Below are positions 1 through 64,000 of a stretch of DNA of 64,000 bases, one piece after another. The stretch lies in contig CAZLLR010000001.1 of assembly GCA_964560655.1 (NCBI GenBank), positions 36,202 to 100,201 on the forward strand, read 5' to 3'. Every line of letters begins with the position of its first letter. Within the stretch, counting starts at the first letter, position 1. Origin of the DNA: an uncultured Candidatus Saccharibacteria bacterium. Lineage in GTDB: Bacteria; Patescibacteriota; Minisyncoccia; GCA-002772825. The translations under genes were made by a program, and so were the position numbers. The notes beneath the pieces were generated by a model. The model did not search any database. It was not told where the DNA came from and was given only the letters and a program-made list of their open reading frames with translations.

Positions 1-1
1 C

Positions 2-1114
2 GAGTTTGGCGTGCCCCTAACTATTATCGGAGCAAAGAGCGCTTTTAATAACATATTCAGATGGCTTTTAATCTTCTTTAAAGGGGTGAAGCTTATATTG
101 GTGAGGCATGATTATCCTGAAATACTTATTCTTGAGGTAGGAGTAGATCGCCCAAACGATATGGCAAAACTAAATTCATGGCTTAGGCTCGATATGGCTG
201 TTATTACCGGTTTTGGCAACATACCTGTGCATATAGAATTTTTCAAAAATGTAGATGAACTTATAAAAGAGAAGGTAAAATTGATCCGTAACTTCACTAC
301 AGAGAATTATGCGGTGCTAAACGGCGACGACCCTAAGTCACGCGAGCTTAAAGATAGGACCAAGGCCAACGTCATCACCTACGGTTTTGACGAAGATAAC
401 GACCTTGTCGCTTCAAACTACCATATACTTTATAAGAATAACGATGATTCAGGCATACCAGAAGGGATAACTTTCAAGATAGATTACGAAGGGAATATTA
501 TCCCTGTTCGTCTTTATAATATATTCGGTAAGCAAGCCGCTTATTCAGTACTTGCAGCACTTTCTATGGGGTTAGCATATCATCTAAACATTATAGAGAT
601 GTCAGAGTCACTAACTCGTTATCGTCCACCTGTGGCGCGACTCAACCTGATAAGTGGTGTGGGTAGAAGCTTTATCCTTGATGATACTTATAACTCTTCT
701 CCACTTGCTATGGAGATGGCGCTTGATACTCTGCGTGAGATAAAGACCAAGGGGAAAAAGATTGCCGTCTTAGGAGATATGTTAGAGCTTGGTAAGCATT
801 CTGCCGATGAACATAGGAGTATTGGCGAAAAGGTTGCTAACGTCGCTGATATATTAGTGACGTTAGGGATCAGGGCAAAGTTTATAGCTGAAGGAGCAAA
901 AGAAGCCGGCTTTAGAGAGAAAAATATCTATGAATTTGACGACCCTAGAGAAGCAGGAAAATTCCTGATAGATATTATAAGAGAAGGGGATTTGATACTA
1001 GTAAAAGGCTCTCAGTCTATAAGGGCGGAGAGAGTAGTGGAAGAGATAATGGCTCACCCAGAGAGCAAAGAAACCCTCCTTGCAAGACAAGAAAAAGAGT
1101 GGTTAAATAAGTGA
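2..1114 (+). CDS. murF: UDP-N-acetylmuramoyl-tripeptide--D-alanyl-D-alanine ligase MurF, C-terminal part (5' end outside window)
   Basis: ORF 11..1114 with no upstream stop, so truncated at the window edge. Mur ligase central and C-terminal motifs (DDTYNSSP, ILVKGSQS). TGA stop at 1112-1114. Confidence 0.8.
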   Translation, partial: EFGVPLTIIGAKSAFNNIFRWLLIFFKGVKLILVRHDYPEILILEVGVDRPNDMAKLNSWLRLDMAVITGFGNIPVHIEFFKNVDELIKEKVKLIRNFTTENYAVLNGDDPKSRELKDRTKANVITYGFDEDNDLVASNYHILYKNNDDSGIPEGITFKIDYEGNIIPVRLYNIFGKQAAYSVLAALSMGLAYHLNIIEMSESLTRYRPPVARLNLISGVGRSFILDDTYNSSPLAMEMALDTLREIKTKGKKIAVLGDMLELGKHSADEHRSIGEKVANVADILVTLGIRAKFIAEGAKEAGFREKNIYEFDDPREAGKFLIDIIREGDLILVKGSQSIRAERVVEEIMAHPESKETLLARQEKEWLNK

Positions 1115-1122
1115 GACAATAA

Positions 1123-1194
1123 GGCCCTATCGTCTAACGGCTAGGACACATCCCTCTCACGGATGAAATCGGAGTTCGATTCTCCGTAGGGTCA
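1123..1194 (+). tRNA. tRNA-Glu (anticodon CUC)
   Basis: 72 nt cloverleaf read by eye. Acceptor GGCCCTA/TAGGGTC, T-loop TTCGATT, anticodon stem CATCC/GGATG with loop CTCTCAC. Overall shape resembles bacterial tRNA-Glu. Confidence 0.7.
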
Positions 1195-1267
1195 TAACGA
1201 ACGAAGTAAGGTTGAACCTATAGCAAGCAATCTACACGAACAAGTAAGTGTATTTTATCATTTTCCT

Positions 1268-1307
1268 AAACGGCTCATTTTATATAATTATATAAAATGA
1301 GCCGTTT
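1268..1307. terminator. 40-nt perfect palindrome/hairpin AAACGGCTCATTTTATATAA|TTATATAAAATGAGCCGTTT
   Basis: Perfect inverted repeat directly downstream of tRNA-Glu. Shares the AACGGCTCA stem core with the hairpins at 7511, 29860 and 54441. Confidence 0.55.
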
Positions 1308-1310
1308 AAT

Positions 1311-1320
1311 TGTGTATAAT
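1311..1320 (+). promoter_or_regulatory. extended -10 box TGTGTATAAT
   Basis: TGnTATAAT about 25 nt upstream of the AGGAG SD and the ATG at 1345. The same AATTGTGTATAAT sequence recurs at 34025. Confidence 0.5.
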
Positions 1321-1344
1321 ACATATAAAGGAGATTAATTTATC

Positions 1345-1896
1345 ATGTCAGAGAAAAAGTTTTCATACACAATAAAGAAGAGTAAAAGAGCGAAAAGGAT
1401 GCGCCTCGCTGTGTATTGTGATGGGAGTGTGGTGGTGACAAGCCCAACGTGTGTAAGGCAGTCTGCTATAGATCAGTTTATAGCTGATAAGAAGAAGTGG
1501 GCGATAGGTAAGATCAATTTCTTTAGTAGTGTTGAGAGGAAGCCGGTCCGTGCCTTCTCTCGAGAAGACTATCTCAAGTACAAAGGCGAGACACTGAAGT
1601 TCGCAAAAGAGAGAGTAGAATTTTACAGTAGAGATCAAAGTTTTCCACTCAATAAAATCTGCATTAGAAATCAGAAGACACGCTGGGGCAGTTGCTCTAA
1701 GAGAGGAAATATTAATTTAAACTATAAGATATTCTTCCTTCCTGAGGCCCTGCGAGACTACATCATTGTCCATGAGTTGTGCCACTTGAAGGAGTTTAAC
1801 CACTCACAAAGCTTCTGGGCACTAGTAGGGGAGATAATCCCTAACTACATCAACATAAAGAAAGAGCTAAGAAAATACGAGTTGGCTTATAGATAA
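1345..1896 (+). CDS. YgjP-like (DUF45/SprT-like) zinc metallopeptidase
   Basis: HEXXH motif (IVHELCHLKEFNHSQSFW). Size and layout typical of the COG1451 family. SD AGGAG 9 nt upstream. Confidence 0.7.
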   Translation: MSEKKFSYTIKKSKRAKRMRLAVYCDGSVVVTSPTCVRQSAIDQFIADKKKWAIGKINFFSSVERKPVRAFSREDYLKYKGETLKFAKERVEFYSRDQSFPLNKICIRNQKTRWGSCSKRGNINLNYKIFFLPEALRDYIIVHELCHLKEFNHSQSFWALVGEIIPNYINIKKELRKYELAYR

Positions 1897-1911
1897 AAAT
1901 AAATATAAAAA

Positions 1912-1942
1912 ACCCGCTTTTATTGAAGAGTGAAAAGCGGGC
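1912..1942 (-). terminator. rho-independent terminator oriented for the minus strand
   Basis: Hairpin CCCGCTTTT...AAAAGCGGG. The T-run follows it only on the minus strand; on the plus strand it is preceded by an A-run. Confidence 0.5.
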
Positions 1943-2200
1943 TATTCGTCAAATGAGTCTATGTATTGTATAAAACTTTTTTCTCTTTTTTCTCCCACAT
2001 TTCACCTCCTTTCTATTTTAAGATTCTAAGCTAATTATATTATAATTATACTTTAATATAAAACCAACATATCAAGGTCGATCTTTTAGATGATAGTGGC
2101 GTAAAGGAACGTTATGAGGAATGTACATTTCTAAATAATTGTTGTATGATTTAAGTAGATAGCAATTAAATGTAATTTAATAATATAAAGGAGGTTCCAG

Positions 2201-2557
2201 ATGAAAGAGTCACTAGGGACACTTATGTCTTTTATAGACAATGCGTCAGTAGAGTCAATTATGATATTTATTGTAGTTATACTCTTTATACTGAACTTCT
2301 TTGATTGGAGGGCTTTTATCAAGAAGGCGGAATTTCTCTATAAGAGAGAGGTGGGATTTCCTACGGTAGCATGTTTACAATTAGGAAGTCTCTTTACTAT
2401 TATCATCCTTATGATAATAGGGATGTCTTACATAACTACTATTCTCTCTCTAATTTTAATGGGCCTATTTATTTTCCTGGAAAGGAAAAGGATTAATTTC
2501 TCTCAAAGTATAGATAGGCATCTCCATATGTCTGAAATCTCCAAAAATAATCCTTAA
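2201..2557 (+). CDS. small integral membrane protein (hypothetical)
   Basis: SD AAGGAGG 7 nt upstream. 2-3 predicted TM helices. Confidence 0.5.
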   Translation: MKESLGTLMSFIDNASVESIMIFIVVILFILNFFDWRAFIKKAEFLYKREVGFPTVACLQLGSLFTIIILMIIGMSYITTILSLILMGLFIFLERKRINFSQSIDRHLHMSEISKNNP

Positions 2558-2568
2558 AGGAGGGAGTG

Positions 2569-2685
2569 ATGGAAGCTTTGAAAAGCATGAAGGTGGGAAT
2601 AGAAGATTTTATATTTTCAACCCTCTTTTTACTTATGTGGATGATACTATCAATTCTTTTTAACAAAGAATTGGACCCTGAGTGA
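2569..2685 (+). CDS. 38-aa hydrophobic peptide (MEALKSMKVGIEDFIFSTLFLLMWMILSILFNKELDPE)
   Basis: Strong SD AGGAGGGAG before the ATG at 2569. Single TM segment. Not in the ORF track because it is under 60 aa. Followed by a terminator. Confidence 0.3.
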   Translation: MEALKSMKVGIEDFIFSTLFLLMWMILSILFNKELDPE

Positions 2686-2695
2686 AAGAGGCTTT

Positions 2696-2728
2696 ACCCG
2701 CGATGTGAATAACACCGCGGGATTTTTT
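2696..2728 (+). terminator. rho-independent terminator
   Basis: Hairpin CCCGCGATGTGAATAACACCGCGGG followed by TTTTTTT. Confidence 0.6.
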
Positions 2729-2746
2729 TATGTTATAATTACTCGT

Positions 2747-5467
2747 ATGAATAAAGGAAAAGAATGGCATTCTCTCAAAATTAAAGAAATCACAGAGGAA
2801 TTTAAGTCAGACATAAACAAGGGATTAAGGGAGAGTCAAGTCCTCCTCAATAGACGAAGCTTTGGGTCTAATACTTTAAAAACTCCAAAGAAATTTAGAT
2901 TTTTAAAACTTCTTTGGTCGCAAATTAAGAGCCCTTTGGCTCTTATTCTTATCGTTGCCGGTATCCTTGCAGCCATACTAGGAGAATTTGCTGATTCTTT
3001 TGTTATATTTGCCGCAGTACTTATAAACACTTCTATAGGTATTTTCCAAGAAGGAAAAGCGGGGAAGACGTTCTCTGAGTTGGCATCCTCGCAAAAAAGA
3101 TGGACCACTGTCTTAAGAGATGGAGGAAAGCGTGTAGTATCCTCAAGTGAGTTAGTCCCCGGAGATGTCGTCTTAGTAAAAGCAGGGGATATTATCCCAG
3201 CTGACTTAAGGATAATAGAATCAAAAAATTTTGAGTCTAATGAATCAGCTCTTACTGGTGAATGGGGGTCCGTGCAAAAAGAAGCGATTATCCTTGAAGA
3301 GAAAGTTCGCGTGACAGAAAGGAAGAATATGCTCTGGTCTGGTACTCTTGTAGCCTCCGGCTGGGGAAAGACCATAGTAGTGAGAACAGGTATGAAGACA
3401 GAGCTAGGCAAAATTGCCGGTATGGTAAATGAGGGCGAGATACAAACTCCTTTCCAGAAAAATATAACTAAGCTTGCAAGGATTCTAAGCGTCATAATTC
3501 TCTTCACTCTTGTAATCATCTTTACTATCGGCCTATGGAAAGGTGAACCCCTTACCGAAATGTTTCTTCTCTCAGTAGCGATAGCTGTCGCTGCTATTCC
3601 TGAAGGATTACCTATTGCGGTGACTGTCGTCTTGGCTTTAGGTATGGGGCGGATACTAAAGAAAGGCGGACTAGTGAAGCATTTGTCAGCGGCAGAAACA
3701 TTAGGAAGCGCAACTGTTATATTAACGGATAAGACAGGCACACTAACCCAAGCAAAGATGCAGGTTGCCGGCATTATAACCCTCTCTTCACTTTCTAACA
3801 TTAAAAATATTCTTTTTAAAAATACAGACCAGAAGCAAACTCTAGATATGGCAATGCTCTCTGGTGATGCCTTTATAGAGAACCCGAAAGCTGCTTTCCA
3901 GGAATGGCTAATTCGTGGAGAGGCGATGGATAAAGCAATCCTTCTGGCTCGTATAGAGTCTGGAGATTTCCCAGATACAACAAGTAATGACACAAGGCTC
4001 GATTTCGTACCATTTGACGCGAAAAATAGATTTTCTGCATCGATGAATAAGGTGAAGGGAGGAGAAAACCGTATATACTTAAAAGGATCTCCTGAGCTAG
4101 TACTTGATATCTCAAGTAAAATATATCATGATGGAAAAGTTTTAAAGATTACAAAAATCCAGAAAGATAAATTAGAGAAAGCTTACTCTGATAAGACAAA
4201 CGAGGGTATGCGACTTATCGCTGTTGCTTATAAAGATGGTAAATGGAAGGATTTTAGCGAGTCAGGCGAATTAATGAAAGAAGTGTCGAATTCCTCCCAA
4301 GAACAGAAAGGGGGGAGTAATGCAGGTTTTATCTTCATGGGTTTCATCGCCTTCCATGACCCGATAAGACTTGATGTAAAAGACTCTATAAAGCTAGCCA
4401 GAGAGGCGGGGATAAGGACGATAATGGTAACAGGTGACCACAAGGTGACAGCTGAGAAGATTGCCAAAGAAGCAGGTATCACAAAGACTGGTAAGACAAT
4501 AGAAGGCTTCGAAATAGACGACTTAGACGAGAAGGCTCTTATGAAACTTGTAAAAGAAGTGTCTGTATTCGCACGTGTGCTACCTCATCAAAAGCTTAAA
4601 ATAGCCCAAGCATTGCAGAAAAATGGTGAGGTTGTCGCTATGACAGGAGACGGCGTCAACGACGCGCCAGCTCTCTCTAACGCTGATATAGGGGTAGCAC
4701 TCGGCTCTGGCACAGAGATAGCTAAAGAAGCTTCAGACTTAGTGCTGCTTGATAACAATTTTAGTATCATCGTATCGGCGATAGAAGAAGGTAGGAGGAT
4801 TGTTGGCAACTTGAAGAAGATTGTTACTTATCTCCTATCAACTGGTTTTAGTGAGATAATACTTGTCGGTTTCTCTCTTTCTGTCGGGTTACCTCTGCCA
4901 GTACTTCCAGTCCAGATCTTATGGACAAATATCATAGAAGAAGGATTTATGAATTTTGCATTCGCTTTTGAACCGAAAGAGGATGGGCTTATGACTCGTC
5001 AAGCAAATAGTAAGACCGACAGTAATATACTTACTAAAGATATTAAGACACTTGTTCTCACTATATCTGTGATAACCTCTTCATTTCTTATCGGCTTATA
5101 CTTAATCTTATTATCCTTGAATCTTCCAATAGAAGAAGTAAGGACAATAATGTTTGCAGGACTATCTATAGATTCGATATTCTTCACTTTCTCTTTAAAG
5201 AATTTAAGTGCGCCTATCTGGCGAATAAACCTTCTCTCAAATAAATATTTGATCATCGCTTTTCTTGTAAGCATTTTTTCTCTTCTTATAGCCTTATTTT
5301 TACCTCCAATCCAGAAGCTCCTTTCTCTGACGTCACTCTCTATGTATGACTTACTTCTTGTAGTCGGTATAGGATTATTTAATCTTATCTCTATAGAGGC
5401 AGTAAAATACTTCATCTTTGAAAGACGAACTAAGACTAGACTTAAACGAAAAGTAGTATCTGTTTAA
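2747..5467 (+). CDS. cation-transporting P-type ATPase (type IIA, Ca2+-ATPase-like)
   Basis: Motifs TGES-like ESALTGEW, PEGLP, DKTGTLT and TGDGVNDAPAL, with about 10 TM segments. The ORF-track start at 2705 is a GTG inside the terminator hairpin, so the ATG at 2747 (MNKGKEWHSLK...) is preferred. Confidence 0.85.
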   Translation: MNKGKEWHSLKIKEITEEFKSDINKGLRESQVLLNRRSFGSNTLKTPKKFRFLKLLWSQIKSPLALILIVAGILAAILGEFADSFVIFAAVLINTSIGIFQEGKAGKTFSELASSQKRWTTVLRDGGKRVVSSSELVPGDVVLVKAGDIIPADLRIIESKNFESNESALTGEWGSVQKEAIILEEKVRVTERKNMLWSGTLVASGWGKTIVVRTGMKTELGKIAGMVNEGEIQTPFQKNITKLARILSVIILFTLVIIFTIGLWKGEPLTEMFLLSVAIAVAAIPEGLPIAVTVVLALGMGRILKKGGLVKHLSAAETLGSATVILTDKTGTLTQAKMQVAGIITLSSLSNIKNILFKNTDQKQTLDMAMLSGDAFIENPKAAFQEWLIRGEAMDKAILLARIESGDFPDTTSNDTRLDFVPFDAKNRFSASMNKVKGGENRIYLKGSPELVLDISSKIYHDGKVLKITKIQKDKLEKAYSDKTNEGMRLIAVAYKDGKWKDFSESGELMKEVSNSSQEQKGGSNAGFIFMGFIAFHDPIRLDVKDSIKLAREAGIRTIMVTGDHKVTAEKIAKEAGITKTGKTIEGFEIDDLDEKALMKLVKEVSVFARVLPHQKLKIAQALQKNGEVVAMTGDGVNDAPALSNADIGVALGSGTEIAKEASDLVLLDNNFSIIVSAIEEGRRIVGNLKKIVTYLLSTGFSEIILVGFSLSVGLPLPVLPVQILWTNIIEEGFMNFAFAFEPKEDGLMTRQANSKTDSNILTKDIKTLVLTISVITSSFLIGLYLILLSLNLPIEEVRTIMFAGLSIDSIFFTFSLKNLSAPIWRINLLSNKYLIIAFLVSIFSLLIALFLPPIQKLLSLTSLSMYDLLLVVGIGLFNLISIEAVKYFIFERRTKTRLKRKVVSV

Positions 5468-5487
5468 ATTTATGATAAAATCTTAAT

Positions 5488-6441
5488 ATGCCTATATATT
5501 TCTATCTATTAATTTTCATAATTTCTTTTTTAGTTATAGCTAAATCTAGCGCTCTTCTCGTACAATCACTGACTCACATGGCGCGCTTCTTTGGACTCTC
5601 GGAGTACTTCATAGCTTTTATCTTTATGAGCATCGCCACCTCTATGCCGGAGTTTTTTATAGGTATATCCTCTACTATCCAAAACACATCCTCTCTTTCT
5701 TTCGGCAATATACTTGGCGCTAATCTTATAAACCTCACTCTGGTTATAGGTGTAGTAGCTCTTCTCTCTAAGGGAATTACCGTCGAGAGTAAGATTTCTA
5801 AGAGGAATTTCCTCCTTATATTCTTTATCGCTTTTCTTCCTATCCTTCTTATCTCAGACGGTGTTATTTCAAGGGGAGACGGCATTATCCTACTTGTATC
5901 ATTTATCATATATTCTTTTATGTTGATAGGAGAGAGAGAATACTTTACTAAGATACTAAAAGAGGTTAATTTTAATGGTGAAAGTATCTTCAATGCAGTG
6001 AGAAACCTTTGGCGTTTCTTCTTAGGGGTGTCACTTCTTATTGGTGGTTCTTTTATTCTTGTATGGTCTGGCAAGACACTAGCAGGAGACTTAAATATAG
6101 GCCTCATCTATTTTGGGATAATATTTATTGCTTTAGGTACTGCACTTCCAGAGCTTATGTTTGGGATAAGAGCTTCTCTTATGAAGCATTCGTCGATGAC
6201 ACTCGGAAATTCATTAGGGAGTATAGCTTTCAACTCTACTTTCATACTTGGTATCATGGCAATTATAAGGCCTATCTATTTTACCCCTGAGATCAAATTT
6301 ATAATAACAGCCTTTTTTCTTTTCTCTGCTTTTCTACTTTTCAACTTCTTCGCATATTCACGTAGTACTATTTCAAGACGAGAGGGATTTATGCTAATAT
6401 TAGTTTATGTTGCCTTTCTGACAGCTCAGTATTTAGTCTAA
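5488..6441 (+). CDS. CaCA-family Na+/Ca2+ (or H+/Ca2+) antiporter (YrbG-like)
   Basis: Two alpha-repeat motifs, GNILGANLINLTLVIG and GNSLGSIAFNSTFILG. About 10 TM segments. Confidence 0.8.
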   Translation: MPIYFYLLIFIISFLVIAKSSALLVQSLTHMARFFGLSEYFIAFIFMSIATSMPEFFIGISSTIQNTSSLSFGNILGANLINLTLVIGVVALLSKGITVESKISKRNFLLIFFIAFLPILLISDGVISRGDGIILLVSFIIYSFMLIGEREYFTKILKEVNFNGESIFNAVRNLWRFFLGVSLLIGGSFILVWSGKTLAGDLNIGLIYFGIIFIALGTALPELMFGIRASLMKHSSMTLGNSLGSIAFNSTFILGIMAIIRPIYFTPEIKFIITAFFLFSAFLLFNFFAYSRSTISRREGFMLILVYVAFLTAQYLV

Positions 6442-6456
6442 ACTCATAATAATCCC

Positions 6457-7512
6457 ATGAACGTATTTCTTTTTATATTAATTTTTTTAATAGGTGGTAT
6501 TATCGTCGGCGGGATAGTCGCTTGGTTTATGTCGCAAAAAAAGAATGGTAGTAAAGATGAGGGCGGTATGCTCATGATGCAAGAACAACTTAAAGAGATC
6601 AGAAGCACCCTTGATGCCAAACTTAGCGAATCTGCGAAGAACACCTCAGAGACTATCCATAGGCAATTTGGGGAGAGTGCCAAGATAATCCGCGACGTAA
6701 CAGAGCGTCTTGTAAAGCTCGATGAGACGAACAAGCAAGTGGTAAATTTCGCCGACCAGCTAAAGAGCTTGCAGGATATACTCAAAAACCCTAAGCAAAG
6801 AGGTGTCCTTGGTGAGTATTACTTAGAAACTCTTTTGAAAAACGTCCTCCCTCCTGGAAACTACCAAATGCAATATGCTTTTAAGAATGGCGAGATAGTC
6901 GATGCGGTAGTTTTCGTGAAAGATAAGATTATCCCTATAGACTCTAAATTCTCACTAGAGAACTATAACCGTATGGTAGAGGCACGCGACCCTCTAGAGA
7001 AAGACCGTCTTGAGAAGGTGTTTACGGGCGACTTAAAGCTTCGTATCCAAGAGACTGGAAAATATATCCGACCGAATGAGGGCACTATGGAGTTCGCTTT
7101 TATGTTTATACCTCATGAAGCGATTTACTATGATCTATTAGTGAACAAGATAGGTATGGTGACGGATGATACAGAGAACCTTATCCAGCGAGCAGCTAGT
7201 AAATATAAAGTGATTATTGTGTCGCCGACCTCTTTCTTAGCATATCTCCAGACAGTGCTTCAGGGACTTAAGGCAATGCAGATAGAAGACACAGCGAAAG
7301 ACATTATCAAACGTGTAGGAGAACTTGGACAACACCTCTCAAAATATGATAAATATATGGGGAAACTTGGTAATTCACTTTCTACAAGTGTAAATGCCTA
7401 CAATACTGCCCATAAAGAACTCAATAAGGTAGACAAGGATATCTTCCGTATCTCTGGTGATACAGTGGGGATAGACGCAATAGTGATTGATAAGCCCGAT
7501 ATGGATGAATAG
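6457..7512 (+). CDS. rmuC: DNA recombination protein RmuC
   Basis: N-terminal TM followed by coiled coil, and a conserved RmuC C-terminal domain. Confidence 0.75.
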   Translation: MNVFLFILIFLIGGIIVGGIVAWFMSQKKNGSKDEGGMLMMQEQLKEIRSTLDAKLSESAKNTSETIHRQFGESAKIIRDVTERLVKLDETNKQVVNFADQLKSLQDILKNPKQRGVLGEYYLETLLKNVLPPGNYQMQYAFKNGEIVDAVVFVKDKIIPIDSKFSLENYNRMVEARDPLEKDRLEKVFTGDLKLRIQETGKYIRPNEGTMEFAFMFIPHEAIYYDLLVNKIGMVTDDTENLIQRAASKYKVIIVSPTSFLAYLQTVLQGLKAMQIEDTAKDIIKRVGELGQHLSKYDKYMGKLGNSLSTSVNAYNTAHKELNKVDKDIFRISGDTVGIDAIVIDKPDMDE

Positions 7513-7550
7513 CCCAACGGCTAATATCTTTTTATCTTAGCCGTTGGGCT
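7511..7550 (+). terminator. hairpin AGCCCAACGGCTAA...TTAGCCGTTGGGCT
   Basis: 14-bp perfect stem directly after the rmuC stop codon. AACGGCT stem core. Confidence 0.6.
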
Positions 7551-7620
7551 ATTATATATCGCCGTCCGACACTCATATATTTAATACAAGAGCGTTTGTT
7601 CCGTCTTTAGCGAGTGTGGG

Positions 7621-7647
7621 GTTGCTTTTTTTATCAGATTGTATAAT
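7621..7647 (+). promoter_or_regulatory. rplU promoter (TTGCTT ... extended -10 TGTATAAT)
   Basis: TGnTATAAT at 7640-7647, 12 nt upstream of the ATG. No SD is present, so the mRNA may be leaderless or have a very short leader. Confidence 0.45.
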
Positions 7648-7659
7648 ATATAGACTAAT

Positions 7660-7974
7660 ATGAAATTCGCTGTGATAAAAACAGGAGGAAAACAATACCT
7701 TGTTGAGGCAGGTACTGTTTTAAAAGTAGAGAAGTTGCCTGAACTTGAAGAGGGGACTAAGGTTATCTTTGACGAGGTTCTTATGATGGGCGACGACAAA
7801 GACATCACTATCGGTACTCCCTTCATAGAGAAAGCATCTATAGAAGCAACTCACGAAGGAAACGGAAGAAATAAGAAAGTTGTAGTAATAAGATATAAAT
7901 CAAAAACTCGCCAAATGAAGAAAAAAGGGCACAAACAACACTATACTAAAGTCAAAATTGGAGAAATCAAATAA
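7660..7974 (+). CDS. rplU: 50S ribosomal protein L21
   Basis: MKFAVIKTGGKQYLVEAGTVLKVEKL is the conserved bL21 N-terminus. Confidence 0.85.
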   Translation: MKFAVIKTGGKQYLVEAGTVLKVEKLPELEEGTKVIFDEVLMMGDDKDITIGTPFIEKASIEATHEGNGRNKKVVVIRYKSKTRQMKKKGHKQHYTKVKIGEIK

Positions 7975-7991
7975 ATATTTAAACTATTATT

Positions 7992-8027
7992 AAAAAACAC
8001 CTCGGTTCAATACCGAGGTGTTTTTTA
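7992..8027 (+). terminator. rho-independent terminator (CACCTCGG / CCGAGGTG + TTTTTT)
   Basis: 8-bp GC-containing stem and T-run after rplU. An A-run precedes it, so it could act in both directions. Confidence 0.65.
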
Positions 8028-8044
8028 ATATCGTAAACTATCAA

Positions 8045-8080
8045 AAAGGGGGCTTTTTGATAGTTTACCCCCTGTTTTTA
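8045..8080. terminator. bidirectional terminator GGGGG...CCCCC with T-runs on both strands
   Basis: GGGGGCTTTTTGATAGTTTACCCCCTGTTTTT. Overlaps the recR stop codon (minus strand). Confidence 0.5.
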
Positions 8081-8700
8081 AGAGCGCTCGAAAGGGTACT
8101 TGAGTCAGAGTATTCGAGCTCAGTGCCAGTGGAGAGACCTCTACCGAGGACACTTATCTTGAGTTTAAAGTTAGAAGCGAGTGGTTCGAGTATCTTCTTA
8201 AGGTATTGAACAGTGTTCTCTCCTTCAAGAGTAGCACTAGTAGCTATTATGACTTCACTCAAGTTTGAACCTTTAGAAAGCTTAGCTTTTTTCTGTACAA
8301 GATTAAACAGCTCTTTAGCGCGTATTCTGGCGGTCGGTTCTGTCTCAGAAAGAGGTATCACCCCACCAAGTATAAAGTAGAGTCCATTGTATATATGAGA
8401 CCTCTCTATATTTTCAAAGTCGACATCCTTCTCCACTACAAGAAGAATAGACCCGTCTCTTGATTGGTCTCTACAGATATTACACATACTCTCTCCTCCC
8501 TCCTTTAACTCAAAAAAACGAAAGCATTCGGGGCAACGCCTCACACTTTCCCTTAATTTTATGAGTAGAGAGGAGAGTTCTTTGACAAACCTTTCATCAG
8601 TAGCAGATAAAAAATAAGCAAATCTTCGAGCTTGCTTAGGGCCTATACCCGGAAATTTAAGAAAATATTCCGCTACTTTTTCTAATATATTATGAGGCAT
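8065..8700 (-). CDS. recR: recombination protein RecR
   Basis: HhH motif (FPGIGPKQARRFAYFL), C4 zinc finger CPECFRFF...CNIC, and a Toprim domain. Confidence 0.9.
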   Translation of the reverse strand: MPHNILEKVAEYFLKFPGIGPKQARRFAYFLSATDERFVKELSSLLIKLRESVRRCPECFRFFELKEGGESMCNICRDQSRDGSILLVVEKDVDFENIERSHIYNGLYFILGGVIPLSETEPTARIRAKELFNLVQKKAKLSKGSNLSEVIIATSATLEGENTVQYLKKILEPLASNFKLKISVLGRGLSTGTELEYSDSSTLSSALKNRG

Positions 8701-8706
8701 TATTTT

Positions 8707-10065
8707 TTATATATTACCGAAGTCACCTTTTTCTATGCTAGAGAAACTTACTTTCTTTTCGTTGAAGTATAACTCTACATTTCCAGTAGGGCCATTTCTG
8801 TGCTTCTCTACCATAATCTGAGCGATATTTTTTTTCTCAGTCTCTCGGTATTTATCTTCACGATATATAAACATTACGACATCAGCATCTTGCTCTATAG
8901 ACCCTGAGTCTCGTAAATCAGAAAGACGAGGTATACCGCCACGTTGCTCTACAGATCTTGAGAGTTGAGAGAGTGCAAGTACGGGCACGTCGAGCTCACG
9001 AGCAAGCTGTTTTAGAGAACGAGAGATCTCAGTAATCTGTTGGACCATAGAGTCTGTGTGCTTACGGGGAGACATAAGCTGGAGGTAGTCTACAATAATA
9101 AGCCCTAAGCCGTGCTGACTCTGCATCCTCCTTGCGGCAGATCGCATCTTGATAATATTGTTTGAAGCGTCATCATCTATGAAGATAGGCGCTTTTGAAA
9201 GTCTGTCCATGGCGTCACGTATTCTTGCAAATTCGTCTTCTCCAGTAAGGCGCCCTGTCCTAAGCTTCCAAGAGTCCACATGCGCCTCTGAGGCAAGCAT
9301 GCGGTCAGCTAGCTGACCGACACTCATTTCAAGAGAAAAAATACCTACCGGGATATTATGCTTAATAGCTGTACCCCTTGCTATATCAAGAGCAAGGGAT
9401 GTCTTTCCGTGAGAGGGCCTGGCAGCAAGTATCACGAGGTCTGATTTCTGAAGGCCGGCAAGTAGGTTATCAAGTTCATGAAAGCCAGTCGGTATTCCAC
9501 GTATCTCATCTGTAGATTTATTTAAATTATCGATCCTTTCCCATGCTTCACCTAGAGCATCTCCTATAGCGACGAAATTCTTATTATTGGAAGTTTGGGA
9601 AATATCAAAAATACTCTTTTCAGCCTGATCAAGTAATATGTCTATATCTTCATTTTCATCATACCCAAACCCTGATATTTGGTGAGAAGCGCCTATAAGG
9701 TCGCGAAGGATTCTCTTCCTGTGGACTATCTCTGCATAATATTTAGCGTTTGAAGCGGAAGGCACAGAATTAACGAGTTCTGTGAGGTAGCTGTTACCAC
9801 CCACTTCGTCCAAAACCTTCTGCTCTTTGAGTCTATTAGAGACAGATAGAAAATCTATAGGGTCATGATTGTGAAAAAGCTCAAATATCGTCTTATAGAT
9901 AATCCTATTTTTATCGTGGTAGAAATCACCTTCTTCTATAAGATCTACCACTTCATGCATCGCTTCAGTATCAAGCATTATAGAGCCGAGTACGGATTTC
10001 TCCGCATCAAGGCTATGAGGTGGAATGCGAACGAGACCTGACTGAGCATTAACTTCATTTGTCAT
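8707..10065 (-). CDS. dnaB: replicative DNA helicase DnaB
   Basis: DnaB N-terminal domain plus RecA-like domain with Walker A GKTSLAL. About 450 aa and no intein. Confidence 0.9.
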   Translation of the reverse strand: MTNEVNAQSGLVRIPPHSLDAEKSVLGSIMLDTEAMHEVVDLIEEGDFYHDKNRIIYKTIFELFHNHDPIDFLSVSNRLKEQKVLDEVGGNSYLTELVNSVPSASNAKYYAEIVHRKRILRDLIGASHQISGFGYDENEDIDILLDQAEKSIFDISQTSNNKNFVAIGDALGEAWERIDNLNKSTDEIRGIPTGFHELDNLLAGLQKSDLVILAARPSHGKTSLALDIARGTAIKHNIPVGIFSLEMSVGQLADRMLASEAHVDSWKLRTGRLTGEDEFARIRDAMDRLSKAPIFIDDDASNNIIKMRSAARRMQSQHGLGLIIVDYLQLMSPRKHTDSMVQQITEISRSLKQLARELDVPVLALSQLSRSVEQRGGIPRLSDLRDSGSIEQDADVVMFIYREDKYRETEKKNIAQIMVEKHRNGPTGNVELYFNEKKVSFSSIEKGDFGNI

Positions 10066-10137
10066 AATAGGATTTTAACATAGATAAGATAAACTCCAAA
10101 ATATCTAGGAGCCATTGACTAATTTCTCTTTAAGCCT

Positions 10138-11586
10138 CTATATTTTCTTTATTTTTTGTCCGACAGAGGTGTCTTCCACAGAGTAACCGAGTTCATTTAT
10201 CTTATCTCGGAGATCATCAGCTTTTCCCCAATCTTTTTCTGTGCGAGCTTCTTCTCTTTCTTTAGCAACTGCCAATACATCTTCTGGTATTTTCTCTTCT
10301 TTTATCTCTGCCAGGTCAAGACCAAGCACTTCGTCAAACCTTTCTATAAGTTCTAGTGTTTTCACTGAGTCTTCCTTAGAGAATTTATGCTCGTCTATGA
10401 GCTTATTTATATGTGTAGTAAGACTAAAGAGCACGGCAAGGGCCTCAGGAGTATTCAGGTCATCGTTTATCACTTTATAAAACTCTTTCTTGGCCTCACT
10501 TAATAGCTCTTTTACCAGAGGAGAAAAAGAGCCATCTCCTGAGACACCTCTCAACCTTTCTGTGAATTCATAAAGACGTGAGAGCCCGCTTTTAGCCTGG
10601 TGTAGTGACTCCCAAACAAACTTCATCGGCTTATGATAGTGAGTCTGAAGGAGAAGAAAACGAAATTCAAGAGGGGAGAAGCCGTGCTCTACTAGAGCAG
10701 CAAGGGTTATAAAACCACTGGCAGATTTAGACATTTTAGCGTCACCGAATTTAAGGAAAGCTCCGTGTATCCAATATTTGGCAAGAGGCTTGCCTGTAGC
10801 CGCTTCAGATTGAGCTATCTCGTTTGTATGATGTACCCTTATATGATCTTCCGCCCCGCAATGTATATCAAAGCTCTCTCCAAGGTACTTCATAGACATC
10901 GCCGAACACTCTATATGCCAGCCAGGGAAACCTTTACCCCAAGGACTCTTCCAGCCAAGCCCTGAGTTAAACTTCCATAAAGCGAAATCTCTTAAGTGTC
11001 TCTTCTCCGGGTTAATACCTATCCTAGCAAATTTTTCATCTGATCCTAGTGGAGAATCCTCGTCTTTTAAGAGTCCGGCAAGCTTGCCATAATCTTCCAA
11101 CTTAGAAATATCAAAATAAACTCCGTCACTCGTGGTGTATATATACCCTTTCTCTTCCAGTCTTTTTATCAAGCCTAGTTGCTCTTGTATGTGAGCTGAA
11201 GCAGAGCAATAAATATCAGGTGATATAATGTTGAGCTTCTTTATGTCTTTCTTAAATTTATCAGCATAGAAAGCACCTACTTCCTCCATAGACTCAAGGG
11301 TAAGAGGCTTTCCTTCTCGCCTGAGTGCTTTAGTCATCTTGTCTTCACCTTCATCCGCGTCAGAGACCAAATGCCCCACATCAGTGAAATTCATAACATG
11401 ATTAACATCATAGCCATTATGTACTAAGACACGCTTAAGTATATCTTCAAAGACATATGTCCTTAGGTTCCCTATGTGAGCATAGTCATATACGGTTGGA
11501 CCGCAGGTGTAAAATCCCACTTTCTTATCGACAAGTGACCTAAAGACTTCTTTTTTCCTTGAAAGAGTATTATATAATTTCAACAT
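10138..11586 (-). CDS. cysS: cysteine--tRNA ligase
   Basis: HIGH-like motif (CGPTVYDYAHIGN) and KMSKS. Class I aaRS. Confidence 0.9.
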   Translation of the reverse strand: MLKLYNTLSRKKEVFRSLVDKKVGFYTCGPTVYDYAHIGNLRTYVFEDILKRVLVHNGYDVNHVMNFTDVGHLVSDADEGEDKMTKALRREGKPLTLESMEEVGAFYADKFKKDIKKLNIISPDIYCSASAHIQEQLGLIKRLEEKGYIYTTSDGVYFDISKLEDYGKLAGLLKDEDSPLGSDEKFARIGINPEKRHLRDFALWKFNSGLGWKSPWGKGFPGWHIECSAMSMKYLGESFDIHCGAEDHIRVHHTNEIAQSEAATGKPLAKYWIHGAFLKFGDAKMSKSASGFITLAALVEHGFSPLEFRFLLLQTHYHKPMKFVWESLHQAKSGLSRLYEFTERLRGVSGDGSFSPLVKELLSEAKKEFYKVINDDLNTPEALAVLFSLTTHINKLIDEHKFSKEDSVKTLELIERFDEVLGLDLAEIKEEKIPEDVLAVAKEREEARTEKDWGKADDLRDKINELGYSVEDTSVGQKIKKI

Positions 11587-11597
11587 TTTAAAAATGA

Positions 11598-12512
11598 CTA
11601 CATCCAGCCTTTCTTTTTAAAGAAGCTGAACATAAATATAGTTGCAATAGCCATTATAGCCATTACCACCCAGAAGTCACCCTTTACCCCTACTATCGGC
11701 AAGTATCGAGTATTCATGCCAAAGATGGCTGCAATAAGAGATAGCGGAAAAGTGACAAAAGCCATGATAGTAAGAAACTTCATAACCTCATTCGTCTTTG
11801 TAGAAAGAAGTGAGTCGTTCGTCTCGCGGAGGTCTGTTAAAGTCTCTTTCTGTATTTCAAGCTGGCTAGCTACTTTAAAATATTCGCCGACCATATCAGA
11901 TAGATGATAAGAAAAATCTTTACCGAAGAAATTAACCCCGGCAACTTCAAAAGAGGAGAGGATCTCTTTGTGTGGACGCACTGCTTGATTAAAATTAATA
12001 AGATCCCTGTTTACTATAGATATACTTTTTACCATCTGCTTCTCCTTACCATTGAAAATATTATCTTCTATAAGCTCGATCTTCTCACCTATATGATCAA
12101 GTTGCCTTAGTGAGAACTCGTAAAGCTGGCGAAGTATATAGAAGACGAGGAAGCCGGCGTGTTCGCCGATATTACTCTTGTCTAAGATGGAGTTTACCTC
12201 AAACATTTTTGAGAACTCATGAAGAGGGTCGATAGTCTCATAGTGAGTAGTGATCAAGAAATTTTTCCCGATAATAAAATCAACTTCTCTCCCGTCTGAG
12301 CCTTGCGTCTTCTGACTATAGACAGGAAAGTGGAGTATGAGGTAGATGAGGTTGGGGTAGACGTCCACTTTCGGGCGAAGAGTCGGGCGCATGAGCTCGT
12401 CAGCAACAAGGATAGGGATAGAAAAATCTTTCATAATCTTCTCTATATCGTCTCTTGTCGGAGATTCAAGGTTTACCCAAATTAGCTTCTTGTGTTTATA
12501 AGTTGTCATCAT
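11598..12512 (-). CDS. corA: CorA-family Mg2+/Co2+ transporter
   Basis: GMN motif (IFGMNTRY) followed by two C-terminal TM helices. Confidence 0.8.
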   Translation of the reverse strand: MMTTYKHKKLIWVNLESPTRDDIEKIMKDFSIPILVADELMRPTLRPKVDVYPNLIYLILHFPVYSQKTQGSDGREVDFIIGKNFLITTHYETIDPLHEFSKMFEVNSILDKSNIGEHAGFLVFYILRQLYEFSLRQLDHIGEKIELIEDNIFNGKEKQMVKSISIVNRDLINFNQAVRPHKEILSSFEVAGVNFFGKDFSYHLSDMVGEYFKVASQLEIQKETLTDLRETNDSLLSTKTNEVMKFLTIMAFVTFPLSLIAAIFGMNTRYLPIVGVKGDFWVVMAIMAIATIFMFSFFKKKGWM

Positions 12513-12637
12513 AATGAAATCATTATACCGTAAATAACAAAATTGTTTAAACTGACTATGTGGACACGCAACTTTTTACTAGTTTTTCCACAGCTTAGAT
12601 TAGAATAATTTAAATACTGCATGTTAATATAAAGTAT

Positions 12638-12787
12638 ATGGAAAGTATTTTATATTTCATCGCAGGTGTAGCTTTAGGTTCTTACCTCAGCCGAAGTTGG
12701 AATACCAAAGGCTTCAAGACTCTCAAGAAAAAAATAAAATCTAAAAAGAAAACGTCATTAAGGAAAGACCTCAAAACGACTCTATAG
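12638..12787 (+). CDS. possible 49-aa membrane-anchored basic peptide (MESILYFIAGVALGSYLSRSWNTKGFKTLKKKIKSKKKTSLRKDLKTTL)
   Basis: ORF read by eye. N-terminal TM, Lys-rich tail. No SD upstream. Weak call. Confidence 0.2.
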   Translation: MESILYFIAGVALGSYLSRSWNTKGFKTLKKKIKSKKKTSLRKDLKTTL

Positions 12788-12817
12788 TTAGAGATGAGGT
12801 ACTGTTTTAACAAATAA

Positions 12818-12855
12818 GAATTACATATTTAATTACGTAATTAAATATGTAATTC
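12818..12855. repeat. 38-bp perfect palindrome GAATTACATATTTAATTAC|GTAATTAAATATGTAATTC
   Basis: Exact inverted repeat, AT-only stem, 20 nt upstream of the -35 of the rpoB promoter. Confidence 0.6.
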
Positions 12856-12874
12856 TTTAAGTGTATAACGAGAT

Positions 12875-12902
12875 TTGACAGATTTTGAGGGGTGTGTATA
12901 AT
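12875..12902 (+). promoter_or_regulatory. sigma70-type promoter upstream of rpoB (TTGACA-16-TGTATAAT)
   Basis: Consensus -35 and extended -10 about 170 nt upstream of the rpoB start. Confidence 0.6.
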
Positions 12903-13073
12903 AGTAAACAATATCTAAATGATTGAGTTTTTGAAGCAACATGATAGAAAACAATATAATTAATAGCTTTATTAGTGATCGCTTATCATTTAACTAACTA
13001 AATAAGAAGGAATCTACAAAAATCCCCTGAAGAATAAGGCGGAAGGGCGATTTTTGTATTTTTTTGTTTTTTT

Positions 13074-16000
13074 ATGCATAACAAAACATCATCACATTTA
13101 GGAGAGAAGAAATTTTTCTCTAGATACAAGAAGCCTCTTATTGACCTACCTAACCTTGTAGAAGTGCAGACATTTTCATATGAGTGGTTCTTAAAAGAAG
13201 GTATAAAAGAACTTTTCAATGAGTTCTCACCTATAAATGACTATTCTGATAAAGAATTTACCATTGAGTTTATAGGTTTCTCTGTAGATAAACCTAAATT
13301 TAATGAGTACGAATCAAAGATAAAGAATTTAACATACAGCGCACCTCTCAAAGCTAAAATCAGGCTTACTAATAAATTTCTAAAAGAGGTAAGAGAACAA
13401 GAGATCTTCTTTGCAGACCTTCCTCTTATGACAGACCACGGTACTTTTATAATAAATGGCGTGGAAAGAGTGATAGTGCCTCAGTTGGCTAGGTCTTTTG
13501 GCGCATATTTTACATCTAGTATATTCCGTGGGCACAAATACTTCGGAGCTAAGATAATCCCTAACAGAGGAGCTTGGATTGAAATAGAGACTGATCCAGA
13601 TGGAGCGATCTACGCCAGAATAGATAGAAAGAAAAAAATCCCCGTAACTTCACTTTTGAGGGTTCTTAGAGCTGTAGAAAACAAAAAAACAAACCAAGAC
13701 ATCGGGTCTTACTTTGACAAAATTGATACAGGAAAAATCCCTTATATAAAAAATACTCTGGAAAAAGACATTTTAATAAAGACCGATGAAGACGCTTTCA
13801 TGGAAGTGTTTAGGCGCCTGAGGCCAGAAGAACCTACAACCCCTGAGAACGCAAGGAGTTTTATGGAAAATGTTTTCAGTTCTGCTCGTTACGACCTTTC
13901 TCAGGTTGGACGATACAAACTTAATTATAGACTCGATTTTCCTACAAACAATATAAAGAATGAATCTAAGGTGATCTCTTTTAAAGATATGGTGGCGATA
14001 GTCTCAAAGGTGATAGAGATGAATAATGACCCTAAAGCTACTAGTGATGACATAGACCACTTAGGAAACAGAAGGATACGAGCTGTCGGCGAGATGCTCC
14101 AACAAAGACTCCGTGTGGGAATGTCACGATTGAAGAAGAACATGCAAGATCGCATGTCTACCTTAGACAAAGAGATCCTTATCTCAAGCCAGATAGTAAA
14201 TCCTAGGCCATTTTCGGCTGTAATGAAAGAATTTTTTGCTACAAACCAGCTTTCTCAATTCATGGGACAACAAAACATCCTCTCTGAAGTAGAGCACCTT
14301 AGAAGACTATCCGCCTTGGGTCCAGGAGGACTCACGAGGGAGAGAGCTGGCCTTGATGTTCGTGATGTACATACTTCACACTACGGAAGAATCTGCCCTA
14401 TCCAAACCCCAGAAGGCCCAAACATTGGTCTAGTCGTTAATCTTTCAAGTTATGCCAAGCTTAATGAATACGGCATAGTAGAAACTCCTTATAGGAAAGT
14501 AATAAAAGGAAAGATAACCTCTGAGATTGTTTACTTAAACGCACACGATGAATCTAAATACAACATTGCCAATGCAATGCTTCGTTATGACACTAAGACG
14601 ATGCAGATACTTGATAATGAAGTAGAAGCAAGGTCCCACACTAACCCCGGATATGTTTCTAAAGAAGATGTGGATTTTGTAGAAGTGGCTTCAAATCAAG
14701 CCTTTAGTATCGCCACATCACTTATTCCTTTTCTTGAGCACGATGATGCCACAAGAGCACTCATGGGTTCAAACATGATGAGGCAAGCGACACCTTGTAT
14801 TATCACACAAGCTCCACTTGTATCAACAGGCATCGAAGAGAAGGTTGCTCGTGATTCGGGGAGACTTATTATTGCTAAAGAGGAAGGTGAGATAAGTTTC
14901 GTAGATGCAAGCGAGATAAGAATCAAAGAAAAAGGCTCCAAAAAAGATAGAGTATATAAACTTACAAATTTCTTAAGGACAAATGACTTTACCGCCTTTC
15001 ACCACAAACCTCTTGTCAATATGGGGGATAAGATAAAGAAAGGACAAATCCTAGCTGACAACTCTTCAAGTAAAGACGGACAATTGGCCTTAGGTCAGAA
15101 TATAATGGTCGCTTTCCTTTCATGGGGTGGAGCAAACTATGAAGATGCTATTGTTATCTCAGAGAAACTCGTGAGAGATAATGTGTTCTCTACTATTCAC
15201 CTTGAAGAATTCTCTGTAAATGTACGAGACACTAAGTTGGGGCCAGAGCAAACTACTTTCGATATTCCAAATGTAGGAGAAGATAAACTTAAAGATCTCG
15301 ACGAAGACGGCATAGTAAGAATAGGGGCAGAAGTAAGGTCTGGTGATATCTTAGTCGGTAAAATTACGCCAAAAGGAGAAACTGAGCTCACTCCTGAAGA
15401 GCGTCTATTGAGATCTATCTTTGGTGAAAAAGCACGAGATGTAAAAGACACTTCACTTAGACTCGGTCACGGTAAACGGGGGCGAGTTATTAGTGTCAGG
15501 GTCTTCTCCAGAGAACAAGGAGATAAACTTGAGTCAGGTATAATAAAACAAATTAAAATTGAGGTTGCTCAAATACGAAAGATTTTAGTAGGAGACAAAC
15601 TTTCAGGAAGGCATGGAAACAAAGGTGTTATCTCTAAAGTTTTACCTGAGGAAGAAATGCCTTACCTCGCAGATGGAACACCTGTTGAAATAATCTTAAG
15701 TCCTCTTGGTATCGCAAGTCGTATGAACTTCGGACAGATACTGGAGACCCACTTAGGGTGGGCTGCCGCGCACGGCAATTTCCAGGCAGTTACAACACCT
15801 TTTGACGGAGTAAAAGAAGAAGAGATTGAAGAAGAGCTTAAGAAGGCGGGTCTACCAGGAAATGGTAAAACTCAACTCTTTGACGGGAGGACAGGAGAAG
15901 CTTTCGCTAATGATGTAACTGTCGGCTATATGTATGTAATGAAGCTACATCACATGGTAGAAGACAAGATTCATATGCGTTCCGTTGGGCCTTACTCACT

Positions 16001-16286
16001 TATCACACAGCAACCACTTGGAGGAAAAGCGCAGGGTGGAGGACAGAGGTTTGGGGAGATGGAAGTATGGGCGCTTGAAGGATACGGAGCCGCTCATACA
16101 CTACAAGAAATGCTCACTATAAAGTCAGACGACATCATTGGAAGATCTGCGGCATATGATGCCATAGTGAAAGGTGAACAATTTAAAGAGCCAAATTTAC
16201 CAGCATCATTTCATGTGTTGTTAAACGAACTTAAAGGTCTAGCTCTCGATGTAGAATTAAAAAGTAAAAGTAACGAAGATAAATAA
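13074..16286 (+). CDS. rpoB: DNA-directed RNA polymerase subunit beta
   Basis: 1070 aa. Conserved RpoB blocks (GTFIINGVERV, NMQRQA-like, C-terminal HMVEDKIHMRSVGPYSLITQQPLGGKAQ). Confidence 0.95.
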   Translation: MHNKTSSHLGEKKFFSRYKKPLIDLPNLVEVQTFSYEWFLKEGIKELFNEFSPINDYSDKEFTIEFIGFSVDKPKFNEYESKIKNLTYSAPLKAKIRLTNKFLKEVREQEIFFADLPLMTDHGTFIINGVERVIVPQLARSFGAYFTSSIFRGHKYFGAKIIPNRGAWIEIETDPDGAIYARIDRKKKIPVTSLLRVLRAVENKKTNQDIGSYFDKIDTGKIPYIKNTLEKDILIKTDEDAFMEVFRRLRPEEPTTPENARSFMENVFSSARYDLSQVGRYKLNYRLDFPTNNIKNESKVISFKDMVAIVSKVIEMNNDPKATSDDIDHLGNRRIRAVGEMLQQRLRVGMSRLKKNMQDRMSTLDKEILISSQIVNPRPFSAVMKEFFATNQLSQFMGQQNILSEVEHLRRLSALGPGGLTRERAGLDVRDVHTSHYGRICPIQTPEGPNIGLVVNLSSYAKLNEYGIVETPYRKVIKGKITSEIVYLNAHDESKYNIANAMLRYDTKTMQILDNEVEARSHTNPGYVSKEDVDFVEVASNQAFSIATSLIPFLEHDDATRALMGSNMMRQATPCIITQAPLVSTGIEEKVARDSGRLIIAKEEGEISFVDASEIRIKEKGSKKDRVYKLTNFLRTNDFTAFHHKPLVNMGDKIKKGQILADNSSSKDGQLALGQNIMVAFLSWGGANYEDAIVISEKLVRDNVFSTIHLEEFSVNVRDTKLGPEQTTFDIPNVGEDKLKDLDEDGIVRIGAEVRSGDILVGKITPKGETELTPEERLLRSIFGEKARDVKDTSLRLGHGKRGRVISVRVFSREQGDKLESGIIKQIKIEVAQIRKILVGDKLSGRHGNKGVISKVLPEEEMPYLADGTPVEIILSPLGIASRMNFGQILETHLGWAAAHGNFQAVTTPFDGVKEEEIEEELKKAGLPGNGKTQLFDGRTGEAFANDVTVGYMYVMKLHHMVEDKIHMRSVGPYSLITQQPLGGKAQGGGQRFGEMEVWALEGYGAAHTLQEMLTIKSDDIIGRSAAYDAIVKGEQFKEPNLPASFHVLLNELKGLALDVELKSKSNEDK

Positions 16287-16291
16287 ATTTT

Positions 16292-19200
16292 ATGGAAAAA
16301 AAAGTTACAGATTTTGATTCAATAATGTTAAAACTTGCTTCTCCAGAAAAGATTCTTTCGTGGTCTCATGGTGAAGTTACCAAACCTGAAACTATAAACT
16401 ATAGGACTCAGCGCTCAGAGCGTAACGGCCTCTTCGATGAGAGAATATTCGGACCAGAGAAAGACTATGAATGTTACTGTGGTAAATATCGACGTATTCG
16501 CTATAAAGGTATTATTTGTGAAAAATGCGGGGTGGAAGTAACACGTTCTATAGTAAGAAGAGAGAGGATGGGACACATAACACTCGCTGTGCCAGTCTCT
16601 AATATCTGGTTTGTACGAAATATCCCATCAAGACTTGGCTTATTGCTAGACCTTTCAATAGCTAACCTTGAAAAAGTTATTTACTTTGCCGGATACATCA
16701 TCACTAAAGTAAACGAAGAAGAGAAAGCTAAGTTAAGGAGCGACTTAGAGAAGGAATATAAATCTAAAGTCAAAGAAAAAGCAAAGGGAGAAGAGAAAGA
16801 TACTCTTAAAGAGGCTCTAACGGTAGCAAGGAAGGAACTTGATTCAATCAAGCAAAATAAAGTATTGAGTGAAGTTGAATACTATAACCTTAGCCTCAAA
16901 TATGGAGAATTACTTGAGGTAGAAACTGGGGCAGAAGGTCTTTATAATATTTGTAAAAAAATAGATCTTAAGGTTCTCCGCGAAGAGTCTGAGTCTAAAC
17001 TCGATGCGTCTTCCGCCTCAGAAAGGGTAAAAAACCAAAAAAGATTAAAACTAGTACGATCTATGGAGTTAGCTAGTGTCCGTCCTGAGTGGATGTTTCT
17101 AACAGTAATACCTATCACTCCTCCAGCCTTGCGTCCAATGGTTGCTCTTGATGGGGGGAGACACGCCACTTCTGATGTAAATGACCTCTACAGACGAGTT
17201 ATAAACAGAAACAACCGACTTAAGAAGCTTATAGACTTAAGGGCTCCTGATGTAATCTGCCGAAACGAGAAAAGAATTCTCCAAGAGGCGGTAGATGCTC
17301 TAATAGACAACTCCGCTAGGTCTTCACAGAAAACAGCAATATCTCAAGCTCAGAGACGCCCGCTTAAGTCACTCGCTGATATGCTAAGAGGGAAACAGGG
17401 TAGGTTCCGTCAAAATCTTCTTGGAAAACGAGTTGATTATTCAGGGCGAAGTGTTATCGTCGTCGGACCAGAGCTTAAGCTTCACCAATGTGGACTGCCT
17501 AAACATATGGCACTAGAACTTTTCCGTCCGTTTGTTATCTCAAAATTGATCTCAAGAGATATGGCGTTTAACATAAGAGGATCAAACAAACTTATAGATG
17601 AGAAGACTCCGGAAGTTTGGGCTATACTAGAAGAGATTATTAAAGAAAAATATGTACTCTTGAACCGTGCTCCTACTCTACATCGTCTTGGCATCCAAGC
17701 TTTCCAACCGATACTTATAGAAGGAAATGCCATCCAAGTGCACCCTCTGGTATGTACTGCCTTCAACGCAGACTTCGACGGAGACCAGATGGCTGTACAT
17801 GTGCCTCTATCTGACAAAGCGCAAAAAGAAGCAAAAGAGATTATGCTCTCATCTAGAAATCTTCTAAACCCAGGAGACGGTAAGCCCGTCGTACAACCTT
17901 CTCAGGATATAGTACTAGGCTGTTTCTGGATGACACAAATTGTCGCTGGGTCAAAAGGCGAAGGAATGATATTCTCAAGTCCAAACGAGGCTATTACTGC
18001 CTTTGACTTCGGACATGTAGATCTTAAAGCCAAAATACAACTTTTAGGCACAGATAGTCCTACATATAAAGCCTTTAAAGGTAAATTACTTGAAACTTCT
18101 GTAGGGAGACTTCTTTTTAACAGCGTTCTCCCTACAGATTTTCCCTTTGAGAATGAAGAGATGTCTAAGAAAAAGCTTTCATCTATCACCGATGAGCTTA
18201 TACTTAAATACGGTTCTGATAAAACACCTGAAATATTAGATAAAATAAAAAACTTTGGATATAAATACGCCACTAAGTCAGGAATTAGTTGGGGTTACGA
18301 AGACCTCATCATCCCTAAAGACAAACCTGCCCTAGTCAAAAAATCAAGGGATAAAGTCGCTTTAATTGAAGAACATTTTAAGAACGGACTTCTTACTGAC
18401 AATGAACGTTACCAAAAAATTATTGAAATATGGGAAGAAGTAAGAAATGAATTAGATAAGCTAGTTCCTGAAGGATTAGACAAACTTGGACCAGTCCATG
18501 TGATGGTCACCTCAAAGGCCAGAGGAACTTGGGCTCAGATTGCCCAGATGATCGGTATGAAAGGACAAGTGGTGAATCCGGCTGGTAGAATTATCGATTT
18601 TCCTGTTCTCTCAAGTTATAAAGAGGGGCTTACTGTGCTTGAATACTTCATCTCCACTCATGGCGCAAGAAAAGGGCTTGCTGACACAGCCTTAAAGACA
18701 GCTAAAGCCGGATATCTTACAAGGAGGCTTGTTGACGTAGCTCAAGATGTAGTAGTAAACGAATATGACTGCAAAACATCAAAAGGCGTAATAATAAAGA
18801 GGGAAGACGCTATAAAGAAAAATAAAGACCTTTCTGTTTATCTTGATGGACGAATCTTATTAAGCTCACTTAAGGTAACTGTGGATGGAGAAACTCGTGA
18901 ATTTAAAAAGAACCATTTGATAAATAGCGAGGAATCAAAATTTATCGACGCGGGCAATATGCCCGAGGTTATAGTTCGTTCTCCTATCAACTGCGAAGCT
19001 CCTACTGGAGTATGCCAACTTTGCTACGGAAGAGACTTGGGGAGAAACGACTTGGTAAAGATCGGTGCCACAGTAGGGGTAGTGGCAGCTCAAGCCATTG
19101 GTGAGCCTGGAACTCAGCTTACAATGAGAACTTTCCATCTTGGGGGAGTAGCAGGAAGAGGAGATATAACTCAAGGTTTGCCTCGCGTAGAGGAAGTCTT

Positions 19201-19942
19201 TGAGATGATCAAACCTAAAAATCCAGCTATCTTATCTCATGAAGACGGAATAGTAAGCGGTATAACATCAGAAGGGGAAGAGCGGACTCTAACGATATTA
19301 GTAAAAGAGCCTAAGGGAAAATCTGGTAAAGACAAGAATGAAATATCTCATATTATTCCTTTTGGAAGAGACATCATAGTGGAAGAAGGACAGGAAATTA
19401 AGTCAGGGACTCCTCTAACAGACGGCGCCATAGATATAGCAGAGCTCTTCTCAACAGGAGGACAAGAGGCAGCTCAAAATTATATACTCTCTGAGATTGA
19501 TACTATCTATTCTTCTCAAGGAGCGGCTATTGCGAGTAAGCATATTGAAACGATAATAAGTAAAATGTTCTCTAGGTTCAAAGTTAAGAGCCAAGGAGAT
19601 ACTAAGTTCAACACCGGAGAAGTGATTGAAAGGTCAGCTCTTATAGAAGAAAATAATAAGATGAAAGAACAAGGAAAGGAAAAAGCTGAAGGGATAAAAC
19701 AACTTATGGGTATAAGAAAAGTAGCGCTTACAACTGGAAGCTTCTTGTCCTCAGCCTCATTCCAAGACACCACAAGGATATTGGTGCGTACTGCCTTAAG
19801 TGGCGCAGAAGATAAACTTGTAGGACTTAAAGAGAACGTGATGATAGGACGCCTTATTCCAGCAGGAACAGGCTTTAGGAAAAAAGGAGAAAGAAAACCT
19901 GAAAAAGAATATACAGGGGAAGACGAGAAGACTGAAGAGTAG
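16292..19942 (+). CDS. rpoC: DNA-directed RNA polymerase subunit beta'
   Basis: 1216 aa. Zn-finger [21 protein letters not shown] and catalytic [16 protein letters not shown]. Confidence 0.95.
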   Translation: [1216 protein letters not shown]

Positions 19943-20022
19943 TTTCTGGCTAGCCTTACACACCCTTTTATTTTATCGGTTTGATAAATATATATTTAAT
20001 TACTTATCTTTATTCTCTTATT

Positions 20023-21759
20023 ATGTCGTCAAATGTAGATCAAATAAAATCTCGTATCTCTATAGCCGATCTCGTCGGTTCTTACCTAAAGCTATACAAG
20101 GCAGGGGCTAACTTTAAGGCAGTTTGCCCTTTTCATAACGAAAAAACTCCATCTTTCTTCATATCACCAGCCCGTGAAAGTTGGCATTGCTTTGGCTGTA
20201 ACAGAGGGGGAGACATCTTCAGTTTCGTAATGGAGATAGAGGGAATAGATTTCTTAGAAGCTTTGAAGATGCTTGCTCTACGCGCCGGAGTAGAACTAAA
20301 GAGAGAAAACCCTACAGAAAGAAATGAAAAAGAAATTTTGACAAAGATAACAGAGGCTTCTGTTTCTTTCTACCAGGGTGAGTTAAATAACGGAAGTGAA
20401 GCTTATCTTTACCTTAAAGCTCGTGGACTAAACGATGACACAATAAAAAACTTCCATATCGGCTTTGCAAAAGCTGGCTGGAGAAACTTATATGACTTTC
20501 TCAAGAGTAAAAAATTTTCCGACTCAGATATAGAAAAAGCGGGCATGGTTATAAAGTCACCTAAGGGCTTATACGATAGGTTTCGCTCTAGGATAATGTT
20601 TCCAATCTTTAACTCCTTGGGGCAACCAGTAGGTTTTAGTGGTAGGATATTTGGGGAAGAAAGCCAAGGGGCAGTAAGTGCCAAATACATAAACAGCCCC
20701 CAGACACCCCTCTTTGACAAATCAAAGGTTCTCTATGGCTTCGACAAAGCCAGAAACTCTATAAGGCAAGAGAACACCTGTATACTCGTAGAAGGGCAGA
20801 TGGACCTCCTTATGAGTCAGCAGACATCTACCTTAAACACAGTTGCCACTTCAGGTACAGCTCTTACAGAAGAACATCTAAAGATCATAAGAAGGCTAGC
20901 CGATAACCTCGTCCTTTCCTTTGATACCGATGAAGCTGGGCTTGCCGCCTCAGAAAGAGCAGTGGGGATGGCGCTTTCCAGGGGCTTTGACGTGAAGATA
21001 GCTGAGATTTCAGAGAAGGATCCGGCTGACTTGATAAAGAAAAATCAAGAAGAGTGGGAAGAAGCTATCTCTAAGGCACAGCCTTTTATAACTTTCTACC
21101 TAAATACACTTATCTTAAAGTTTAAAGACATTAAGGATGCGCGAAAAGAAGTTGAGAAAAAAATCGTGCCACTTTTGGCCAAGATACAGAGTGAGATAGA
21201 GCGCTCACATTATGTCAAAGAGACAGCCAAAGCCATACGTCTTCAAGAGGAGCCTGTGATGGAAGAGCTTAATAAATTTATAAAAAATAACAAGAAAAAA
21301 GTTTTCACAAATAATTCTCAGAACTTAGTCAAAGAGACATCTAGATCAGACCCGAAGAACCGGCGCCAATCTATAGAAGATAGACTCCTAGGGTTGATCT
21401 TATGGCAAAAGAAGAAAGAAAAGAGTGATTTTAAGCCTGTGTTAGACGCGGTAGCCGTAAAATGCTTTGACTTATTCTCTGATGAAGGCAAGAATTTGTT
21501 AAAAAAAGAAAATAGTGAATTTGACGAAAAGGAAAAAAAATCTTATAATAAATTAACTTTTGAGGCAGAACTTTCTTATGGTGACTCTGAGACACTAGAC
21601 AAAGAAGCTGAGATACTACTTGCAGGAATAGAGAAAGAGGATTTAAAGGAAAAACTAGAAGATCTATCTGATAAGATTCGTCAATTTGAAATTGCAGGTG
21701 ACCAAGAAAACCTTTCTTTATCATTAAAAAAATTCCAAGAATTAATAAAACTTTTATAA
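20023..21759 (+). CDS. dnaG: DNA primase DnaG
   Basis: Zn-ribbon CPFHNEKTPSF...WHCFGC, Toprim domain and C-terminal helical domain. The ORF-track start at 19981 is a TTG, so the ATG at 20023 (MSSNVDQIK) is preferred. Confidence 0.9.
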   Translation: MSSNVDQIKSRISIADLVGSYLKLYKAGANFKAVCPFHNEKTPSFFISPARESWHCFGCNRGGDIFSFVMEIEGIDFLEALKMLALRAGVELKRENPTERNEKEILTKITEASVSFYQGELNNGSEAYLYLKARGLNDDTIKNFHIGFAKAGWRNLYDFLKSKKFSDSDIEKAGMVIKSPKGLYDRFRSRIMFPIFNSLGQPVGFSGRIFGEESQGAVSAKYINSPQTPLFDKSKVLYGFDKARNSIRQENTCILVEGQMDLLMSQQTSTLNTVATSGTALTEEHLKIIRRLADNLVLSFDTDEAGLAASERAVGMALSRGFDVKIAEISEKDPADLIKKNQEEWEEAISKAQPFITFYLNTLILKFKDIKDARKEVEKKIVPLLAKIQSEIERSHYVKETAKAIRLQEEPVMEELNKFIKNNKKKVFTNNSQNLVKETSRSDPKNRRQSIEDRLLGLILWQKKKEKSDFKPVLDAVAVKCFDLFSDEGKNLLKKENSEFDEKEKKSYNKLTFEAELSYGDSETLDKEAEILLAGIEKEDLKEKLEDLSDKIRQFEIAGDQENLSLSLKKFQELIKLL

Positions 21760-21762
21760 ATA

Positions 21763-23037
21763 ATGAAAAAAAATATGAATAAGAAAAAAACTCTAATTAA
21801 AAAGACAAAAGTGACAAAAACAAAAAAAGTGAAGAAGGTAGCCAAGCCTAAAAAAGTAGCGAAAAAAGTTACTAAAGAGAAAAAGATCTCTAGCGTTAAA
21901 AAAACTGCAAGTGTAGCTAAAAAACCTACCCCAACAAAAAGAAGAAAAAAACTATCTAAGGAGGAGACAAGTGAAAAGATAGATATTCTTATGAAAAAAG
22001 GTTCTCTTAGGGGTTTCGTGACTTATGCTGAGATACTAAAAGAATTCCCTAACATAGAAAACGATATTATGTTCCTAGACGAACTATATCAAGACTTGCA
22101 AAGAAGCGGAATAGATATCTTAGAAGGTGGAGTAACAGGCCTCTTGGAGGAACCGAAAGTTGAAAAGAAATCAAGAAAAGCCCCAAAGAAAATGTTTTCA
22201 TCTTCTTCTGAGCTTGATCCTATCCAGATGTATCTTAAAGAGATTGGAAGGATTTCACTTCTAAACACAGAAGAAGAAAGGAAGCTCGCTAAAGCTTCAA
22301 TGGAAGGAGACGAAGAATCAAAGACAAAGCTTGCTCAAGCAAACCTAAGGCTTGTAGTGTCCATTGCGAAAAGATATGTAGGAAGAAGCCCAGACCTCAC
22401 CTTACTTGACCTTATACAAGAGGGGAATATTGGACTTTTTAAGGCAGTGGAAAAATTCGACTGGACTAAGGGATATAAATTCTCAACTTACGCCACTTGG
22501 TGGATAAGACAAGCAGTGACAAGAGCCTTGGCAGACCAAGCACGTACTATCCGCATACCCGTTCATATGATAGAGACTATAACTAAATTTAAACAGAACT
22601 CCAGAAAGCTAGCTCGCGAACTTGGTAGAGAGCCATTAGACGAAGAGGTAGCAGCAGAGATGGGGCTAGATGTCAGTAAGATTCATCATATAAAGAAGAT
22701 CTCTCAAGGAACTCTTTCTCTTGAGGCGCCTATTGGAGACGATTCTGAAAAATCAACTCTTAGTGAATTTGTCGCTGATGACAAAATACTCTCACCTGAG
22801 CAACAGACATCACAAAGGATACTAAAGGATCAGATAGATGAGATAATAGCCGATCTTTCTCCAAAGGAACAGAAGATACTAAAGATGCGTTTCGGCTTAG
22901 ATGACGGAGTAAGCCATACCTTGGAAGAAGTAGGAAGAGAATTTGGCGTTACCAGAGAGCGAATTAGGCAAATCGAATCTAAAGTTATAGAGAAGATACG
23001 CCAGCATGAAAAGATAAAACAATTAAGGAGTTACTAA
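21763..23037 (+). CDS. rpoD: RNA polymerase sigma factor RpoD (sigma-70) with Lys/Ala/Pro-rich N-terminal tail
   Basis: Regions 1.2-4 ([47 protein letters not shown]). The first 65 aa or so are a histone-H1-like [12 protein letters not shown] tract. Confidence 0.9.
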
Positions 23038-23115
23038 GAGTAGCCACTTAGAACATGTTGCAAAAATATGCAAAACCAGTAGAATAAATAAGAGCCTGTA
23101 AGGGTTCTTATTTAT

Positions 23116-23187
23116 TCCGGCGTAGCTCAGTGGTAGAGCAGTTGACTGTTAATCAATTGGTCGCAGGTTCGAATCCTGCCGCCGGAG
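23116..23187 (+). tRNA. tRNA-Asn (anticodon GUU)
   Basis: 72 nt. Acceptor TCCGGCG/CGCCGGA, D-arm GCTCAGTGGTAGAGC, anticodon loop CTGTTAA, T-loop TTCGAAT. U1-A72 as in E. coli tRNA-Asn. Confidence 0.8.
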
Positions 23188-23245
23188 CAGAATAGACACT
23201 CTTCAAAATTTTGTAATTTATAGTGAAAAAAGCTACAATTTATCT

Positions 23246-23737
23246 GTGAAGATAATCAAGAAAATAGGCATAAATCTAGTAAATTATATAAGGAAAATAT
23301 ATTGGTTTACATTCAGGCCCACTACAATAGGGGTCAGGCTTTTAAATGTACACGATAATGAGATTTTACTTGTACGGCATACTTACTCTAACTACTGGTA
23401 TCTACCTGGAGGAGGAGCTAAAAAGAGGGTAGGTATTATAGACTCTCTAAAAAAAGAAATTAAAGATGAGCTCACTGTAGCACTAAATGAAGATCAACTA
23501 AATAATATCAATCTACTCGGAATCTATAACAATTTCCAAGAATATAAGAATGATTATATTTTTCTCTTTATTTTAGAAAATGAAAGGCTAATTCTATCTG
23601 ACACTAAAAGTATTGAGATAGAAGAAGCCAAGTACTTTAGTCTTGATGCCTTGCCTAGCAACATATCTCCCGGAACAAAAAGAAGAATAGATGATTCTTT
23701 ATCAAGAAGAAATAAGGTGATAATAGATAAATGGTAG
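23246..23737 (+). CDS. NUDIX-fold protein with a degenerate Nudix box
   Basis: LPGGGAKKRVGIIDSLKKEIKDEL approximates GX5EX7REUXEEXGU, but the first Glu is absent and R is replaced by K. Confidence 0.4.
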   Translation: MKIIKKIGINLVNYIRKIYWFTFRPTTIGVRLLNVHDNEILLVRHTYSNYWYLPGGGAKKRVGIIDSLKKEIKDELTVALNEDQLNNINLLGIYNNFQEYKNDYIFLFILENERLILSDTKSIEIEEAKYFSLDALPSNISPGTKRRIDDSLSRRNKVIIDKW

Positions 23738-23821
23738 AAAAAGGACCCGACACCTTTTACTTGTTTTTTGTAAAGATTGTTAATAAGAAAAAAGGAGGAA
23801 CAAAAGAAAATCGTGAATAAA

Positions 23822-23858
23822 AAAAGGGGTTAGCATTATAGCTAACCCCTTTCTCATA
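23822..23858. terminator. bidirectional hairpin AAAGGGGTTAGC...GCTAACCCCTTT
   Basis: 12-bp stem between convergent genes (23246 on plus, 23870 on minus). Confidence 0.6.
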
Positions 23859-23869
23859 AACCATACCTC

Positions 23870-24070
23870 TTACTTCGGGTTCCATGGGAGTTTTTTCCAC
23901 TGTCCTCCGGGAATCCTGACTGTGGTGTGCCCATTATTGACCTCACCTTTCGGATCTATATTGAAGGAATCGTGGACGTCTCCTCCAATTGGTGATGAGC
24001 CTGCCGGCTGTATGCCAAAATTGGGCTTTAAGGGCTTGAAGCCTGAGTTTCCTCCATTCATGATAATCAC
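23870..24070 (-). CDS. 66-aa Gly/Pro-rich small protein P1 (MIIMNGGNSGFKPLKPNFGIQPAGSSPIGGDVHDSFNIDPKGEVNNGHTTVRIPGGQWKKLPWNPK)
   Basis: Minus strand. AGGAGGTG SD 7 nt before the ATG, sigma70 promoter (TTGACT-17-TATTCT) upstream, terminator downstream. Paralogous to the 26410 ORF. Confidence 0.55.
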   Translation of the reverse strand: MIIMNGGNSGFKPLKPNFGIQPAGSSPIGGDVHDSFNIDPKGEVNNGHTTVRIPGGQWKKLPWNPK

Positions 24071-24127
24071 CTCCTTTCTATTGTCAGCAGTAAAACTGAT
24101 TAAAAAATAAAAAACTTATCTATTTTC

Positions 24128-24156
24128 AGAATAACAATCTTTTTAAAATTAGTCAA
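24128..24156 (-). promoter_or_regulatory. sigma70-like promoter for the 23870..24070 gene (TTGACT-17-TATTCT on minus strand)
   Basis: -35 at plus coordinates 24151-24156 and -10 at 24128-24133, with exactly 17-nt spacing. Confidence 0.5.
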
Positions 24157-24251
24157 TATATTTTTATATATTAAAAACTAACCAAATAGGTTCGAACATC
24201 GTCTAGTGATTTGACAAAATAGCACTTTAATGCTATCTTTTTATTAGATAA

Positions 24252-24281
24252 AAACTAAACTTTGTACATAAAAAAAGGAGG
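24252..24281 (+). promoter_or_regulatory. conserved 5' leader motif (AAACTAAACTTTGTACATAAAAAAAGGAGG), instance 1
   Basis: Member of a recurring element with consensus TAAACTYYGTACTTTAAAAAGGAGG placed immediately 5' of the start codon. Preceded by TTGACA-17-TATCTT. Confidence 0.5.
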
Positions 24282-24288
24282 TGTGATT

Positions 24289-24522
24289 ATGAAGCTATCA
24301 GAAAAACGAATAAGGGAGATCGCATTTCTTTACCTCAAGTGGAAACTTGAGAGGGAAGGATTTTCTCTGCAGAATTTTCAAGATAGGGTGACTTTTACAT
24401 GCGGTGCGATAGGCATACCAGAAGAAGAAGGTATGGCGTTCGCAAAAGAAATTCTTACGCGTTTAGAAAAAAGATCTGTCGATGATGCGTTATCAGAGGC
24501 TAAGCCTGTCGGATCTGCGTAA
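24289..24522 (+). CDS. 77-aa hypothetical protein (MKLSEKRIREIAFLYLKWKLEREGF...)
   Basis: ATG at 24289 preceded by the GGAGGTG SD. The ORF-track start at 24262 lies inside the leader motif. Confidence 0.55.
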   Translation: MKLSEKRIREIAFLYLKWKLEREGFSLQNFQDRVTFTCGAIGIPEEEGMAFAKEILTRLEKRSVDDALSEAKPVGSA

Positions 24523-24541
24523 ATGTAACACTCTTTTTTAA

Positions 24542-24567
24542 AGACCACACAAAACATCGTGTGGTCT
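24542..24567. terminator. hairpin AGACCACAC-aaaacatc-GTGTGGTCT (bidirectional)
   Basis: 9-bp stem with A-run before and T/C-run after. The ACCACRC/GYGTGGT stem type recurs at 26623 and 29779. Confidence 0.6.
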
Positions 24568-24576
24568 TTCTTCTTG

Positions 24577-25500
24577 CTATTGTAAGAGTAGTTGTGCTAA
24601 TGAATCAATGACCCCTGGGTTGATATTATATTTAGGAAAGGAACCAAAAGGATTCACGTCTATCACAATTGGTTCTTCTCCTGAGATTACATCTATACAT
24701 AGATACTCTAGATTCAAATTTTTACAAAGAGACTTAAATTTACTCTCATACTCTTTAAAAATATCTGTTTCTATTTTAACTAATCTCGCTGAGCTTTTAT
24801 CTAGAGGATCGATTTCTTCTCTTTTATAAGAGAATATTTTATCTCCTATAATAAAGATTCTGTATTCCTCTCCCTTTATCTTATTTTGTAAAAGACAAGT
24901 CCCGAATATATCTATATGTTTTTTTAAATCAATATTTCCTTCAATAATATGAGGTGGATAAATATAAGCTGTATCCCCGCTATCTTCTTCAAAAGATAAC
25001 ATTTCTTTTAATTGAGTTTCTGCCTCAGGTAAAGCTTGAGAGAAATAACAATTTCCAAGACTTTTAGAAATCTGTGTTTCTGAAAATTTTAAGTCCATAT
25101 TATTTTTTCTTAATACAAAAGAATTTGGTGTTTTAATTCCACATTCCCTTACTTTTTTGAGAGAATAAAGTCTATTTCGAGCAAAGTGTGCATCTTTGAT
25201 ATTATTTATACTAATATCAGTAAACAAAAGTCCGAGAGTTTTGAAGAATTCAGTATTTTCTCTTTTTTGGTAATCTTCCGTATGTGGGCTAATCAAATCA
25301 TAAGGGTATCTAATAAATGCTCGGGTAAAGGTTTTTATTGGATGTTTTTCTACTTTTTCTCCAATGTAAACAAATTTATCATCAACAGCCTTGATATCTT
25401 TATCTGAAAAAATAAGATCTTCTTTTTTTGATATTTTTCGGATAGATTTTTCTAAATCTCCTAAACTATTATATGAGCAAGCGAGTAATATTTTATTCAT
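24577..25500 (-). CDS. ATP-grasp ligase, RimK-like
   Basis: EYRIFIIGDKIFSYKRE matches RimK DIRCLVVGDEVV, and LEYLCIDVISGEEPIVIDVNPFGSF matches the RimK/MdnC C-terminal E-x-N Mg-binding motif. 307 aa. Confidence 0.65.
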   Translation of the reverse strand: MNKILLACSYNSLGDLEKSIRKISKKEDLIFSDKDIKAVDDKFVYIGEKVEKHPIKTFTRAFIRYPYDLISPHTEDYQKRENTEFFKTLGLLFTDISINNIKDAHFARNRLYSLKKVRECGIKTPNSFVLRKNNMDLKFSETQISKSLGNCYFSQALPEAETQLKEMLSFEEDSGDTAYIYPPHIIEGNIDLKKHIDIFGTCLLQNKIKGEEYRIFIIGDKIFSYKREEIDPLDKSSARLVKIETDIFKEYESKFKSLCKNLNLEYLCIDVISGEEPIVIDVNPFGSFPKYNINPGVIDSLAQLLLQ

Positions 25501-25513
25501 AGAAATTAAAATA

Positions 25514-25541
25514 AACAGGAGCGGATAACCGCTCCTGTTTA
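25514..25541 (-). terminator. perfect hairpin AAACAGGAGCGG-ttat-CCGCTCCTGTTT followed by a T-rich run on the minus strand, 13 nt upstream of the ATP-grasp ATG
   Basis: 12-bp stem, and the U-tract is present only on the minus strand. Positioned like an attenuator of a transcript reading into the ATP-grasp gene. Confidence 0.5.
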
Positions 25542-25699
25542 AATACTTAATCTTTCCAAATTTTATTTGCCATAATAAATATTATTAATTAATAATGGAC
25601 TAATTTAATGCTATCATAAAGTATTTTTTCTATCAACTAGGTCAAATAATTACCTTTTTTACCCAAAACTGGACATCAATTCTAAATCCTTCTTAACCT

Positions 25700-25900
25700 C
25701 CATCCAGTTCAAAGTTCTGAATGTATCCAGTAGACGGAGCCAAACAGAACAGCCCTCCAATTTTCGTCCGCGCCGAGCGTGGGGCGTGCGATGGGAGTGG
25801 AATTACCACGCACTCGGTGTGGAAGTGGTCGAGCTTTGTTCGAAATAAGTTCGGATTTCATCATATAGACGGAGTCTCGTAAAATAATCTCAAAATTAAA
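25700..25900. ncRNA. candidate structured RNA / GC-rich leader element (unassigned)
   Basis: Local GC-rich block in an AT-rich genome (CCGCGCCGAGCGTGGGGCGTGCGATGGGAGTGG...). Internal complementary segments CCGAGTGCGTGG / CCACGCTCGG. The only overlapping ORF (25709..25939, minus) starts with TTG, has no SD, and has atypical composition. Confidence 0.25.
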
Positions 25901-26022
25901 ATATTCTATATCAGAGGTTACATATTCATCTATGTTCAAGCCACTTGTCTTTTTTCATATATATGATTTAATGAAAATAGATATATTGGTCTTTAAAAAT
26001 CGTAAAGAAGGAGGTGAGTAAG

Positions 26023-26364
26023 ATGGCAGATTTTAAAGTGAAACTTATACAAATTCCCATTATTCCAAGTTTGAGTCCCGGAACACCGGAGTTTAGAGAA
26101 GATAGACGCGCTCATATGTCCACATTAATGTCTATCTATGAGATGAGTAAGAAGGAAAGGACTTGCCCTAGATGCGGTGAAAATAAAAGTCCAACTAAAC
26201 CCCAATGTTTCTCTTGTCTTTCAACAAGTGTTCTAAGCCTCCATTACCTTTCCGAACAAACAAAGGAATGTAAATTTCACGGAATTAATTTCTGTCCAAA
26301 ATGCGACAAATTTATGCCCTCATTTATGAAAAAATGCCCCAGCTGCTTTTATAAAAGGAGTTGA
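26023..26364 (+). CDS. 113-aa Cys-rich small protein with four CxxC pairs, N-terminus MADF
   Basis: SD AAGGAGGTG. CPRC...CFSC and CPKC...CPSC. The first 30 or so nt including the SD are near-identical to the 26410 ORF. Confidence 0.55.
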   Translation: MADFKVKLIQIPIIPSLSPGTPEFREDRRAHMSTLMSIYEMSKKERTCPRCGENKSPTKPQCFSCLSTSVLSLHYLSEQTKECKFHGINFCPKCDKFMPSFMKKCPSCFYKRS

Positions 26365-26409
26365 ACTCTAAACATGCCTATACTGTATATAAAAAGGAGG
26401 TGAGTAGAA

Positions 26410-26606
26410 TGGCAGATTTTAGAGATAGCTTCCCTAAGGTAGACCCTCGCATGAAGATCAGATCTGATCTCGATAACCGTAAACACGGACCGCATCATGA
26501 TGTGTTCGTCCCTGTTTCTGGAGGAACTGATCAAACAAGGGTTACCCCCGATGGAGAGGTGATCGGCGGAACTACTAACATAGGAAAAGCCAAAAAGGAC
26601 TGGTAA
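26410..26606 (+). CDS. 65-aa small protein P2 (MADFRDSFPKVDPRMKIRSDLDNRKHGPHHDVFVPVSGGTDQTRVTPDGEVIGGTTNIGKAKKDW)
   Basis: SD AAGGAGGTG. N-terminus is duplicated from the 26023 ORF. The C-terminal PDGEVxGGTT...KK block is paralogous to P1 (23870..24070). Confidence 0.55.
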
Positions 26607-26617
26607 ATACCAATTCT

Positions 26618-26652
26618 AAAAAGGCCACATAAAAGATTGTGTGGCCTTTTTT
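26618..26652 (+). terminator. rho-independent terminator GGCCACA-taaaagatt-TGTGGCC + TTTTTT
   Basis: Stem plus T-run after the 26410 ORF. Confidence 0.65.
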
Positions 26653-26743
26653 ACCCCAAACAGGTTCAAATATCGTCACCACAAGAGTACTTCCATTTTC
26701 TAATTCGCAATCTCAAAGAAAATTAGGTCGCCAGTAGGCGGAG

Positions 26744-26772
26744 TTGACCTTCTTAAGTATATATTATATAGT
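26744..26772 (+). promoter_or_regulatory. promoter TTGACC-17-TATAGT
   Basis: Same architecture as the promoters at 29225 and 31909. Upstream flank carries CCAGTAGGCGGAG. Confidence 0.45.
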
Positions 26773-26783
26773 ATTTTTAGAAT

Positions 26784-26810
26784 TAAACTAAACTTTGTAC
26801 TTTAAAGGGG
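26784..26810 (+). promoter_or_regulatory. conserved 5' leader motif, instance 2 (TAAACTAAACTTTGTACTTTAAAGGGG)
   Basis: See the 24252 entry. Confidence 0.5.
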
Positions 26811-26817
26811 TGAGATT

Positions 26818-27177
26818 ATGACAATGGAAGAAGACACAGTAGATCGTAGTCCGAGAAGAATAGATCGAACAAGAATTTTTAAAGGTAACTTCGCTCGAAA
26901 AATACTTAAAAGATCAAGATATTCTCCCATAGAAGTTGAAAACTTCATGATAAAGAATAAAGTTTACTGGAATGGAGATCTCGAACTTAAGGAAAACGGT
27001 GTCCATAGTCATTGCTACTACACAGAGATGTTCTGGAGTATCATGAAGAGAATACCTACTGGCGTCCATGAAATATCTGAAATAGAATCATTCAAGCCAA
27101 GGAGACCAATTGTTTTACTACTTAGATTCTTCGGTTCTTATCTGTATTTAACAAAGCTAAAGAAATCTTTATCTTAA
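26818..27177 (+). CDS. 119-aa hypothetical protein
   Basis: ORF with the conserved leader/SD. No recognisable domain. Confidence 0.5.
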   Translation: MTMEEDTVDRSPRRIDRTRIFKGNFARKILKRSRYSPIEVENFMIKNKVYWNGDLELKENGVHSHCYYTEMFWSIMKRIPTGVHEISEIESFKPRRPIVLLLRFFGSYLYLTKLKKSLS

Positions 27178-27196
27178 CCCATAAGGAGATAGACAA

Positions 27197-27379
27197 ATGA
27201 CTCAGAAGGAAGGAGCACTTATAGATAAAGACGTCAAGCACCCAAGCCACGATACACGATCCTCAGATGCGTCAACTTATGACGAGGTATGCAAAAAATG
27301 CGGAGCAACAGATAAAGTCCCTGGTGGTTGGGGACGGCTTGCCCTACTTTGTCCTAAAAACTCTAAAGCTATAGCTTAA
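27197..27379 (+). CDS. 60-aa small protein with CxxC...C (zinc-ribbon-like)
   Basis: SD AAGGAG 8 nt upstream, and a terminator after it. Confidence 0.5.
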   Translation: MTQKEGALIDKDVKHPSHDTRSSDASTYDEVCKKCGATDKVPGGWGRLALLCPKNSKAIA

Positions 27380-27395
27380 GTCAAGGTGGTTGATC

Positions 27396-27428
27396 GCTCA
27401 CAAGACATATTCTTGTGAGCATTTTTTT
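27396..27428 (+). terminator. rho-independent terminator GCTCACAAG...CTTGTGAGC + TTTTTTT
   Basis: 9-bp stem plus T7. Confidence 0.65.
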
Positions 27429-27733
27429 ATAAAGATAATTTTTTCTACCCAAATAAATAAGCCCGAGTATTGTCACCATAAGAGGACTTCTATCTTTATA
27501 CTCCTTCTAATCACTAAGGATTAGGTCACCCAGTAAACAGAGTCAGTTAAAATAGTCTTATTTTTTAGGCTATTTTATTTTATCTCATATGAGATTTTGA
27601 CGGGCGTTAGAGGTTATAATATTTGTGTTATACTTTTTTATATGAAGAAGAAAACTCAAATATTATTTATACATGGTGGTATGACCTTTAAGAAACAGAA
27701 AGATTATTTACATCATTTAAAAACTAAAAAAAT

Positions 27734-29224
27734 ATGGACGATAATATAACGATACTTACAAAAACAGATTTCAAAGAATACCTTTTGTGCAATAAGTGTC
27801 TTTGGCTTAAAAAGAAATGCCCGGAGGAATATATTCAAGGTGACTTTTCTCTTTTCCTTAAAAAACTTATAAAAGACGGTTATGAAGTTGAATCATATGT
27901 ACAAAAACTTTTTCCTGATGGTGTCTTTCTCTCAGGCGACAAAGAAGCATTGATTTCGAGAACAAAAGATTTACTTACAGGAGATAAACCAATCTTCCAA
28001 GCAACCTTTGAAACAGATAGTGGCCTTTTTGCTAAAGTCGATATTCTTGATTTTAATAAAAAGACAAATAAGTGGGACTTGTACGAAGTAAAAGCAAGTT
28101 CAGAAATAAAGACGGATATAAAACACAACCACGTTAAAGACGTTATATTTCAGACAATCGTTGCAGAAGACTCAGGAGTTGATATTGGTGATAGTTACAT
28201 TATCTATATAAATAGGGAATATAGGCGCAGTGGTGACATAGACCTTGATAAGTTATTTATAGTTGAGAATATTGTCGAAAAAGTAGTTGAGCAAAAGGAG
28301 TTAGTACGAGGAGAGATACAATGTGCGTTAGACATGCTTAAGAAAGATGATGTGTCTCTCGATGGATGTGACTGTTTATACAAAAGCCATGGCCAACGGT
28401 GCGATTCTTTTTTTAAGTTTAACCCAAATGTACCCGAGTACTCTATTCACCACATTGTCACAGGAAATAAGCTAAAGACACTTTTAGAAGAAGGACTGTT
28501 AGATATAAAAGATATACCAGAAGATTTTGAACTTACTGATATTCAAAGAGATAAGGTTTCCCTGCAAAAAATAGGTAAACCTCTTATAGATAAAATTGCA
28601 ATAAAACAAACCTTGTCAGAGTTAGTGTTTCCCATATACTTTCTAGACTATGAAACATATGGATCTCCCATACCTCTTCTTGATGGCTATAAGACGAATC
28701 AGCAAGTCGTATTTCAAGTATCATTACATGTGTTAAGAGAAGATGGAACATTGGAACACTTTGAGTATTTAGCAGATAAGCTAGATAGTGCCACGAGAGG
28801 GCTTGTAGATATGCTAAAGGCTAATATAGGCGATGTGGGGAGCGTCGTTGTATGGTATGAGAGCTTTGAGAAGGGGAGAAATGCAGAATTAGCCGAATTA
28901 CACCCAGAAGATAAAGAATTTATGGAAGATTTAAACAATAGAGTGTTTGATCTTATGAAAGTTTTTAAGAAAGATTACTTGCATCCAGATTTCCAAGGTA
29001 GCGCCTCAATAAAGAAAGTTCTTCCTGTTCTTTTGCCAGAGCTGTCATATAAAAATTTGGACATACAAAACGGTACGATGGCGCTTAGTGAATGGGAGAA
29101 GATAATTAAAGGAAAGTTGAGTAAAGAAGAGGCTGAAAAAATAAAGCAAAATTTACTAAAATATTGTGAGCTCGACACACTTGCTATGGTAGAGATATAT
29201 AAGAAGTTAGTTATGTTAGCATAA
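27734..29224 (+). CDS. DUF2779-type protein: N-terminal Cas4/RecB-like PD-(D/E)xK nuclease fold plus C-terminal RNase-H-like region
   Basis: D...DLYEVK nuclease motif (VDILDF...WDLYEVKAS), Cys cluster (CNKC...C, CDCLYKSHGQRC), C-terminal FLDYET acidic motif. About 500 aa as in the DUF2779 family. Family assignment is from memory. Confidence 0.6.
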   Translation: MDDNITILTKTDFKEYLLCNKCLWLKKKCPEEYIQGDFSLFLKKLIKDGYEVESYVQKLFPDGVFLSGDKEALISRTKDLLTGDKPIFQATFETDSGLFAKVDILDFNKKTNKWDLYEVKASSEIKTDIKHNHVKDVIFQTIVAEDSGVDIGDSYIIYINREYRRSGDIDLDKLFIVENIVEKVVEQKELVRGEIQCALDMLKKDDVSLDGCDCLYKSHGQRCDSFFKFNPNVPEYSIHHIVTGNKLKTLLEEGLLDIKDIPEDFELTDIQRDKVSLQKIGKPLIDKIAIKQTLSELVFPIYFLDYETYGSPIPLLDGYKTNQQVVFQVSLHVLREDGTLEHFEYLADKLDSATRGLVDMLKANIGDVGSVVVWYESFEKGRNAELAELHPEDKEFMEDLNNRVFDLMKVFKKDYLHPDFQGSASIKKVLPVLLPELSYKNLDIQNGTMALSEWEKIIKGKLSKEEAEKIKQNLLKYCELDTLAMVEIYKKLVMLA

Positions 29225-29253
29225 TTGACTTTTTTAAGTATCTCTTGTAAGAT
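29225..29253 (+). promoter_or_regulatory. promoter TTGACT-17-TAAGAT
   Basis: Near-identical 29-mer to the promoter at 31909 (TTGACTTTTYTRARTATMTCTTGTAARAT). Confidence 0.5.
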
Positions 29254-29270
29254 ATATTTAGATAGAAAGA

Positions 29271-29303
29271 TAAACTCCGTACTTTATAACTTAAAAAGGA
29301 GGA
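29271..29303 (+). promoter_or_regulatory. conserved 5' leader motif, instance 3 (TAAACTCCGTACTTTATAACTTAAAAAGGAGG)
   Basis: See the 24252 entry. Confidence 0.5.
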
Positions 29304-29310
29304 AATCAAA

Positions 29311-29466
29311 ATGAGTGACACAGATCATATTTGCTTAACAGATAAGATACTAGAGAAATTTTTCTCACACAATGCCTCAAGAGAAGACACGGATCGGATA
29401 ACAAAAGATATTGAGGATTGTGTTTTCTGTAAAAGAAAATACATTAAAAGAGGACTTAAGAAGTGA
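29311..29466 (+). CDS. 51-aa small protein (MSDTDHICLTDKILEKFFSHNASREDTDRITKDIEDCVFCKRKYIKRGLKK)
   Basis: ORF read by eye (under 60 aa, so absent from the track). SD GGAGG 8 nt upstream. TGA stop. Confidence 0.45.
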   Translation: MSDTDHICLTDKILEKFFSHNASREDTDRITKDIEDCVFCKRKYIKRGLKK

Positions 29467-29480
29467 TGTGATCCTTAACA

Positions 29481-29505
29481 TAAATTCTGTACTCTAAAAA
29501 GGAGG
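29481..29505 (+). promoter_or_regulatory. conserved 5' leader motif, instance 4 (TAAATTCTGTACTCTAAAAAGGAGG)
   Basis: See the 24252 entry. No separate promoter here, so probably co-transcribed with the 29311 ORF. Confidence 0.45.
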
Positions 29506-29512
29506 TTCCATA

Positions 29513-29755
29513 ATGAACAATGATTCTAAAATTTTCTTGCTTGGTGTTGTTTGTAGCTTATTGCAGATAGTCGGACTTGCTTTAATTATAGCAAGTCCAT
29601 ATTTACCACAATCCATTTCCGTTATTATTGGAATTAGTGGATTTGCTGCGATAGTTAAACTTTTTCTCCCAAGCAAAGCGGATTTTGAAGGAAAAATCCT
29701 TCGACCAGCTGCAGCATTAGCAGGATTTGGGATAATAATTATCTCTTTAATTTAA
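29513..29755 (+). CDS. 80-aa membrane protein (3 TM)
   Basis: SD GGAGG. Hydrophobic throughout. Confidence 0.55.
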   Translation: MNNDSKIFLLGVVCSLLQIVGLALIIASPYLPQSISVIIGISGFAAIVKLFLPSKADFEGKILRPAAALAGFGIIIISLI

Positions 29756-29778
29756 TATCATAATAAAATATTTTAAAA

Positions 29779-29810
29779 ACCACGCAAAATATCGCGTGGT
29801 TTTCTCTTTT
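29779..29810 (+). terminator. rho-independent terminator ACCACGC-aaaatatc-GCGTGGT + TTTCTCTTTTT
   Basis: Same stem family as the hairpin at 24542. Confidence 0.65.
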
Positions 29811-29859
29811 TATATCATCTATATTTTATTATTCGTGTAGTGAATTAGAAGACAAGAAG

Positions 29860-29892
29860 CAACGGCTACCGAGTTTTTTTCGGTAGCCGTTG
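29860..29892. terminator. hairpin CAACGGCTACCGA-gttttttt-CGGTAGCCGTTG
   Basis: 13-bp perfect stem directly downstream of the msrB-domain stop codon (minus strand). AACGGCT stem family. Confidence 0.6.
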
Positions 29893-29932
29893 TAAATTAG
29901 GCTATCTAGTAGTAGACAAAACTAATTAGAGA

Positions 29933-30466
29933 TCAGAGAAATAAGTAAAGATACTCTTCATAACCTTCACTCTCCATCCCTTCCCTAGGTATAAATCTAA
30001 GGGCTGCGGAATTCATACAATATCTAACCTTATCATTTTCAATCGGTCCATCTAGGATAATATGCCCTAAGTGAGAATCGGCATATTTACTACGGATCTC
30101 CGTATGAGGGATGATCAATTTATAATCTTTTCTTTCTCTAACAAAATCTTTATCTATCGGCTTGAGAAAGCTGGGCCACCCTGTTCCTGAGTCAAATTTA
30201 TCTACTGAAGAAAATAATGGCTCCCCAGAGACTATATCTACATATATACCATCTTCATGATTGTCCCAATATTCATTTTGAAAGGCCGTCTCCGTACTTT
30301 CTTTCTGAGTAACTTTGTACTGTAGGGGAGTAAGAGTACTTCTTAATACTTCATCGATCGGTTTTTGAAAATTTTCCCATTCATTAGTATTAGATACAGA
30401 TTTTCCAATCTTTTCAAATAGATTGTCGTATGTGCCCTCACCCCAAATTGACTCTATAAACTTATC
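29933..30466 (-). CDS. msrB: peptide-methionine (R)-S-oxide reductase MsrB domain, in frame with upstream msrA and lacking its own start codon
   Basis: [10 protein letters not shown]...[11 protein letters not shown] catalytic block and GWPSF. Zinc-less type (no CxxC pairs). 177 codons beginning immediately after the msrA TGA. No ATG/GTG/TTG before the domain core. Confidence 0.6.
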
Positions 30467-31102
30467 TCACCCCGAACCCTCTCTGTAATACTTATATCTA
30501 ATAGGATTCTTCTTATAATAATTTTGATGGTATTCTTCAGCTAACCAAAATGCTCCAGCCTTCTCAATACTCGTTGATATAGGTTTATCAAAGATTTTTC
30601 TTTCTTCAACTTGTTTTATTACTCCTTCTGCAATAGATTTCTCTTCATCTGTCTGGTAATAGACTGCTGAAGTATATTGATATCCACGATCGTAGAATGA
30701 CCCTTCATTATCCGTCGGGTCAGTATGCTTTAATAGATACAAAACAAGATCATGGTAATTAGTCTTAGTAGGATCATAGGTTACCTTAATCATCTCTCTG
30801 TGTCCGGTGTCGCCGGAAGAGACTTGATTATAACTCGGCTCTTCTACACCACCCCCCATATACCCAGATACAACATCTATAACTTCAGGTAATTTTTCAT
30901 AATCACTTTCAGTACACCAGAAGCAACCACCAGCAAAGTAAGCAACAGCTTCTCCCTTATTTGTAGTCGAAGTATCGATATTACTAGGCGCTGTTTTGCC
31001 TTTATACCAGCCGTAACCCCAAATACTTACCACTAGTATCCCTATAAGGACGATTATAAAAAATAGTTTAATCATATGTCTTGTCATTATAACACTACAC
31101 AC
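30467..31102 (-). CDS. msrA: peptide-methionine (S)-S-oxide reductase MsrA, membrane-anchored
   Basis: GGCFWC active-site motif. N-terminal TM helix (IKLFFIIVLIGILVVSIWGY). Stop is a TGA at plus-coordinates 30467-30469. Confidence 0.8.
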   Translation of the reverse strand: MCSVIMTRHMIKLFFIIVLIGILVVSIWGYGWYKGKTAPSNIDTSTTNKGEAVAYFAGGCFWCTESDYEKLPEVIDVVSGYMGGGVEEPSYNQVSSGDTGHREMIKVTYDPTKTNYHDLVLYLLKHTDPTDNEGSFYDRGYQYTSAVYYQTDEEKSIAEGVIKQVEERKIFDKPISTSIEKAGAFWLAEEYHQNYYKKNPIRYKYYREGSG

Positions 31103-31310
31103 TTATGATAAATAGATGACATGGAAAGAGCTAATCAAGATAACAAGCCTGCCAGTAGCAGTCACTTCTCTTTATTGCCTCGGTCCGCTTATCTTTGTAC
31201 TTCTAGCTTTGCCAGATGACGGAGACAGATGAGCCGTTCGCCTGTAAAGATTTCTATCTCAACATATGCCGGATATTTGAGAGTACTCGATCCTATGATA
31301 TACTTTTTAT

Positions 31311-31823
31311 ATGAAAAAAGGATTCATAAATGTATTGTTTATAATAGTAATTATAGTAATTGCCGGTGGTATTGGATATTTTATTTCTAATACTAACCGA
31401 GATATTGATAGTACTGAAGGAGTCAATGATATAACAACATCTTTAGATAAGACTATAGACCTAAGTAATAAGGGATTAAAAAGTATCCCTTATTATATAT
31501 TCGATCAGACAAACATAGAAGAACTCAATGTCTCTAATAATTCTTTGACAGGGGCTATACAAGCAGAGATAGGACACTTATCTAAACTAAAAATACTCAA
31601 TGCCAAAAATAATTTAATGACGGGAGTGCCAGCTGAGATCGGACAGCTACAAAACTTAGAAATCCTCGATCTCTCTAACAATCAACTTACGGGACTACCT
31701 AATGAACTAGGAAGTCTTAGAAAACTTAAAATATTAAACCTCTCTGGCAACCAATACTCAAACCAAGACCTTAAAGAGATCCGCGCTAAACTCCCAAAAA
31801 CAGTAAATATAATCCTAAATTAA
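31311..31823 (+). CDS. leucine-rich-repeat protein with N-terminal TM anchor
   Basis: At least five 23-24-residue LRRs of LxxLxxLxLxxNxLTGxxPxExGxL type (plant-specific-like). Confidence 0.7.
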   Translation: MKKGFINVLFIIVIIVIAGGIGYFISNTNRDIDSTEGVNDITTSLDKTIDLSNKGLKSIPYYIFDQTNIEELNVSNNSLTGAIQAEIGHLSKLKILNAKNNLMTGVPAEIGQLQNLEILDLSNNQLTGLPNELGSLRKLKILNLSGNQYSNQDLKEIRAKLPKTVNIILN

Positions 31824-31908
31824 AAAGACTTTAATACTGCCTACTGGCGACCTAATTTTAGACGACTAAAGAGAGTAGAAGCACGAAGGTGCCCTTGTAG
31901 TGATGATA

Positions 31909-31937
31909 TTGACTTTTCTGAATATATCTTGTAAAAT
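31909..31937 (+). promoter_or_regulatory. promoter TTGACT-17-TAAAAT
   Basis: Paralogous to the promoter at 29225. Confidence 0.5.
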
Positions 31938-31952
31938 ATGTTTAGAAAAAAT

Positions 31953-31977
31953 AAACTTCGTACTTTAAAAAAGGAGC
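31953..31977 (+). promoter_or_regulatory. conserved 5' leader motif, instance 5 (TAAACTTCGTACTTTAAAAAAGGAG)
   Basis: See the 24252 entry. Confidence 0.5.
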
Positions 31978-31984
31978 TATAACT

Positions 31985-32932
31985 ATGAGACAGAAAGTTA
32001 TTCTATTCGCTGGACCAGGAAGAGTTGCTGAGCCTACAATAGATAAATTAATACCATACGGGTGGAAGGCTGTAGTCAGTTATAGAGAAGGGCATAGAAA
32101 AGAAAGTGGCTCTCAAAAGACTGTAGAAACTTTAATCAATAAATATGGTACTGATGTTGTCTATGGTATCCCGGCAGAAATATCAGCGTACCCTGAAGCA
32201 CATAGATTCATAACAGAGGCCATGGCACACTATCCAGATATTGAAGAAATTGCCTTAATCAACGTAGCTTCTCAATATCCACCTAATCCATTTTTTGATA
32301 GAGCAACCAAAAGTGAGCTAATCAAAAAAGACTGGCGATACTTTTTATCCAACTTCTGCGTGATGCAGAACGTGACAAGGGTATTTCTAAGGCAGCTTGA
32401 AGGGAAAAATATAAAAGCAAATATCATAAGCTTCGGAGACAGTAGGGCTTATGAATATTTTTACCCTGACATCATACATCCTTTCTATTTCTCTAAAGAT
32501 AGAAAGGATAAAGATATCATCAACCTTTCTTTAAAAGAAGCTAAGGTGTTAGGATTAGATCTCCTAAGAAAATTGGGGGTAATTGGAAGGGATTGTAACC
32601 CTTATATGCTCTCAAAACTCTTGATAATGTATGCTACAAGAGAGCTTGCCCTTAAGCACGCTGGAGGTAACACTCAGATAAATGTCCTTGCTCCTGGAAT
32701 AATGGGCACATCTCCAAATGATAAACCCGGAGAAGCTGAGGCCTTTGCAAGAAAAACTACAATCTTACAGAGGATAGGAGGCTTCACCTCCGCTGCTGAT
32801 AAAATCGCCCACTTAGTAAGTGACAACTCTTATACTACTGGGGAGATAATCACAATAGATGGAGGTAAGCACCTGATATGGCTTGAAGAGCAAGAAATGA
32901 AGCGAAATAGAAGAAACTTAAATTTAGCTTGA
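31985..32932 (+). CDS. SDR-family NAD(P)-dependent oxidoreductase (enoyl-reductase-like)
   Basis: N-terminal Rossmann-type FAGPGRVAEP and C-terminal APGIMGTSP...ITGEIITIDGG. Confidence 0.65.
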   Translation: MRQKVILFAGPGRVAEPTIDKLIPYGWKAVVSYREGHRKESGSQKTVETLINKYGTDVVYGIPAEISAYPEAHRFITEAMAHYPDIEEIALINVASQYPPNPFFDRATKSELIKKDWRYFLSNFCVMQNVTRVFLRQLEGKNIKANIISFGDSRAYEYFYPDIIHPFYFSKDRKDKDIINLSLKEAKVLGLDLLRKLGVIGRDCNPYMLSKLLIMYATRELALKHAGGNTQINVLAPGIMGTSPNDKPGEAEAFARKTTILQRIGGFTSAADKIAHLVSDNSYTTGEIITIDGGKHLIWLEEQEMKRNRRNLNLA

Positions 32933-33018
32933 AAGCAATGCCCGATTCTCTTTAAAAGGAGTCGGGCATTTTATAATAAAAAGTATTATTTATCCTATTT
33001 TGCGGTATAATTAAAAAT

Positions 33019-33180
33019 ATGAGAGAAAGACCACTTATATGGGCAGGACTTTTTATAGGTTCTTTCATCGGTAGTTATATACCGATGTTTTGGGGAGGAA
33101 GTCTCTTATCTATAACATCTGTGCTGTTAAGCGCCATCGGCGCTTCTATCGGGGTGTGGATAGGCTACCAGCTTACGTAA
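33019..33180 (+). CDS. possible 53-aa Gly-zipper membrane peptide
   Basis: ORF read by eye, TATAAT 9 nt upstream (leaderless?). Overlaps the 3' end of the convergent MTase gene by 8 nt. Weak call. Confidence 0.25.
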   Translation: MRERPLIWAGLFIGSFIGSYIPMFWGGSLLSITSVLLSAIGASIGVWIGYQLT

Positions 33181-33862
33181 GCTTCTTCATATAAGCTAGC
33201 CAATAATTTCGCTTATAGCTCTGGCCTTTAAAACGATTGTAGTTAGTCTTCTTCAGTAATTTCTGTATTTTAAAATATTTTGAATATATCTCTGTAAAAT
33301 CTGTTTGGGAAAAAACTCTCTCTGTAAGCTTCATATCTGTATTAATATAAGTGTCATATTCTACACCAGGACTTTGCTTTAATAAGTTCTTAACATTCTT
33401 ATCTCCTTCTTTACACAAGGCTCTCACAAAAAAATGCCCTCTTGTCTTCAATACACGATAAACCTCCCTTAGGTAGATTGCACGTTCTTTCTCGTCTAGT
33501 GAGTTAGAGGACATAACATCAATAACTAAGTCATAAGAGCAGTCTTCAAATGGATAAGGTACGCCGATATTGGCTTCTAGATAACTGACTTTGATACCCA
33601 TCTCTTTTGCCCGAGACCGAGCAATCTTTATAGCAGTAGGGGACACTTCTAACCCTGTGACACTATTTCCCATCTGAGCTAGGTAATTGGCATTATTGCC
33701 AACCCCTGAACCAAGGTCAAGAATGTCCAGTTTGTCTATATCTGTGCCTTCATCTTTCTTTAGGAACTTAACGTATTGCTGAAGATCCTTACGCGGACCA
33801 CTACCCTTCGCTAAAAGCTGAGGGTTCTTATATTCTTTTTCCCATGCTGATATTTGAGCCAT
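33173..33862 (-). CDS. class I SAM-dependent methyltransferase
   Basis: Motif I LDLGSGVGNNANYL and acidic motif II (DLVIDV). Confidence 0.75.
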   Translation of the reverse strand: MAQISAWEKEYKNPQLLAKGSGPRKDLQQYVKFLKKDEGTDIDKLDILDLGSGVGNNANYLAQMGNSVTGLEVSPTAIKIARSRAKEMGIKVSYLEANIGVPYPFEDCSYDLVIDVMSSNSLDEKERAIYLREVYRVLKTRGHFFVRALCKEGDKNVKNLLKQSPGVEYDTYINTDMKLTERVFSQTDFTEIYSKYFKIQKLLKKTNYNRFKGQSYKRNYWLAYMKKLT

Positions 33863-34044
33863 ATTTTTATTATATATAGTGTTTATTATAATCTAATTCA
33901 ATAATAAATTATATCATTAAATTAATGACCATATTATTCTTTGGTAAGAGAAACTACTAAACGACTCATCCGTTAGTTGTCATATGGGCCGTTTAACATT
34001 TATCTCTTATTGTCTATAAAAATAAATTGTGTATAATTATAAAT

Positions 34045-34164
34045 ATGGCAAAAAGAATTACAGGAGTAGGGAAGAACAAACAATCACGTTCAAAAAAGAC
34101 TAAGAAACGACTTGCTTTAAAGCATGAAATGTTGGCAAAAAAAGCCGATAAAAAACACAAATAA
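34045..34164 (+). CDS. possible 39-aa highly basic peptide (MAKRITGVGKNKQSRSKKTKKRLALKHEMLAKKADKKHK)
   Basis: Read by eye. Extended -10 TGTGTATAAT 7 nt upstream (leaderless-type). Weak call. Confidence 0.25.
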   Translation: MAKRITGVGKNKQSRSKKTKKRLALKHEMLAKKADKKHK

Positions 34165-34190
34165 GTCTGCTTTTGGCGTGGTATTATAAT

Positions 34191-34394
34191 ATGAATAAAG
34201 GGTTTGGATTAATAGGGCTCTTAATAGGAATCGCTATCATAGCTATGATAGCTTTTGGTAGTTTCTACTATCCGGCTAATACGAAACAGGAGATTAAAGA
34301 CAACGGCGGAGCAAGTGGTATCTTAGACACAGCAAAAGGAGCAAAAGATGCTCTTGAAAAAAGAGATGCGGATATCTTGAGGCAGGTACAGTAA
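34191..34394 (+). CDS. prepilin-like small protein (type IV pilin-type N-terminus MNKGFGLIGLLIGIAIIAMIA, Gly instead of Glu at +5)
   Basis: Resembles a class III signal peptide (G|FxLxE consensus), but E5 is G. The ORF-track start 34173 is 18 nt upstream. Confidence 0.4.
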   Translation: MNKGFGLIGLLIGIAIIAMIAFGSFYYPANTKQEIKDNGGASGILDTAKGAKDALEKRDADILRQVQ

Positions 34395-34510
34395 AAATGA
34401 TTATTAGATCTTATCGCCACGAACGGTATTGACTTTATTAAGATTTCTGGTAATATACAGAAAGAATAAAAAATAGATTTGAACTTTAAAAAATGAAAGG
34501 GGGGATAAAG

Positions 34511-34966
34511 ATGAGTGCATTACTGAAGCGACTTTTACGGAGAAAGAAGCATGGAGACACTACCTATACGGCAAAATGTGGACACAATACGCATTTAATA
34601 GCCAAAGTGACGGCATTTGGTGAAACAGTAGAGATGACATTAGAGCCGAACGAAGACGGCTCACTTAACTACTGTATTAAGTGCCTTGAGAAGATGACCC
34701 TTCAGTGCCCTTTATGTGAGGGGCCAATATTTATTGATACTCCAATTGTCTTTTACCCTAAAAAAGAAGGAATCGCTCCGTTTATTGGGTGTGCTACATT
34801 TTATTGCACTACCAAAAACCCAAGTAAAGATGCAGATCGAAGATTCCGATGGATACCTGGCAAAAAAGGGAAAGGTAAGGCTTCAATCGATGTCAATATA
34901 GAAATGATAGAAAGAAAAAAACGATGTGTAGCAATGTGCACATCAACAAGATGTACGCCCTTATAA
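34511..34966 (+). CDS. Cys-rich hypothetical protein (multiple CxxC pairs)
   Basis: SD AAAGGGGGG 6 nt before the ATG at 34511. Terminator downstream. Confidence 0.5.
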   Translation: MSALLKRLLRRKKHGDTTYTAKCGHNTHLIAKVTAFGETVEMTLEPNEDGSLNYCIKCLEKMTLQCPLCEGPIFIDTPIVFYPKKEGIAPFIGCATFYCTTKNPSKDADRRFRWIPGKKGKGKASIDVNIEMIERKKRCVAMCTSTRCTPL

Positions 34967-34982
34967 TCTTTATCCGTAGACC

Positions 34983-35014
34983 ACCCGAGACAGCAATGTC
35001 TCGGGTCTTTTTAT
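34983..35014 (+). terminator. rho-independent terminator ACCCGAGACA...TGTCTCGGGT + TTTTT
   Basis: 10-bp stem plus T-run. Confidence 0.65.
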
Positions 35015-35376
35015 TACTTTAATATGTAATTAATAAATGATATAATGTATAAAGCTTAAAGTAATGAAGTGTTAGTCTAGCTTCATATATTTATTAATTA
35101 ATTTTAATATATTTTTATGCGAACATTTAAGACATGGGCGTTTAAGTGGTGGGAAGTTTCTTTTCTAAAGATCTGTCTTCTCTCGCTTGGTATCATTATG
35201 GCTCTGTATTTCTATGACTATCTTATGGGTCTCTTATAGCTATAGTGGGCACTCTTTATAGTGATAGCCACCTACCTCATCGTAAAGATTATTAAAGAAA
35301 ATTAAGATCAAGAGCGTCTTAAAATATAAATGAAAAATAATAATATCAAACAAGAAAAAAACTAAGTTACACTTGT

Positions 35377-35979
35377 ATGCATGAGATATTACTGCTAATT
35401 ACACAATACAGATATATAATACTTTTTCCTTTGGCTGCAGTGGAAGGGCCTATAGTAGCCTTATTGGCGGGTTTTTTGGTGTCTACTCATTATCTTAGCT
35501 TTTTCCCAGCCTATGTTATTATGCTACTAGGCGATCTTATACCAGATACAGGTTACTATTATATAGGCAGGTTTGGAAACAAGAAAAAAATAATGGAAAA
35601 GTACGGGCATAAATCAAAGATTCTTTCTTTCAATTATACTTTATTAGAAAGACTTTGGTATAATCACGGAAAGAAGACTATGTTTTTCAGTAAGCTGGCT
35701 TATGGACTAAGTACACCCTTCTTAATAAGCGCCGGACTGGCAAACATAACATTCAAAAAATTCATATCCTACGCCATACCCACAACACTTTTCCAATATA
35801 CTGTTATAATGCTTGCAGGATATTTACTCGGGCATTCTTATTTATTGGTAGAAGCATATATAAAAAATGCCGAATTAGTTGTTGCAGCTTTCTTTATATT
35901 ATTTTTAGTAGGATACGCCATATTCTTTAAATACGCCAAACAACAAATTATAAACATGGAAAAAAAGTGTAAAAAATGA
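35377..35979 (+). CDS. DedA/VTT-family membrane protein
   Basis: PLAAVEGPIVALLAGFL DedA signature. Multi-TM. Confidence 0.7.
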   Translation: MHEILLLITQYRYIILFPLAAVEGPIVALLAGFLVSTHYLSFFPAYVIMLLGDLIPDTGYYYIGRFGNKKKIMEKYGHKSKILSFNYTLLERLWYNHGKKTMFFSKLAYGLSTPFLISAGLANITFKKFISYAIPTTLFQYTVIMLAGYLLGHSYLLVEAYIKNAELVVAAFFILFLVGYAIFFKYAKQQIINMEKKCKK

Positions 35980-37163
35980 AAATTGCTATCTTTTCTGACA
36001 ACTTTTATCCTGAAATAAGCGGGATAGCAGACTCTATCATCTCTTTAGCCAAAGAGCTAGACAAACGCGGATATAAAATAGATTTTTATGTTCCTTGGTA
36101 TTCTTTAAAAAATTATAAAAAAATAAACGCCATAAAAAAAGAAGTTAACACGAGTGAAAATATAAATGTCATCAGGTTTCTATCTTTGCCATTTCCGGCA
36201 GGGACACAACAAGCTCGCTTAGTAATTCCTTCTTTTTGGCGTTGGCTCTACATATGGAAGAATAGGCCTGATATTATCTTCAGTCAGTTAGTATTTGGAG
36301 TGGGACTCGAAGGATTAATCTCTTCAAAGATATTAAATATTCCTATGGTAGGCACCAATCACACAGCTATAACAGAATTTGTAAAATATAGCCCCCTTAA
36401 GGCAAGGTGGTTTAGCAATTTTATGCTTCGATATATATCTTGGTATTATAATCACTGCAGATTCGTAACGGGGCCGTCTCAATCAATCCTTACAGAGATG
36501 GAGGAAAACGGCCTCAAATCTCCCCACAAGGTTGTATCCAACCCTATAGATACAGAAGATTTTTCTCCGATCAATGAAGACTCTGCCCAAAAATTAAAAA
36601 AAAGGTTTAATTTCTCTGATAATACTCTTATCTTTGCTGGAAGATTAGCAATAGAGAAGGATATCGATGTCCTTATCCGCGCAATAATATTAGTGAAAAA
36701 GGAGATTCCCGAAATTAGTCTAGCTTTAGCCGGGCATGGACAAGACGAGATGCGATTGAAAAAATTAGCCAAAGATCTTGATGTAGAAGACAATGTCAAC
36801 TTCTTAGGCACACTTAATAAACCAACGCTTGCAAAAGCCTTCCAAGCCTCAGAAATATTCGTCACTGCTAGTACATCTGAAACACAAGGGATGACCATTC
36901 TCCAAGCGATGGCCTGCGGTAAACCCGTTATAGGTGTTAGGGCAAGGGCACTGCCGGAATATATTAACTGCGACAATAATGGGATATTAGTTAACCCTGG
37001 AGAACATCAAGCATTAGCGAAAAATATAATAATACTATTGAATAATAAAGAAAAGAGAGTAAAATTAGGAAAAGAGGGCAGAAAAACTGCTGAGAATTTT
37101 TCAGCAAGCAATATAGCCTCAGTATGGGAGAATATATTTAAACAACAACTAAAAAAATCATGA
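35976..37163 (+). CDS. glycosyltransferase family 4 (GT-B)
   Basis: C-terminal E-x7-E-like motif ETQGMTILQAMACGKPVIG. Overlaps neighbouring genes by 4 nt, so probably an operon. Confidence 0.8.
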   Translation: MKIAIFSDNFYPEISGIADSIISLAKELDKRGYKIDFYVPWYSLKNYKKINAIKKEVNTSENINVIRFLSLPFPAGTQQARLVIPSFWRWLYIWKNRPDIIFSQLVFGVGLEGLISSKILNIPMVGTNHTAITEFVKYSPLKARWFSNFMLRYISWYYNHCRFVTGPSQSILTEMEENGLKSPHKVVSNPIDTEDFSPINEDSAQKLKKRFNFSDNTLIFAGRLAIEKDIDVLIRAIILVKKEIPEISLALAGHGQDEMRLKKLAKDLDVEDNVNFLGTLNKPTLAKAFQASEIFVTASTSETQGMTILQAMACGKPVIGVRARALPEYINCDNNGILVNPGEHQALAKNIIILLNNKEKRVKLGKEGRKTAENFSASNIASVWENIFKQQLKKS

Positions 37164-37909
37164 AATTAAGCATCGTAATACCCGCATATAATGAAGAAAA
37201 AAGTCTCGGCAAATGCCTTGATTCTGTTTTTAAGGACCTTAAAAATGTGAAAAGTGACGTCGATGTTGAAGTAATTGTAGTAAACAATAATAGCATGGAC
37301 AAGACGAGAGACGTGGCTTTATTATACCCTAGTGTTATTATAGTTGACGAACCCAAAAAAGGCCTTTCTCAAGCTCGACATTCTGGTTTTATGGCGAGCA
37401 AAGGGGAACTCATAGCCAATATTGATGCCGATACAATACTAACAGAGAACTGGATAAATAAAGTTATAGAGCAGTTTTCTAAAAACGAAAATCTTGTCGC
37501 ATTAAGTGGACCTTTTATATATTATGATTTATCTTGTTATCATAGAGTTGCAGTCCGTCTTTTTTATTACGTCGGATTTATGATACATATCATAAATCAT
37601 TATTTACTTAGAGTCGGCTCAATACTTCAGGGGGGTAATTTTATATTAAAGCGTTCCGCTCTTGAAGAAATAAATGGTTATAATACTGAATTTGAATTCT
37701 ATGGAGAAGATACAGACATTGCCCGACGGATTCAAAAACTAGGTGAAGTAAAATTCACTTTCAAATTGCCTATCTTAACATCAGGACGACGATTAAAGGC
37801 CGAGGGGATGCTGAAAATAGGAATAAGATATACTATAAATTATTTTTGGACGACTTTTTTGAATAAACCGTTTACCAAAAAATACTTAGATATTAGGATT
37901 GATAATTAA
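37160..37909 (+). CDS. glycosyltransferase family 2 (GT-A)
   Basis: LSIVIPAYNEE N-terminus and a DxD-type motif (IDADT). Confidence 0.8.
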   Translation: MKLSIVIPAYNEEKSLGKCLDSVFKDLKNVKSDVDVEVIVVNNNSMDKTRDVALLYPSVIIVDEPKKGLSQARHSGFMASKGELIANIDADTILTENWINKVIEQFSKNENLVALSGPFIYYDLSCYHRVAVRLFYYVGFMIHIINHYLLRVGSILQGGNFILKRSALEEINGYNTEFEFYGEDTDIARRIQKLGEVKFTFKLPILTSGRRLKAEGMLKIGIRYTINYFWTTFLNKPFTKKYLDIRIDN

Positions 37910-37914
37910 CTATT

Positions 37915-38592
37915 ATGAAAGGGATTCTCAACAAATATAAATTGCGATGGGTTGATAAAACTTTTTTAATCTCCGTAATTCAAGGTGTTATATTTTTAAT
38001 TTTCAGTTTTGCTATTAATTATAAAGCTAGTGTATATGCTGTTGAAAAACAGAGTAATTTCGTAACTGACATTGTATTAAGCAATATACCTGTTGTCAAT
38101 GTAGATATATTTGTTGTAGAAGGAGCATTATTACTGGTCTGTTTTGTAATCTTATTACTCGCCTATGAACCAAAGACAATCCCTTTTGTACTAAAAAGTA
38201 TCGCCTTATTTATATTAATTAGGGCTTTTTCCATTATACTAACTCATGTTGGCTCTTTTCCTCAACAGGTTATTATTGACAATAATTGGCTTTTAAGGAG
38301 TGTAGGTATAACACAAAAAGCCGACTTCTTCTTCTCTGGACATACGGGTATGCCATTTCTATTAGCTCTTATCTTTTGGGAAAGTAAGAAATTGCGTATA
38401 TTTTTTCTATCAGCATCAATTTTCTTAGGTATATCTGTATTACTTGGGCATCTGCATTATTCCATAGATGTTTTTGCCGCTTTCTTTATTACCTATACTA
38501 TTTTCCATATATCACGACGATTATTTAAAAAAGATTATGAGGTTCTTCATAATAAGACAAAAAATCTTGACTCTAAGATTAGAATAATCTAA
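37915..38592 (+). CDS. PAP2-superfamily-like membrane protein
   Basis: SGHTG and HLHYSIDV motifs resemble PAP2 motifs 2 and 3. Multi-TM. Confidence 0.45.
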   Translation: MKGILNKYKLRWVDKTFLISVIQGVIFLIFSFAINYKASVYAVEKQSNFVTDIVLSNIPVVNVDIFVVEGALLLVCFVILLLAYEPKTIPFVLKSIALFILIRAFSIILTHVGSFPQQVIIDNNWLLRSVGITQKADFFFSGHTGMPFLLALIFWESKKLRIFFLSASIFLGISVLLGHLHYSIDVFAAFFITYTIFHISRRLFKKDYEVLHNKTKNLDSKIRII

Positions 38593-38800
38593 AAAATAAA
38601 AACTCATTCAAAAACGGCAAATCATCTATTAGTGCCATATATTCTTTGAGTAAGCTTCTCAATGTATCTAGATTATTCTATCTGGTTGCTATAAAAAACG
38701 CGAATAAGATTATTTTTACTATAGATAGAGGAGTGACTTAAGGTTAATTATATCTAAGTAGTTTTTTTGTGCTTAAATTTAAGTATGTTATAATTATATA

Positions 38801-39880
38801 ATGTTTTATCTAATCAAAAAAATATTTAAATATTTACTAATTTTTTTAGGTGTTATTATCATCCTTATTTTTATAAGGAGATTAAATGGCGATTCTCAAT
38901 TTACAGACAATATATTACCGGAAAATAAACAAATCTCTATAGACTCAGGAGATTACTCCTTTGTTATAATGCACCAAGGAATTGAAAGAAAATATCTCGT
39001 CCATGTTCCCTTAAACTACAATGAGACAAACTCTATTCCTGCAATTATCATCTTACATGGAGGAGGAGGAAATATGGAAGAATCTATAAAATATTTTAAT
39101 CTTAATCCAAAGGCTGATAAAGAAGGATTCTTAGCTATATATCCTGAAGGATATGGTAAAGATTTAGATGGTAAGCACCTAGGGACGTGGAATGCAGGAA
39201 AATGTTGTGCTCCTGCAACAGATAAAAATATTGATGATGTAGGTTTTATAGATAAAGTAATAGAAAAAGTAAAAAAAGACTTTCATATCGATGGAAATAG
39301 GATCTACTCTGTTGGTTTTTCTAATGGAGCTCAAATGTCATACAGGCTAGGATGTGAACTATCTAATAAGATAGCAGCTGTAGTCCTAGGTGGATCGGTA
39401 GGAACATTTGAGGGGTGTTCACCCTCAAGGCCTATTCCTACATATATGTTTAGTGGCACAGAAGATGGATGCACCCCGTATGAAGGTGGGGAAGCATGTG
39501 GTGGTTGCGTAGGAAGATTTTTTAATTCTATCGGAATATCTATAGATGAAAATATTTATCAATGTAGTTCAGTAGATGCTTTTACTACCAAAATAGCAAC
39601 AAAAAATAATTGTTTAAAAGAACCTTCTATTACATACGACAAAGATAGTACAACTTGCGTCACATATAGTTCTTGCACAAATAATGCTGAAGTAACTTCT
39701 TGTAAAATTTCAGGTGGTGGACATGTATGGCCAGGTAAAGATCAATACAGTTTAGATATTTGCAGCAAAAGACCTAATGGGTATGTCTGCAATCAGTGGA
39801 AAAAAGCACTGGGCCCATTAATCACAGATTTCAATGTTAATGATCAAATCTGGAAATTCCTCAAAAAATATAAATTATAA
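38801..39880 (+). CDS. secreted alpha/beta-hydrolase esterase (PHB-depolymerase/LpqC-like), Cys-rich C-terminus
   Basis: Signal/TM anchor, IILHGGGG oxyanion region, GFSNGA nucleophile elbow. Confidence 0.6.
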   Translation: MFYLIKKIFKYLLIFLGVIIILIFIRRLNGDSQFTDNILPENKQISIDSGDYSFVIMHQGIERKYLVHVPLNYNETNSIPAIIILHGGGGNMEESIKYFNLNPKADKEGFLAIYPEGYGKDLDGKHLGTWNAGKCCAPATDKNIDDVGFIDKVIEKVKKDFHIDGNRIYSVGFSNGAQMSYRLGCELSNKIAAVVLGGSVGTFEGCSPSRPIPTYMFSGTEDGCTPYEGGEACGGCVGRFFNSIGISIDENIYQCSSVDAFTTKIATKNNCLKEPSITYDKDSTTCVTYSSCTNNAEVTSCKISGGGHVWPGKDQYSLDICSKRPNGYVCNQWKKALGPLITDFNVNDQIWKFLKKYKL

Positions 39881-40123
39881 TAAATCTTAATTTTTCTTAT
39901 ATTTACTATTGTTAATGTTTTAGGTACGCACTTATATCACTTTTAATCCTGATATTTCGTTCGGAGTTTTTTCATCTAAGCCATTTAGGCTAACCTCTTA
40001 AATGGCTTTTTATTTGATTCAATAAATATCAGTAACATTATTTATTATCACTCGTCTTTTTATATAGAAAGGTATATTAATAAGCCTTTTTACTATATAT
40101 TTTAATAAATTTGGATAAATACA

Positions 40124-41389
40124 ATGAAGAATGAAGAATATACAATAAAAAATATATCGTTTGAAACTCCAAGGGTTATAGACTTAGAGCTAGTTAAAAA
40201 TAATTTAAGTCCTGTATTTAACTATCAGCCAGGTCAATACGCTATGATAGCTTATAGGAAAAATGGTGTTAGGACGTCTTGGCATCCTTTTACCATAGCA
40301 AGCTCTCCTTCAGAAAGGGGCTCATTAAAGTTTGGAATTAAAACTTTTGGTAAATTCACACAAAGACTCTCTCAACTCTCAGCTGGAGATACAATTTATA
40401 TAAAAGGACCTTATGGGAATTTCACCTTTGACGAAAACGCTTATGAGAAGCGTGTATTCATAGCAGGTGGTATAGGTATCACCCCCTTCTTAAGCGCTCT
40501 TAAATATGCAAACGACAACGATTTTAAAAGTAAGATGACCCTAATATACACAACCCAATCACTTACTGACCTAGCCTTCGTGGAGGATATAAAAAAACTT
40601 GAAAAAGAAAATGATAATTTTACAGCTCATTTTGTAATAAAAAATGTAGATAACAAAGAAAAGTTACAGCCAAACATGCAATGCGGAAGGGTAGATATAG
40701 GAATGCTTCATTCTATCCTTGGTCCAGATGTTAAAGATAGCCTTTTCTTGCTTTGTGGGCCAACTCCTTTTATGAAAGCAATGCAAGGTAACTTAAAAGT
40801 CCTCGGTGCTCCAAGCAGAAAGATAAAATTTGAATCATTTGCCACAAATTCAATCTCTATAAAGGCAAATTATAAGATTTTCATACCTGCACTTGGCGTA
40901 TCAGCACTACTCTTATTTTTCGCCTTAAACTCTATCTCCTTAGCCGCAGAAAAGAAATTTATAGCCAAAAAAGTGCAAGAATCTCCATCTCTGTTAGTAG
41001 AAAATCAAAACACGGCAAATACAATAAACTCAGATCTTCAAAGCAGAGAGAAAATATTTATAATAAATGACAAAATCATCTCAAGGATGACAAGACTTCT
41101 AAATGAAAAAGAAGCGAAAATAATCGAGCTAAACAAAAAAAGATTAGCTCTACTAGAAGAAAGGACTACTATAAATGCCCTAAATCTACCCGTTGCGACA
41201 AAAAATCCGACGACACCTCCTGTCTCAAGCCCAACTCCTAAGCCAGCGCCCACCATAATAAGAAGAGTCGTTACTAAGTCCGTTCAAGCTACACCGCCAC
41301 TCATTGTAAAAACTCCACCACCAGTAGTGCCTATCATAAAAATTCCACCACCAGCTCCTACACCAACTCCAAGAACAACCGTATCATAA
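40124..41389 (+). CDS. FNR-like FAD/NAD(P)H oxidoreductase domain with C-terminal TM helix and coiled-coil / Pro-Thr-rich tail
   Basis: RxxS FAD motif (HPFTIASSP), GGIGITP NAD(P)-binding, CGPxxF C-terminal motif. Then a TM segment, a coiled coil, and a PTPKPAP...PPPAPTPTP tail. Confidence 0.7.
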   Translation: MKNEEYTIKNISFETPRVIDLELVKNNLSPVFNYQPGQYAMIAYRKNGVRTSWHPFTIASSPSERGSLKFGIKTFGKFTQRLSQLSAGDTIYIKGPYGNFTFDENAYEKRVFIAGGIGITPFLSALKYANDNDFKSKMTLIYTTQSLTDLAFVEDIKKLEKENDNFTAHFVIKNVDNKEKLQPNMQCGRVDIGMLHSILGPDVKDSLFLLCGPTPFMKAMQGNLKVLGAPSRKIKFESFATNSISIKANYKIFIPALGVSALLLFFALNSISLAAEKKFIAKKVQESPSLLVENQNTANTINSDLQSREKIFIINDKIISRMTRLLNEKEAKIIELNKKRLALLEERTTINALNLPVATKNPTTPPVSSPTPKPAPTIIRRVVTKSVQATPPLIVKTPPPVVPIIKIPPPAPTPTPRTTVS

Positions 41390-41417
41390 GATTATTATTA
41401 ACTTTATAAAAAATAAA

Positions 41418-41942
41418 ATGAAAAATAAATTTAAAAAATCAACTAAAGTGTTATTATTATCTCTAATAGTGATTATAGGACTATTCTCTATAGGGTCTAT
41501 AGTAGTAAGAGCAGATGACCATGAAGATGATGGGTATGAATACTCAAAAGAATATAAAGATGGTAAACGTGAAGAAGAAAAAGAGAATAAGGTTCACTAC
41601 AAAGAGGAGGCTGCACCAGAATATTTAGAGACAGTATCTGCTGAACAAATGCAATTTCCTGTTGCACCTCCAGAACCAAAAGAAATCATAACCTATGAAG
41701 AAATAGTTGGGGAAATAATAGAAGAACCGCAACTAATCGAAGAAGAAAAGCCTATTGTAAAAACAAAAGTACAAGATATTCCTGATCAGCTCCTAGACTC
41801 AGACAATGACGGCGTGCCTGATTCTTTAGACCAACACCCTGGTGAAGATGATCTAATCTATGCAGTAAAAGATGTAAACGAAGATGGTATAACCGATGAT
41901 TTCGCATATTTGGCAAATAGCATATATGGAAATATTCGATAG
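41418..41942 (+). CDS. secreted acidic protein with TSP3-like Ca2+-binding repeat (DSDNDGVPDSLD)
   Basis: Signal peptide/TM anchor and an extremely acidic composition. Confidence 0.5.
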   Translation: MKNKFKKSTKVLLLSLIVIIGLFSIGSIVVRADDHEDDGYEYSKEYKDGKREEEKENKVHYKEEAAPEYLETVSAEQMQFPVAPPEPKEIITYEEIVGEIIEEPQLIEEEKPIVKTKVQDIPDQLLDSDNDGVPDSLDQHPGEDDLIYAVKDVNEDGITDDFAYLANSIYGNIR

Positions 41943-42879
41943 TATAAAGACGTTAGGAACAGATTTCACCGTTCTTATCGTCTCAGAAGACAAAGTGGAA
42001 ACAAAAAAGGATATCCAAGAAATTTGTAATCTTGCAATTTTATTTGATGAACATTTTAGTCGTTTTCGAAGCGACAGCGAGCTGACTAAACTAAATGATT
42101 CAGCAGGAGGTAATTTTATAGCAAGCGATGAGCTGATTGATATACTTAATAAAGCTCAAAGATTTCACAAGCTCACTGGTGGAATCTTTGACCCAACTAT
42201 ATTAGAAGCGCTTGAACAAATTGGGTATAAAGAGAGTTTTAATATATTGAGTAATAATAATGACCCTGATACACAATTAGATACGGATGAGATGATAAAT
42301 ACTTTCTTTGATAGGCCACCTTTCTCAATATCCATTATAGATAAAAACACAAACTTAATATCTACACCTAAGAGACTTAAGATCGATCTTGGTGGATTAG
42401 GAAAAGGATATCTACTAGATTTACTGGCAAAAAAACTTAAAGAAAAATATAATAATTTCTGGATATCTGCCGGTGGTGATATGATCTTACATGGGAAAGA
42501 TAATCTATCAGGTATTTGGCATGTAGGAGTGCAAAATCCGATAAAGCATAGAGAGGATTTATTAAAGATACGTGTCCTTGGAGATAGCTTATCGATAGCC
42601 ACTTCTGGAACAACCAAAAGAAGGGGAATTAAAAATGGATTCTCTTGGCATCATATAATAGACCCTAGGACAGGCCTACCAGTAAATAATGACGTACTAG
42701 CCGTCACGGTTATAGCTAAAAATGCGCTTGAGGCTGATATCTTAGCAAAGACAATCTTAATAATGGGAAAAGAAGAAGGGATTAACTTTATAAATAAGTT
42801 GCCTGAAGTTGAATGCCTGATGATAGACAAACAAATGCACTTCACTTTTTCCAAGCAGATGAAAAATTATATAATTTGA
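41926..42879 (+). CDS. apbE: FAD:protein FMN transferase ApbE
   Basis: ApbE-family blocks (GGIFDPTILEA, IDLGGLGKGYLLD, SAGGDMILHG). Start preferred at the ATG at 41926 (MEIFDS); overlaps the previous gene by 17 nt. Confidence 0.75.
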   Translation: MEIFDSIKTLGTDFTVLIVSEDKVETKKDIQEICNLAILFDEHFSRFRSDSELTKLNDSAGGNFIASDELIDILNKAQRFHKLTGGIFDPTILEALEQIGYKESFNILSNNNDPDTQLDTDEMINTFFDRPPFSISIIDKNTNLISTPKRLKIDLGGLGKGYLLDLLAKKLKEKYNNFWISAGGDMILHGKDNLSGIWHVGVQNPIKHREDLLKIRVLGDSLSIATSGTTKRRGIKNGFSWHHIIDPRTGLPVNNDVLAVTVIAKNALEADILAKTILIMGKEEGINFINKLPEVECLMIDKQMHFTFSKQMKNYII

Positions 42880-42914
42880 TTAATATAAATAAAAAAAGAT
42901 TAATTCTAATATTT

Positions 42915-43757
42915 ATGGCAATATTATTTGCTATATTTTTGATACCATCTTTTTCTGTAAATGCCTTTGAGTCACTTTATAAGTTCTCTCCTCCAAAAGA
43001 TAGCGACTTTGATGGGTTGACTGACCAAGCTGAAATACAAAAATTTCATACAAACCCCCTTGAAGCAGACACTGATAAAGATGGCTTTATAGATGGAGCT
43101 GAAGTGCTCTCAAATACAGACCCTAACAACGCTAGTGACCCTAAAGACACTTTCTCTCTGGTAGATTATGAAGAGTACACACAAAATTACCAAAAAGTCG
43201 TTAGCCTAACTCAATCAAAGTTTTCTGCTTCGTGGCCATGGTATATATCAAGGTCATCTGGGATCATCGCCTACATATTACTTTTTCTCATCATCGTATC
43301 TGGCATAGGGATAAAAACAGGCTTCATTTACAAAATCACAAACCCAGACTTGTCATGGGTTATACATAGGAATATAGGTATTATTATGTCTATATCCATA
43401 ATAATTCATTTTGTCTCTCTTATGTTTGATGAGTACATTAAATTCACTGTGTTAAATGTTTTATCTCCTTTTGCTCCAAAAGTAGGTGGGATCTATCTTA
43501 GTATTGGAATTATCAGCTTCTATATAATTATAGCGGCTATTGTCACATCATTTTTTTACCAACAAAAATACCCTAGGTTATGGCAAGTTGTGCATTACCT
43601 GCCATATCCAACTTTCATATTAATATTTCTTCACGGCATAATGATGGGAAGTGATTCAAACACTCTTATAATGCAAACTGTATATTGGTCTACAGGGATA
43701 AGTTTTGTGTTACTACTCGTTTATAGGATCTCTTATATCTTCAAACCAGCAAAATAA
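42915..43757 (+). CDS. ferric-reductase-domain (MsrQ/NOX-type) bis-heme membrane protein with extracellular TSP3-like Ca2+-binding N-terminal region
   Basis: Signal peptide. DSDFDGLTD and DTDKDGFIDGAE repeats. His pairs spaced 13 and 12 apart in two TM helices (HRNIGIIMSISIIIH, HYLPYPTFILIFLH). ORF-track start 42813 overlaps apbE, so the ATG at 42915 is preferred. Confidence 0.6.
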   Translation: MAILFAIFLIPSFSVNAFESLYKFSPPKDSDFDGLTDQAEIQKFHTNPLEADTDKDGFIDGAEVLSNTDPNNASDPKDTFSLVDYEEYTQNYQKVVSLTQSKFSASWPWYISRSSGIIAYILLFLIIVSGIGIKTGFIYKITNPDLSWVIHRNIGIIMSISIIIHFVSLMFDEYIKFTVLNVLSPFAPKVGGIYLSIGIISFYIIIAAIVTSFFYQQKYPRLWQVVHYLPYPTFILIFLHGIMMGSDSNTLIMQTVYWSTGISFVLLLVYRISYIFKPAK

Positions 43758-43800
43758 TTCTCTTATTCCTTATATAGGAATTACTCACAAATTTACTTAA

Positions 43801-43840
43801 ACGAACGACTCATCCTCTAATTAGAGGATGAGTCGTTCGT
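43801..43840. repeat. 40-nt perfect palindrome ACGAACGACTCATCCTCTAA|TTAGAGGATGAGTCGTTCGT
   Basis: Exact inverted repeat between the 42915 gene and the cspA promoter region. No T-run on either side. Confidence 0.55.
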
Positions 43841-43969
43841 CTTGCTTGACTTTTTAATTGTATTATGCTTCAATAGACATATCAAATCGAGTCTGTAAGA
43901 GGAACGAAGTCGGGTTTTTATCGTACAGTATTTTAGGTTTGAACTTTATTCGCACTAGTTTTTCTTACA

Positions 43970-44170
43970 ATGAATCAAGGAACTATAGCTCGTCTCACAG
44001 ATCGTGGATTTGGCTTCATAGCTCAAGAGGGAGAGGAAAAAGATGTTTTCTTTCACGCAAATGAGTTAAAGAATGCCAGCTTCGACGAACTTCGTGAAGG
44101 CGACAAAGTAACATTTGACACAGCAGAGGGTCCTAAGGGAGTCAATGCTGTTAATGTAAACAAGGCGTAA
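43970..44170 (+). CDS. cspA: cold-shock protein (CspA family)
   Basis: RNP1/RNP2 motifs (GFGFI, VFFHA). 66 aa. Confidence 0.9.
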   Translation: MNQGTIARLTDRGFGFIAQEGEEKDVFFHANELKNASFDELREGDKVTFDTAEGPKGVNAVNVNKA

Positions 44171-44177
44171 TTACGCT

Positions 44178-44215
44178 TTAACAAAAACATCCCGCCCTGC
44201 GGGGTGTTTTTGTTA
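44178..44215 (+). terminator. rho-independent terminator (AACAAAAACATCCCGC-CCT-GCGGGGTGTTTTTGTT)
   Basis: Long imperfect hairpin with T-run after csp. Confidence 0.65.
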
Positions 44216-44318
44216 AGATAGTATACTTTCTACACGATTGATGTTAACATATTCTTTCAACTGGAATTTAAATATGAAGAAAAATCATCCGACTTTATCT
44301 TAAATAATAATTTTAAAA

Positions 44319-46091
44319 ATGGAAATCAGAAATATAGCTATAATAGCCCATGTAGATCATGGCAAAACGACACTTACAGATGCCATATTGCGCCAAACAG
44401 GCGCCGTAGAAACAGGAGTAAGTATGGACAGTAACACACTCGAAAAGGAGCGTGGTATTACCATTTACTCTAAAAATGCAGCTGTCACTTATAAAAACAC
44501 TAAGATAAATATAGTTGATACACCTGGGCACGCAGATTTTGGATCAGAAGTAGAGCGTGTACTTCGTTCTATAGATTCAGTTCTTCTTATTGTCGATGCC
44601 CAAGAAGGACCTATGCCTCAGACTCGTTTTGTACTTAAGAAGTCTCTTGCTCTTGGACTCAAGCCAATACTCGTTATAAATAAGATTGATAAACCGGCAG
44701 CAAATCCTGAAAGTGCTCACGACAAAGTATTTGAATTATTCTCTGAGCTTGGTGCGACGAACGAACAACTGGACTTCCCTGTGATATATGCCATAGGAAG
44801 AGAGGGGATAGCTAAGAAGGAAGTAACTGACGAGTCTAAGGACTTAACTCCTCTTTTGGACTTAATTTTAGAGAAAGTACCAGCTGCCTCTGGAGACGCA
44901 AGTGCTTCGTTTCTCGCTCAGCCCTTTAATCTTGCGTATGATAATTTCTTAGGCAGAATCGCTGTGATAAGAATTTACAGTGGTAAAATAAATGCCGGTG
45001 ACACTGTATATATAAAAAAAGGTGATAAATTAAATAAATATAAAATAACTAAACTCTTTGCTTTTGAAGGAGTATCTAGAGTGGAAGTAACTACGCTAGA
45101 GGCTGGCGATATAGGGATGATCGCTGGGATACCAGACGTCTACATAGGCGACACTTTAGCTGGCTCTCCAGATGTGCCACTCCTTGAAACTATTGCCGTG
45201 GATGAGCCTACTATTGAACTTACCTTTCTTATAAATAACTCTCCTTTTGCCGGACGAGAAGGAAAATTTGTAACAAGTCGCCAGATAAGAGAAAGGCTTG
45301 AGAAAGAACTTGAGGTAAATGTAGGACTAAAGGTAGATTTTGACTCTGCAAGTGGTGATCAGTTTACTGTCTATGGTAGGGGAGAGCTCCATGTCGCTAT
45401 ACTCCTTGAGAATATGCGTCGTGAAGGATATGAAGTCCAAGTATCTCAACCGCAAGTTATTACGAAAGAAATAGAAGGAAAACTCCACGAACCATTTGAA
45501 GAGATAGTGATAGACGTCCCAAGCGATTGCCAGGGTTCTATCATAGAAAAACTAAGCAAAAGAGGCTCAATCCTCAAAAATATGGAAATTCATGAAAGCC
45601 GAGCGATGCTTGTATTTGAAGGACCTAGCCGTGGACTCTTTGGGTATCGTAATAAGTTTGTGATAGATACAAAAGGAGAGGGGATAATGGCCACTAGGAA
45701 CATCGGATATCGCCGACATGTAGGAGAGATTGCCAGACAAGAAGTCGGCTCTATGATCTCACAAGTCTCCGGTAAAACACTAGCTTATTCTCTTGATAAT
45801 CTTCAGACTCGAGGGACTCTATATGTCAAAGAAAATACCGAAGTCTATGAAGGTATGGTAATAGGAAATACTTCTAAAGGGGAGCAGATGACAGTAAACC
45901 CTATTAAAGGGAAACAGCTTACTAATATGCGCGCCTCTGGCTCTGATGACGCAGTGAAAATTGTCCCTCCGCACCTATTGACGATAGAAACTGGACTAGA
46001 GATTATGGCTAAGGATGAATATCTTGAGGTCACACCACAAAGCGTCCGCTTAAGAAAAAAGTTTCTTAAGGAATCCGAGAGAAAGAAATAA
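44319..46091 (+). CDS. typA: translational GTPase TypA/BipA
   Basis: G1 [10 protein letters not shown]3 DTPGH, G4 NKID. 590 aa. Confidence 0.9.
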
Positions 46092-46225
46092 AAACAGAAA
46101 GTAAAAGACTCTTAATCTCTTTTTTTTAACCCCTATTGAAAAATAGGGGTTATTAATATATCCTAGGACTACAGTCAGCTCATTTAAAAATAGATTAATT
46201 AAATCTTATATAAAAGGAGGGTTCT

Positions 46226-47098
46226 ATGAGAAAAGTTATAGTTCGTGATCTTAATTCTTATTTTTCTTATATTAATAGTTTTCCTCTCCTCAGTAGAAGA
46301 GAAGAACTAGAACTTGCTTACAAAATAAAAAAAGGTGGAGTATTAAGTGTCGCCGCATTTGAAAAGATGGTAAATTCGAATCTTAGACTAGTTGTCAATA
46401 TAGCTAAAAGATTTACAAGAGTTAGTTATCGCCTAAGCTTTAGTGATTTAATTCAGGAAGGGAATGTAGGGCTAATTTTAGCCATCAATAAATTCAAGGG
46501 AGAAAAAGGTTGTAGGTTATCTTCTTATGCTACTTACTGGATACGGCAAACTATAAGAAGTGCCCTAAGAAGAGAGTCAAATGAACTTCGCCTTCCTACT
46601 CACACTAGTGTAGATATAAGTAATTTTAGAAAAACTTCCAAGGAGCTTTCTACCAAACTAGGGCGCGAGCCATCTCTAGAAGAAATATCGGATAAGATAA
46701 AACTCACCAGGACTAAAGGGGGAGGATTAAAAAAAGTAGAAATGCTAGAAGCAATAAGCAAAAGGCATTTTTATTCTCTTAATGCTCCGGCTGTAGGGAC
46801 AGATACAAACTTAATAGAGTTTATACCGAATCCTTCTAGTATAGATCCGATAAAACCAATCGAGAAAAAAACTAGAAGAAATAGACTAAGAAAGATCTTA
46901 GGTAGTGGACTTCTTACAGAAAAAGAAGTGACTATCATCAAACTTCGCTTCGGGTTTACAGGAGATCAAGATGGTCAAACTCTTGAAAAGATAGGTGACG
47001 AATTTGGTGTTACCAGAGAAAGAATACGTCAAATAATAGAAACATCTCTTTTTAAATTAAAGGAAAAGTACTCTCAAGAGCTCAAATATTTATACTAG
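46226..47098 (+). CDS. sigma-70 family RNA polymerase sigma factor (second, shorter paralog lacking region 1.1)
   Basis: Region 2 (LIQEGNVGLILAINKF, YATYWIRQTIRSAL), region 3, and region 4 ([17 protein letters not shown]). SD AAGGAGGG. Confidence 0.75.
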   Translation: MRKVIVRDLNSYFSYINSFPLLSRREELELAYKIKKGGVLSVAAFEKMVNSNLRLVVNIAKRFTRVSYRLSFSDLIQEGNVGLILAINKFKGEKGCRLSSYATYWIRQTIRSALRRESNELRLPTHTSVDISNFRKTSKELSTKLGREPSLEEISDKIKLTRTKGGGLKKVEMLEAISKRHFYSLNAPAVGTDTNLIEFIPNPSSIDPIKPIEKKTRRNRLRKILGSGLLTEKEVTIIKLRFGFTGDQDGQTLEKIGDEFGVTRERIRQIIETSLFKLKEKYSQELKYLY

Positions 47099-47146
47099 CC
47101 ATATATAAATGATAATTATCATTTATATATGGCTTTTCTTTTTTAA
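47097..47146. terminator. 38-nt perfect palindrome AGCCATATATAAATGATAAT|TATCATTTATATATGGCT followed by a T-run (bidirectional)
   Basis: Between convergent genes (sigma on plus, 47143 on minus). Confidence 0.6.
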
Positions 47147-48330
47147 TTCCCATTCATATCAACTATCAGCCCACCCCAAGTAAAATCCTTGGCTCCCAAA
47201 CCTTCACCAGTTTGCGGGTTAAAATACTCTCTAAATCCAGATTTTTTTATAAGTTCTATGGATTTCTTTTTTATATCATCGGCTATATCAGTAAAACCAT
47301 AGTTCAATAATCCTTTATGAATAATCCAATTTGTGGCAATCCATGTTGGACCACGCCAAAATCCGCTAGGGTCAAAAGACGGCTCATCGATAGATACAGT
47401 AGGTACCGAATATTCTAATTGAAATTCTTTGTTATTTAAAAGATGCTTTTCTACAAGCTCTTTCGCCTCTCCTTGAGTCAGTATATTAGCAAAGAGGGGG
47501 GAGAAAATAGCCCATGTCTTTAGTTTTATCTTTTGGTAATCTTCTCCATAAGTTGACCAGAAAAGACCATCTTCATACATAAGAGTTCTCATTGCTTTTA
47601 TTATCATCTCTCTTTTTTTATTAAAATAAGCAACGTCGTGACTATTGCCAAGCTTTTCAGCAATACTAGAGAGTGCCCGTAAATTTTCCACCATAATGAC
47701 ATTAAACGGTACATCTTTAACCCAAAAAAAATTCTTCATACAAAATGGTGCATCAAAGTTACATGTTTTATTTTCTTTTACCAATAGCAGTCTTTTCTCT
47801 AAGCTCTTTTCCCTGGTCTGTACAGGGGGCAGGTTGAGCAGAGTATCAAACCTTGGAGAATTATCCTCCCCGGACTCATCTGGGTCAATAATACCGATGA
47901 GGTCATTCTCGTGCGGATCACGGTCATTTATAAGATATTTGTAGAAGTGGAATAGAGGAATATAGATACTCTTCAAGAACTCTAGGTCACTATCTTTTTG
48001 AAATATCTGCCAAGCAGCATAAGCAAGCATTGGCGGCTGAGTAATACTACTTGTGCCGTCTTTTCCCCAATCAAAGTTTATAACATCCTTCTTTTCCCAG
48101 TAGATCATATGTGGCACCATGCCATTGTTAAACTGTTTAGAAATAATAGAGAGGAGTTCTTTTTTAGCATCTTCTACATTAAAATGGCTTAGAATTATAG
48201 CGTGGAAACATGAGTCCCAAAGCCATTGGTATGGGTATGTTATAGGAGAGGGAACAGTGTATTGGTGTTCTCCGGAGGTTCTCCTATTCTTCAGCATAAG
48301 GTCCAGTACCGACTTTTTAATATCATCCAT
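47143..48330 (-). CDS. (alpha/alpha)6-barrel glycoside hydrolase-like protein (GH63/GH37-like; mannosyl-/glucosyl-glycerate hydrolase-like)
   Basis: WLWDSCF and YFNPQTGEGLGAKDFTWGG resemble six-hairpin glycosidase motifs. Family assignment is tentative. Confidence 0.45.
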   Translation of the reverse strand: MDDIKKSVLDLMLKNRRTSGEHQYTVPSPITYPYQWLWDSCFHAIILSHFNVEDAKKELLSIISKQFNNGMVPHMIYWEKKDVINFDWGKDGTSSITQPPMLAYAAWQIFQKDSDLEFLKSIYIPLFHFYKYLINDRDPHENDLIGIIDPDESGEDNSPRFDTLLNLPPVQTREKSLEKRLLLVKENKTCNFDAPFCMKNFFWVKDVPFNVIMVENLRALSSIAEKLGNSHDVAYFNKKREMIIKAMRTLMYEDGLFWSTYGEDYQKIKLKTWAIFSPLFANILTQGEAKELVEKHLLNNKEFQLEYSVPTVSIDEPSFDPSGFWRGPTWIATNWIIHKGLLNYGFTDIADDIKKKSIELIKKSGFREYFNPQTGEGLGAKDFTWGGLIVDMNGN

Positions 48331-48341
48331 ATTTTATCTTT

Positions 48342-49193
48342 TTAATAAATTAAGACTTGAACTTCTTTTATTATTTTACTGGCTCTTTGCCTGTTGAAGC
48401 CAAATATTCTTATAAGATCATCGGCGGTATAAGGAGCAAGGTCACGAGCTAACATCATATTATGCTTAACGAATTCTCCTTGTGCAAATTTATTTACAGC
48501 AGGTAATACTGTAATAGGGTAAAGCTTGTTCTTTAAGATAATATCTTTAAGTCCTTCTTTTGCAGGATGCCTCCAACTCGTCATCTTAAGCCCCCTACAG
48601 CGACCGTATCTTACTGCAGTCTTAGTGAACTCAGTGTTCGTTATAAGCCACATCTTATGATTATGATGCGAGGATTCTTTTCTCTCTTTTGTATAAGCTA
48701 TATCGATAAGACGCGCGTCCGCATACATTGCCACGTCAATGTGAGTCTTAATGCCCGAGCTATTGTGATACTTAGCTTCTACAAGAAAATGTTCGTCACC
48801 TTTCTCAGCCACAAGGTCCACTTCGTGAGTCACACACCTGCCTTTCATCATTTGATTTAATTTTACATCATAGTTTAAGGAGCTTATAACTACGCTTAGA
48901 AATTTTTCAAAATTAAAACCGGCAGGACCAAGCTCTGCGATACCCCTCTTGAGACTATAATTTGCCGCCACTGTAAAATTATCTTTCATAAGATATTGCG
49001 AAGCCCTCCTAAAGATCTGACTAGTCGTCATCCCTGGCTTTACTTCACCTCCAATCCTAGAACAGACATTTTCTACTAAATCACCGGGGGCACCAGCCTT
49101 CTTCAAAGAAAGACAAAACTTATTCTTACTGAAAGGCTCTTTTTCTCCCGATGCTTTTATAATTTCCATAATTAGATTATATACCAATTTCAA
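48342..49193 (-). CDS. ATP-cone domain fused to a restriction-endonuclease-like PD-(D/E)xK domain
   Basis: N-terminus resembles the NrdR/RNR ATP-cone (MEIIKASGEKEPFSKNKF...). EVDLVAEKGDEHFLVEAKY has a D...E-A-K nuclease motif. Confidence 0.5.
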   Translation of the reverse strand: MKLVYNLIMEIIKASGEKEPFSKNKFCLSLKKAGAPGDLVENVCSRIGGEVKPGMTTSQIFRRASQYLMKDNFTVAANYSLKRGIAELGPAGFNFEKFLSVVISSLNYDVKLNQMMKGRCVTHEVDLVAEKGDEHFLVEAKYHNSSGIKTHIDVAMYADARLIDIAYTKERKESSHHNHKMWLITNTEFTKTAVRYGRCRGLKMTSWRHPAKEGLKDIILKNKLYPITVLPAVNKFAQGEFVKHNMMLARDLAPYTADDLIRIFGFNRQRASKIIKEVQVLIY

Positions 49194-49284
49194 GTATTAA
49201 TAAATTTGACATGTTAAGAAAGTTATTAAAAAATACCCGAAATGTCGGATATTTTTTCTTTTTTAATCTCCCAGATTGTAAATA

Positions 49285-49908
49285 TTATTCTTTTACTACA
49301 ACTTCACTTATCACAATAGATTCAACAGGTATATCTCTTTCTGCTGTCTCTACTTTAGCTATAGCATCAACCACCTCCATACCACTTATAACCTTCCCAA
49401 AGACAGGGTGCTTACTTGCCATAGGCTCTTTATCAAAATCTAAGAAAACATTATCACCAAGATTAATAAAGAACTGACTTCCTCCAGAGTTTGGCCCACT
49501 ATTTGCCATAGATATAGTTCCTCGTAGATTTGAAAGTCCTTCTACAAATTCATCTTCTATCGCATAACCTGGCCCACCTGTACCATATTTTGAATTATCT
49601 TCTTCTTTAGAGTTGGGGTCTCCACCCTGTATCATGAAGTCGCTTATAACTCTATGGAATTTTGTTTTATTATAAAAACCTTCTTTAGAAAGCTTCAAGA
49701 AATTACCTGCTGTTACTGGCATCTTGTCTACAAAAAGTTCTATCCCTATGTCACCTTTATTTGTCTTAAGTATTATTGTTGGATTATTCATTTTTTCTTT
49801 TTCTATTGTTATATTATCATCCTGTGTATTTGGAAAGGCGTATATCCAAGCCAAAACACCTACTATAATAATTGCTATTGCTATTAATAATGTTTTTGTA
49901 CTATTCAT
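49285..49908 (-). CDS. peptidyl-prolyl cis-trans isomerase, cyclophilin type, membrane-anchored
   Basis: FHRVISDFMIQGGDP signature and an N-terminal TM helix. Confidence 0.85.
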   Translation of the reverse strand: MNSTKTLLIAIAIIIVGVLAWIYAFPNTQDDNITIEKEKMNNPTIILKTNKGDIGIELFVDKMPVTAGNFLKLSKEGFYNKTKFHRVISDFMIQGGDPNSKEEDNSKYGTGGPGYAIEDEFVEGLSNLRGTISMANSGPNSGGSQFFINLGDNVFLDFDKEPMASKHPVFGKVISGMEVVDAIAKVETAERDIPVESIVISEVVVKE

Positions 49909-49988
49909 ATAAAGTTAACTGTTATGCTTTTAATTTCCGTCTATATCTAGTATATTATAAGTATTATCAATTAAATTTCAAATAAGCT

Positions 49989-50564
49989 ATGGGTAAAATA
50001 AATAAAAACTATATATACATCGCTATTGTCGTATTAATAATTGCCGGGCTGTATATAACAAAGACAAAAAATAAAGATGTATCACTTGAAGTTATCGACG
50101 ATAATTCCAGCTTCGGTAATATTGAAGACCAAGACTTAACAGCTAATTTACTGGAAAGTGCCACAGAAAAGACGGCGAAGATGATGACTCTTGAGATCTA
50201 TCTTCCTAATTCCAATATGATTATTAATACTGAAGATAGTTGCAAAGAAGTCTTTCCTGTAAAACGTACTGTTACAGAAACAATCGCCCCAGCCAGGGCT
50301 TCCCTTAAAGAACTCTTCAGGGGGCCGACAAAGGAAGAGGAAAAACTAGGTTTCAGCACCTCTCTCTCTAAAGACATAAAAATCCAAAAATTAACCATAG
50401 AAGAAGGAGTAGCAATAGTGGATATTAATACTTTAAATACAGGAGAAGTTGAGATGTGTGACGTAAAACAGGCTTACAAAGAACTCTCAGAGACGCTAAA
50501 ACAATTTCCAACAGTAGATGAAGTTTCCATCTCGATCAATGATGAAGATACGAAATCATTTTAA
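49989..50564 (+). CDS. membrane-anchored GerMN-like domain protein (hypothetical)
   Basis: N-terminal TM. The C-terminal region weakly resembles the GerMN domain. Confidence 0.35.
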   Translation: MGKINKNYIYIAIVVLIIAGLYITKTKNKDVSLEVIDDNSSFGNIEDQDLTANLLESATEKTAKMMTLEIYLPNSNMIINTEDSCKEVFPVKRTVTETIAPARASLKELFRGPTKEEEKLGFSTSLSKDIKIQKLTIEEGVAIVDINTLNTGEVEMCDVKQAYKELSETLKQFPTVDEVSISINDEDTKSF

Positions 50565-50584
50565 GCTTATCTTCTATAAATTTT

Positions 50585-50621
50585 ATAAAAAATATCTCGT
50601 CATAAGACGAGATATTTTTTA
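50585..50621. terminator. bidirectional terminator A7-ATATCTCGTC-ataa-GACGAGATAT-T6
   Basis: 10-bp perfect stem flanked by an A-run and a T-run, between convergent genes. Confidence 0.7.
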
Positions 50622-50638
50622 TAGAAACAAGAATTGAT

Positions 50639-50941
50639 TTAACCCCTCTTCTTAAGCCAGCAATTCCTACATGTTACAGGAGTACCTTCTCTTGGTTCAA
50701 AAGGAAGCTGATTAATAGCGCCTCCACAGTCACTACAGGTCCAATTGCCTTCAATCATTTTTTTTGGAGATAGATCCTTTTTACCTGCTCCAGCACTATG
50801 GCAATCTTTACAAGTGAGTTGAGCTAACCTTGAAGGATCTGGGTCAAACGGAAGCTGGTTAATCTCTCCTCCACACTTACCACATTTCCAGTTTCCTTGA
50901 AACATTTTTCTAGGAGAATCATCAAATTTTCCAAACGCCAT
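50639..50941 (-). CDS. tandem zinc-ribbon protein (two repeats of GNWxCxxCGGxINQLPFxP...CxxC)
   Basis: Internal duplication: MFQGNWKCGKCGGEINQLPFDP...CKDC and MIEGNWTCSDCGGAINQLPFEP...CRNC. Confidence 0.5.
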   Translation of the reverse strand: MAFGKFDDSPRKMFQGNWKCGKCGGEINQLPFDPDPSRLAQLTCKDCHSAGAGKKDLSPKKMIEGNWTCSDCGGAINQLPFEPREGTPVTCRNCWLKKRG

Positions 50942-51136
50942 ACTAAATACTATTTTTCTTAATTTAAATAAAACGACCTTTTAATTTTAAGCCTTCTTAG
51001 TTATTAGAATCTGTTTTTAAACTTTTCAAAAAACAGATTCTAATAAGGTCTCTCGACTTATTTAAAAACAATTTTATATCTATTGAGCAGAAAGTCAAGA
51101 AATAAGTCAATCAAACGATACTCCTTATCCTTCTGA

Positions 51137-52318
51137 CTAGGTAGTTAGTATGTCTATCAATCTATCTGGCTTAGAATTAAAATATTTTTTAGTAGCAATA
51201 GTCAAAAGATACGGGTCACATCCATTTTTCTTAATCTCATTATCATTATCTAACACAAATCTTTCTGGCGCACTAATAAGTTTCTCATCTATAAGGGAAC
51301 TAACTTTTTCAATCTTTTTTAACCCTTTAGCTAAGGTGCTAAGACCTGATTCTTCAACCCATCTTCTATGTTTTTTTGCACCTATATTTATAAGAGCTTG
51401 TTCAATAGGCAATATAGACCGCAAGTGATGCAGGTGACTTGCTTGACCAGCACAATCCTCAGAGAAAGAACGATACCCGAAGCCTGTCTCAAGAGAAAAA
51501 GAGGATCTGATAATACTCTCTAAGTGACTTGGTGTAATATCTCCCTCATCAAGAAAAAATAATGAATGAAGGATATCTGAACTAATAGTCTTAATAGGTC
51601 CATTACTATCAATAGCCATACACAACTGCCCCGTGTTCCTGCTAAAGAGATAATTAATAAGATAATCTTTCATAAATTTTATTGCTGGCTCTAAAGAATC
51701 GTCTTTAAGTAAGAACGAGGCACTCTTTAATGCGCGCATATTTTGAATATGAGCAAGTGAATAAGAAATAGGGTAGACGGGTTCGCCATCTTCTCTTCCC
51801 AATATTTCTGAATCTTTCCAATATGTAACCTTCAAAGCAAAATGATTACTTCCGCAAAAGGAAGGGTCTTCAATAAATGAATATCCGTTTAGATGATTTT
51901 TTATTAATTTTACTGCTTGTCTTATGTTATCTTTATGCACCTCAGCAAAATAATCGTCTCCAGACATTTTCTGGTAAACCTCATGGCCTATAAGAAAAAG
52001 TGCTGTTGTATCACAAGCATTGTACTCGTTTGAAAGACCTCTCTTCTGCGAAGAAGGGAATTCATTAAATATTTTTCCAGGCTCTTCTCCAGAGAAAGGA
52101 TCTTTTTTCGAACCCTGCCTTTCCGCGCATAGAGAAAGTTGGTCTTTAAGCATCTCTTCGTCCATCATCAATATAGATGAAAGAAGACCGTCTCGAGACG
52201 AATTCTTCATGACATTAGGAAACCCAGAGCAGTAAATATCAAAATCTCCATAATGAACACTAAGACGCTCCAGCCCTTCGTCTGGAGTTAATGATCTAGA
52301 GTCATCAGCAAATATCAT
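51137..52318 (-). CDS. six-hairpin glycosidase-like protein (amylo-alpha-1,6-glucosidase / GDE C-terminal-like), tentative
   Basis: About 390 aa with scattered aromatic/acidic blocks typical of (alpha/alpha)6 glycosidases. Low certainty. Confidence 0.35.
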   Translation of the reverse strand: MIFADDSRSLTPDEGLERLSVHYGDFDIYCSGFPNVMKNSSRDGLLSSILMMDEEMLKDQLSLCAERQGSKKDPFSGEEPGKIFNEFPSSQKRGLSNEYNACDTTALFLIGHEVYQKMSGDDYFAEVHKDNIRQAVKLIKNHLNGYSFIEDPSFCGSNHFALKVTYWKDSEILGREDGEPVYPISYSLAHIQNMRALKSASFLLKDDSLEPAIKFMKDYLINYLFSRNTGQLCMAIDSNGPIKTISSDILHSLFFLDEGDITPSHLESIIRSSFSLETGFGYRSFSEDCAGQASHLHHLRSILPIEQALINIGAKKHRRWVEESGLSTLAKGLKKIEKVSSLIDEKLISAPERFVLDNDNEIKKNGCDPYLLTIATKKYFNSKPDRLIDILTT

Positions 52319-52407
52319 TCTTACATTATAAACTATAAAAAATAATTAAGAAACAATAAAATCTAAGTATTTTTAAAATACCTCCCATTAAAGACACTAG
52401 GTTCTCC

Positions 52408-53592
52408 CTATTTCAATAATTCAATATCTTTTAAAATATTTTTAATTATTTTTTGTACATTAAATACTTTTTCTGTTTTTTTTATCTCACTCAAATCAGC
52501 CCTCGTTTCAGGTTTCTTAGGAAGAAAGAGGGAGCAACAGTCTTCATGTGGAATGATAGATATATCATAAGTGCCTATCTCTAAAGCTTTCTGTATAATT
52601 TCCTTTTTATCAAAACCAATTAGTGGTCGGAGAATAAGCATTCGGACAGCGTCTTGTGTGGCAGTAATATTCTCTGCTGTCTGAGAAGCAACCTGCCCTA
52701 AAGATTCTCCTGTACCCAAAACTATAATTTTTTCTTTTCTAGCGACCTCTTCAGCAACCTTAAACATAAACCGCCTATAAAATATTATCCTAAACTTATC
52801 TGGAGCACTCAGCATAATCTCCTTTTGAGTCTCGGCAAATGGGACAAAATAAATTTTAGATTTATGTTGAAAATTACTTAAAACACCAATAAGACTCTTT
52901 ACTTTATCTAAAGAACTTTGAGACGTGTAGGGAAGAGAATGAAAATGTATGTAAGATACCTCAAGACCTCTCTTCATAAGGTAATAAGCAGCAACAGGAG
53001 AATCTATCCCCCCAGACACAAGAAGAAGAGCCTTGCCGGATACGCCAATAGGCAAACCGCCGAGACCTTTTATTTTGCTAAAATAAATAAAAGCAAAATT
53101 ATCAACTATCTCTATAAAACAATTAAGTGCAGGTTTTTCTAATTTTACTTTTATACCACCTATATTATCGAGTATATACCCACCCACTTTCATATTCACA
53201 TCTTGAGAAGTAAACGGCAGGTCTTTCTTAGACCTCTGAGTTGTCACCCTAAAGGTCTTGAACTTTCTCGTGTTCGCCAAACTCAATGCCTTTGCCTTGA
53301 TAGACTCAATATCCTGAGGCGAAGAAAAAGCAAAAGTAAAATAAGCAATACCGAAAGTCCGGCTAAAAATCTTTTCTATATTTTTAATATTCTTTTTACC
53401 TTTTAGAGAAAGCTTAACCAACAATCTTCCTGAAATTCGCTTAACATATTCAAAATCACCTGGTGACCCTAACGTTAAACCAGTCTTTATATTCTCTATT
53501 AATTTATCTTCAAAAAACTTTCTATTTTTACCCTTAAGCCCTATCTCATCATAATGGCAAATTGCATAGTCATAAAAAGTATCCTTTTTCAT
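52408..53592 (-). CDS. thiI: tRNA 4-thiouridine(8) synthase ThiI
   Basis: THUMP domain plus PP-loop SGGIDSPVAAY. Confidence 0.85.
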   Translation of the reverse strand: MKKDTFYDYAICHYDEIGLKGKNRKFFEDKLIENIKTGLTLGSPGDFEYVKRISGRLLVKLSLKGKKNIKNIEKIFSRTFGIAYFTFAFSSPQDIESIKAKALSLANTRKFKTFRVTTQRSKKDLPFTSQDVNMKVGGYILDNIGGIKVKLEKPALNCFIEIVDNFAFIYFSKIKGLGGLPIGVSGKALLLVSGGIDSPVAAYYLMKRGLEVSYIHFHSLPYTSQSSLDKVKSLIGVLSNFQHKSKIYFVPFAETQKEIMLSAPDKFRIIFYRRFMFKVAEEVARKEKIIVLGTGESLGQVASQTAENITATQDAVRMLILRPLIGFDKKEIIQKALEIGTYDISIIPHEDCCSLFLPKKPETRADLSEIKKTEKVFNVQKIIKNILKDIELLK

Positions 53593-53682
53593 ATTTGATT
53601 TTTATAACACGGATACATCTTAAAAACAATCAAGTAGCACACCCTTTAAAACTTCCACTAAATAAGCAATAATAACTTTATT

Positions 53683-54450
53683 ATGAAGAGTAAAATCTTA
53701 AATATTTACAAGCCCCTTGGCCTTTCACCACTTGAGGCAATAAGACGCTTTATAGAGCAAAATAGAGCCTATGAGGAGCTTAAGATGACCTACGCTGGCC
53801 GACTTGATCCTATGGCTGAAGGGGTGCTTTTAGTGTTAGCAGGGGATGCCGTCCACGAGAAAGATCAGTATCTTAAAGTGGAAAAAGAATATGAAGCTGA
53901 AATCTTGTTCAGCCTTGAGACTGACACTTACGATACACTAGGCCTGCCTGTGGAAAAAGAAAGGGTTATAATAACAGAAGAAAAAATACAAAAAGAAGTC
54001 GCTAAACTTAAAGGAAATATCTCTCTGCCTCTACCTGCTTACTCTTCTTATAAGGTAAAAAGTAAACCCCTTTTTATTTGGGCAAGGGCCGGCAAATTAG
54101 ATGAAGTTGAAATACCTATAAGAAAGACTAAAATATATAGTATAAAATATTTGAGAAGCTACGAAATTGATAAGATAAAACTCAATAAGGTAATACAGAA
54201 ACGGATTGATAAAGTCTCCGGAGACTTCAGGCAAGAAGAGATAAAAACTCAATGGAAGAAACTATTAAAAAATGAAGCGGTTGAAAAATTTAAGGTAGCG
54301 AGGATAAAATTCACCGTATCAAGCGGGACATACATAAGGTCTATAGCTCACGAACTCGGAGGGCGCCTCGGCACAAGCGCTATTCTTTTTTCCCTTATAC
54401 GAACAAGAGTAGGGGGGTATGAAATAAAGGATTCTATTAAACTTACTTGA
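53683..54450 (+). CDS. truB: tRNA pseudouridine(55) synthase TruB
   Basis: Catalytic GRLDPMAEGVL motif. 255 aa. Confidence 0.85.
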   Translation: MKSKILNIYKPLGLSPLEAIRRFIEQNRAYEELKMTYAGRLDPMAEGVLLVLAGDAVHEKDQYLKVEKEYEAEILFSLETDTYDTLGLPVEKERVIITEEKIQKEVAKLKGNISLPLPAYSSYKVKSKPLFIWARAGKLDEVEIPIRKTKIYSIKYLRSYEIDKIKLNKVIQKRIDKVSGDFRQEEIKTQWKKLLKNEAVEKFKVARIKFTVSSGTYIRSIAHELGGRLGTSAILFSLIRTRVGGYEIKDSIKLT

Positions 54451-54482
54451 ACGGCTCAACCGGTTGAGCCGTTCAAGTAAGT
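54441..54482. terminator. 42-nt perfect palindrome ACTTACTTGAACGGCTCAACC|GGTTGAGCCGTTCAAGTAAGT
   Basis: Exact inverted repeat at the truB stop. AACGGCTCA stem core shared with the hairpin at 1268. Confidence 0.6.
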
Positions 54483-54564
54483 TTAATATAAAGAGACGCT
54501 TAGATAGTTAAATATTTTTTTATTTACTATTTTACACTCAGGATTTTAATGATATAATAGAAGC

Positions 54565-55017
54565 ATGAAAATAAGTCAAAAATTACATCAGTTTACAGAC
54601 GAGAAAGCCCTTATCATCATAACGGGTGCACAAGAAGCTGATTTCCACATAGCTTCAGACAGTGAGATAGACAAGATCGATTCATTCAAACTTGAGAAAA
54701 TTCACTTCTCTGATAGTGAAGGATTTTTCGACAGATCAGGTGGAGGAGGGGAAACAGGTGTTTCAGGCTCAATCAAAGAACCTCCAAAAGAAGAGTATCG
54801 GCAGAAATTCCTTAAAGAGCTAACGGCTCATCTTAAAGATATAGAAGGCAAGCAAGAGATAACAGGCGTCTATCTCTTCACTCCGGACTACTTAATCAAC
54901 ATGGTAAAAGATACAATGTCAAAAGAATTACAAGGCAAGATAAAGTTTACAGCAAAAGGCAATTACTACCATGAACATCCTTTCGAATTAATAAAAAAAA
55001 TAAGTCCTACCAAGTAA
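54565..55017 (+). CDS. hypothetical protein
   Basis: 150-aa ORF with no recognisable motif. Confidence 0.4.
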   Translation: MKISQKLHQFTDEKALIIITGAQEADFHIASDSEIDKIDSFKLEKIHFSDSEGFFDRSGGGGETGVSGSIKEPPKEEYRQKFLKELTAHLKDIEGKQEITGVYLFTPDYLINMVKDTMSKELQGKIKFTAKGNYYHEHPFELIKKISPTK

Positions 55018-55021
55018 ATAT

Positions 55022-55267
55022 ATGTTTGATAAATTAAAACAGTTAAAGCAAATGAAAAATATGTCTCAATCTATCCAGAGCGAAAAGATAGAGGCCGAAG
55101 AGGAGGGGACTCGTGTCGTGATAAACTGCGCATTTATGGTAGAGGAAATCTCGCTAAACCCAGAAATAGATAAAGATAGGCAAGAAGTAGTCTTAAAAAA
55201 CTGTCTTAATAAAGCAGTTAAAAAAGCTCAGATGGCAGTTGCAAAGAAATTCTCAGGCTTAATGTAA
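55022..55267 (+). CDS. ybaB: nucleoid-associated protein YbaB/EbfC family
   Basis: Conserved MF-K...L-KQ..MQ N-terminus and a helical dimerisation core. Confidence 0.65.
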   Translation: MFDKLKQLKQMKNMSQSIQSEKIEAEEEGTRVVINCAFMVEEISLNPEIDKDRQEVVLKNCLNKAVKKAQMAVAKKFSGLM

Positions 55268-55337
55268 AATACTCCCTATATATTACCAAATTACACTATT
55301 TAGTGTAATTTTTTGGCAATATGATCGTCTATAATAT

Positions 55338-55838
55338 ATGAAAAAACGTTTTTTAAAAGCCTATAATGACTATTCCCCAAGTATCTTGAGGCATATCTAC
55401 TTTAGGGTAAATAATCAAGAGCTTGCTGAAGATTTAACCCAAGAAACCTTTTTTAAGACTTGGCGCTATATCTCAAAGAAAGACACTGAAATAGCTAATT
55501 TAAAGACCTTTTTATATAAGGTGGCCAATAATCTTATAATTGATTATTATCGACAAAAAAATAACAAAATGACAGTGGCAATCGACGAAGTTAGCGAAGA
55601 GTTCATCGCTACTGAATCCCAACAAGAGAAAGAAGCTGATCAGGCATTTGATAAAAAATTAGTAGAAAAATTTTTACTTAAACTTAAAGACGACCAAAAG
55701 CAGGTCCTCCTTTATCGCTATATTGATGATCTTAGTATATTAGAGATAAGTAAGTTAACTGGTAAGACAAAAGAAAATATAAGGGTCATAATCCACAGGG
55801 GATTAAAAGCGCTCAAGGAGCAAATGAAATATGATTAA
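55338..55838 (+). CDS. ECF-type RNA polymerase sigma factor
   Basis: Sigma-70 region 2 (QETFFKTW, YRQKNN) and region 4 (LSILEISKLTGKTKENIRVIIHRGLKALK). Confidence 0.8.
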   Translation: MKKRFLKAYNDYSPSILRHIYFRVNNQELAEDLTQETFFKTWRYISKKDTEIANLKTFLYKVANNLIIDYYRQKNNKMTVAIDEVSEEFIATESQQEKEADQAFDKKLVEKFLLKLKDDQKQVLLYRYIDDLSILEISKLTGKTKENIRVIIHRGLKALKEQMKYD

Positions 55839-56814
55839 AAATATAAAAATAATTAAAGAACTAAAAAGGCTCAAGAAGAAGCCTGTTAATCAAATTTTCT
55901 TAAACTCACTAAAAATGAGGCTTGAAGTGCTAGTAAAAACTAATCCTGTTGACGAAAGAGTGCGAAAACCTGTTCACCATACACTAAGAAGTATATTTAA
56001 ACTCCGAGTTGTTAAGGTGTCTTTTGCTGTATTTATGGTCACTCTACTTTTAGGCGCTAGTGCTGCGAGAGCTTCACAGGGAAGCTTGCCTGGGGAGAAA
56101 CTATATTCTATAAAAATATTTACTGAAGAAGTACGTTCTAAAACTACCTTAAAAAATAAAGACAGAGCAAGATTAAGTATGAGTTTTGCCGCCAAGCGTA
56201 TAAAAGAGATAGAAGAAATGTTAGAAGAAACTGAGATTGAGTCTGATAAGTTAGAAATAGCATTAAATCAATTTGAGAAAAATCTTACAAAAGCTACAAA
56301 TATCATGAGGGAAGAAAAAATGATAATTGATGATATAGGGGTTGAAACAGCAGAGATACACCAGGATATCAAAGAGAAAAAAGAGGTCCTAGAAAGAACT
56401 ATAAGGGAAAAGAAAGTACGTATGGAAGACAAAGAAAAAGAGATCGAAGAAAAGATAAAGCTAGCCACCCCTGAAGAAAAAGAAAATAATGAAACACTGA
56501 TAGACGAACTTATAGGGTTAAAAATAAATAAGGAGATTTTAGAGTTTAAAGAAAAAGACGTTCAAAAGATATTAGAAGATGCAGAAAAGACTGAGGAGAT
56601 AAAAGAGGCTGGAAGCAAAAATAGTACTCTCAAAGAACAAAGAGATGCGCAGTTAAAAATTGAAAGGAGGGAGGTATATAACAATAGAGAAATAATCAGG
56701 AGTAGAGAAGAAGCTGGAAAGGAAATAAGGAAAAAGGTATTAGAGAAGATTGAAAGTGACAGAAAAGAAAAAGCTGAAGAGGAAAAGAATTTTAAAGATA
56801 AGGATAAAGATTAA
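55831..56814 (+). CDS. putative anti-sigma factor (single TM, DUF5667-like coiled-coil ectodomain)
   Basis: Overlaps the ECF sigma gene by 8 nt. TM segment followed by a long K/E-rich coiled coil. Confidence 0.45.
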   Translation: MIKNIKIIKELKRLKKKPVNQIFLNSLKMRLEVLVKTNPVDERVRKPVHHTLRSIFKLRVVKVSFAVFMVTLLLGASAARASQGSLPGEKLYSIKIFTEEVRSKTTLKNKDRARLSMSFAAKRIKEIEEMLEETEIESDKLEIALNQFEKNLTKATNIMREEKMIIDDIGVETAEIHQDIKEKKEVLERTIREKKVRMEDKEKEIEEKIKLATPEEKENNETLIDELIGLKINKEILEFKEKDVQKILEDAEKTEEIKEAGSKNSTLKEQRDAQLKIERREVYNNREIIRSREEAGKEIRKKVLEKIESDRKEKAEEEKNFKDKDKD

Positions 56815-56911
56815 TAGTGAAGTTATATACCTATTGATGTTTTTAGAAAACAAAGGGTATAATAGAGTAAAAGATATTAACTAAAGTTTATTGGCCTAAC
56901 AATAAAATAAT

Positions 56912-57706
56912 ATGGACTTAGATGATCGTATAAAAAAATATTTAAAGATAACTGGTATTTTTATAATGCTCGTCTTATCTTATACGGCACTATCATTTGC
57001 AGCTTCTTATTCTAGGTCAATAGACCCAGCATCCCTCAGAAGTTTTTCCGTGTCAGGTGAGGGTAAGGTAGTATCAATACCTAATGTAGCTCAGTTTAGC
57101 TTTAGTATAGTAACCGAAGGGGGAGTAAACGTTGCTGAATTACAAAAAGAAAATACTAATAAAGCGAACAAGGTGATTGATTTTGTAAAATCCAATGGAG
57201 TCGAAGAAAAAGATATTAAAACTCAAAACTATAACATAGAACCAAGGTATCAATATTTTTCTTGCAATAACAGAATTCTTACATCTGAGCCAAAGCCTTG
57301 TCCGCCTAGTGAAATAGTCGGATACACCATAAGGCAAACATTATTTGTAAAGATTCGGGACTTCGACAAGACGGGTGACATCCTAAGTGGAGTTGTCATA
57401 AGTGGTGCTAATAACATCTCATCTCTAAGTTTCACTATCGATGACGAGAAAGCCGTCCAGAAGGAAGCTAGAAATGTCGCCATAAAAGAAGCTAGAGATA
57501 AAGCTAAAGAGATTGCGAAAGCTGCAAAATTCAGATTAGGGGATATAATCTCCATCAATGAGGGATTCTCAAGCCCAATAGTACGCTATGGTATAGGTGG
57601 TGAAACTGCCATGAGCTTTAAAGATACGGGTGCACTGGCACCTTCTATAGAGCCAGGATCTCAAGATGTTGTCATAAATATAACTATACAATACGAGATA
57701 CGATAA
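56912..57706 (+). CDS. SIMPL-domain (BP26/OMP28-like) protein
   Basis: Signal/TM plus conserved C-terminal KEARNVAIKEARDKAKEIAKAAKFRLGDIISINE. Confidence 0.7.
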   Translation: MDLDDRIKKYLKITGIFIMLVLSYTALSFAASYSRSIDPASLRSFSVSGEGKVVSIPNVAQFSFSIVTEGGVNVAELQKENTNKANKVIDFVKSNGVEEKDIKTQNYNIEPRYQYFSCNNRILTSEPKPCPPSEIVGYTIRQTLFVKIRDFDKTGDILSGVVISGANNISSLSFTIDDEKAVQKEARNVAIKEARDKAKEIAKAAKFRLGDIISINEGFSSPIVRYGIGGETAMSFKDTGALAPSIEPGSQDVVINITIQYEIR

Positions 57707-57721
57707 TTTAACTAACAAACT

Positions 57722-58504
57722 ATGGCCTTAGATAACAACGGGGAAGCAGCTCAAGGAGACCAAAGATGTCCATTTTGCCATAAAGAGCTCATTATAAAAG
57801 ATCATCTTTTATTTTGTCCCAAGTGCAGTGTGTTTATAGGTGACCCGAAAACTTTCACTGGGTCACTCCCGACCAATGATACTATTAAAAACAACTCCCT
57901 TGAAAGAGGAGAGGAGCGAATGGCAAAAAAGAAGAGAAGTGGGATATGGCAAGTAGCTATCCTAATACTTATACTTGTAGTGTCTTTCACTATATATCAG
58001 TTTAAACTCTGGACATTCATTGTGGGAGTCGATTATTCTTCCGTAAAAGAACTACAAAAAGAGATACCTTTCGTGATATATCTACCGAAGAAAATTCCTT
58101 TTGGTTATAGATTAAAAGAAGAAGCTACTAATCTTAACTATGCTAAATCCGGCAAAGTTGATTCTATAGATTTTACCTACAGAAAAACAGGAGGGTGTAT
58201 TATCAATATATCTTTATTTCCTATAAACAATGGGTTTACTCCGAACAACAAGACGGTAGAGGAGTTATTCCTAAGTCTTTCTTCTGGTAAAAATTTTAAT
58301 AATACAGTCGTCGGCGATCAAGATGTATATACTAGCAAATCAGAATTAATACTTACAGAAAAAAGTTCAACTTTATATCAATCCATAGCGATAGTAACAT
58401 CCGGTACTTTCATTCTTAGACTAGAGTACTTAGGGCCAACTTGGTTAACTGAGAATGAAATTCTATCTATTGCTGGGTCTCTAAGACCAATAGATAATCT
58501 GTAG
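57722..58504 (+). CDS. membrane protein with N-terminal zinc-ribbon (CPFC...CPKC), one TM, and a DUF4367-like ectodomain
   Basis: Layout typical of anti-sigma / RsgI-like regulators. Confidence 0.4.
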   Translation: MALDNNGEAAQGDQRCPFCHKELIIKDHLLFCPKCSVFIGDPKTFTGSLPTNDTIKNNSLERGEERMAKKKRSGIWQVAILILILVVSFTIYQFKLWTFIVGVDYSSVKELQKEIPFVIYLPKKIPFGYRLKEEATNLNYAKSGKVDSIDFTYRKTGGCIINISLFPINNGFTPNNKTVEELFLSLSSGKNFNNTVVGDQDVYTSKSELILTEKSSTLYQSIAIVTSGTFILRLEYLGPTWLTENEILSIAGSLRPIDNL

Positions 58505-58512
58505 ATATAAAT

Positions 58513-59688
58513 TTATTTCTTTGTCTGCTTTAAAACAACAAATTCTTTCTTTTCCCTAAAAGATAGAATTTTGTTCTGTAGTTTACTTACAAGAAGAGGA
58601 AGTAATTTGCTTAATTTTTTTTCATCTGGGCTTAGTATCTCTTCCCATTTATTCTCTGGCACTAAGACCTCTTTTACTTTATCCATATCAAAAGAGAATC
58701 TCTCTTGGACATTCTTCGTGATGAAACCACGCGAGCTAAAGACACGAGCCACCTTGCTCGACTCCATAAAAGTCAGTATATCCTCACGAAGCTCTTTTAA
58801 TCTTTTTTTATTTTTTTCTTCAACCTCTTTTATCTCGAAAAATTCAGTTATTACTTTAGCGACATCTTCTTCACTTTTTGTTTCTGGTTTGTCTTTCTTG
58901 TATTCATGCGACCACATAGGACAAATCTTCTTATACCCACAATAATCACATAAAGCTGAAGGAGTAGGGGAGAAACTATTTTTCTCTTCTTTTTCCTCCA
59001 CTTCCTTTATGGTGGCTAATATAAAATCTCGCGTCTTATTTATATCCTCTTGGGGATTTTCTTTTTCGGCAGTTATCTTTTCATTATGCTTAAGGAAGTA
59101 TAACGATAACTTTATTTTTGAAGCGGGGAGTCGAGGCCACCTGTCTTGGAGAGCCATATGGTAGAGAGAGAGCTGTAAATTATCTTTAAGCATCTCCGCA
59201 CTAGGCATCTTCTTGCCTGTCTTATAGTCTATGATCTCATACTCTTCACTTTCCGGATCTTTATCTATCCTGTCTATTATACCGACGATAGTATGATCTT
59301 CTTGAGTTTCTTCGTCACGCAAAGTTACACTGAAACGACTTTCTAGTTCCACAGCGTTAAACTTCCAAGGTTGATTCTTCTTGTAGAAATTTTTTATAAG
59401 TTTTACTCCTTCTTCAAAATAAAGTTTTTCAAAATCTTCTTTTTTTAGAGGGTTCGGCCACTCTATAGACTCAGACTTCTTATTCCATTTATCAGTAAAG
59501 AAGTCTATAACTTCATCAAGGGTAGGGTATAAGGGGCCACGCTCAAACATAAATTTAAGCGCCGAATGAACTAAAGAGCCAAAAACAGCCTCAATCCGCT
59601 TAGGAGCTGGAATCTTATCAAGTTTCTGATATTTATACTTAAGTGGACACGTCCTATACGTATCTAAGGCAGAATAAGATGTTCTCAT
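58513..59688 (-). CDS. PD-(D/E)xK nuclease family protein (Cas4/AddB-nuclease-like) with C-terminal Cys cluster
   Basis: YRTCPLKYKY N-terminal motif, IIDRID...EIIDYKTGK nuclease core, and C-terminal CDYCGYKKICPMW. Confidence 0.6.
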   Translation of the reverse strand: MRTSYSALDTYRTCPLKYKYQKLDKIPAPKRIEAVFGSLVHSALKFMFERGPLYPTLDEVIDFFTDKWNKKSESIEWPNPLKKEDFEKLYFEEGVKLIKNFYKKNQPWKFNAVELESRFSVTLRDEETQEDHTIVGIIDRIDKDPESEEYEIIDYKTGKKMPSAEMLKDNLQLSLYHMALQDRWPRLPASKIKLSLYFLKHNEKITAEKENPQEDINKTRDFILATIKEVEEKEEKNSFSPTPSALCDYCGYKKICPMWSHEYKKDKPETKSEEDVAKVITEFFEIKEVEEKNKKRLKELREDILTFMESSKVARVFSSRGFITKNVQERFSFDMDKVKEVLVPENKWEEILSPDEKKLSKLLPLLVSKLQNKILSFREKKEFVVLKQTKK

Positions 59689-59880
59689 AACAAAATTATA
59701 TCATATAAAGTTAAAAAATAAGCTCTTTTTATAAGCTTATTTTGCCAATGTTTTATCGTCATAGGGGAGTACAGGTGAGAAAAATATACCATGTCGCACC
59801 ACAAGGGCACTTCTTGTTTTGTAAACAAAACAATGTCGCACAATATACCTTTTACGACGTAGTATATGCTAAACAATGAT

Positions 59881-60261
59881 TTATTGGATAAAATCTACCT
59901 GAGGAGCATTAATCATCAAGTCCGTAGGTTCACCAGCCTTTATCCTCTCCATATTATCTACAAAAGAAGTCCACAGAAGCGCTATGAATATATTATTCCA
60001 GAAATAAGTTACTGGGTCAGAAAGATAATCAGACCATACTACTTTTGTAAAATTCCAAATATAAGAGAAGTTAGCCTGTACTCCTTCACTCTCCACAATA
60101 CTTCTGATGTCAATATGCAAAACGCTTAATATAACTATGACTATTACGAAGATAACCAATAGCTTTATCAGCCCTCCTTGTTGTAACATATTCTTTCTTC
60201 CTAAAAACATATATTTATTATAATCATCATTTATAGATAAGACAATGGATTGAGGTACCAT
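59881..60261 (-). CDS. hypothetical small membrane protein
   Basis: ORF only. One TM segment. Confidence 0.3.
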   Translation of the reverse strand: MVPQSIVLSINDDYNKYMFLGRKNMLQQGGLIKLLVIFVIVIVILSVLHIDIRSIVESEGVQANFSYIWNFTKVVWSDYLSDPVTYFWNNIFIALLWTSFVDNMERIKAGEPTDLMINAPQVDFIQ

Positions 60262-61520
60262 TCGCGTGGAGCTAAAGGAAGTGTCATCTTAGTACCACAA
60301 ACCTTACTTGTAATAGTCCCTACTTCCACAGCATCAGACGCATACACAGTAAAGTGAAGATGTGGTCCCGTCGTATATCCTGTGTCTCCAGAATAACCCA
60401 CAACCTGCCCAGAGGTGACACTTTGACCTTTAGTGACCTTTATCAGCGAAAGATGCGCGTAAAGTGTAGTTAGGTTATTAGAGTGCTTTACTAACACCCA
60501 TCTTCCGTAAGAGGCTCCCTTGCATCCTTTGTCAGTATCTCCCACACCTACTACAATACCACTTTCAGCACTCTTTACCGGGGTACCTATACTCGCGGCA
60601 AAATCAACTCCATTGTGTCCTCCACCATTATAGACTTGAGGGTTCTTACTAGCAAAAGGAGTATTGCCAAAGTATTGAGTTATCCTTATCTTATCAAGTG
60701 GATATTTTAAAACACCTGGCCCTGTAAGCGGTAGCGACTTCGGGTCTATTTCCACACGAAGTTTATTTTCAAAATCTTTAATCTCATCTTCCAATGCTTC
60801 TTTTTTCTTTAGTCTATCATCGAGAAGTTTTTTATAGTTTGATTCTTTATTTTTTGTCTCATTTAATAGTGTACTTTTCTTTGTCTTATTTATAGACACT
60901 AAAGAGTTTTGATCTCTATATTTTACCTGCATACCTTCTAATCTTACTTTATTTTCCTCTTCATCCTTCTTCTGGATCTCGAGTTGAACCTTAAGCTCAT
61001 TTAGGTCCTCAAGATTGATACTCATCGTCTCTTGAAAACTTTCCAACCTCTGTAGGTCACTAAAAAAATCTGAAAAGTTATTACTCATCAAAGCAATCTC
61101 TATTATAGACATAGATTCGTCTTCATTTAGCCCCCTCACAATCTCTGCTATGACCGTTTTCTTAAAGCCTATATCTTCCTTCTTCTGACCTATCTCTATG
61201 ATGAGACTCTCTATACTAAGTCCAGTCTGATCTATCTGGCTCTCAGTATAACGAATATCAGTTTTAAGCTTCTTACCTGTGACATCCAGTTTTTTCAGCT
61301 CATTGCCTAGTGATTTCTCCTCCTTACCAAGTTTGCCTATCTCCACTTCATACTCATCAATCTCTTTCTGAAGTCCTTTTAGCTTATTATTTCTATCTAA
61401 AATATTATTCTTAAGATCATTTATTGATGCCACGCTTACTTTTGGCACAGAAAAAACAGTAGCCAAAAATAAAGTTAACAGCAATATAAAAAAAGTTATT
61501 TTATATTTTCTCAATAGCAT
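60231..61520 (-). CDS. M23-family peptidoglycan DD-metalloendopeptidase with N-terminal coiled coil (EnvC-like)
   Basis: HxxxD and HxH motifs (GGGHNGVDFAA, GPHLHFTVY). Confidence 0.8.
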   Translation of the reverse strand: MLLRKYKITFFILLLTLFLATVFSVPKVSVASINDLKNNILDRNNKLKGLQKEIDEYEVEIGKLGKEEKSLGNELKKLDVTGKKLKTDIRYTESQIDQTGLSIESLIIEIGQKKEDIGFKKTVIAEIVRGLNEDESMSIIEIALMSNNFSDFFSDLQRLESFQETMSINLEDLNELKVQLEIQKKDEEENKVRLEGMQVKYRDQNSLVSINKTKKSTLLNETKNKESNYKKLLDDRLKKKEALEDEIKDFENKLRVEIDPKSLPLTGPGVLKYPLDKIRITQYFGNTPFASKNPQVYNGGGHNGVDFAASIGTPVKSAESGIVVGVGDTDKGCKGASYGRWVLVKHSNNLTTLYAHLSLIKVTKGQSVTSGQVVGYSGDTGYTTGPHLHFTVYASDAVEVGTITSKVCGTKMTLPLAPREWYLNPLSYL

Positions 61521-62847
61521 TTTTAAGGCGCTTAATAGATTCTTCTTTACCTAAAACTTCACTTAAGGTAAAAGGGTCTGGTGACTTTTCTTTGCCGGAT
61601 AAAGCGACACGGTATGGCCACAAGACATTGCCTCTACCCTCTTTTTCAGCATAAACCCAGACAAGACCCTTAATAATTTCTTTATTAAAATCACTCTCTT
61701 TAATGTCGTACAATATATTGACAATATATTCTAAATGTGACTTTGTTTTATTTATATCTTTCTCATTTTTCCAATTCAATATATCTTTTTTATACTCAGG
61801 CACTTGAAAAAAATAACCTACCGAATCCTTAATATCGCTAAATTTTTCAATCCTTTCGACTTCAAGTGCTACGATATTATTCCACAACTTAGGTTTGTCT
61901 GTTGCTTCTTTCTTAAAATCATCAGGTAAAAACTCGAATAATAATTTTCCCAATATATCAAGGGGGACATTTCTAACATATTGCTTGTTTATCCAATTTA
62001 GTTTATCAATATTAAAAACTGCTCCGCTTTTCTGAACTTTTTCTATATCAAATTTTTTTACTAGCTCATCGAGGTAAAAAACTTCTTCATTTGTACCTTC
62101 CCTCCCCTGAGGAGACCAACCAAGCAATGCCAAGAAGTTTAGCATCGCCTCAGGGATATAGCCTTCTTTTTTATATTTATTCACTGATACAACCCCATGA
62201 CGCTTAGAAAGCTTAGATTTATCTGGAGCCAATATAAGTGGGATATGGGCATATATAGGCCTAGGGGCGCCTATGGCCTCTTGTATGAGTATTTGGCGCG
62301 GTGTGTTAGAAATACCATCATCTCCACGGATAACATGAGTTATTCCCATTTCGAAGTCATCTACCGCCACCGCCAAGTGATAGAGTGGACTCTCCATATC
62401 TCTTGCCACAACAAAGTCTCCTAACTCAGTTGTATCAAATTCTATTTCTCCTCTAATCAGATCGTCAAATTTTATCTTTATATTAGGATTCTTGAATCTT
62501 ATGACTTCACTCCTTTGCCCTTCTTCCTTGGGCTCTTCTTTGGATAAGTAAGCACTTCCTTCCCCCACCATCTTCTTAAGATATTTTTTATATATATCCA
62601 ACCTCTCAGACTGACGATATAGTTCGTCATGCTTTATGCCAAGCCAATCAAGACCCTCTATTATGTCTCTTTCATATTCTACCTTAGACCTTACTGGGTC
62701 TGTATCTTCAATCCTAAGTATCATTTTACCTCCATTTTGTTTTGTAAAAAGATAATTAAAGAGTGCTGTTCTGGCACTCCCAAGATGCACCGGACCAGTC
62801 GGGCTTGGGGCAAAACGAGTTACTACTTTTTTATTTTTATTAGGCAT
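61501..62847 (-). CDS. gltX: glutamate--tRNA ligase
   Basis: HIGH-like PSPTGPVHLGSARTA and KLSKRHG. Confidence 0.9.
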   Translation of the reverse strand: MPNKNKKVVTRFAPSPTGPVHLGSARTALFNYLFTKQNGGKMILRIEDTDPVRSKVEYERDIIEGLDWLGIKHDELYRQSERLDIYKKYLKKMVGEGSAYLSKEEPKEEGQRSEVIRFKNPNIKIKFDDLIRGEIEFDTTELGDFVVARDMESPLYHLAVAVDDFEMGITHVIRGDDGISNTPRQILIQEAIGAPRPIYAHIPLILAPDKSKLSKRHGVVSVNKYKKEGYIPEAMLNFLALLGWSPQGREGTNEEVFYLDELVKKFDIEKVQKSGAVFNIDKLNWINKQYVRNVPLDILGKLLFEFLPDDFKKEATDKPKLWNNIVALEVERIEKFSDIKDSVGYFFQVPEYKKDILNWKNEKDINKTKSHLEYIVNILYDIKESDFNKEIIKGLVWVYAEKEGRGNVLWPYRVALSGKEKSPDPFTLSEVLGKEESIKRLKNAIEKI

Positions 62848-63976
62848 GCTCTAAAGCTAAGTTAATTATCTCTCTTGCAATCTGATGGCCGGCTTCCGGC
62901 TTATAAAATTGATTGGCCTTGCTCTTTATATCTTCTAAAGAATTTTTTTGGGACAATATTCTATTTATCTCAGAAAGTAATATGTGAGGAGAGAGATTTC
63001 TTTCTTCAATCACTTCAGAGGCGCCTGTCCTTGCAAAAGCATAAGCATTTTCTCTTTGATGGTCTTGTGCAGAATTAGAAAGTGGAATAAGTATACTAGG
63101 TTTTCCCCAAGCGGCAATTTCAAATATAGCTGATGAGCCTGCTCGCGATATCACTATATTTGAAGCGGCAGCGGCCATTTTCATCGCTGATTCATTTAGG
63201 AAACCGAAAACACGATACCTATTTTTAAATGGGGATTTCTCAAGAGAGACATTTACCCTTCCTTGCACCTCTTTAAAATTATTCTTCCCACACTGATGTA
63301 TAATTTGATATTTATCAACCAGCTCACTTGCCATATCTACAATAACATCATTTATCCTCTGTGAACCTTGTGATCCACCTAATATAAAGATAACTGGCAA
63401 ATTTTTATCAAGCTGGAGAAATTCACTAAAACCCTCTTTAGGAAGATGCACGAGATCTTTACGGACAGGATTTCCTACGACAGCTATTTTTTTTCTCGAT
63501 TTTTCTGGGAAATAACTTACTGACTCAGGGAAAGAAACTGCTATCCTCTTAGCAAATTTTGAGGCCCATTTATTAACCCTGCCAGGTACAGTGTCAGACT
63601 CGTGTATAACAACAGGAATTCTAAAAAATCTCGCCGCAAAAAGTACAGGGAAACTTGCATAGCCTCCTTTTCCGAACACGACATCTGGAAAATCGTTATA
63701 GACTGTCCACAACGCCCTTAATGCTCCAAGAAATATCTTAATAACATCTGTTATGTTAAGAAGTGAAAAATAACGACGAATCTTCCCTGATGTCACCTTC
63801 TTAAATTTAATCTCTTTCTCACTAAGTAATCTTTTATTATAAGGTTTGTCAGACATATAGATAAGCTTAGTATTCATAAGCTTATCTTCATCTATTATAT
63901 TGTTTAATTCTTCGGCAACAGCTATAAGCGGGTAAAAATGACCGCCAGTCCCGCCACCAGTTAGAATAATCTTCAT
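62840..63976 (-). CDS. murG: UDP-N-acetylglucosamine--N-acetylmuramyl-(pentapeptide) pyrophosphoryl-undecaprenol GlcNAc transferase MurG
   Basis: G-loop GGGTGGHFYP and GT28 C-terminal domain. Confidence 0.85.
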   Translation of the reverse strand: MKIILTGGGTGGHFYPLIAVAEELNNIIDEDKLMNTKLIYMSDKPYNKRLLSEKEIKFKKVTSGKIRRYFSLLNITDVIKIFLGALRALWTVYNDFPDVVFGKGGYASFPVLFAARFFRIPVVIHESDTVPGRVNKWASKFAKRIAVSFPESVSYFPEKSRKKIAVVGNPVRKDLVHLPKEGFSEFLQLDKNLPVIFILGGSQGSQRINDVIVDMASELVDKYQIIHQCGKNNFKEVQGRVNVSLEKSPFKNRYRVFGFLNESAMKMAAAASNIVISRAGSSAIFEIAAWGKPSILIPLSNSAQDHQRENAYAFARTGASEVIEERNLSPHILLSEINRILSQKNSLEDIKSKANQFYKPEAGHQIAREIINLALEHA

Positions 63977-64000
63977 CCCGTTAAAGATAGACTCCTTTGG

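Follow-up and report, generated by a model that had tools for sequence, protein, structure and literature searches.

The minus strand at 25636-24577 of the 64-kb window (the whole stretch of DNA analysed here) appears to hold a two-gene cassette, composed of a promoter, a gene of eight codons for the peptide MANKIWKD, an intrinsic terminator and an ATP-grasp ligase gene. We regard it as probable that the peptide is a minimal, leaderless ribosomal substrate of this ligase, and that the terminator sets the peptide-to-enzyme ratio. As far as sequence comparison can tell, the cassette looks like an undescribed minimal peptide-modification system. The conspicuous GC-rich block farther upstream is real, but it is not conserved and is no part of the cassette. 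The coordinates are collected in Table 1.

Table 1. Features of the micro-ORF/ATP-grasp cassette and its surroundings, in positions of the 64-kb window
Feature	Positions	Strand	Description
Zinc-ribbon gene	26023-26364	+	Divergent from the cassette
GC-rich block	25695..25864		Flanked by the promoter of the micro-ORF and the zinc-ribbon gene; outside the conserved cassette
Predicted sigma-70-type promoter of the micro-ORF	25608..25636	-	Found by consensus scan
Micro-ORF MANKIWKD	25547..25573	-	ATG GCA AAT AAA ATT TGG AAA GAT TAA; ATG at 25573, TAA at 25547
Predicted intrinsic-terminator hairpin	25501..25541	-	13-bp stem, UUAU loop, U-rich tail; -22.7 kcal/mol, z -7.7
ATP-grasp ligase gene	24577..25500	-	307 aa; Pfam ATP-grasp_3, E 6e-5

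The original prediction had noted an upstream frame of eight codons, MANKIWKD, without a Shine-Dalgarno site, and this frame is borne out by its conservation. A micro-ORF of the same family adjoins the ATP-grasp gene in 23 of the 23 informative loci (those with enough flanking DNA), each from a different genome. The hosts belong to the Patescibacteria, the Cloacimonadota and the Bacteroidota (Cyclobacteriaceae), together with an Acidobacteriaceae MAG and a high-GC organism. By our calculation, the 15-nt degenerate pattern that defines the conserved end would arise by chance in a 150-nt stretch at about 2e-5 per locus. The family members are 6-10 codons long and end in [A/K][I/V]-W-[K/Q]-D-stop, these C-terminal five residues being the only conserved part of the 6-10-residue peptides. 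When the codons of 20 loci were tabulated, Trp was found in 20/20 and Asp in 20/20 (GAT in 8 and GAC in 12), and non-synonymous change at the five conserved codons was limited to A/K, I/V and K/Q. Synonymous codons are used at the same positions (ATT/ATC/ATA, GAT/GAC, AAA/AAG, CAA/CAG and GCA/GCT/GCG), the stop codons TAA, TAG and TGA all occur, and the differences in length are in-frame. In nine loci (L007, L008, L012, L013, L019, L021, L028, L029 and L032), a canonical GGAGG lies 4-10 nt 5' of the start codon. In the 64-kb window and its Patescibacteria relatives, however, the micro-ORF lacks a Shine-Dalgarno site, unlike the neighbouring genes, which have strong ones (GGAGGTG before 26023 and before 24061). 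The JGI gene caller left the micro-ORF uncalled, and a literature search for the peptide strings returned no relevant paper. Judged by these alignments, no other element of the locus is as well conserved in amino acids as the micro-ORF, which is no throw-away leader.

One lineage separates the two genes. In L003/L026, the micro-ORF stands on the opposite strand, about 630 nt downstream from the ATP-grasp gene, and has a -10 element and a hairpin to itself. Given that the micro-ORF is separate and convergent in this lineage, it would act in trans there, rather than purely in cis.

The hairpin between the two genes had been described as a perfect 12-bp stem with a U-tract, ending 13 nt before the ATP-grasp ATG. 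The structure is real and conserved, but its stem has 13 bp and ends 11 nt before that ATG. Positions 25541-25529 (UAAACAGGAGCGG) pair with 25524-25512 across the loop, followed by UUUUAAUUUCU and the ATG at 25500; the U-rich tail occupies 25511-25501, and the stop codon of the micro-ORF lies 5 nt from the hairpin. Seven of the thirteen pairs are G-C, the loop has 4 nt and the tail reads UUUUAAUUU; the hairpin is thus built like an intrinsic terminator, and we infer that it functions as one. None of 200 shuffled sequences folded equally well, the MFE frequency was 0.64 (a value for the 50 nt after the stop codon only), and no other terminator-like site was found in 25300-26200. The covariation analysis supported the helix: when eight Patescibacteria-type loci were aligned, 7 of the 13 pairs showed compensatory changes, and 89% of the cells were paired, as compared to 41-51% with the partners slid.

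A stable hairpin follows the micro-ORF stop codon in 21 of the 23 loci, in most of them within 0-12 nt. Among the loci that were folded, it was present in 19 of 20 (z -2.5 to -8.6), in unrelated sequences but at the same place; those of L030 and L031 were recognised by eye. The two loci that lack an adjacent hairpin are L019, which has none (z -1.5), and L032, where it lies about 100 nt further on. The original view of a leader unit at the ATP-grasp gene thus survives in part, in that the micro-ORF and the hairpin form a conserved functional unit to which the GC-rich block does not belong.

The predicted promoter consists of a -35 element, TTGATA (25636-25631), a 17-nt spacer and an extended -10 element, TGaTAGCAT (25616-25608). 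Transcription is predicted to start near 25601, so that the 5' UTR would be A/U-rich and about 28 nt long. The same architecture aligns in the closest relative, L022 (TTGACA-17-TGaTACTAT), and in L027 (TTGCTT-17-TGaTACTTT), while L003 shares the -10 element (TGtTAGCAT). The ATP-grasp gene, on the other hand, lacks a Shine-Dalgarno site in the 64-kb window, and the space before it is too short for a separate promoter. Given that the predicted terminator precedes it, the gene would be transcribed there only by read-through.

The start of the ATP-grasp gene at 25500 fits the N-termini of 23 aligned homologues. Among the NCBIfam models, the protein matched grasp-with-spasm, the MvdD and MvdC maturases and RimK weakly, with scores of 18-24 bits that are far under the cut-offs of 230-475. 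In a profile search of the PDB, the first match was MdnC (5IG9, 3e-7), followed by AMdnB and PsnB. The AF2 model (pLDDT 86.8) gave a similar picture in Foldseek, with MdnC, AMdnB, CdnC, MdnB, PsnB and PruB ranking first and ArgX/LysX and RimK after them. The homologues form 44 clusters at 50% identity with E <= 1e-30, after which there is a gap to 1e-15. The family is therefore small and sharply bounded, and distantly related to the RiPP (graspetide) macrocyclases. No relatives were found in viral contigs, and none of the PADLOC defence models matched the ATP-grasp protein.

In some lineages, tailoring-type genes, as identified by sequence, join the cassette. A protein of about 200 aa with an invariant HxD...H...R overlaps or abuts the 3' end of the ATP-grasp gene in L003/L026, L008, L016 and L029. 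Its matches are to the 2OG model of PADLOC (2.5e-5) and to a Tet-like dioxygenase (E 0.02). In L032, radical SAM/SPASM genes flank the ligase. No conserved protease or exporter was found in the cassette, and the neighbours differ in every locus.

ATP-grasp enzymes generally phosphorylate a carboxylate and then join it to an amine. In the mechanism that we propose, the micro-ORF would be translated, and its product, either a precursor or a carrier peptide, would be recognised by the ligase through the invariant C-terminal [A/K][I/V]-W-[K/Q]-D-COOH, the carboxylate used being that of the C-terminal Asp. This carboxylate would lie beside the gamma-phosphate site, and the Trp would occupy a conserved pocket lined by the invariant R64-Y65-P66-Y67-D68 and R108/R110. 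The hairpin would end most transcripts, yielding abundant mRNA for the peptide and little read-through mRNA for the enzyme. In addition, the close spacing between the stop codon and the hairpin would let a translating ribosome modulate termination or re-initiation.

Several lines of evidence argue for the peptide as the substrate: its association with the ATP-grasp homologue in every informative locus, far beyond the chance expectation; the coding signature at the five conserved codons, together with the nine loci that have a Shine-Dalgarno site; the trans placement in L003/L026; and the kinship of the enzyme, by both profile and fold, with peptide-modifying ATP-grasp ligases. The C-terminus of LysW, with its W-x-acidic-COOH pattern, the tailoring-type genes beside the cassette, the hairpins after the stop codon and the precedents of mccA and the biarylitides point the same way. 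Other observations argue against it. The micro-ORF has no Shine-Dalgarno site in this window, although its neighbours have strong ones; the cassette has no conserved protease or exporter, and its neighbours are different in every locus; and L019 and L032 have no adjacent hairpin. Moreover, the peptide is leaderless, and the MAIWQD-type variants (L004, L018 and L027) contain no Ser, Thr or Lys, and the classic graspetide side-chain cross-link is therefore impossible for them. Finally, a conserved C-terminal peptide close before a terminator would also suit a ribosome-arrest leader.

The GC-rich block requires a separate explanation. As originally claimed, a block of elevated GC lies upstream of the gene for the ATP-grasp protein; its peak of 0.64 for 25695-25864 (80-nt sliding windows) is the maximum of the 64-kb window, whose mean is 0.365. 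A comparable GC peak in the related locus L011 is a tRNA-Gln gene. The complementarity claimed between CCGAGTGCGTGG and CCACGCTCGG is present, although a 2-nt bulge divides it into 5 + 5 bp. Folding gave 25727-25860 z-scores of +0.12 (minus strand) and -0.70 (plus strand), so that shuffled sequence folds as well; for 25690-25900 the values were -1.6 and -1.5. At the Rfam gathering thresholds, two tRNAs were the sole matches in the whole window; at E <= 10, the block matched no family on either strand, and a permissive scan of 25400-26100 gave only sub-threshold matches driven by the hairpin, the best being Termite-leu (28.8 bits against a cut-off of 51). The comparison with orthologous loci was equally negative, as a counterpart of the block was sought in vain among 30 related loci (about 170 kb). 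None of the 22 other loci that bear a homologous ATP-grasp gene has it, that of L022, the closest relative, included. Plasmids, phages and viral contigs contained no match to it, and the leader has no further copies in the 64-kb window.

Coding and tRNA or tmRNA explanations of the block were also rejected. The 76-aa ORF at 25709..25939, already suspected to be spurious, has no Pfam match and no homologue among 5.8 billion proteins; a 53-aa plus-strand ORF has a weak, sub-threshold Pfam match, and the six-frame translations were uninformative. A decayed paralogue of the small GC-rich genes nearby (63 aa and 65 aa) was considered, but BLASTP was empty, as it was between the 63-aa and 65-aa neighbours themselves. 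No tRNA or tmRNA was found in the block.

We consider it possible, if somewhat doubtful, that the block has its own history apart from the cassette, either (a) as a small RNA specific to this lineage or the plus-strand zinc-ribbon gene's 5' UTR, or (b) as an insertion relic or decayed gene flanked by CTCCGTCTA repeats. Plus-strand promoter-like sites at 25567-25617 aim through the block toward the zinc-ribbon gene, and the genes around it are orphans, as would fit a variable region. Two copies of the 9-nt CTCCGTCTA lie on the minus strand (25874-25866 and 25739-25731), but by our estimate such a repeat in about 250 nt would be expected by chance in roughly one in ten regions. The 3' flank of the block, 25742-25647, resembles positions 986-1083 of L010 (nhmmer E 2e-5), a stretch just past the stop codon of an unrelated gene; this likeness is confined to the flank and does not extend to the block itself. 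Against an independent origin of either kind, the block has no terminator, no conserved homologue, no fold signal and nothing recognisable in translation.

A search for homologues of the zinc-ribbon gene, intended to provide comparative data on the block, found none, and the gene is an orphan. The 533-aa protein of L010 had no match in the 64-kb window. A 16-codon frame that L010 has in common with the window (…APSTGYIQNFELDGG vs …APSPGQVQNSGLEED) was rejected as coding by inspection, since all three codon positions differ to the same extent and the L010 frame has no start codon. The tRNA-Asn gene at 23116-23188 was considered as the attachment site of an island, but no downstream repeat was found.

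For the cassette itself, the alternative to be weighed is regulatory. A ligand or the translation state may cause the ribosome to stall at or close to the stop codon while it translates MANKIWKD, and the stalled ribosome, by covering the base of the terminator, would permit read-through into the ATP-grasp gene. The layout of an uORF, a terminator close past its stop codon and a gene without its own promoter or Shine-Dalgarno site fits such an attenuator. Arrest peptides such as TnaC characteristically carry invariant residues such as W and D, and those of MANKIWKD would suit this role. An attenuator must lie upstream of its gene in cis, however, and although this holds in 22 of the 23 lineages, the micro-ORF of L003/L026 converges on an ATP-grasp and oxygenase pair from downstream, with nothing to regulate in cis. 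Furthermore, the gap between the micro-ORF and the gene widens to about 160 nt in L032 and about 100 nt in L021, with promoter-like sequence inside, and no antiterminator pairing with the 5' arm was apparent by inspection. The exclusive co-occurrence with one peptide-ligase-like family across phyla also fits an enzyme-substrate pair better. In known leader-peptide attenuators (TnaC/tna and the short macrolide-responsive leaders), a short uORF and a close terminator likewise precede the regulated gene, but the action of their peptides is confined to cis, and no single enzyme family accompanies them across phyla. We therefore consider this explanation unlikely.

The original proposal of a riboswitch-like aptamer or structured leader RNA at 25727-25860, controlling the hairpin and the ATP-grasp gene, had in its favor the extreme GC content of an intergenic block and some internal complementarity, but it is largely refuted and now highly improbable, as the block has no Rfam, fold or conservation signal, lies upstream of the predicted promoter shared by the closest relatives and hence would fall outside the predicted transcript, and in eight loci would have no room, since a gene or open frame ends about 20-105 nt 5' of the micro-ORF.

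Returning to the peptide as the substrate of the ligase, we give about even weight to a more specific reading, in which the cassette represents a new class of leaderless ribosomal products. A dedicated ATP-grasp ligase would directly recognise a 5-9-residue peptide ending in [A/K][I/V]-W-[K/Q]-D and modify its C-terminal Asp, with 2OG/Fe(II) oxygenases or radical SAM enzymes added in some lineages, and the cassette would spread horizontally between the Patescibacteria and other phyla, invisible to gene callers. The modification could be a cyclisation onto the N-terminal amine or the ligation of an external amine, which could make the peptide the smallest carrier peptide known or a product of the Trojan-horse type.

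If the peptide is the ligase substrate, it would be the shortest known precursor for an ATP-grasp peptide-modifying enzyme, and its gene the second or third natural-product gene too small for annotation, after those of microcin C and the biarylitides. The orphan enzyme family thereby gains a concrete, synthesisable candidate substrate, AIWKD or MAIWKD, and further members of the ATP-grasp/micro-ORF family can be found in metagenomes by a simple motif search. Most of the members come from the Patescibacteria (CPR), which have reduced genomes, are mostly uncultured and are believed to live with other bacteria as symbionts or parasites (PMC8939145). The specialised chemistry of this group is almost unknown. 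With its terminator so placed, the cassette would also allow mccA-type control of the substrate-to-enzyme ratio to be examined in a second natural case. For genome scanning, the lesson is that the small uORF carried the signal, and the conspicuous GC-rich block did not.

Among known systems, the LysW/ArgW-LysX/ArgX and RimK-ribosomal protein S6 pairs resemble the proposed chemistry, since an amine is ligated to a polypeptide made by the ribosome, at the acidic residue of its C-terminus, the kind of residue on which LysX/ArgX and RimK act. The C-terminus of LysW, the substrate of LysX/ArgX, reads EDWGE-COOH in three solved chains, a W-x-acidic-COOH pattern shared with the W-[K/Q]-D-COOH of the micro-ORF peptides. 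However, LysW is a zinc-ribbon protein of 53-56 aa in a multi-gene pathway (lysZYJK), whereas the present peptides have 6-10 residues and no conserved pathway genes beside them; neither a zinc-ribbon carrier ending in EDWGE nor lysZYJK-type genes accompany the cassette, and LysX/ArgX and RimK rank below the graspetide ligases as structural matches.

The graspetide (microviridin-type) macrocyclases, MdnC/MdnB, AMdnB, CdnC, PsnB and PruB, are the nearest kin of the enzyme by profile and predicted fold, and they act on ribosomal peptides encoded alongside, although the present family scores far under their cut-offs and clusters separately from them. In graspetide precursors, a leader bears a recognition motif and the core contains Thr/Ser/Lys and Asp/Glu, whereas the micro-ORF peptides have no leader, MAIWQD lacks Thr, Ser and Lys altogether, and the K/Q position is not a fixed Lys. 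Graspetide-like loci are known in CPR bacteria, some without an identified precursor (PMC8939145); no WKD peptides occur in the text or supplements of that survey. By the broad definition of a RiPP, the genetic linkage and the coding signature are present, and translation and modification remain putative.

The biarylitides offer a parallel in size, with a 5-residue precursor (the 18-bp bytA) and a P450 (10.1101/2020.07.21.214643; PMC13417212). Like the present cassette, they are minimal, leaderless two-gene clusters, in which the precursor gene is below gene-caller size and came to light only because its position beside the enzyme is conserved. The chemistry differs, as the P450 forms a biaryl cross-link in MxYxH, while the ligase would perform an ATP-dependent carboxylate ligation on [A/K][I/V]W[K/Q]D, and the biarylitides are mainly actinobacterial.

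Microcin C has only its gene layout in common with the cassette, the enzyme beside the micro-ORF not being of the MccB type. Its modifying enzyme is a ThiF/E1-like adenylyltransferase rather than an ATP-grasp ligase, only the last residue is conserved as compared to the last five here, and its export and immunity genes (mccC/D/E-type) have no equivalent in the cassette. The conserved site is the C-terminal residue in both, an Asn that is converted to Asp-AMP in microcin C and an invariant Asp here. As for the layout, a short gap between mccA (7 codons) and mccB contains an intrinsic terminator (Zukher et al. 2014, PMC4231749), and this terminator was shown experimentally to give an abundant short mRNA for the peptide and a rare read-through mRNA (PMC4231749). 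In both systems, a tiny ORF, encoding the peptide substrate of the enzyme in microcin C and probably also here, precedes an intrinsic terminator, predicted in the present case, and then the gene for the modifying enzyme.

The eight-codon micro-ORF encoding MANKIWKD, which the original prediction had placed ahead of the ATP-grasp gene, is present in the window. It lies in the 520-nt gap, the interval flagged at the outset, that separates the ATP-grasp gene from a divergent zinc-ribbon gene, and the JGI annotation contains zero genes at 25501-26408. The contig has a GC content of 36.5%, with the gene order rpoC, dnaG, rpoD, tRNA-Asn, NUDIX. Identical copies of the ATP-grasp protein are encoded by a contig from JGI metagenome sample 3300023548 and given in one NCBI record; most homologues belong to MAGs of Patescibacteria, Candidatus Uhrbacteria among them.

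Coordinates of features in the window and in related loci (L numbers)
Feature	Locus	Position	Strand	Remark
Promoter-like TTGATA-17-TGaTAGCAT	window	25636-25608	minus	5' of micro-ORF
Micro-ORF	window	25573-25547	minus	ATG GCA AAT AAA ATT TGG AAA GAT TAA
Hairpin	window	25541-25529 / 25524-25512	minus	loop UUAU, then UUUUAAUUUCU, then ATG at 25500
ATP-grasp gene	window	24577-25500	minus
63-aa orphan protein gene	window	23870-24061	minus
113-aa double zinc-ribbon orphan protein gene	window	26023-26364	plus	divergent from ATP-grasp gene; strong GGAGGTG site
65-aa orphan protein gene	window	26409-26606	plus	C-terminus KKDW
DUF2779 protein gene, 496 aa	window	27734-29224	plus
Predicted oxygenase, ~200 aa	L003	3899-4501
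Predicted oxygenase, ~200 aa	L026	4899-5501
Predicted oxygenase, ~200 aa	L008	3902-4438
Predicted oxygenase, ~200 aa	L016	1017-1607
Predicted oxygenase, ~200 aa	L029	1147-1776
Radical SAM genes	L032	1118-2257, 3717-5039, 5467-5942

The flanking DNA of ATP-grasp homologues was taken from genomes, metagenomes and assemblies. In a systematic scan, an ORF of 6-10 codons ending in (I/V)-W-(K/Q)-D-stop adjoined the ATP-grasp gene in 23/23 independent loci, that is, all those with sufficient flanking sequence, with L003 and L026, two loci of one lineage, counted once. Four more loci, outside this count, are truncated upstream, and the 3' arm of a hairpin is still visible in two of them.

Micro-ORF peptides and the loci encoding them
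Peptide	Locus
MANKIWKD	window
MAIWKD	L022, L003/L026, L021, L030, L032
MAIWQD	L004, L018, L027
MKIWKD	L031
MAVWKD	L014
MKIFKIWKD	L023
MTLSAIWQD	L005
MVYSKIWQD	L006
MCCKIWKD	L007 (Cloacimonadota)
MINKVWKD	L008 (Cyclobacteriaceae)
MEKIWKD	L009
MKGAIWQD	L011
MSRAIWKD	L012
MYSKIWKD	L013
MKRRKKIWKD	L019
MVRKIWKD	L028
MHSAIWKD	L029 (high GC)

In a codon table of 20 loci, the conserved Trp is always TGG; 8 loci use GAT for Asp and 12 use GAC. The Ile codon is ATT, ATC or ATA, some loci having Val instead; the Lys/Gln position uses AAA/AAG or CAA/CAG, the residue ahead of Ile/Val is Ala or Lys, and all three stop codons (TAA, TAG and TGA) are in use. Relative to MAIWKD, the ORF of the window has 6 nt inserted in frame. 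Since changes in the five conserved C-terminal codons are synonymous or confined to A/K, I/V and K/Q, and the peptide is maintained even in a high-GC genome, the pattern bears the signature of selection acting on the peptide, not on the RNA sequence. A canonical GGAGG lies 4-10 nt 5' of the start in nine loci; in the Patescibacteria-type loci, the window among them, the leader is instead rich in A/U and lacks a Shine-Dalgarno sequence. In L027, the public ATP-grasp gene call (336 aa, start 4001) spans MAIWQD and the hairpin (3993-4075). The true start by family alignment is an ATG ~70 nt downstream, and the micro-ORF is thus hidden by the mis-annotated start.

The predicted hairpin between the micro-ORF and the ATP-grasp ATG is likewise present, with a folding energy of -22.7 kcal/mol (z = -7.7), and the AGGAG/CUCCU pair noted in its arms is correct, the AGGAGC core of the 5' arm recurring in close relatives. 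Folding of the 50-60 nt 3' of the stop codon in 20 loci gave a hairpin in 19 (z between -2.5 and -8.6), mostly with a U-tract behind it. The distance from stop codon to hairpin is 0-12 nt in the majority of loci, and the stems of different lineages are unrelated in sequence. Among eight Patescibacteria-type loci, compensatory double changes occur in 7 of 13 stem pairs, and 89% of the cells are paired, as compared to 41-51% with the partners slid. In the window, the hairpin lies too close to the ATG for a promoter or Shine-Dalgarno site to fit in between, and the ligase must therefore come from read-through transcripts. The promoter-like element 5' of the micro-ORF has counterparts in the closest relatives (TTGACA-17-TGaTACTAT in L022 and TTGCTT-17-TGaTACTTT in L027), and L003 has TGtTAGCAT.

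Given this promoter, transcription probably starts downstream of the GC-rich block (25695-25864). The GC enrichment originally noted is confirmed, peaking at 0.64 over 80 nt, the maximum of the 64 kb, but the supposed structure of the block is unsupported: the fold z-scores are +0.12 (minus) and -0.70 (plus) for the block alone, and -1.6 and -1.5 with flanks. Rfam matched only two tRNAs in the window, and a permissive scan of 25400-26100 gave only sub-threshold matches, all aligning to the hairpin. With the intergenic region as the query, nhmmer recovered the micro-ORF and hairpin but not the block, which has no counterpart in related loci save its AT-richer 3' flank (25742-25647, minus). Of the proposed riboswitch or attenuation leader, the layout of uORF and terminator is real and conserved, while the riboswitch is unsupported. 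No homologues were found for ORFs overlapping the block, including the one at 25709-25939 that had been judged probably spurious. Candidate explanations for the block are a lineage-specific sRNA, the 5' UTR of the zinc-ribbon gene, or an insertion relic.

The 3' flank, located between the block and the micro-ORF promoter, resembles L010 986-1083 (minus) over ~95 nt (~70% identity, nhmmer E 2e-5). The L010 copy is also intergenic in an otherwise unrelated region, directly 3' of the TAA stop of an unrelated 533-aa surface-protein-like gene and 5' of a weak terminator; a stop codon falls at the same point of one frame in the two copies, but codon-position bias is absent. A 9-nt direct repeat, CTCCGTCTA (25874-25866 and 25739-25731, minus), brackets most of the block, and UGGAUGGAG (25706-25698, minus) downstream is complementary to both copies. 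In this one genome, the set could reflect a target-site duplication, alternative pairing or chance. L022, the closest relative, carries a different, non-homologous GC-rich imperfect inverted repeat at 40-150 (GTTAGAGACaggtcGCGGTC … GACCGCGGTCTCTAAC, ~70 nt apart), roughly as far 5' of its micro-ORF promoter as the block is in the window.

The three small orphan genes in the table form a cluster; they have strong GGAGGTG sites and, at 0.47-0.48, a GC fraction well over the window mean. The zinc-ribbon gene yielded no homologues. A ribosome-binding site with the first codons (…GTGAGTAAGATGGCAGATTT, MADF…) is duplicated (26008-26030 and 26394-26416, 91% over 23 nt). The DUF2779 protein matches a Cas4-like nuclease model in its N-terminal region (PADLOC Cas4, 8e-7) and RNase_H_2 in its C-terminal region, with no CRISPR context seen nearby.

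By sequence comparison, the family of the 307-aa ATP-grasp protein is rare. Word-indexed searching retrieved 27 clusters among 5.8 billion proteins; exhaustive profile searching of 1.84 billion representatives gave 44 clusters at E <= 1e-30, the next match lying at 1e-15. The Pfam match (ATP-grasp_3) is barely over threshold, and the NCBIfam matches (grasp-with-spasm maturase, MvdD, MvdC and RimK) are all weak. Profile searches of the PDB matched MdnC (5IG9, 3e-7), AMdnB (7M4S), PsnB (7DRM) and MdnB. The AlphaFold2 model (mean pLDDT 86.8, pTM 0.85) is nearest in Foldseek to MdnC, AMdnB, CdnC (7MGV), MdnB, PsnB and PruB, and next to ArgX/LysX and RimK. The substrates of all these enzymes are ribosomal peptides or proteins, in which a carboxylate is ligated; for LysX/ArgX and RimK, the target is a C-terminal acidic residue. 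In three solved chains, the C-terminus of the substrate LysW reads EDWGE-COOH, echoing the W-(K/Q)-D-COOH of the micro-ORF peptides. K146, D270 and D281-x-N283, which are kept in the family alignment, are the residues expected for an active ATP-grasp enzyme and presumably play catalytic roles.

The layout is probably that of a minimal peptide-substrate gene ahead of its ATP-grasp ligase, in which the terminator would set the peptide-to-ligase ratio. The main rival, an attenuator in which the micro-ORF encodes a cis-acting arrest peptide, is improbable; L003/L026, where the ATP-grasp gene has no upstream micro-ORF, speaks against a purely cis-acting leader. There, MAIWKD has a -10 element and hairpin of its own and is encoded ~630 nt downstream of the ligase, on the other strand, facing a convergent 200-aa gene that overlaps the ligase stop codon. 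Such a gene, encoding a predicted 2OG/Fe(II) oxygenase, overlaps or abuts the ligase 3' end in four separate lineages; its product has an invariant HxD...H...R and gives a match to the PADLOC 2OG model (2.5e-5) and a weak one to Tet-like dioxygenases. Together with the micro-ORF and ligase, the gene forms a three-gene version of the cassette. In L032, the pair is flanked by three radical SAM genes, two with SPASM domains; here 160 nt separate MAIWKD, which has a GGAGG, from the ligase gene downstream, and the terminator is farther downstream than usual. Apart from these cases the neighbours differ at every locus, and the conserved unit is therefore the micro-ORF and ligase, which tailoring-type enzymes join occasionally. 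Such gene neighbourhoods fit a small biosynthetic cassette that moves horizontally.

Among known systems, a canonical graspetide was ruled out, because the peptide has no leader and variants like MAIWQD offer neither Ser nor Thr nor Lys to a side-chain cross-link. The microcin C and biarylitide clusters were ruled out by their different enzymes, and the LysW system by the absence of the zinc-ribbon carrier and pathway genes. A broad survey of graspetide loci described CPR branches, some without identifiable precursors (PMC8939145); no WKD peptide occurs in its text or 187 supplementary files. Full-text literature searches with the peptide strings returned nothing relevant, and we found no prior description, although subscription literature may hold one. 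The order of micro-ORF, hairpin and ligase in the window matches mccA-terminator-mccB of the microcin C operon, in which, owing to the terminator, mccA mRNA is abundant and stabilised by ribosomes while read-through mRNA is a minor species, and termination is controlled by ribosome binding (PMC4231749). By analogy, a similar mRNA ratio and ribosome control may also apply to the window cassette.

Follow-up and report, generated by a model that had tools for sequence, protein, structure and literature searches.

What does a single in-frame TGA between the two halves of a methionine sulfoxide reductase gene represent: a recoding site, a recent mutation or an error in the sequence? The question arises in the window (the whole 64-kb stretch of DNA that was analysed), where translation of one minus-strand frame, running from 31102 to 29933, gives MsrA, a single in-frame TGA at 30467-30469 and then 177 sense codons, after which a second TGA (29933-29935, minus strand) closes the msrB frame. 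A sequence-only reading of this DNA had seen in it an msrAB fusion interrupted by one stop and had offered three accounts of that stop: programmed readthrough or selenocysteine insertion, a very recent nonsense mutation, and a sequencing or assembly error. We consider it most probable that a fused, membrane-anchored msrAB gene has recently acquired a nonsense mutation private to its lineage.

Two domains in an interrupted frame

The truncated msrA ORF (30467..31087, minus strand) encodes 206 aa from the ATG at 31087 and ends in ...YYREGSG-TGA; a GTG at 31102 and an ATG at 31075 on the same strand are alternative starts. It combines an N-terminal transmembrane anchor with a complete PMSR domain, which Pfam places upstream of the stop (PF01625, E = 9e-55, profile positions 2-152 of 153), and it scores 163.8 bits with the NCBIfam MsrA model TIGR00401, against a cut-off of 108.1. 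The catalytic motif GGCFWC (30914..30931, minus strand), with Cys and not Sec, is present and is invariant or nearly so among homologues, and the MsrA half keeps all 49 columns whose conservation in them is 95% or higher. Translation and the Pfam match thus bear out the sequence-only description of an anchored MsrA that carries GGCFWC and terminates directly after YYREGSG. We read the N-terminal hydrophobic segment IKLFFIIVLIGILVVSIWGYGWY (31004..31072, minus strand) as a signal-anchor. Its position is conserved in homologues, and its equivalent in an AlphaFold model of the homologue P0003 (69 sequences, mean pLDDT 91.7) is a helix at residues 2-23. Basic residues preceding the segment suggest an extracytoplasmic topology for MsrA.

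The msrB remnant (29933..30466, minus strand) comprises 177 in-frame codons and the terminal TGA, and lacks its own canonical start codon. It encodes the conserved final part (DKFIESIWG) of the MsrA extension, a linker and a complete zinc-less SelR/MsrB domain (PF01641, E = 4.6e-43, profile positions 1-116 of 116), which scores 181.6 bits with TIGR00357 against a cut-off of 113.05. The MsrB catalytic motif (RYCMNS, again with Cys and not Sec) lies at 29993..30025, the GTGWPSF motif at 30167-30187 and a further MsrB motif named in the sequence-only reading at 30044-30073, all on the minus strand. The remnant contains no frameshift and no further stop, ends in its TGA exactly at the C-terminus of the homologues, and is as similar to its relatives as the MsrA half is. 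It retains 56 of 57 columns with 95% or higher conservation. The exception is His328 (CAT, 30104..30106, minus strand), where 120 of 120 homologues have Arg within PRTEIRS, encoded by CGT or CGC in relatives; the replacement requires a single G-to-A change. Since about a tenth of the 121 aligned sequences show comparable singleton deviations at otherwise invariant columns, R328H hints only weakly, if at all, at relaxed constraint on msrB.

Could the MsrB part be translated from a start of its own? After the stop, no ATG, GTG or TTG occurs in frame before a TTG at 30118, which itself lies beyond the GWPSF motif, so a complete MsrB cannot start independently from a canonical codon. From the GTG overlapping the stop (gGTGa) runs an ORF of only two codons, in another frame, and the only in-frame non-canonical candidates are the ATA and ATT codons at +4 and +7 after the stop. 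Shine-Dalgarno sequences are rarely used in this DNA (a loose SD-like 4-mer match precedes just 10 of 50 starts). An independent MsrB start or reinitiation is therefore unsupported, and the translation, the Pfam match and the start-codon scan agree with the sequence-only reading that a complete 177-codon MsrB region follows the stop with no start before its core. No terminator-like hairpin lies between msrA and msrB, and a strong intrinsic-terminator-like hairpin (29860..29892, minus strand; 13 pairs, eight of them G-C) follows about 40 nt past the msrB stop. Because the only terminator lies after msrB, msrB should still be co-transcribed with msrA. No second msrB copy was found within the window.

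The P0003 model further places the stop in the protein structure. Past the MsrA core, the model shows helices at residues 190-200, 202-210 and 216-219, then a short linker at 222-226 with pLDDT below 50, and then MsrB. The residue at the stop position is R202, the first residue of the second helix. As this Arg begins a confidently modelled helix and the linker follows some 20 residues on, the stop lies in a structured region and not at a natural break between the domains; in the model, this placement looks like that expected of a random event and unlike a designed boundary between domains. The truncated MsrA consequently lacks the conserved RDxFIxxxWG segment, which is kept even in the stand-alone anchored homologue P0129.

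The stop position among relatives

A protein search across about 5.8 billion clusters returned thousands of matches, the best 120 of which were aligned with MAFFT. All of these best 120 are uninterrupted MsrA-MsrB fusions of 309-454 aa. The closest are 72-74% identical to the window protein and, where named, belong mostly to Patescibacteria (Paceibacterota, Uhrbacteria, Parcubacteria). These fusions (P0001-P0120, annotated as peptide methionine sulfoxide reductase msrA/msrB and including others such as that of Vibrio, P0117) are colinear with the window locus through the stop site and share its architecture: an N-terminal hydrophobic anchor, a GGCFWC-type MsrA, the YRxGSGRDxFIxxxWG extension, a short linker and a zinc-less MsrB with GTGWPSF, HLGHI and RYCMNS. 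They are 50-74% identical to it over 94-100% of their length, and differ in being uninterrupted with Arg at the site, where the window has TGA, and in the Arg of PRTEIRS, where the window has His. The proposal of an msrAB fusion broken by one stop is thus upheld. With the in-frame TGA at 30467-30469, the locus is not a single ORF, and by descent it is a disrupted member of the fused MsrA-MsrB class, not an intact one.

The column occupied by the TGA is Arg in 120 of the 120 best fused homologues, within the motif YRxGSGRDxFIxxxWG. The motif is SGRD in 196 of the 237 retrieved proteins, CGRD in 16 and SGKD in one. Neither Cys nor Sec stands at the stop column in any homologue, and the only proteins that end in ...GSG are the window's own two gene products. 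At the DNA level, the codon at the site is AGA in four distinct nearest lineages (L005, L006/L007, L008 and L009-L011; 72-74% identical); of the Arg codons used in the window, AGA is the most frequent. Given AGA in the relatives, one A-to-T change accounts for the TGA, as would one C-to-T change from CGA.

We further searched for other loci with the same stop, using a TGA-specific degenerate DNA pattern, HQ-(12 codons)-YR-x-x-S-G-TGA-D-x-F/Y. No other msrAB with TGA at this site was found in 185,579 species-representative genomes or in JGI metagenome contigs. The pattern did match one species genome in an ispH/rpsA-like region (L002) and two metagenome contigs in a nadD-like region (L003 and L004); these have no msr homology and are chance matches. 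When the species genomes were scanned with the exact flanking sequence and NNN in place of the stop, so that any codon would match, the same population did not turn up, and the 5.8 billion protein clusters hold no relative between 77% and 100% identical to the MsrA part; this is a population without sampled close relatives. The sequence-only reading had suggested asking whether orthologous loci conserve the TGA or replace it with a sense codon, and the outcome is Arg in every one of the 120, AGA in the four nearest lineages and TGA in no other lineage. Across the collections searched, the stop is private to this lineage.

Comparison with characterized fusions helps to define what kind of enzyme was interrupted. 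Streptococcus pneumoniae MsrAB1 (PDB 3e0m, E = 4e-66) and the MsrA/MsrB fusion of PDB 7e43 (E = 1e-70) share the MsrA-then-MsrB order and the zinc-less MsrB. Related proteins act outside the cytoplasm: SpMsrAB2 is surface-exposed and has CcdA-Etrx partners (PMC3914529), and the MsrAB of H. influenzae is periplasmic (PMC9404787). An extracytoplasmic repair role is, by analogy, the likely function of the window's msrAB, although this group has a ...KNPxGYCHI-type C-terminus of MsrA where the window has the SGRD helical extension. Among the Pfam-annotated genes of the JGI contig that overlaps the window (positions 21647-41076; described below), none encodes a CcdA or Etrx partner. The MsrB domain of Neisseria PilB (PDB 1l1d) was compared as another zinc-less MsrB of an MsrA-MsrB fusion. 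PilB-type proteins carry an N-terminal thioredoxin domain, which the window protein lacks: its match to the PilB-type equivalog PRK14018 reaches 329.2 bits against a cut-off of 522 and is confined to profile positions 183-516, which indicates that there is no Trx domain.

The TGA as a probably real, ordinary stop codon

The truncated product is on record twice, as a 206-aa protein of an NCBI contig (102,778 bp) and as a 202-aa protein of a JGI/IMG contig (35,025 bp). An exact look-up for the contig encoding the 206-aa product gave no match; the 202-aa version led to JGI contig Ga0256727_1000318 (IMG 3300023548; L001), which carries the same TGA. Over 19.4 kb, L001 is 99.985% identical to window positions 21647-41076, with three differing positions: a synonymous TAC/TAT difference inside msrA at 30755, a synonymous CTG/CTT difference at 34525 and a homopolymer indel (G6/G5) at 34499. 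Being non-identical, the two sequences are not one copied consensus, and it is unlikely that a random consensus error produced the same TGA in both. As judged at the level of the two assemblies rather than of individual reads, the TGA is probably real in the organism, and the earlier option of a sequencing or assembly error is much weakened by the second, non-identical assembly.

TGA is also used as a normal terminator in this DNA, which has a GC content of 36.5%. The 54 probable genes of the window end in TAA (35), TAG (11) or TGA (8). In the other seven TGA-terminated genes, the next TAA or TAG follows 1-25 codons on, compared with 186 codons for the msrA ORF, and no long ORF of the window except msrA-msrB has a mid-gene TGA. 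One TGA stop, at 1112-1114, is followed 8 nt later by a tRNA-Glu gene, and the context of this true terminator (TGA GAC) resembles that at the msrA stop (TGA GAT). Alternative codes such as tables 4 and 25 would entail many in-frame TGA codons and no use of TGA as a terminator, and the window shows neither. Genome-wide reassignment of TGA was rejected on these grounds, in agreement with the sequence-only reading, which had already taken TGA for a genuine terminator here.

Signals for recoding at the site were looked for and not found. Shuffled controls fold just as well as the sequence around and after the UGA, whether 65 nt (z = 0.01) or 151 nt (z = -0.06) are taken, the minimum free energy of the sequence at the UGA is -7.2 kcal/mol, and neither SECIS nor any other relevant Rfam family matches up to E = 10. 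The SECIS-like hairpin that the sequence-only reading had proposed to look for 3' of the TGA is thus absent by folding and by Rfam alike. The tRNAs of the window are tRNA-Glu and tRNA-Asn only; tRNA-Sec was not found in the 64 kb. In selenoproteins the UGA aligns with a redox-active Cys or Sec and a SECIS hairpin directly follows it; here it aligns with Arg in 120 of 120 homologues, and no such hairpin follows. A stop read through for function would be conserved in relatives, and across the two DNA collections and the 237 retrieved proteins this one is not. Selenocysteine and programmed readthrough, as put forward from the sequence alone, thus find no support, and selenocysteine was rejected as a candidate on the combined evidence of the invariant Arg in place of a catalytic Cys, the missing fold and Rfam match, and the lack of tRNA-Sec in the window. 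Bypassing of the T4 gene 60 type likewise fails: from either of its matched GGG codons, translation runs straight into a TGA or goes on in the wrong frame.

A direct repeat had been described as bracketing the stop. The 8-mer GGGGTGAG does occur twice on the minus strand, at 30466-30473 and 30437-30444, but the TGA is part of the first copy, and the frame in which that copy is read (G-stop-D) is not the frame of the second (W-G-E), so the description does not hold. Both copies overlie conserved residues (SG-R-D and W-G-E), and a translational hop between them was rejected since it would not preserve the frame and would lose conserved residues. Local 8-mer repeats of this kind cover only 1.2% of the window bases. 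With the mutation undone, the first copy reads GGGGAGAG, which matches GGGGTGAG at seven of eight positions, and the T that created the stop also made this quasi-repeat perfect. A misalignment-templated origin of the change is possible, as a speculative, post hoc suggestion.

Explanations of the stop and their meaning

A recent nonsense mutation, which was among the original suggestions, fits all the evidence on codons and residues: the nearest relatives use AGA, every one of the 120 homologues has Arg, and TGA occurs in no other lineage. The starting state would have been a membrane-anchored, probably extracytoplasmic fused msrAB gene. A single-base change, most simply AGA (Arg) to TGA, would then have struck the helical C-terminal extension of the MsrA domain, so that translation would halt after residue 206 and yield an anchored MsrA with its catalytic domain intact and its last conserved helices missing. 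The 177-codon msrB part would still be transcribed and would go untranslated apart from any background leak at the UGA; its intact appearance would reflect a mutation that is recent and confined to one population. The two genotypes that carry the TGA differ at only about 1 in 10,000 sites, and with genotypes this close an undecayed msrB is what a young mutation should leave. We assume that the truncated MsrA has kept its activity and that no MsrB is produced. The upstream domain is probably functional, which makes this a loss of a domain rather than of a whole gene. The event is of a known type, an ordinary truncation. Like ordinary bacterial nonsense pseudogenes, the locus has a single base change that is private to its lineage and a downstream frame that is still open since the event is recent, and set against them it shows nothing distinctive.

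The same undecayed msrB, with its one deviation at a conserved column, is also predicted if the domain is still used through readthrough, and this counts against a simple nonsense mutation. Among bacterial stop codons UGA is generally the leakiest, and a functional leaky stop or programmed UGA readthrough would give mostly anchored MsrA with a minor amount of full-length MsrAB, under which msrB would remain under selection. The complete msrB domain, with 56 of 57 highly conserved columns, and its place in the same transcription unit as msrA agree with this. We nevertheless regard it as unlikely: no other lineage has TGA at the site, no stimulatory structure lies 3' of the stop, and the TGA-GA context is the same as at the true terminator directly before a tRNA gene. 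Near-cognate readthrough is, moreover, not expected to restore the invariant Arg that starts the helix, and an intact msrB is equally expected of a young mutation, given the roughly 1 in 10,000 sites that separate the genotypes. That the TGA has been kept as a leaky stop, so that one gene supplies abundant anchored MsrA and minor full-length MsrAB, is very doubtful; if true, a Patescibacteria-like bacterium would offer a natural case of readthrough that controls stoichiometry. There is also little probability that the stop is a sequencing, assembly or consensus error and that the organism has AGA or CGA and an intact msrAB. The TGA is a single base away from the codon of the relatives, and the data are metagenome-assembled and judged from consensus sequences. 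Against an error stand the two non-identical assemblies that share the TGA while differing three times in 19.4 kb, the truncated product recorded from the NCBI contig of 102,778 bp as well, and the nature of the change, which is a substitution and not a homopolymer indel, in a window with no other mid-gene TGA.

Two further accounts, in which the ribosome would pass the stop by other means, are extremely improbable. Some Patescibacteria (Gracilibacteria, Absconditabacteria) read UGA as Gly, and a genome-wide or local reassignment (code 4 or 25-like, or UGA read as Arg) might be imagined here; no TGA occurs inside the rpoB/rpoC-sized or other long ORFs, however, and eight of the 54 genes close with it. 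A GGG directly before the stop and a second GGGG 29 nt downstream resemble a take-off arrangement for bypassing from one GGG to another, but a ribosome landing on either of the downstream GGG codons would meet a TGA at once or continue out of frame, and the bypass would delete conserved DxFIxxxW residues that are still encoded. Selenocysteine at the UGA, giving a selenoprotein MsrAB, scarcely merits more credence. Both the MsrA and the MsrB families do include selenoproteins (PMC13188914; PMC1278935), and bacterial selenoprotein MsrA, such as that of Clostridium/Alkaliphilus oremlandii, shares with this locus an in-frame UGA in an msr gene. In those proteins, however, the UGA replaces the catalytic Cys (GUFW) and a SECIS hairpin follows (PMC13188914), whereas here both catalytic Cys are present, in GGCFWC and RYCMNS, and the UGA stands at an invariant non-redox Arg for which no homologue has Cys or Sec, with no hairpin, no SECIS/Rfam match and no tRNA-Sec in the 64-kb window.

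The locus carries a caution for the family: an in-frame TGA in a gene of a family that includes selenoproteins is by itself no evidence of recoding. Four checks decide the matter, namely the residue of homologues at the site, the codon of the nearest relatives, a hairpin downstream and the conservation of the stop. We suggest that the locus be annotated as a disrupted msrAB and not as a stand-alone msrA. For the organism, the finding points to a probable, very recent loss of the MsrB half of a surface methionine-sulfoxide repair enzyme in a single uncultivated, Patescibacteria-like population.

Two divergent codons of msrAB

With the stop-creating base of msrAB, most simply a single change from an Arg codon (AGA in the nearest relatives) to the in-frame TGA, a local 8-mer direct repeat on the minus strand at 30437-30473, GGGGTGAG, becomes perfect. 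Local 8-mer repeats of this kind cover only 1.2% of the window bases. An origin of the change by quasi-repeat-templated mutation is possible. A further codon of the msrB part, CAT on the minus strand at 30104-30106, encodes His328 at a position that is Arg in all 120 of the best fused MsrA-MsrB homologues, and also in the aligned solved MsrB structures. His328 may mark the onset of relaxed constraint, or it may be a second inactivating substitution.

Differences from the near-identical JGI contig

Where they align (window 21647-41076), the window and the JGI contig Ga0256727_1000318 differ at only three positions: a G6/G5 homopolymer difference at 34499 and two synonymous changes, CTG/CTT at 34525 and TAC/TAT at 30755. 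The usable start ATG of the ORF at 34493..34966 depends on the homopolymer, so that its product begins MKGGIKMSALL... or MSALL.... These differences suggest microdiversity at the strain level, or else assembly noise in homopolymers.

Genes around msrAB

Immediately past the msrAB terminator, two small ORFs (29311-29466 and 29513-29755) run on the plus strand, opposite to msrAB; the JGI contig has gene calls for both. The product of one has 51 aa and a CxxC-like motif (CVFC), that of the other has 80 aa and is strongly hydrophobic; neither has a Pfam match. Long ORFs are sparse at 23737-27734, between a NUDIX gene adjoining a tRNA-Asn and a DUF2779 gene. The JGI gene calls here comprise one 307-aa gene and a series of small ones (29-119 aa), all without a Pfam match; the region may be variable or poorly understood.

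In one related lineage, a divergent gene directly upstream of the intact msrAB encodes a 126-aa MerT-like (PF02411) membrane protein (5585-5965 in loci L009 and L010, 2249-2629 in L011). This protein could be a candidate electron-transfer partner of the putatively extracytoplasmic MsrAB; no MerT-like gene was found among the genes neighbouring the window msrAB.

Gene starts across the window

Of 50 gene starts across the window, only 10 are preceded by a Shine-Dalgarno-like 4-mer, even when loose matches are counted, and AAGGAGG-like examples are few among these ten. TATAAT-like boxes stand a few bases before many ATGs (surveyed genes include 11598..12512, 38801..39880, 54565..55017 and 58513..59688). 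The closeness of these boxes to the ATGs suggests that leaderless or short-leader mRNAs are widespread.

Follow-up and report, generated by a model that had tools for sequence, protein, structure and literature searches.

Four consecutive genes on the forward strand, at positions 40124-43757 of the window (the whole stretch of 64,000 nucleotides that was analyzed), probably form one operon for a membrane redox cassette conserved across Patescibacteria, whose catalytic core, judged by homology, would be an electron-exporting NADPH oxidase (NOX) made of two polypeptides. The division of the NOX/ferric reductase domain set between a dehydrogenase (DH) protein and a ferric reductase domain (FRD) protein is well supported, since natural FRD-DH fusions exist and a model of a fused homolog matches the full-length NOX of Streptococcus pneumoniae (SpNOX). 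Both the same-strand gene block and the split inventory had been proposed in a first-pass annotation of the locus, and both were borne out.

Locus organization and distribution

The four ORFs are tightly coupled, adjacent or overlapping, with a hairpin at each end. On the 5' side, a terminator-like hairpin (39978-40008, + strand; 12-bp stem followed by a T-run) closes the upstream esterase gene, and on the 3' side a near-perfect inverted repeat that reads as a terminator-like hairpin (43800-43843, + strand) bounds the operon. An Rfam search over 39600-44200 returned no riboswitch, and all hairpin matches were below threshold. Genes 2 and 3 share 17 nt at their junction, and the preferred TTG start of gene 4 (42876) overlaps the gene 3 stop codon as TTGA, likewise in a relative (locus L001).

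Searches via the FRD led to 42 loci with the conserved cassette; seven others bring the total to about 49. Relatives at 75% and 46% identity keep the same order of genes, as do about 40 other loci, so the block is no chance juxtaposition. All organism-labelled records belong to Patescibacteria lineages or are evident mis-binnings, and many of the host MAGs come from groundwater, judged by record titles such as NC_groundwater. One cassette (L058) adjoins a heme-copper oxidase operon, and another (L059) has a Fur gene at a distance of 5 kb. Among the 42 loci anchored on the FRD, about 23 showed no DH within 8 kb; NAD(P)H may thus not be the universal electron donor, or the DH may be encoded elsewhere in these genomes.

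The dehydrogenase protein and its stalk

Gene 1 (40124-41389, + strand) encodes a predicted cytoplasmic NOX/FNR-type DH domain with FAD and NAD(P)H binding (residues 1-245, 40124-40858), a transmembrane (TM) anchor (residues about 250-275, 40871-40948) and an extracytoplasmic stalk (residues 276-421, 40949-41389), the topology being assigned by hydropathy and domain logic. In profile searches, FAD_binding_6/8 and NAD_binding_1 span residues 10-221 (E-values of 1.3e-14 for NAD_binding_1, 1.1e-10 for FAD_binding_8 and 1.3e-10 for FAD_binding_6), and the motifs HPFTI and GIGITP agree with the NOX filters. The solved structures nearest to this domain are b5 reductase 2eix (7e-20) and SpNOX 8qq5/8qt6 (about 1e-18). 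The Kyte-Doolittle maximum of 2.05 falls at residues 252-270, and the TM helix starts about 12 residues past the C-terminal aromatic motif of the DH (FESF). It is followed by a charged helical region, an extended Pro/Thr-rich region and the terminal PRTTVS (41369-41386), with a tail composition of 26% Pro and 24% Thr+Ser. Profiles, hydropathy and composition all agree with the FNR-like domain, TM helix and Pro/Thr-rich tail described earlier.

What the first-pass annotation missed is that this tail is a separate, near-universally conserved stalk component with a conserved distal T-T-x-S tip, which is a new finding. The stalk is a gene of its own in fused-type and DH-less loci. Its tip, T-[TKR]-x-S-COOH, is present in nearly all loci, the variants having a T-T-x-S core in common; in a protein that is otherwise of low complexity it is the best-conserved feature, and it is found with ApbE even where minimal clusters lack the thrombospondin-type-3 (TSP3) domain and the acidic protein. 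In one tip class the sequence is T[ST][AQ]SGVT, with SGVK, SGVR and SGVV also seen, and one class carries a Cys pair. A single locus (L035) retains ApbE with the tip motif absent. Of the stalk, the tip is the most plausible place for docking or modification.

The ferric reductase protein

Gene 4 (42876-43757, + strand) encodes a signal peptide (predicted cleavage VNA|FE), two Ca-binding TSP3_bac repeats (about 42996-43133, E-value of 1.4e-10) and an FRD that matches Ferric_reduct PF01794 at 34.2 bits against a cut-off of 28. The FRD has five helices and four predicted heme-ligand His in the pairs H-x13-H and H-x12-H (codons 43365/43407 and 43593/43632). All four are invariant in 44 relatives, and the 13/12 spacing is kept in every one. 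Heme synthesis is not known from Patescibacteria, so the heme loading of gene 4 is assumed. The FRD, His pairs and TSP3 ectodomain of the first-pass annotation were thus recovered; its assignment to the MsrQ type was not, since the retention of all four His points to a two-heme domain of the NOX/FRE type. In MsrQ and STEAP, a single heme is accompanied by a flavin, and Arg stands in place of an inner-heme His (PMC12525009).

In sister lineages the same FRD bears the DH at its C-terminus in one chain; for instance, proteins P0011-P0023 are Rosetta-stone fusions that carry TSP3, FRD and DH on a single polypeptide. Across loci the DH switches between the C-terminus of the FRD and the N-terminus of the stalk. 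The fused homolog model aligned with full-length SpNOX over 404 columns (Foldseek E-value of 4.9e-20, TM 0.64), and the FRD alone gave no significant match (E-value of 0.16), both AF2 models being of moderate confidence (pLDDT about 73). Taken together, the window proteins match all three published NOX sequence filters (PMC5676040).

The acidic protein and the TSP3 ectodomain

Gene 2 (41418-41942, + strand) encodes a protein with 29% Asp+Glu and a signal peptide (predicted cleavage VRA|DD). It contains the loops DSDNDGVPDSLD and KDVNEDGITDD, and a C-terminal double Ca-loop module DSDNDGVPDSLDQHPGEDDLIYAVKDVNEDGITDD at about 41790-41912. The secreted acidic nature proposed earlier therefore stands, but its designation as a TSP3 protein does not: homology to TSP3_bac was undetectable and the likeness is at motif level only. 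A Pfam search of gene 2 gave no match, no Pfam family recurs in the gene 2 family, and the sole NCBIfam match was a weak thrombospondin-type one (E-value of 0.009). The other profiles that had been suggested (Ferric_reduct, FAD/NAD-binding, ApbE and, in gene 4, TSP3) were all detected. Among 1.84 billion proteins, 65 represent the gene 2 family, and almost all of them measure 76-250 aa; the Asp+Glu content of the acidic proteins ranges from 15% to 44%. Their presence co-occurs perfectly with the FRD-borne TSP3 domain, with zero discordant loci, which is a new finding. Because they are always gained or lost together, the TSP3 ectodomain and the acidic protein probably act as a pair.

The ApbE-family protein

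Gene 3 (41926-42879, + strand; true start ATG 41926, not 41896) encodes an ApbE-family FAD:protein FMN transferase that scores 197.5 bits against PF02424 (cut-off 25.6, E-value of 4e-58) and matches V. cholerae ApbE 6nxi (1.6e-29). The catalytic Asp/His/Ser are retained. In the conserved D-x-L-[AS]-T, Lys replaces Thr, as in 120 of 120 homologs; such a clade-wide change in the predicted ApbE active site is new. The family assignment of the first-pass annotation is upheld, but not its extracytoplasmic flavinylating enzyme. No signal peptide or lipobox was found in ApbE from about 49 loci or among the 120 homologs, and neither a Dxx[ST]GA[ST] site nor an FMN_bind domain was found in the cassette or in window ORFs of at least 90 aa. 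Since it has no export signal, ApbE most likely works in the cytoplasm, for which cytosolic ApbEs provide precedent (PMC12052999). In lineages that diverged deeply and through several rearrangements, ApbE adjoins the FRD at every one of the roughly 49 loci, and it is kept where gene order is altered (L027 and L033). Its active-site residue (Lys versus Thr/Ser) co-varies with the stalk tip class.

Comparison with known systems

The cassette was classed with the NOX-like, flavinylation-associated clusters known as 'MsrQ-like' (Meheust et al. 2021, PMC8238504), in which apbE lies beside a PF01794 gene and a PF00175 NAD-binding domain. Such clusters come chiefly from actinobacteria and as a rule contain a protein with an FMN-binding domain; the path proposed for them runs from NAD(P)H via hemes to an extracytosolic acceptor (PMC8238504). 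However, their NAD-binding domain is on the FRD C-terminus (PMC8238504), whereas here the DH is in trans. The cassette also has no FMN_bind domain or canonical motif, its ApbE is leaderless, and two other protein families fill its accessory positions.

In Listeria monocytogenes, also a monoderm, electrons cross the membrane via Ndh2, quinone and EetA/B and not via a heme FRD. The FmnB/PplA system resembles the cassette in encoding an ApbE homolog (FmnB, 7esa) with a membrane electron-transfer apparatus and, as a concept, in its surface-tethered flavin carrier. In contrast to the cassette, FmnB is exported as a lipoprotein and has D-G-L-S-T at the metal/phosphate site (PMC8906456), and PplA carries canonical FMN_bind domains. 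The predicted cytoplasmic action is shared with the leaderless ApbE of Klebsiella pneumoniae, which matures fumarate reductase, and with the ApbE domains of trypanosomatid fumarate reductases; their substrates, however, are soluble enzymes with canonical FMN_bind and Dxx[ST]GA[ST] (PMC12052999), and the cassette encodes none.

SpNOX (PDB 8qq7, 8qt6, 8qta) was compared alongside other prokaryotic NOX (Hajjar et al. 2017, PMC5676040). Unlike in SpNOX, the DH of the cassette sits on a second polypeptide and is anchored at its C-terminus by a TM helix of its own, and the FRD has a cleavable signal peptide, five helices rather than six and a TSP3 ectodomain. ApbE, the stalk and the acidic protein are all lacking in SpNOX.

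Alternative interpretations

It is possible, though unlikely, that the cassette performs extracellular electron transfer with a tethered flavin: ApbE would place FMN on the T-T-x-S tip, and the Pro-rich stalk would ferry the flavin from the outer heme to distant acceptors across the cell wall, in the role that Listeria PplA or, in actinobacterial MsrQ-like clusters, the FMN-binding protein plays. The stalk gene sits where described MsrQ-like clusters have the FMN-binding gene (PMC8238504), and the conservation of the tip and its company with ApbE even in minimal clusters are in line with this. The SGVT tip class resembles the canonical ApbE motif, in which D-to-A and A-to-V changes are tolerated experimentally (PMC12052999), but the resemblance is not conserved, its Thr being variable. 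The co-variation of the ApbE Lys with tip class also fits, yet is confounded by phylogeny (Saccharibacteria versus the rest). Counting further against it are the extracytoplasmic position of the tip when ApbE appears to be inside, the DH fused to the stalk N-terminus, the Cys-pair class and the locus without a tip motif.

We give a similarly low probability to a superoxide-generating NADPH oxidase with direct O2 reduction by the outer heme, as in SpNOX and eukaryotic NOX, for host interaction or as a plain electron sink, the surface proteins being accessory. SpNOX is the nearest solved relative over both domains, the joint filter match agrees with such activity, and the heme-copper oxidase neighbor in L058 suggests an oxic lifestyle. 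On the other hand, many host MAGs are from groundwater, and groundwater sites are often anoxic. The strict NOX FAD motif is failed by the fused relatives (HHFSF, HYFSF), the conserved ApbE, stalk and acidic proteins are left unexplained, and Hajjar et al. warn that other acceptors are possible for bacterial NOX-like proteins (PMC5676040).

An assimilatory or dissimilatory ferric reductase, in which the outer heme would reduce Fe(III) captured by the acidic protein and the Ca/TSP3 loops, appears doubtful. FRE and STEAP ferric reductases belong to the FRD family, and the acidity of the gene 2 family would suit iron capture, but DxDxDG loops are Ca-type rather than Fe-type sites, and Fur is nearby in a single locus. 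A link of MsrQ-like clusters to iron uptake has been drawn through VIT1 (PMC8238504), but no VIT1 or FeoB ferrous-iron transporter was found in or beside the cassette, whether in the window itself or, for loci with Pfam listings, among their called genes.

ApbE could instead be a co-located housekeeping enzyme with no direct NOX-like role, its true substrate lying elsewhere in the genome. We regard this as improbable given its FRD neighbor in every locus, even after rearrangement. NqrB and RnfD are flavinylated outside the cytoplasm, and would be no easier for a leaderless ApbE to reach. The same applies to FMN_bind targets, a domain placed outside the cytoplasm (PMC8238504). The absence of a canonical target from the cassette does favor a distant substrate, such as the NQR/RNF-like flavinylation clusters reported in some CPR genomes (PMC8238504).

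The first-pass annotation had also placed a membrane-anchored MsrAB 10 kb away and drawn an analogy with Fre-MsrQ. The neighbor is a membrane-anchored MsrA only, 9 kb away on the opposite strand and absent from the syntenic flanks of L001 and L002; MsrA is a thiol enzyme not known to accept heme electrons. It is highly improbable that a Fre-MsrQ-like system supplies an envelope methionine sulfoxide reductase with electrons: the FRD and FNR-superfamily reductase are separate proteins as in E. coli (PMC5676040), but gene 4 keeps four His for two hemes when MsrQ has one heme, non-covalent FMN and Arg77 for the inner-heme His (PMC12525009), Fre is a soluble enzyme with flavin as its substrate when the gene 1 DH has NOX-type FAD motifs and a membrane anchor, and no MsrP molybdoenzyme was found among genes within about 10 kb.

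Proposed mechanism and biological role

For the two-polypeptide NOX core, we propose that FAD in the gene 1 DH would take electrons from cytoplasmic NAD(P)H, with the TM helix right after the FAD-stacking C-terminal motif keeping the DH at the membrane. Electrons would then pass to the inner and outer b-hemes of the gene 4 four-His FRD and leave the cell to an outer-face acceptor, for which O2, Fe(III) and a tethered flavin are candidates. The outer face would bear the Ca-binding TSP3 ectodomain, the acidic protein and the stalk. ApbE may modify one of the cassette proteins with FMN at a non-canonical position, for which the stalk tip is the leading candidate.

The cassette is likely to serve NAD(P)H re-oxidation in a fermentative cell without a respiratory chain. 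CPR bacteria are strikingly under-represented for extracytosolic flavinylation (PMC8238504). The cassette recurs in the tiny-celled Patescibacteria, a group generally thought to be without membrane electron-transfer machinery of this kind.

Predicted operon structure and genomic context

The cassette occupies window positions 40124-43757, which are filled by four plus-strand ORFs. They encode a dehydrogenase domain (DH) followed by a transmembrane (TM) helix and a Pro/Thr-rich tail, the stalk (gene 1), an acidic protein (gene 2), an ApbE homologue (gene 3), and a protein that combines TSP3 repeats with a ferric-reductase domain, FRD (gene 4). The four consecutive same-strand genes of the first-pass annotation are confirmed; only some start sites had to be corrected and gene 2 reassessed. 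Gene 1 is separated from gene 2 by 28 nt, ApbE starts at ATG 41926, with its first 17 nt still inside gene 2, and the best start of gene 4 is TTG 42876, which shares TTGA with the ApbE stop codon. This start yields a normal signal peptide, MININKKRLILIF...SVNA/FE, and the start/stop overlap of ApbE and gene 4 is arranged in the same way in L001, a locus from a relative carrying the cassette. The GC content of the cassette (~34%) resembles that of its surroundings. The cassette is bracketed by a strong hairpin with a T-run (39978-40008) on its upstream side and by a near-perfect inverted repeat (about 43800-43843) downstream. A scan against Rfam detected neither a riboswitch nor any other family in or before the cassette. 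A consensus promoter scan, with 19 sites against 18.4 expected, was uninformative. We read the four genes as a single transcription unit.

Directly upstream lies a gene for a secreted Cys-rich esterase of the PHB-depolymerase family (38801-39880). Its match to the NCBIfam model for extracellular short-chain-length PHA depolymerase has an E-value of 8e-38 but remains under the cut-off, and the 39978-40008 hairpin stands between it and the operon.

Conservation of the cassette in Patescibacteria

A scan of one genome per species identified 39 loci with a full-length relative, and contig look-ups raised the collection to ~49 distinct loci, all annotated with purpose-built HMMs. The titles of the 39 loci point to Patescibacteria lineages (Saccharibacteria, Azam-, Moran-, Magasanik-, Gracili- and Peregrinibacteria), give no lineage, or represent presumed mis-binnings. 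The expected co-occurrence of the genes in relatives was borne out, with the order acidic protein, ApbE and TSP3/FRD protein kept in almost all of the ~49 loci; in three of them (L022, L027 and L033) the acidic protein forms the N-terminal part of the FRD protein. A stalk protein, either free or DH-bearing, is encoded immediately upstream in every locus. The DH was found in just 17 of the 42 loci that were reached through the FRD, and ~23 loci, mostly of the Moranbacteria type, have no DH within 8 kb. Loci L058-L063 were collected via DH homologues, so they cannot be used to estimate DH frequency.

Six minimal variants (L035, L054, L055, L058, L059 and L062) consist of a DH-stalk protein, ApbE, an FRD protein without TSP3, and a small Ig-like protein (Big_14, sub-threshold), and L063 is a related minimal form that has no Ig-like gene. 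The acidic protein is absent from all seven minimal clusters. The TSP3 repeats of the FRD protein and the acidic-protein gene are both present in ~38 loci and both missing in seven, with no discordant case. This perfect co-occurrence suggests that the TSP3 ectodomain and the acidic protein act as a pair. The constant core of the cassette is ApbE, the FRD and the stalk.

Several further features were noted around individual groups of loci. In nine loci the FRD gene is followed by a gene for a TM-anchored protein with a conserved N-x-C-P-x-E-P motif and a second Cys (L002:8861-9361, L004:8437-8940, L007:4258-4728, L035:8561-9073, L054:2816-3271, L055:4594-5091, L058:8860-9711, L059:5813-6454 and L062:6790-7404). 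It matches Big_14, a bacterial Ig-like domain, below threshold, occurs in six of the seven clusters that lack both TSP3 and the acidic protein, and may be an alternative outer-face partner. At L007:2441-4261, two ORFs of 117 and 169 aa together make up ApbE, and gene 4 is likewise broken into a TSP3 and an FRD ORF, which reflects either a decaying cassette or assembly frameshifts. The DH-less loci of the Moranbacteria type (L018, L021, L029, L031, L034, L037-L039, L041 and L042) share a 233-aa CxxxCxxC protein and a ~700-aa protein, encoded about 2-4 kb upstream of the cassette. The two resemble a radical-SAM activase and an anaerobic ribonucleotide reductase, and their position may be lineage synteny only.

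A Saccharibacteria MAG (GCA_030645135.1, L058:482-9711) carries the cassette immediately after a heme-copper oxidase operon of the same strand, which encodes COX2, COX1, COX3, COX4_pro and a UbiA-type heme O synthase. In this one locus the cassette could share electrons or heme with the terminal oxidase or supply them to it. In one Saccharibacteria-type locus (L059:9330-9740), a Fur-family regulator, a glutaredoxin and a rhodanese are found ~3-4 kb downstream, a weak hint of iron or redox regulation.

The ferric-reductase protein

In the gene 4 product, a signal peptide precedes two TSP3_bac repeats (E 1.4e-10) and a Ferric_reduct domain. The TSP3 match (PF18884) scores 41.2 bits over two stretches, against a gathering score of 25. 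Five helices follow the signal peptide, and the candidate heme ligands form the pairs H-x13-H and H-x12-H. Loss of these His residues would have spoken against a heme protein of this type; instead, all four are invariant in an alignment of 22 homologues and conserved at a level of at least 90% in 44 unique family members, and the 13/12 spacing recurs in all 43 FRD ORFs.

Conservation of the four ligands also distinguishes between two types of FRD. In MsrQ and STEAP, one heme is combined with a cytosolic flavin and Arg replaces an inner-heme His (Arg77 in E. coli MsrQ), whereas NOX, DUOX and FRE bind two hemes through four His (PMC12525009). Since gene 4 retains all four His and has no Arg replacement, its FRD is, as judged from the ligands, of the NOX/FRE type, and the MsrQ analogy of the first-pass annotation does not hold in the strict sense. 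On the same grounds, FMN in place of the inner heme, as in MsrQ and STEAP, was rejected. Two other positions were considered in this domain. Thr135, at the predicted cytoplasmic end of the first FRD helix, was rejected as a flavinylation site, being invariant in 22 sequences but conserved at less than 90% in 44. T211/S212 belong to a 'TS' motif that we take to be general to FRDs.

The dehydrogenase and the proposed split NOX module

The 421-aa product of gene 1 carries FAD_binding_6/8 and NAD_binding_1 domains at residues 10-221. By sequence, its best solved relatives are cytochrome b5 reductase and the DH domain of Streptococcus pneumoniae NOX (SpNOX), followed by csNOX5, NOX5, DUOX1 and NOX2. 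A single hydrophobic helix (residues about 250-275) lies ~12 residues past the C-terminal FESF motif of the DH. It is followed by a charged helical stretch and then by a segment with 26% Pro and 24% Thr+Ser that terminates in PRTTVS. Beyond the identity of the domains we infer function, and topology was derived from hydropathy, charge distribution and domain logic.

Published criteria for NOX proteins combine FAD and NADPH motif filters with two bis-histidyl motifs (His-X12/14-His) in separate TM helices (Hajjar et al. 2017, PMC5676040). The HPFTI sequence of gene 1 fits the NOX FAD motif H[PSA]F[TS][LIMV], and GIGITP, which is present in all 17 DH modules examined, fits the NADPH filter; jointly, the window proteins pass all three. 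The strict FAD motif is failed by the fused relatives described below, which read HHFSF or HYFSF. The single-chain, six-helix NOX architecture is not found in the window, where the DH is the N-terminal domain of a separate protein, and the single-chain FRD-DH form occurs only in relatives.

These relatives were found in a search for gene 4 homologues and include proteins of ~500-520 aa (P0011-P0023) that carry TSP3, Ferric_reduct, FAD- and NAD-binding domains on one chain. For one of them, P0018, a structure model (pLDDT 73; both models used in this work are of moderate confidence) has full-length SpNOX (8qta) as its best PDB match, with an E-value of 4.9e-20 and a TM score of 0.64 over 404 aligned columns, the target having 399 residues. 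In genomes with the fused type, the stalk is encoded by its own gene directly upstream; this protein is anchored by a TM segment, and its Pro-rich tail terminates in KPRTTVS. With the stalk a separate gene where the FRD is fused, the DH has changed places: it sits at the C-terminus of the FRD in one form and at the N-terminus of the stalk in the other. As classic fusion evidence, this indicates that DH, FRD and stalk probably work together.

The split form tethers the DH through its own C-terminus. In this superfamily a C-terminal aromatic residue stacks on the flavin, so the tether of gene 1 should keep the flavin side of the DH at the membrane. The proposal of a NOX split over two polypeptides is well supported by the motif filters, the fusions and the SpNOX match, but strict membership in the single-chain NOX family does not stand. 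Since the filters are passed but the single-polypeptide, six-helix layout is not, we infer that the system would work like a NOX without belonging to the NOX family in the strict sense.

The acidic protein

Gene 2 encodes a 174-aa protein with a signal peptide, 29% Asp+Glu, and the C-terminal module DSDNDGVPDSLDQHPGEDDLIYAVKDVNEDGITDD. It had been described as a protein with a TSP3 repeat, but the resemblance is at motif level only: the TSP3_bac model matched none of 21 family members at E-values up to 1, and in a profile-profile comparison (hhalign) of gene 2 with the FRD ectodomain only the signal peptides align. No Pfam family matched gene 2. Its own family comprises 65 representatives among 1.84 billion proteins, nearly all of 76-250 aa.

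A frameshift or readthrough product that would export ApbE as a fusion with the secreted acidic protein was also evaluated and rejected. Frames and spacings vary between loci, and the open frames upstream of ApbE are accounted for by GAT/GAA-rich sequence. Neither the 65 gene 2 relatives contained a fusion to ApbE nor did 120 ApbE homologues contain a fusion protein of ~450 aa.

The stalk tip

In nearly every locus, the protein encoded just ahead of the acidic protein has T-[TKR]-x-S-COOH as its C-terminus. This ending was found in 47 of the 1784 ORFs of at least 80 aa in these loci, and the 47 are almost exclusively stalk proteins. The DH-TM-tail layout is shared by 101 of the 118 gene 1 homologues in a larger, independent set. 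The most frequent tip class is P-x-T-[TRK]-x-S (56 proteins), followed by a two-Cys loop, C-T-T-[ST]-x-S-G-[VI]-x-T-C-x or CQTTPSGRCI (28 proteins), and by R-x-R-x and a poly-Asp end (nine proteins); PTTGVSRAR and KTTASIPPP represent additional classes. What the tips have in common is a T-T-x(1-2)-S core, placed distally on a Pro-rich stalk. The fusion of a DH at the N-terminus of the stalk, together with the Cys pair in one tip class, indicates an extracytoplasmic location of the tip. No Pfam family matched the stalk proteins.

A different arrangement was observed in a Falkowbacteria locus (L063:5001-6968). Its DH-stalk protein has a tail of ~260 residues, rich in Ala, Thr, Pro and Ser, that ends in SRSRSNDDDDD and belongs to the acidic-ended class. 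After it, a second small, separate stalk protein ends in QPTTKVS; the acidic protein is absent and the FRD is without TSP3. This layout suggests that the modules are interchangeable.

ApbE and its candidate substrate

The gene 3 product matches the ApbE family (PF02424) over profile positions 1-266 of 266 with 197.5 bits, against a curated cut-off of 25.6, and its closest solved relative is V. cholerae ApbE (6nxi, E 1.6e-29). Its WHHIIDP, EAD and ATSG segments align with the catalytic residues of 6nxi, 7esa and 4ifu, and the His, Asp and Ser residues are kept; these correspond to V. cholerae H257 and FmnB H273, FmnB D301, and FmnB S257 (PMC12052999, PMC8906456). One position departs from all solved ApbEs that were compared, which have Thr in D-x-L-[AS]-T. 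In ADILAKT of gene 3 (42739-42759) this Thr is replaced by Lys, as in all 120 closest homologues and ~41 of 44 cluster ApbEs. The corresponding Thr305 of Listeria FmnB contacts Mg2+ and phosphate in nucleotide complexes (PMC8906456). The ApbEs of Saccharibacteria-type clusters have Thr or Ser at the Lys position, and their stalk tips differ too. We regard the co-variation of Lys/Thr with tip class as a real pattern, confounded by phylogeny, which hints at a relationship between ApbE and the stalk.

The first-pass annotation had assigned ApbE the flavinylation of extracytoplasmic proteins. The enzyme itself, however, shows no signal peptide or lipobox in the ~49 loci, and none of the 120 closest homologues, which contain 280-340 aa and the ApbE domain only, has a hydrophobic leader. 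In every locus the ORF starts a few residues ahead of the first strand of the ApbE domain (which in gene 3 begins at ~residue 10), and in many (L001, L002, L004-L006 and others) an in-frame stop just upstream leaves no room for a leader. Known cytoplasmic ApbEs serve soluble enzymes with a canonical FMN_bind domain (PMC12052999).

A canonical target is likewise missing from the window. FMN_bind had no match at E-values up to 0.1 in the cassette or in any other window ORF of at least 90 aa, and a regular-expression search for the ApbE target motif Dxx[ST]GA[ST], proposed as a check on the first reading, found none in window ORFs of at least 90 aa, the cassette included. A bare [ST]GA[ST] occurred once in these ORFs, in the unrelated ORF 62840-63976. 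The relaxed form [ST]G[AVSG][ST] yielded only non-conserved matches in Saccharibacteria-type clusters. One Cys-loop tip, T[ST][AQ]SGVT, comes near the canonical motif, in which D-to-A and A-to-V changes are tolerated experimentally (PMC12052999), but the 'SGVT' candidate is weakened by the lack of conservation of its Thr within the class.

The stalk tip is the leading candidate for the ApbE substrate. The main objection is one of location, with ApbE inside and the tip outside. The T-T-x-S core would have to be flavinylated inside the cell, ahead of the passage of the tail across the membrane, or else following export by an unrecognised route. The full proposal is that the leaderless, Lys-type ApbE puts FMN on a non-canonical T-T-x-S tip of a disordered, membrane-anchored stalk, which would be a new mode of flavinylation, and that the stalk thereby acts as a wall-spanning carrier of tethered flavin fed by a split NOX. 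We put this forward as a speculative reading that is improbable as a whole.

Comparison with known systems

A link to methionine sulfoxide reductase had been drawn from MsrQ and from a membrane-anchored MsrAB encoded in the same region. The latter proved to be an MsrA only (30467-31102, minus strand; PF01625, no MsrB domain). Being membrane-anchored, it is probably extracytoplasmic. No MsrA was found in the flanks of L001 and L002, and the gene is not syntenic with the cassette in relatives. In the MsrPQ system, MsrP is encoded in the same operon as MsrQ, whereas the window operon holds the four described genes only. No MsrP-type molybdoenzyme was detected in the operon or among Pfam matches of neighbors within ~10 kb, and no iron transporter was found near the operon.

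The closest described arrangement is the 'MsrQ-like' cluster, which combines apbE with an FMN-binding gene and a PF01794 protein, often with a C-terminal PF00175 domain, and is known mostly from Actinobacteria (Meheust et al. 2021, PMC8238504). By its operational definition, a PF01794 gene in a cluster with apbE or an FMN-binding gene, the cassette belongs here, as gene 4 adjoins the PF02424 gene 3. It differs in that the DH is supplied in trans, the ApbE is of the Lys type and predicted to be leaderless, the FMN-binding domain (typical but not obligatory in 'MsrQ-like' clusters) is absent, and two uncharacterised families, the stalk and the acidic protein, take the accessory positions. In the main ApbE survey, Patescibacteria (CPR) were strikingly under-represented for extracytosolic flavinylation, and genomes with orphan apbE genes were taken to imply unidentified substrates (PMC8238504). 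Full-text searches of the literature that combined Patescibacteria with ApbE or with ferric reductase yielded no paper.

Implications for Patescibacteria

Patescibacteria are usually described as fermentative symbionts without electron-transport chains. A NOX-type cassette distributed across many of their classes would be among their few membrane redox devices, and it raises questions about the source of its heme and flavin, the nature of the external acceptor, and a role in either host interaction or redox balancing. Because the DH has moved between two partner proteins, the cassette also represents a natural experiment in NOX modularity. With an orphan ApbE and no known flavinylated domain as its substrate, it makes the question of unidentified substrates testable with four small genes. 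If the ApbE does flavinylate the stalk tip and the split NOX feeds it, Patescibacteria would possess a heme- and flavin-based extracellular electron outlet, one that would have been overlooked because its accessory parts match no known domain.
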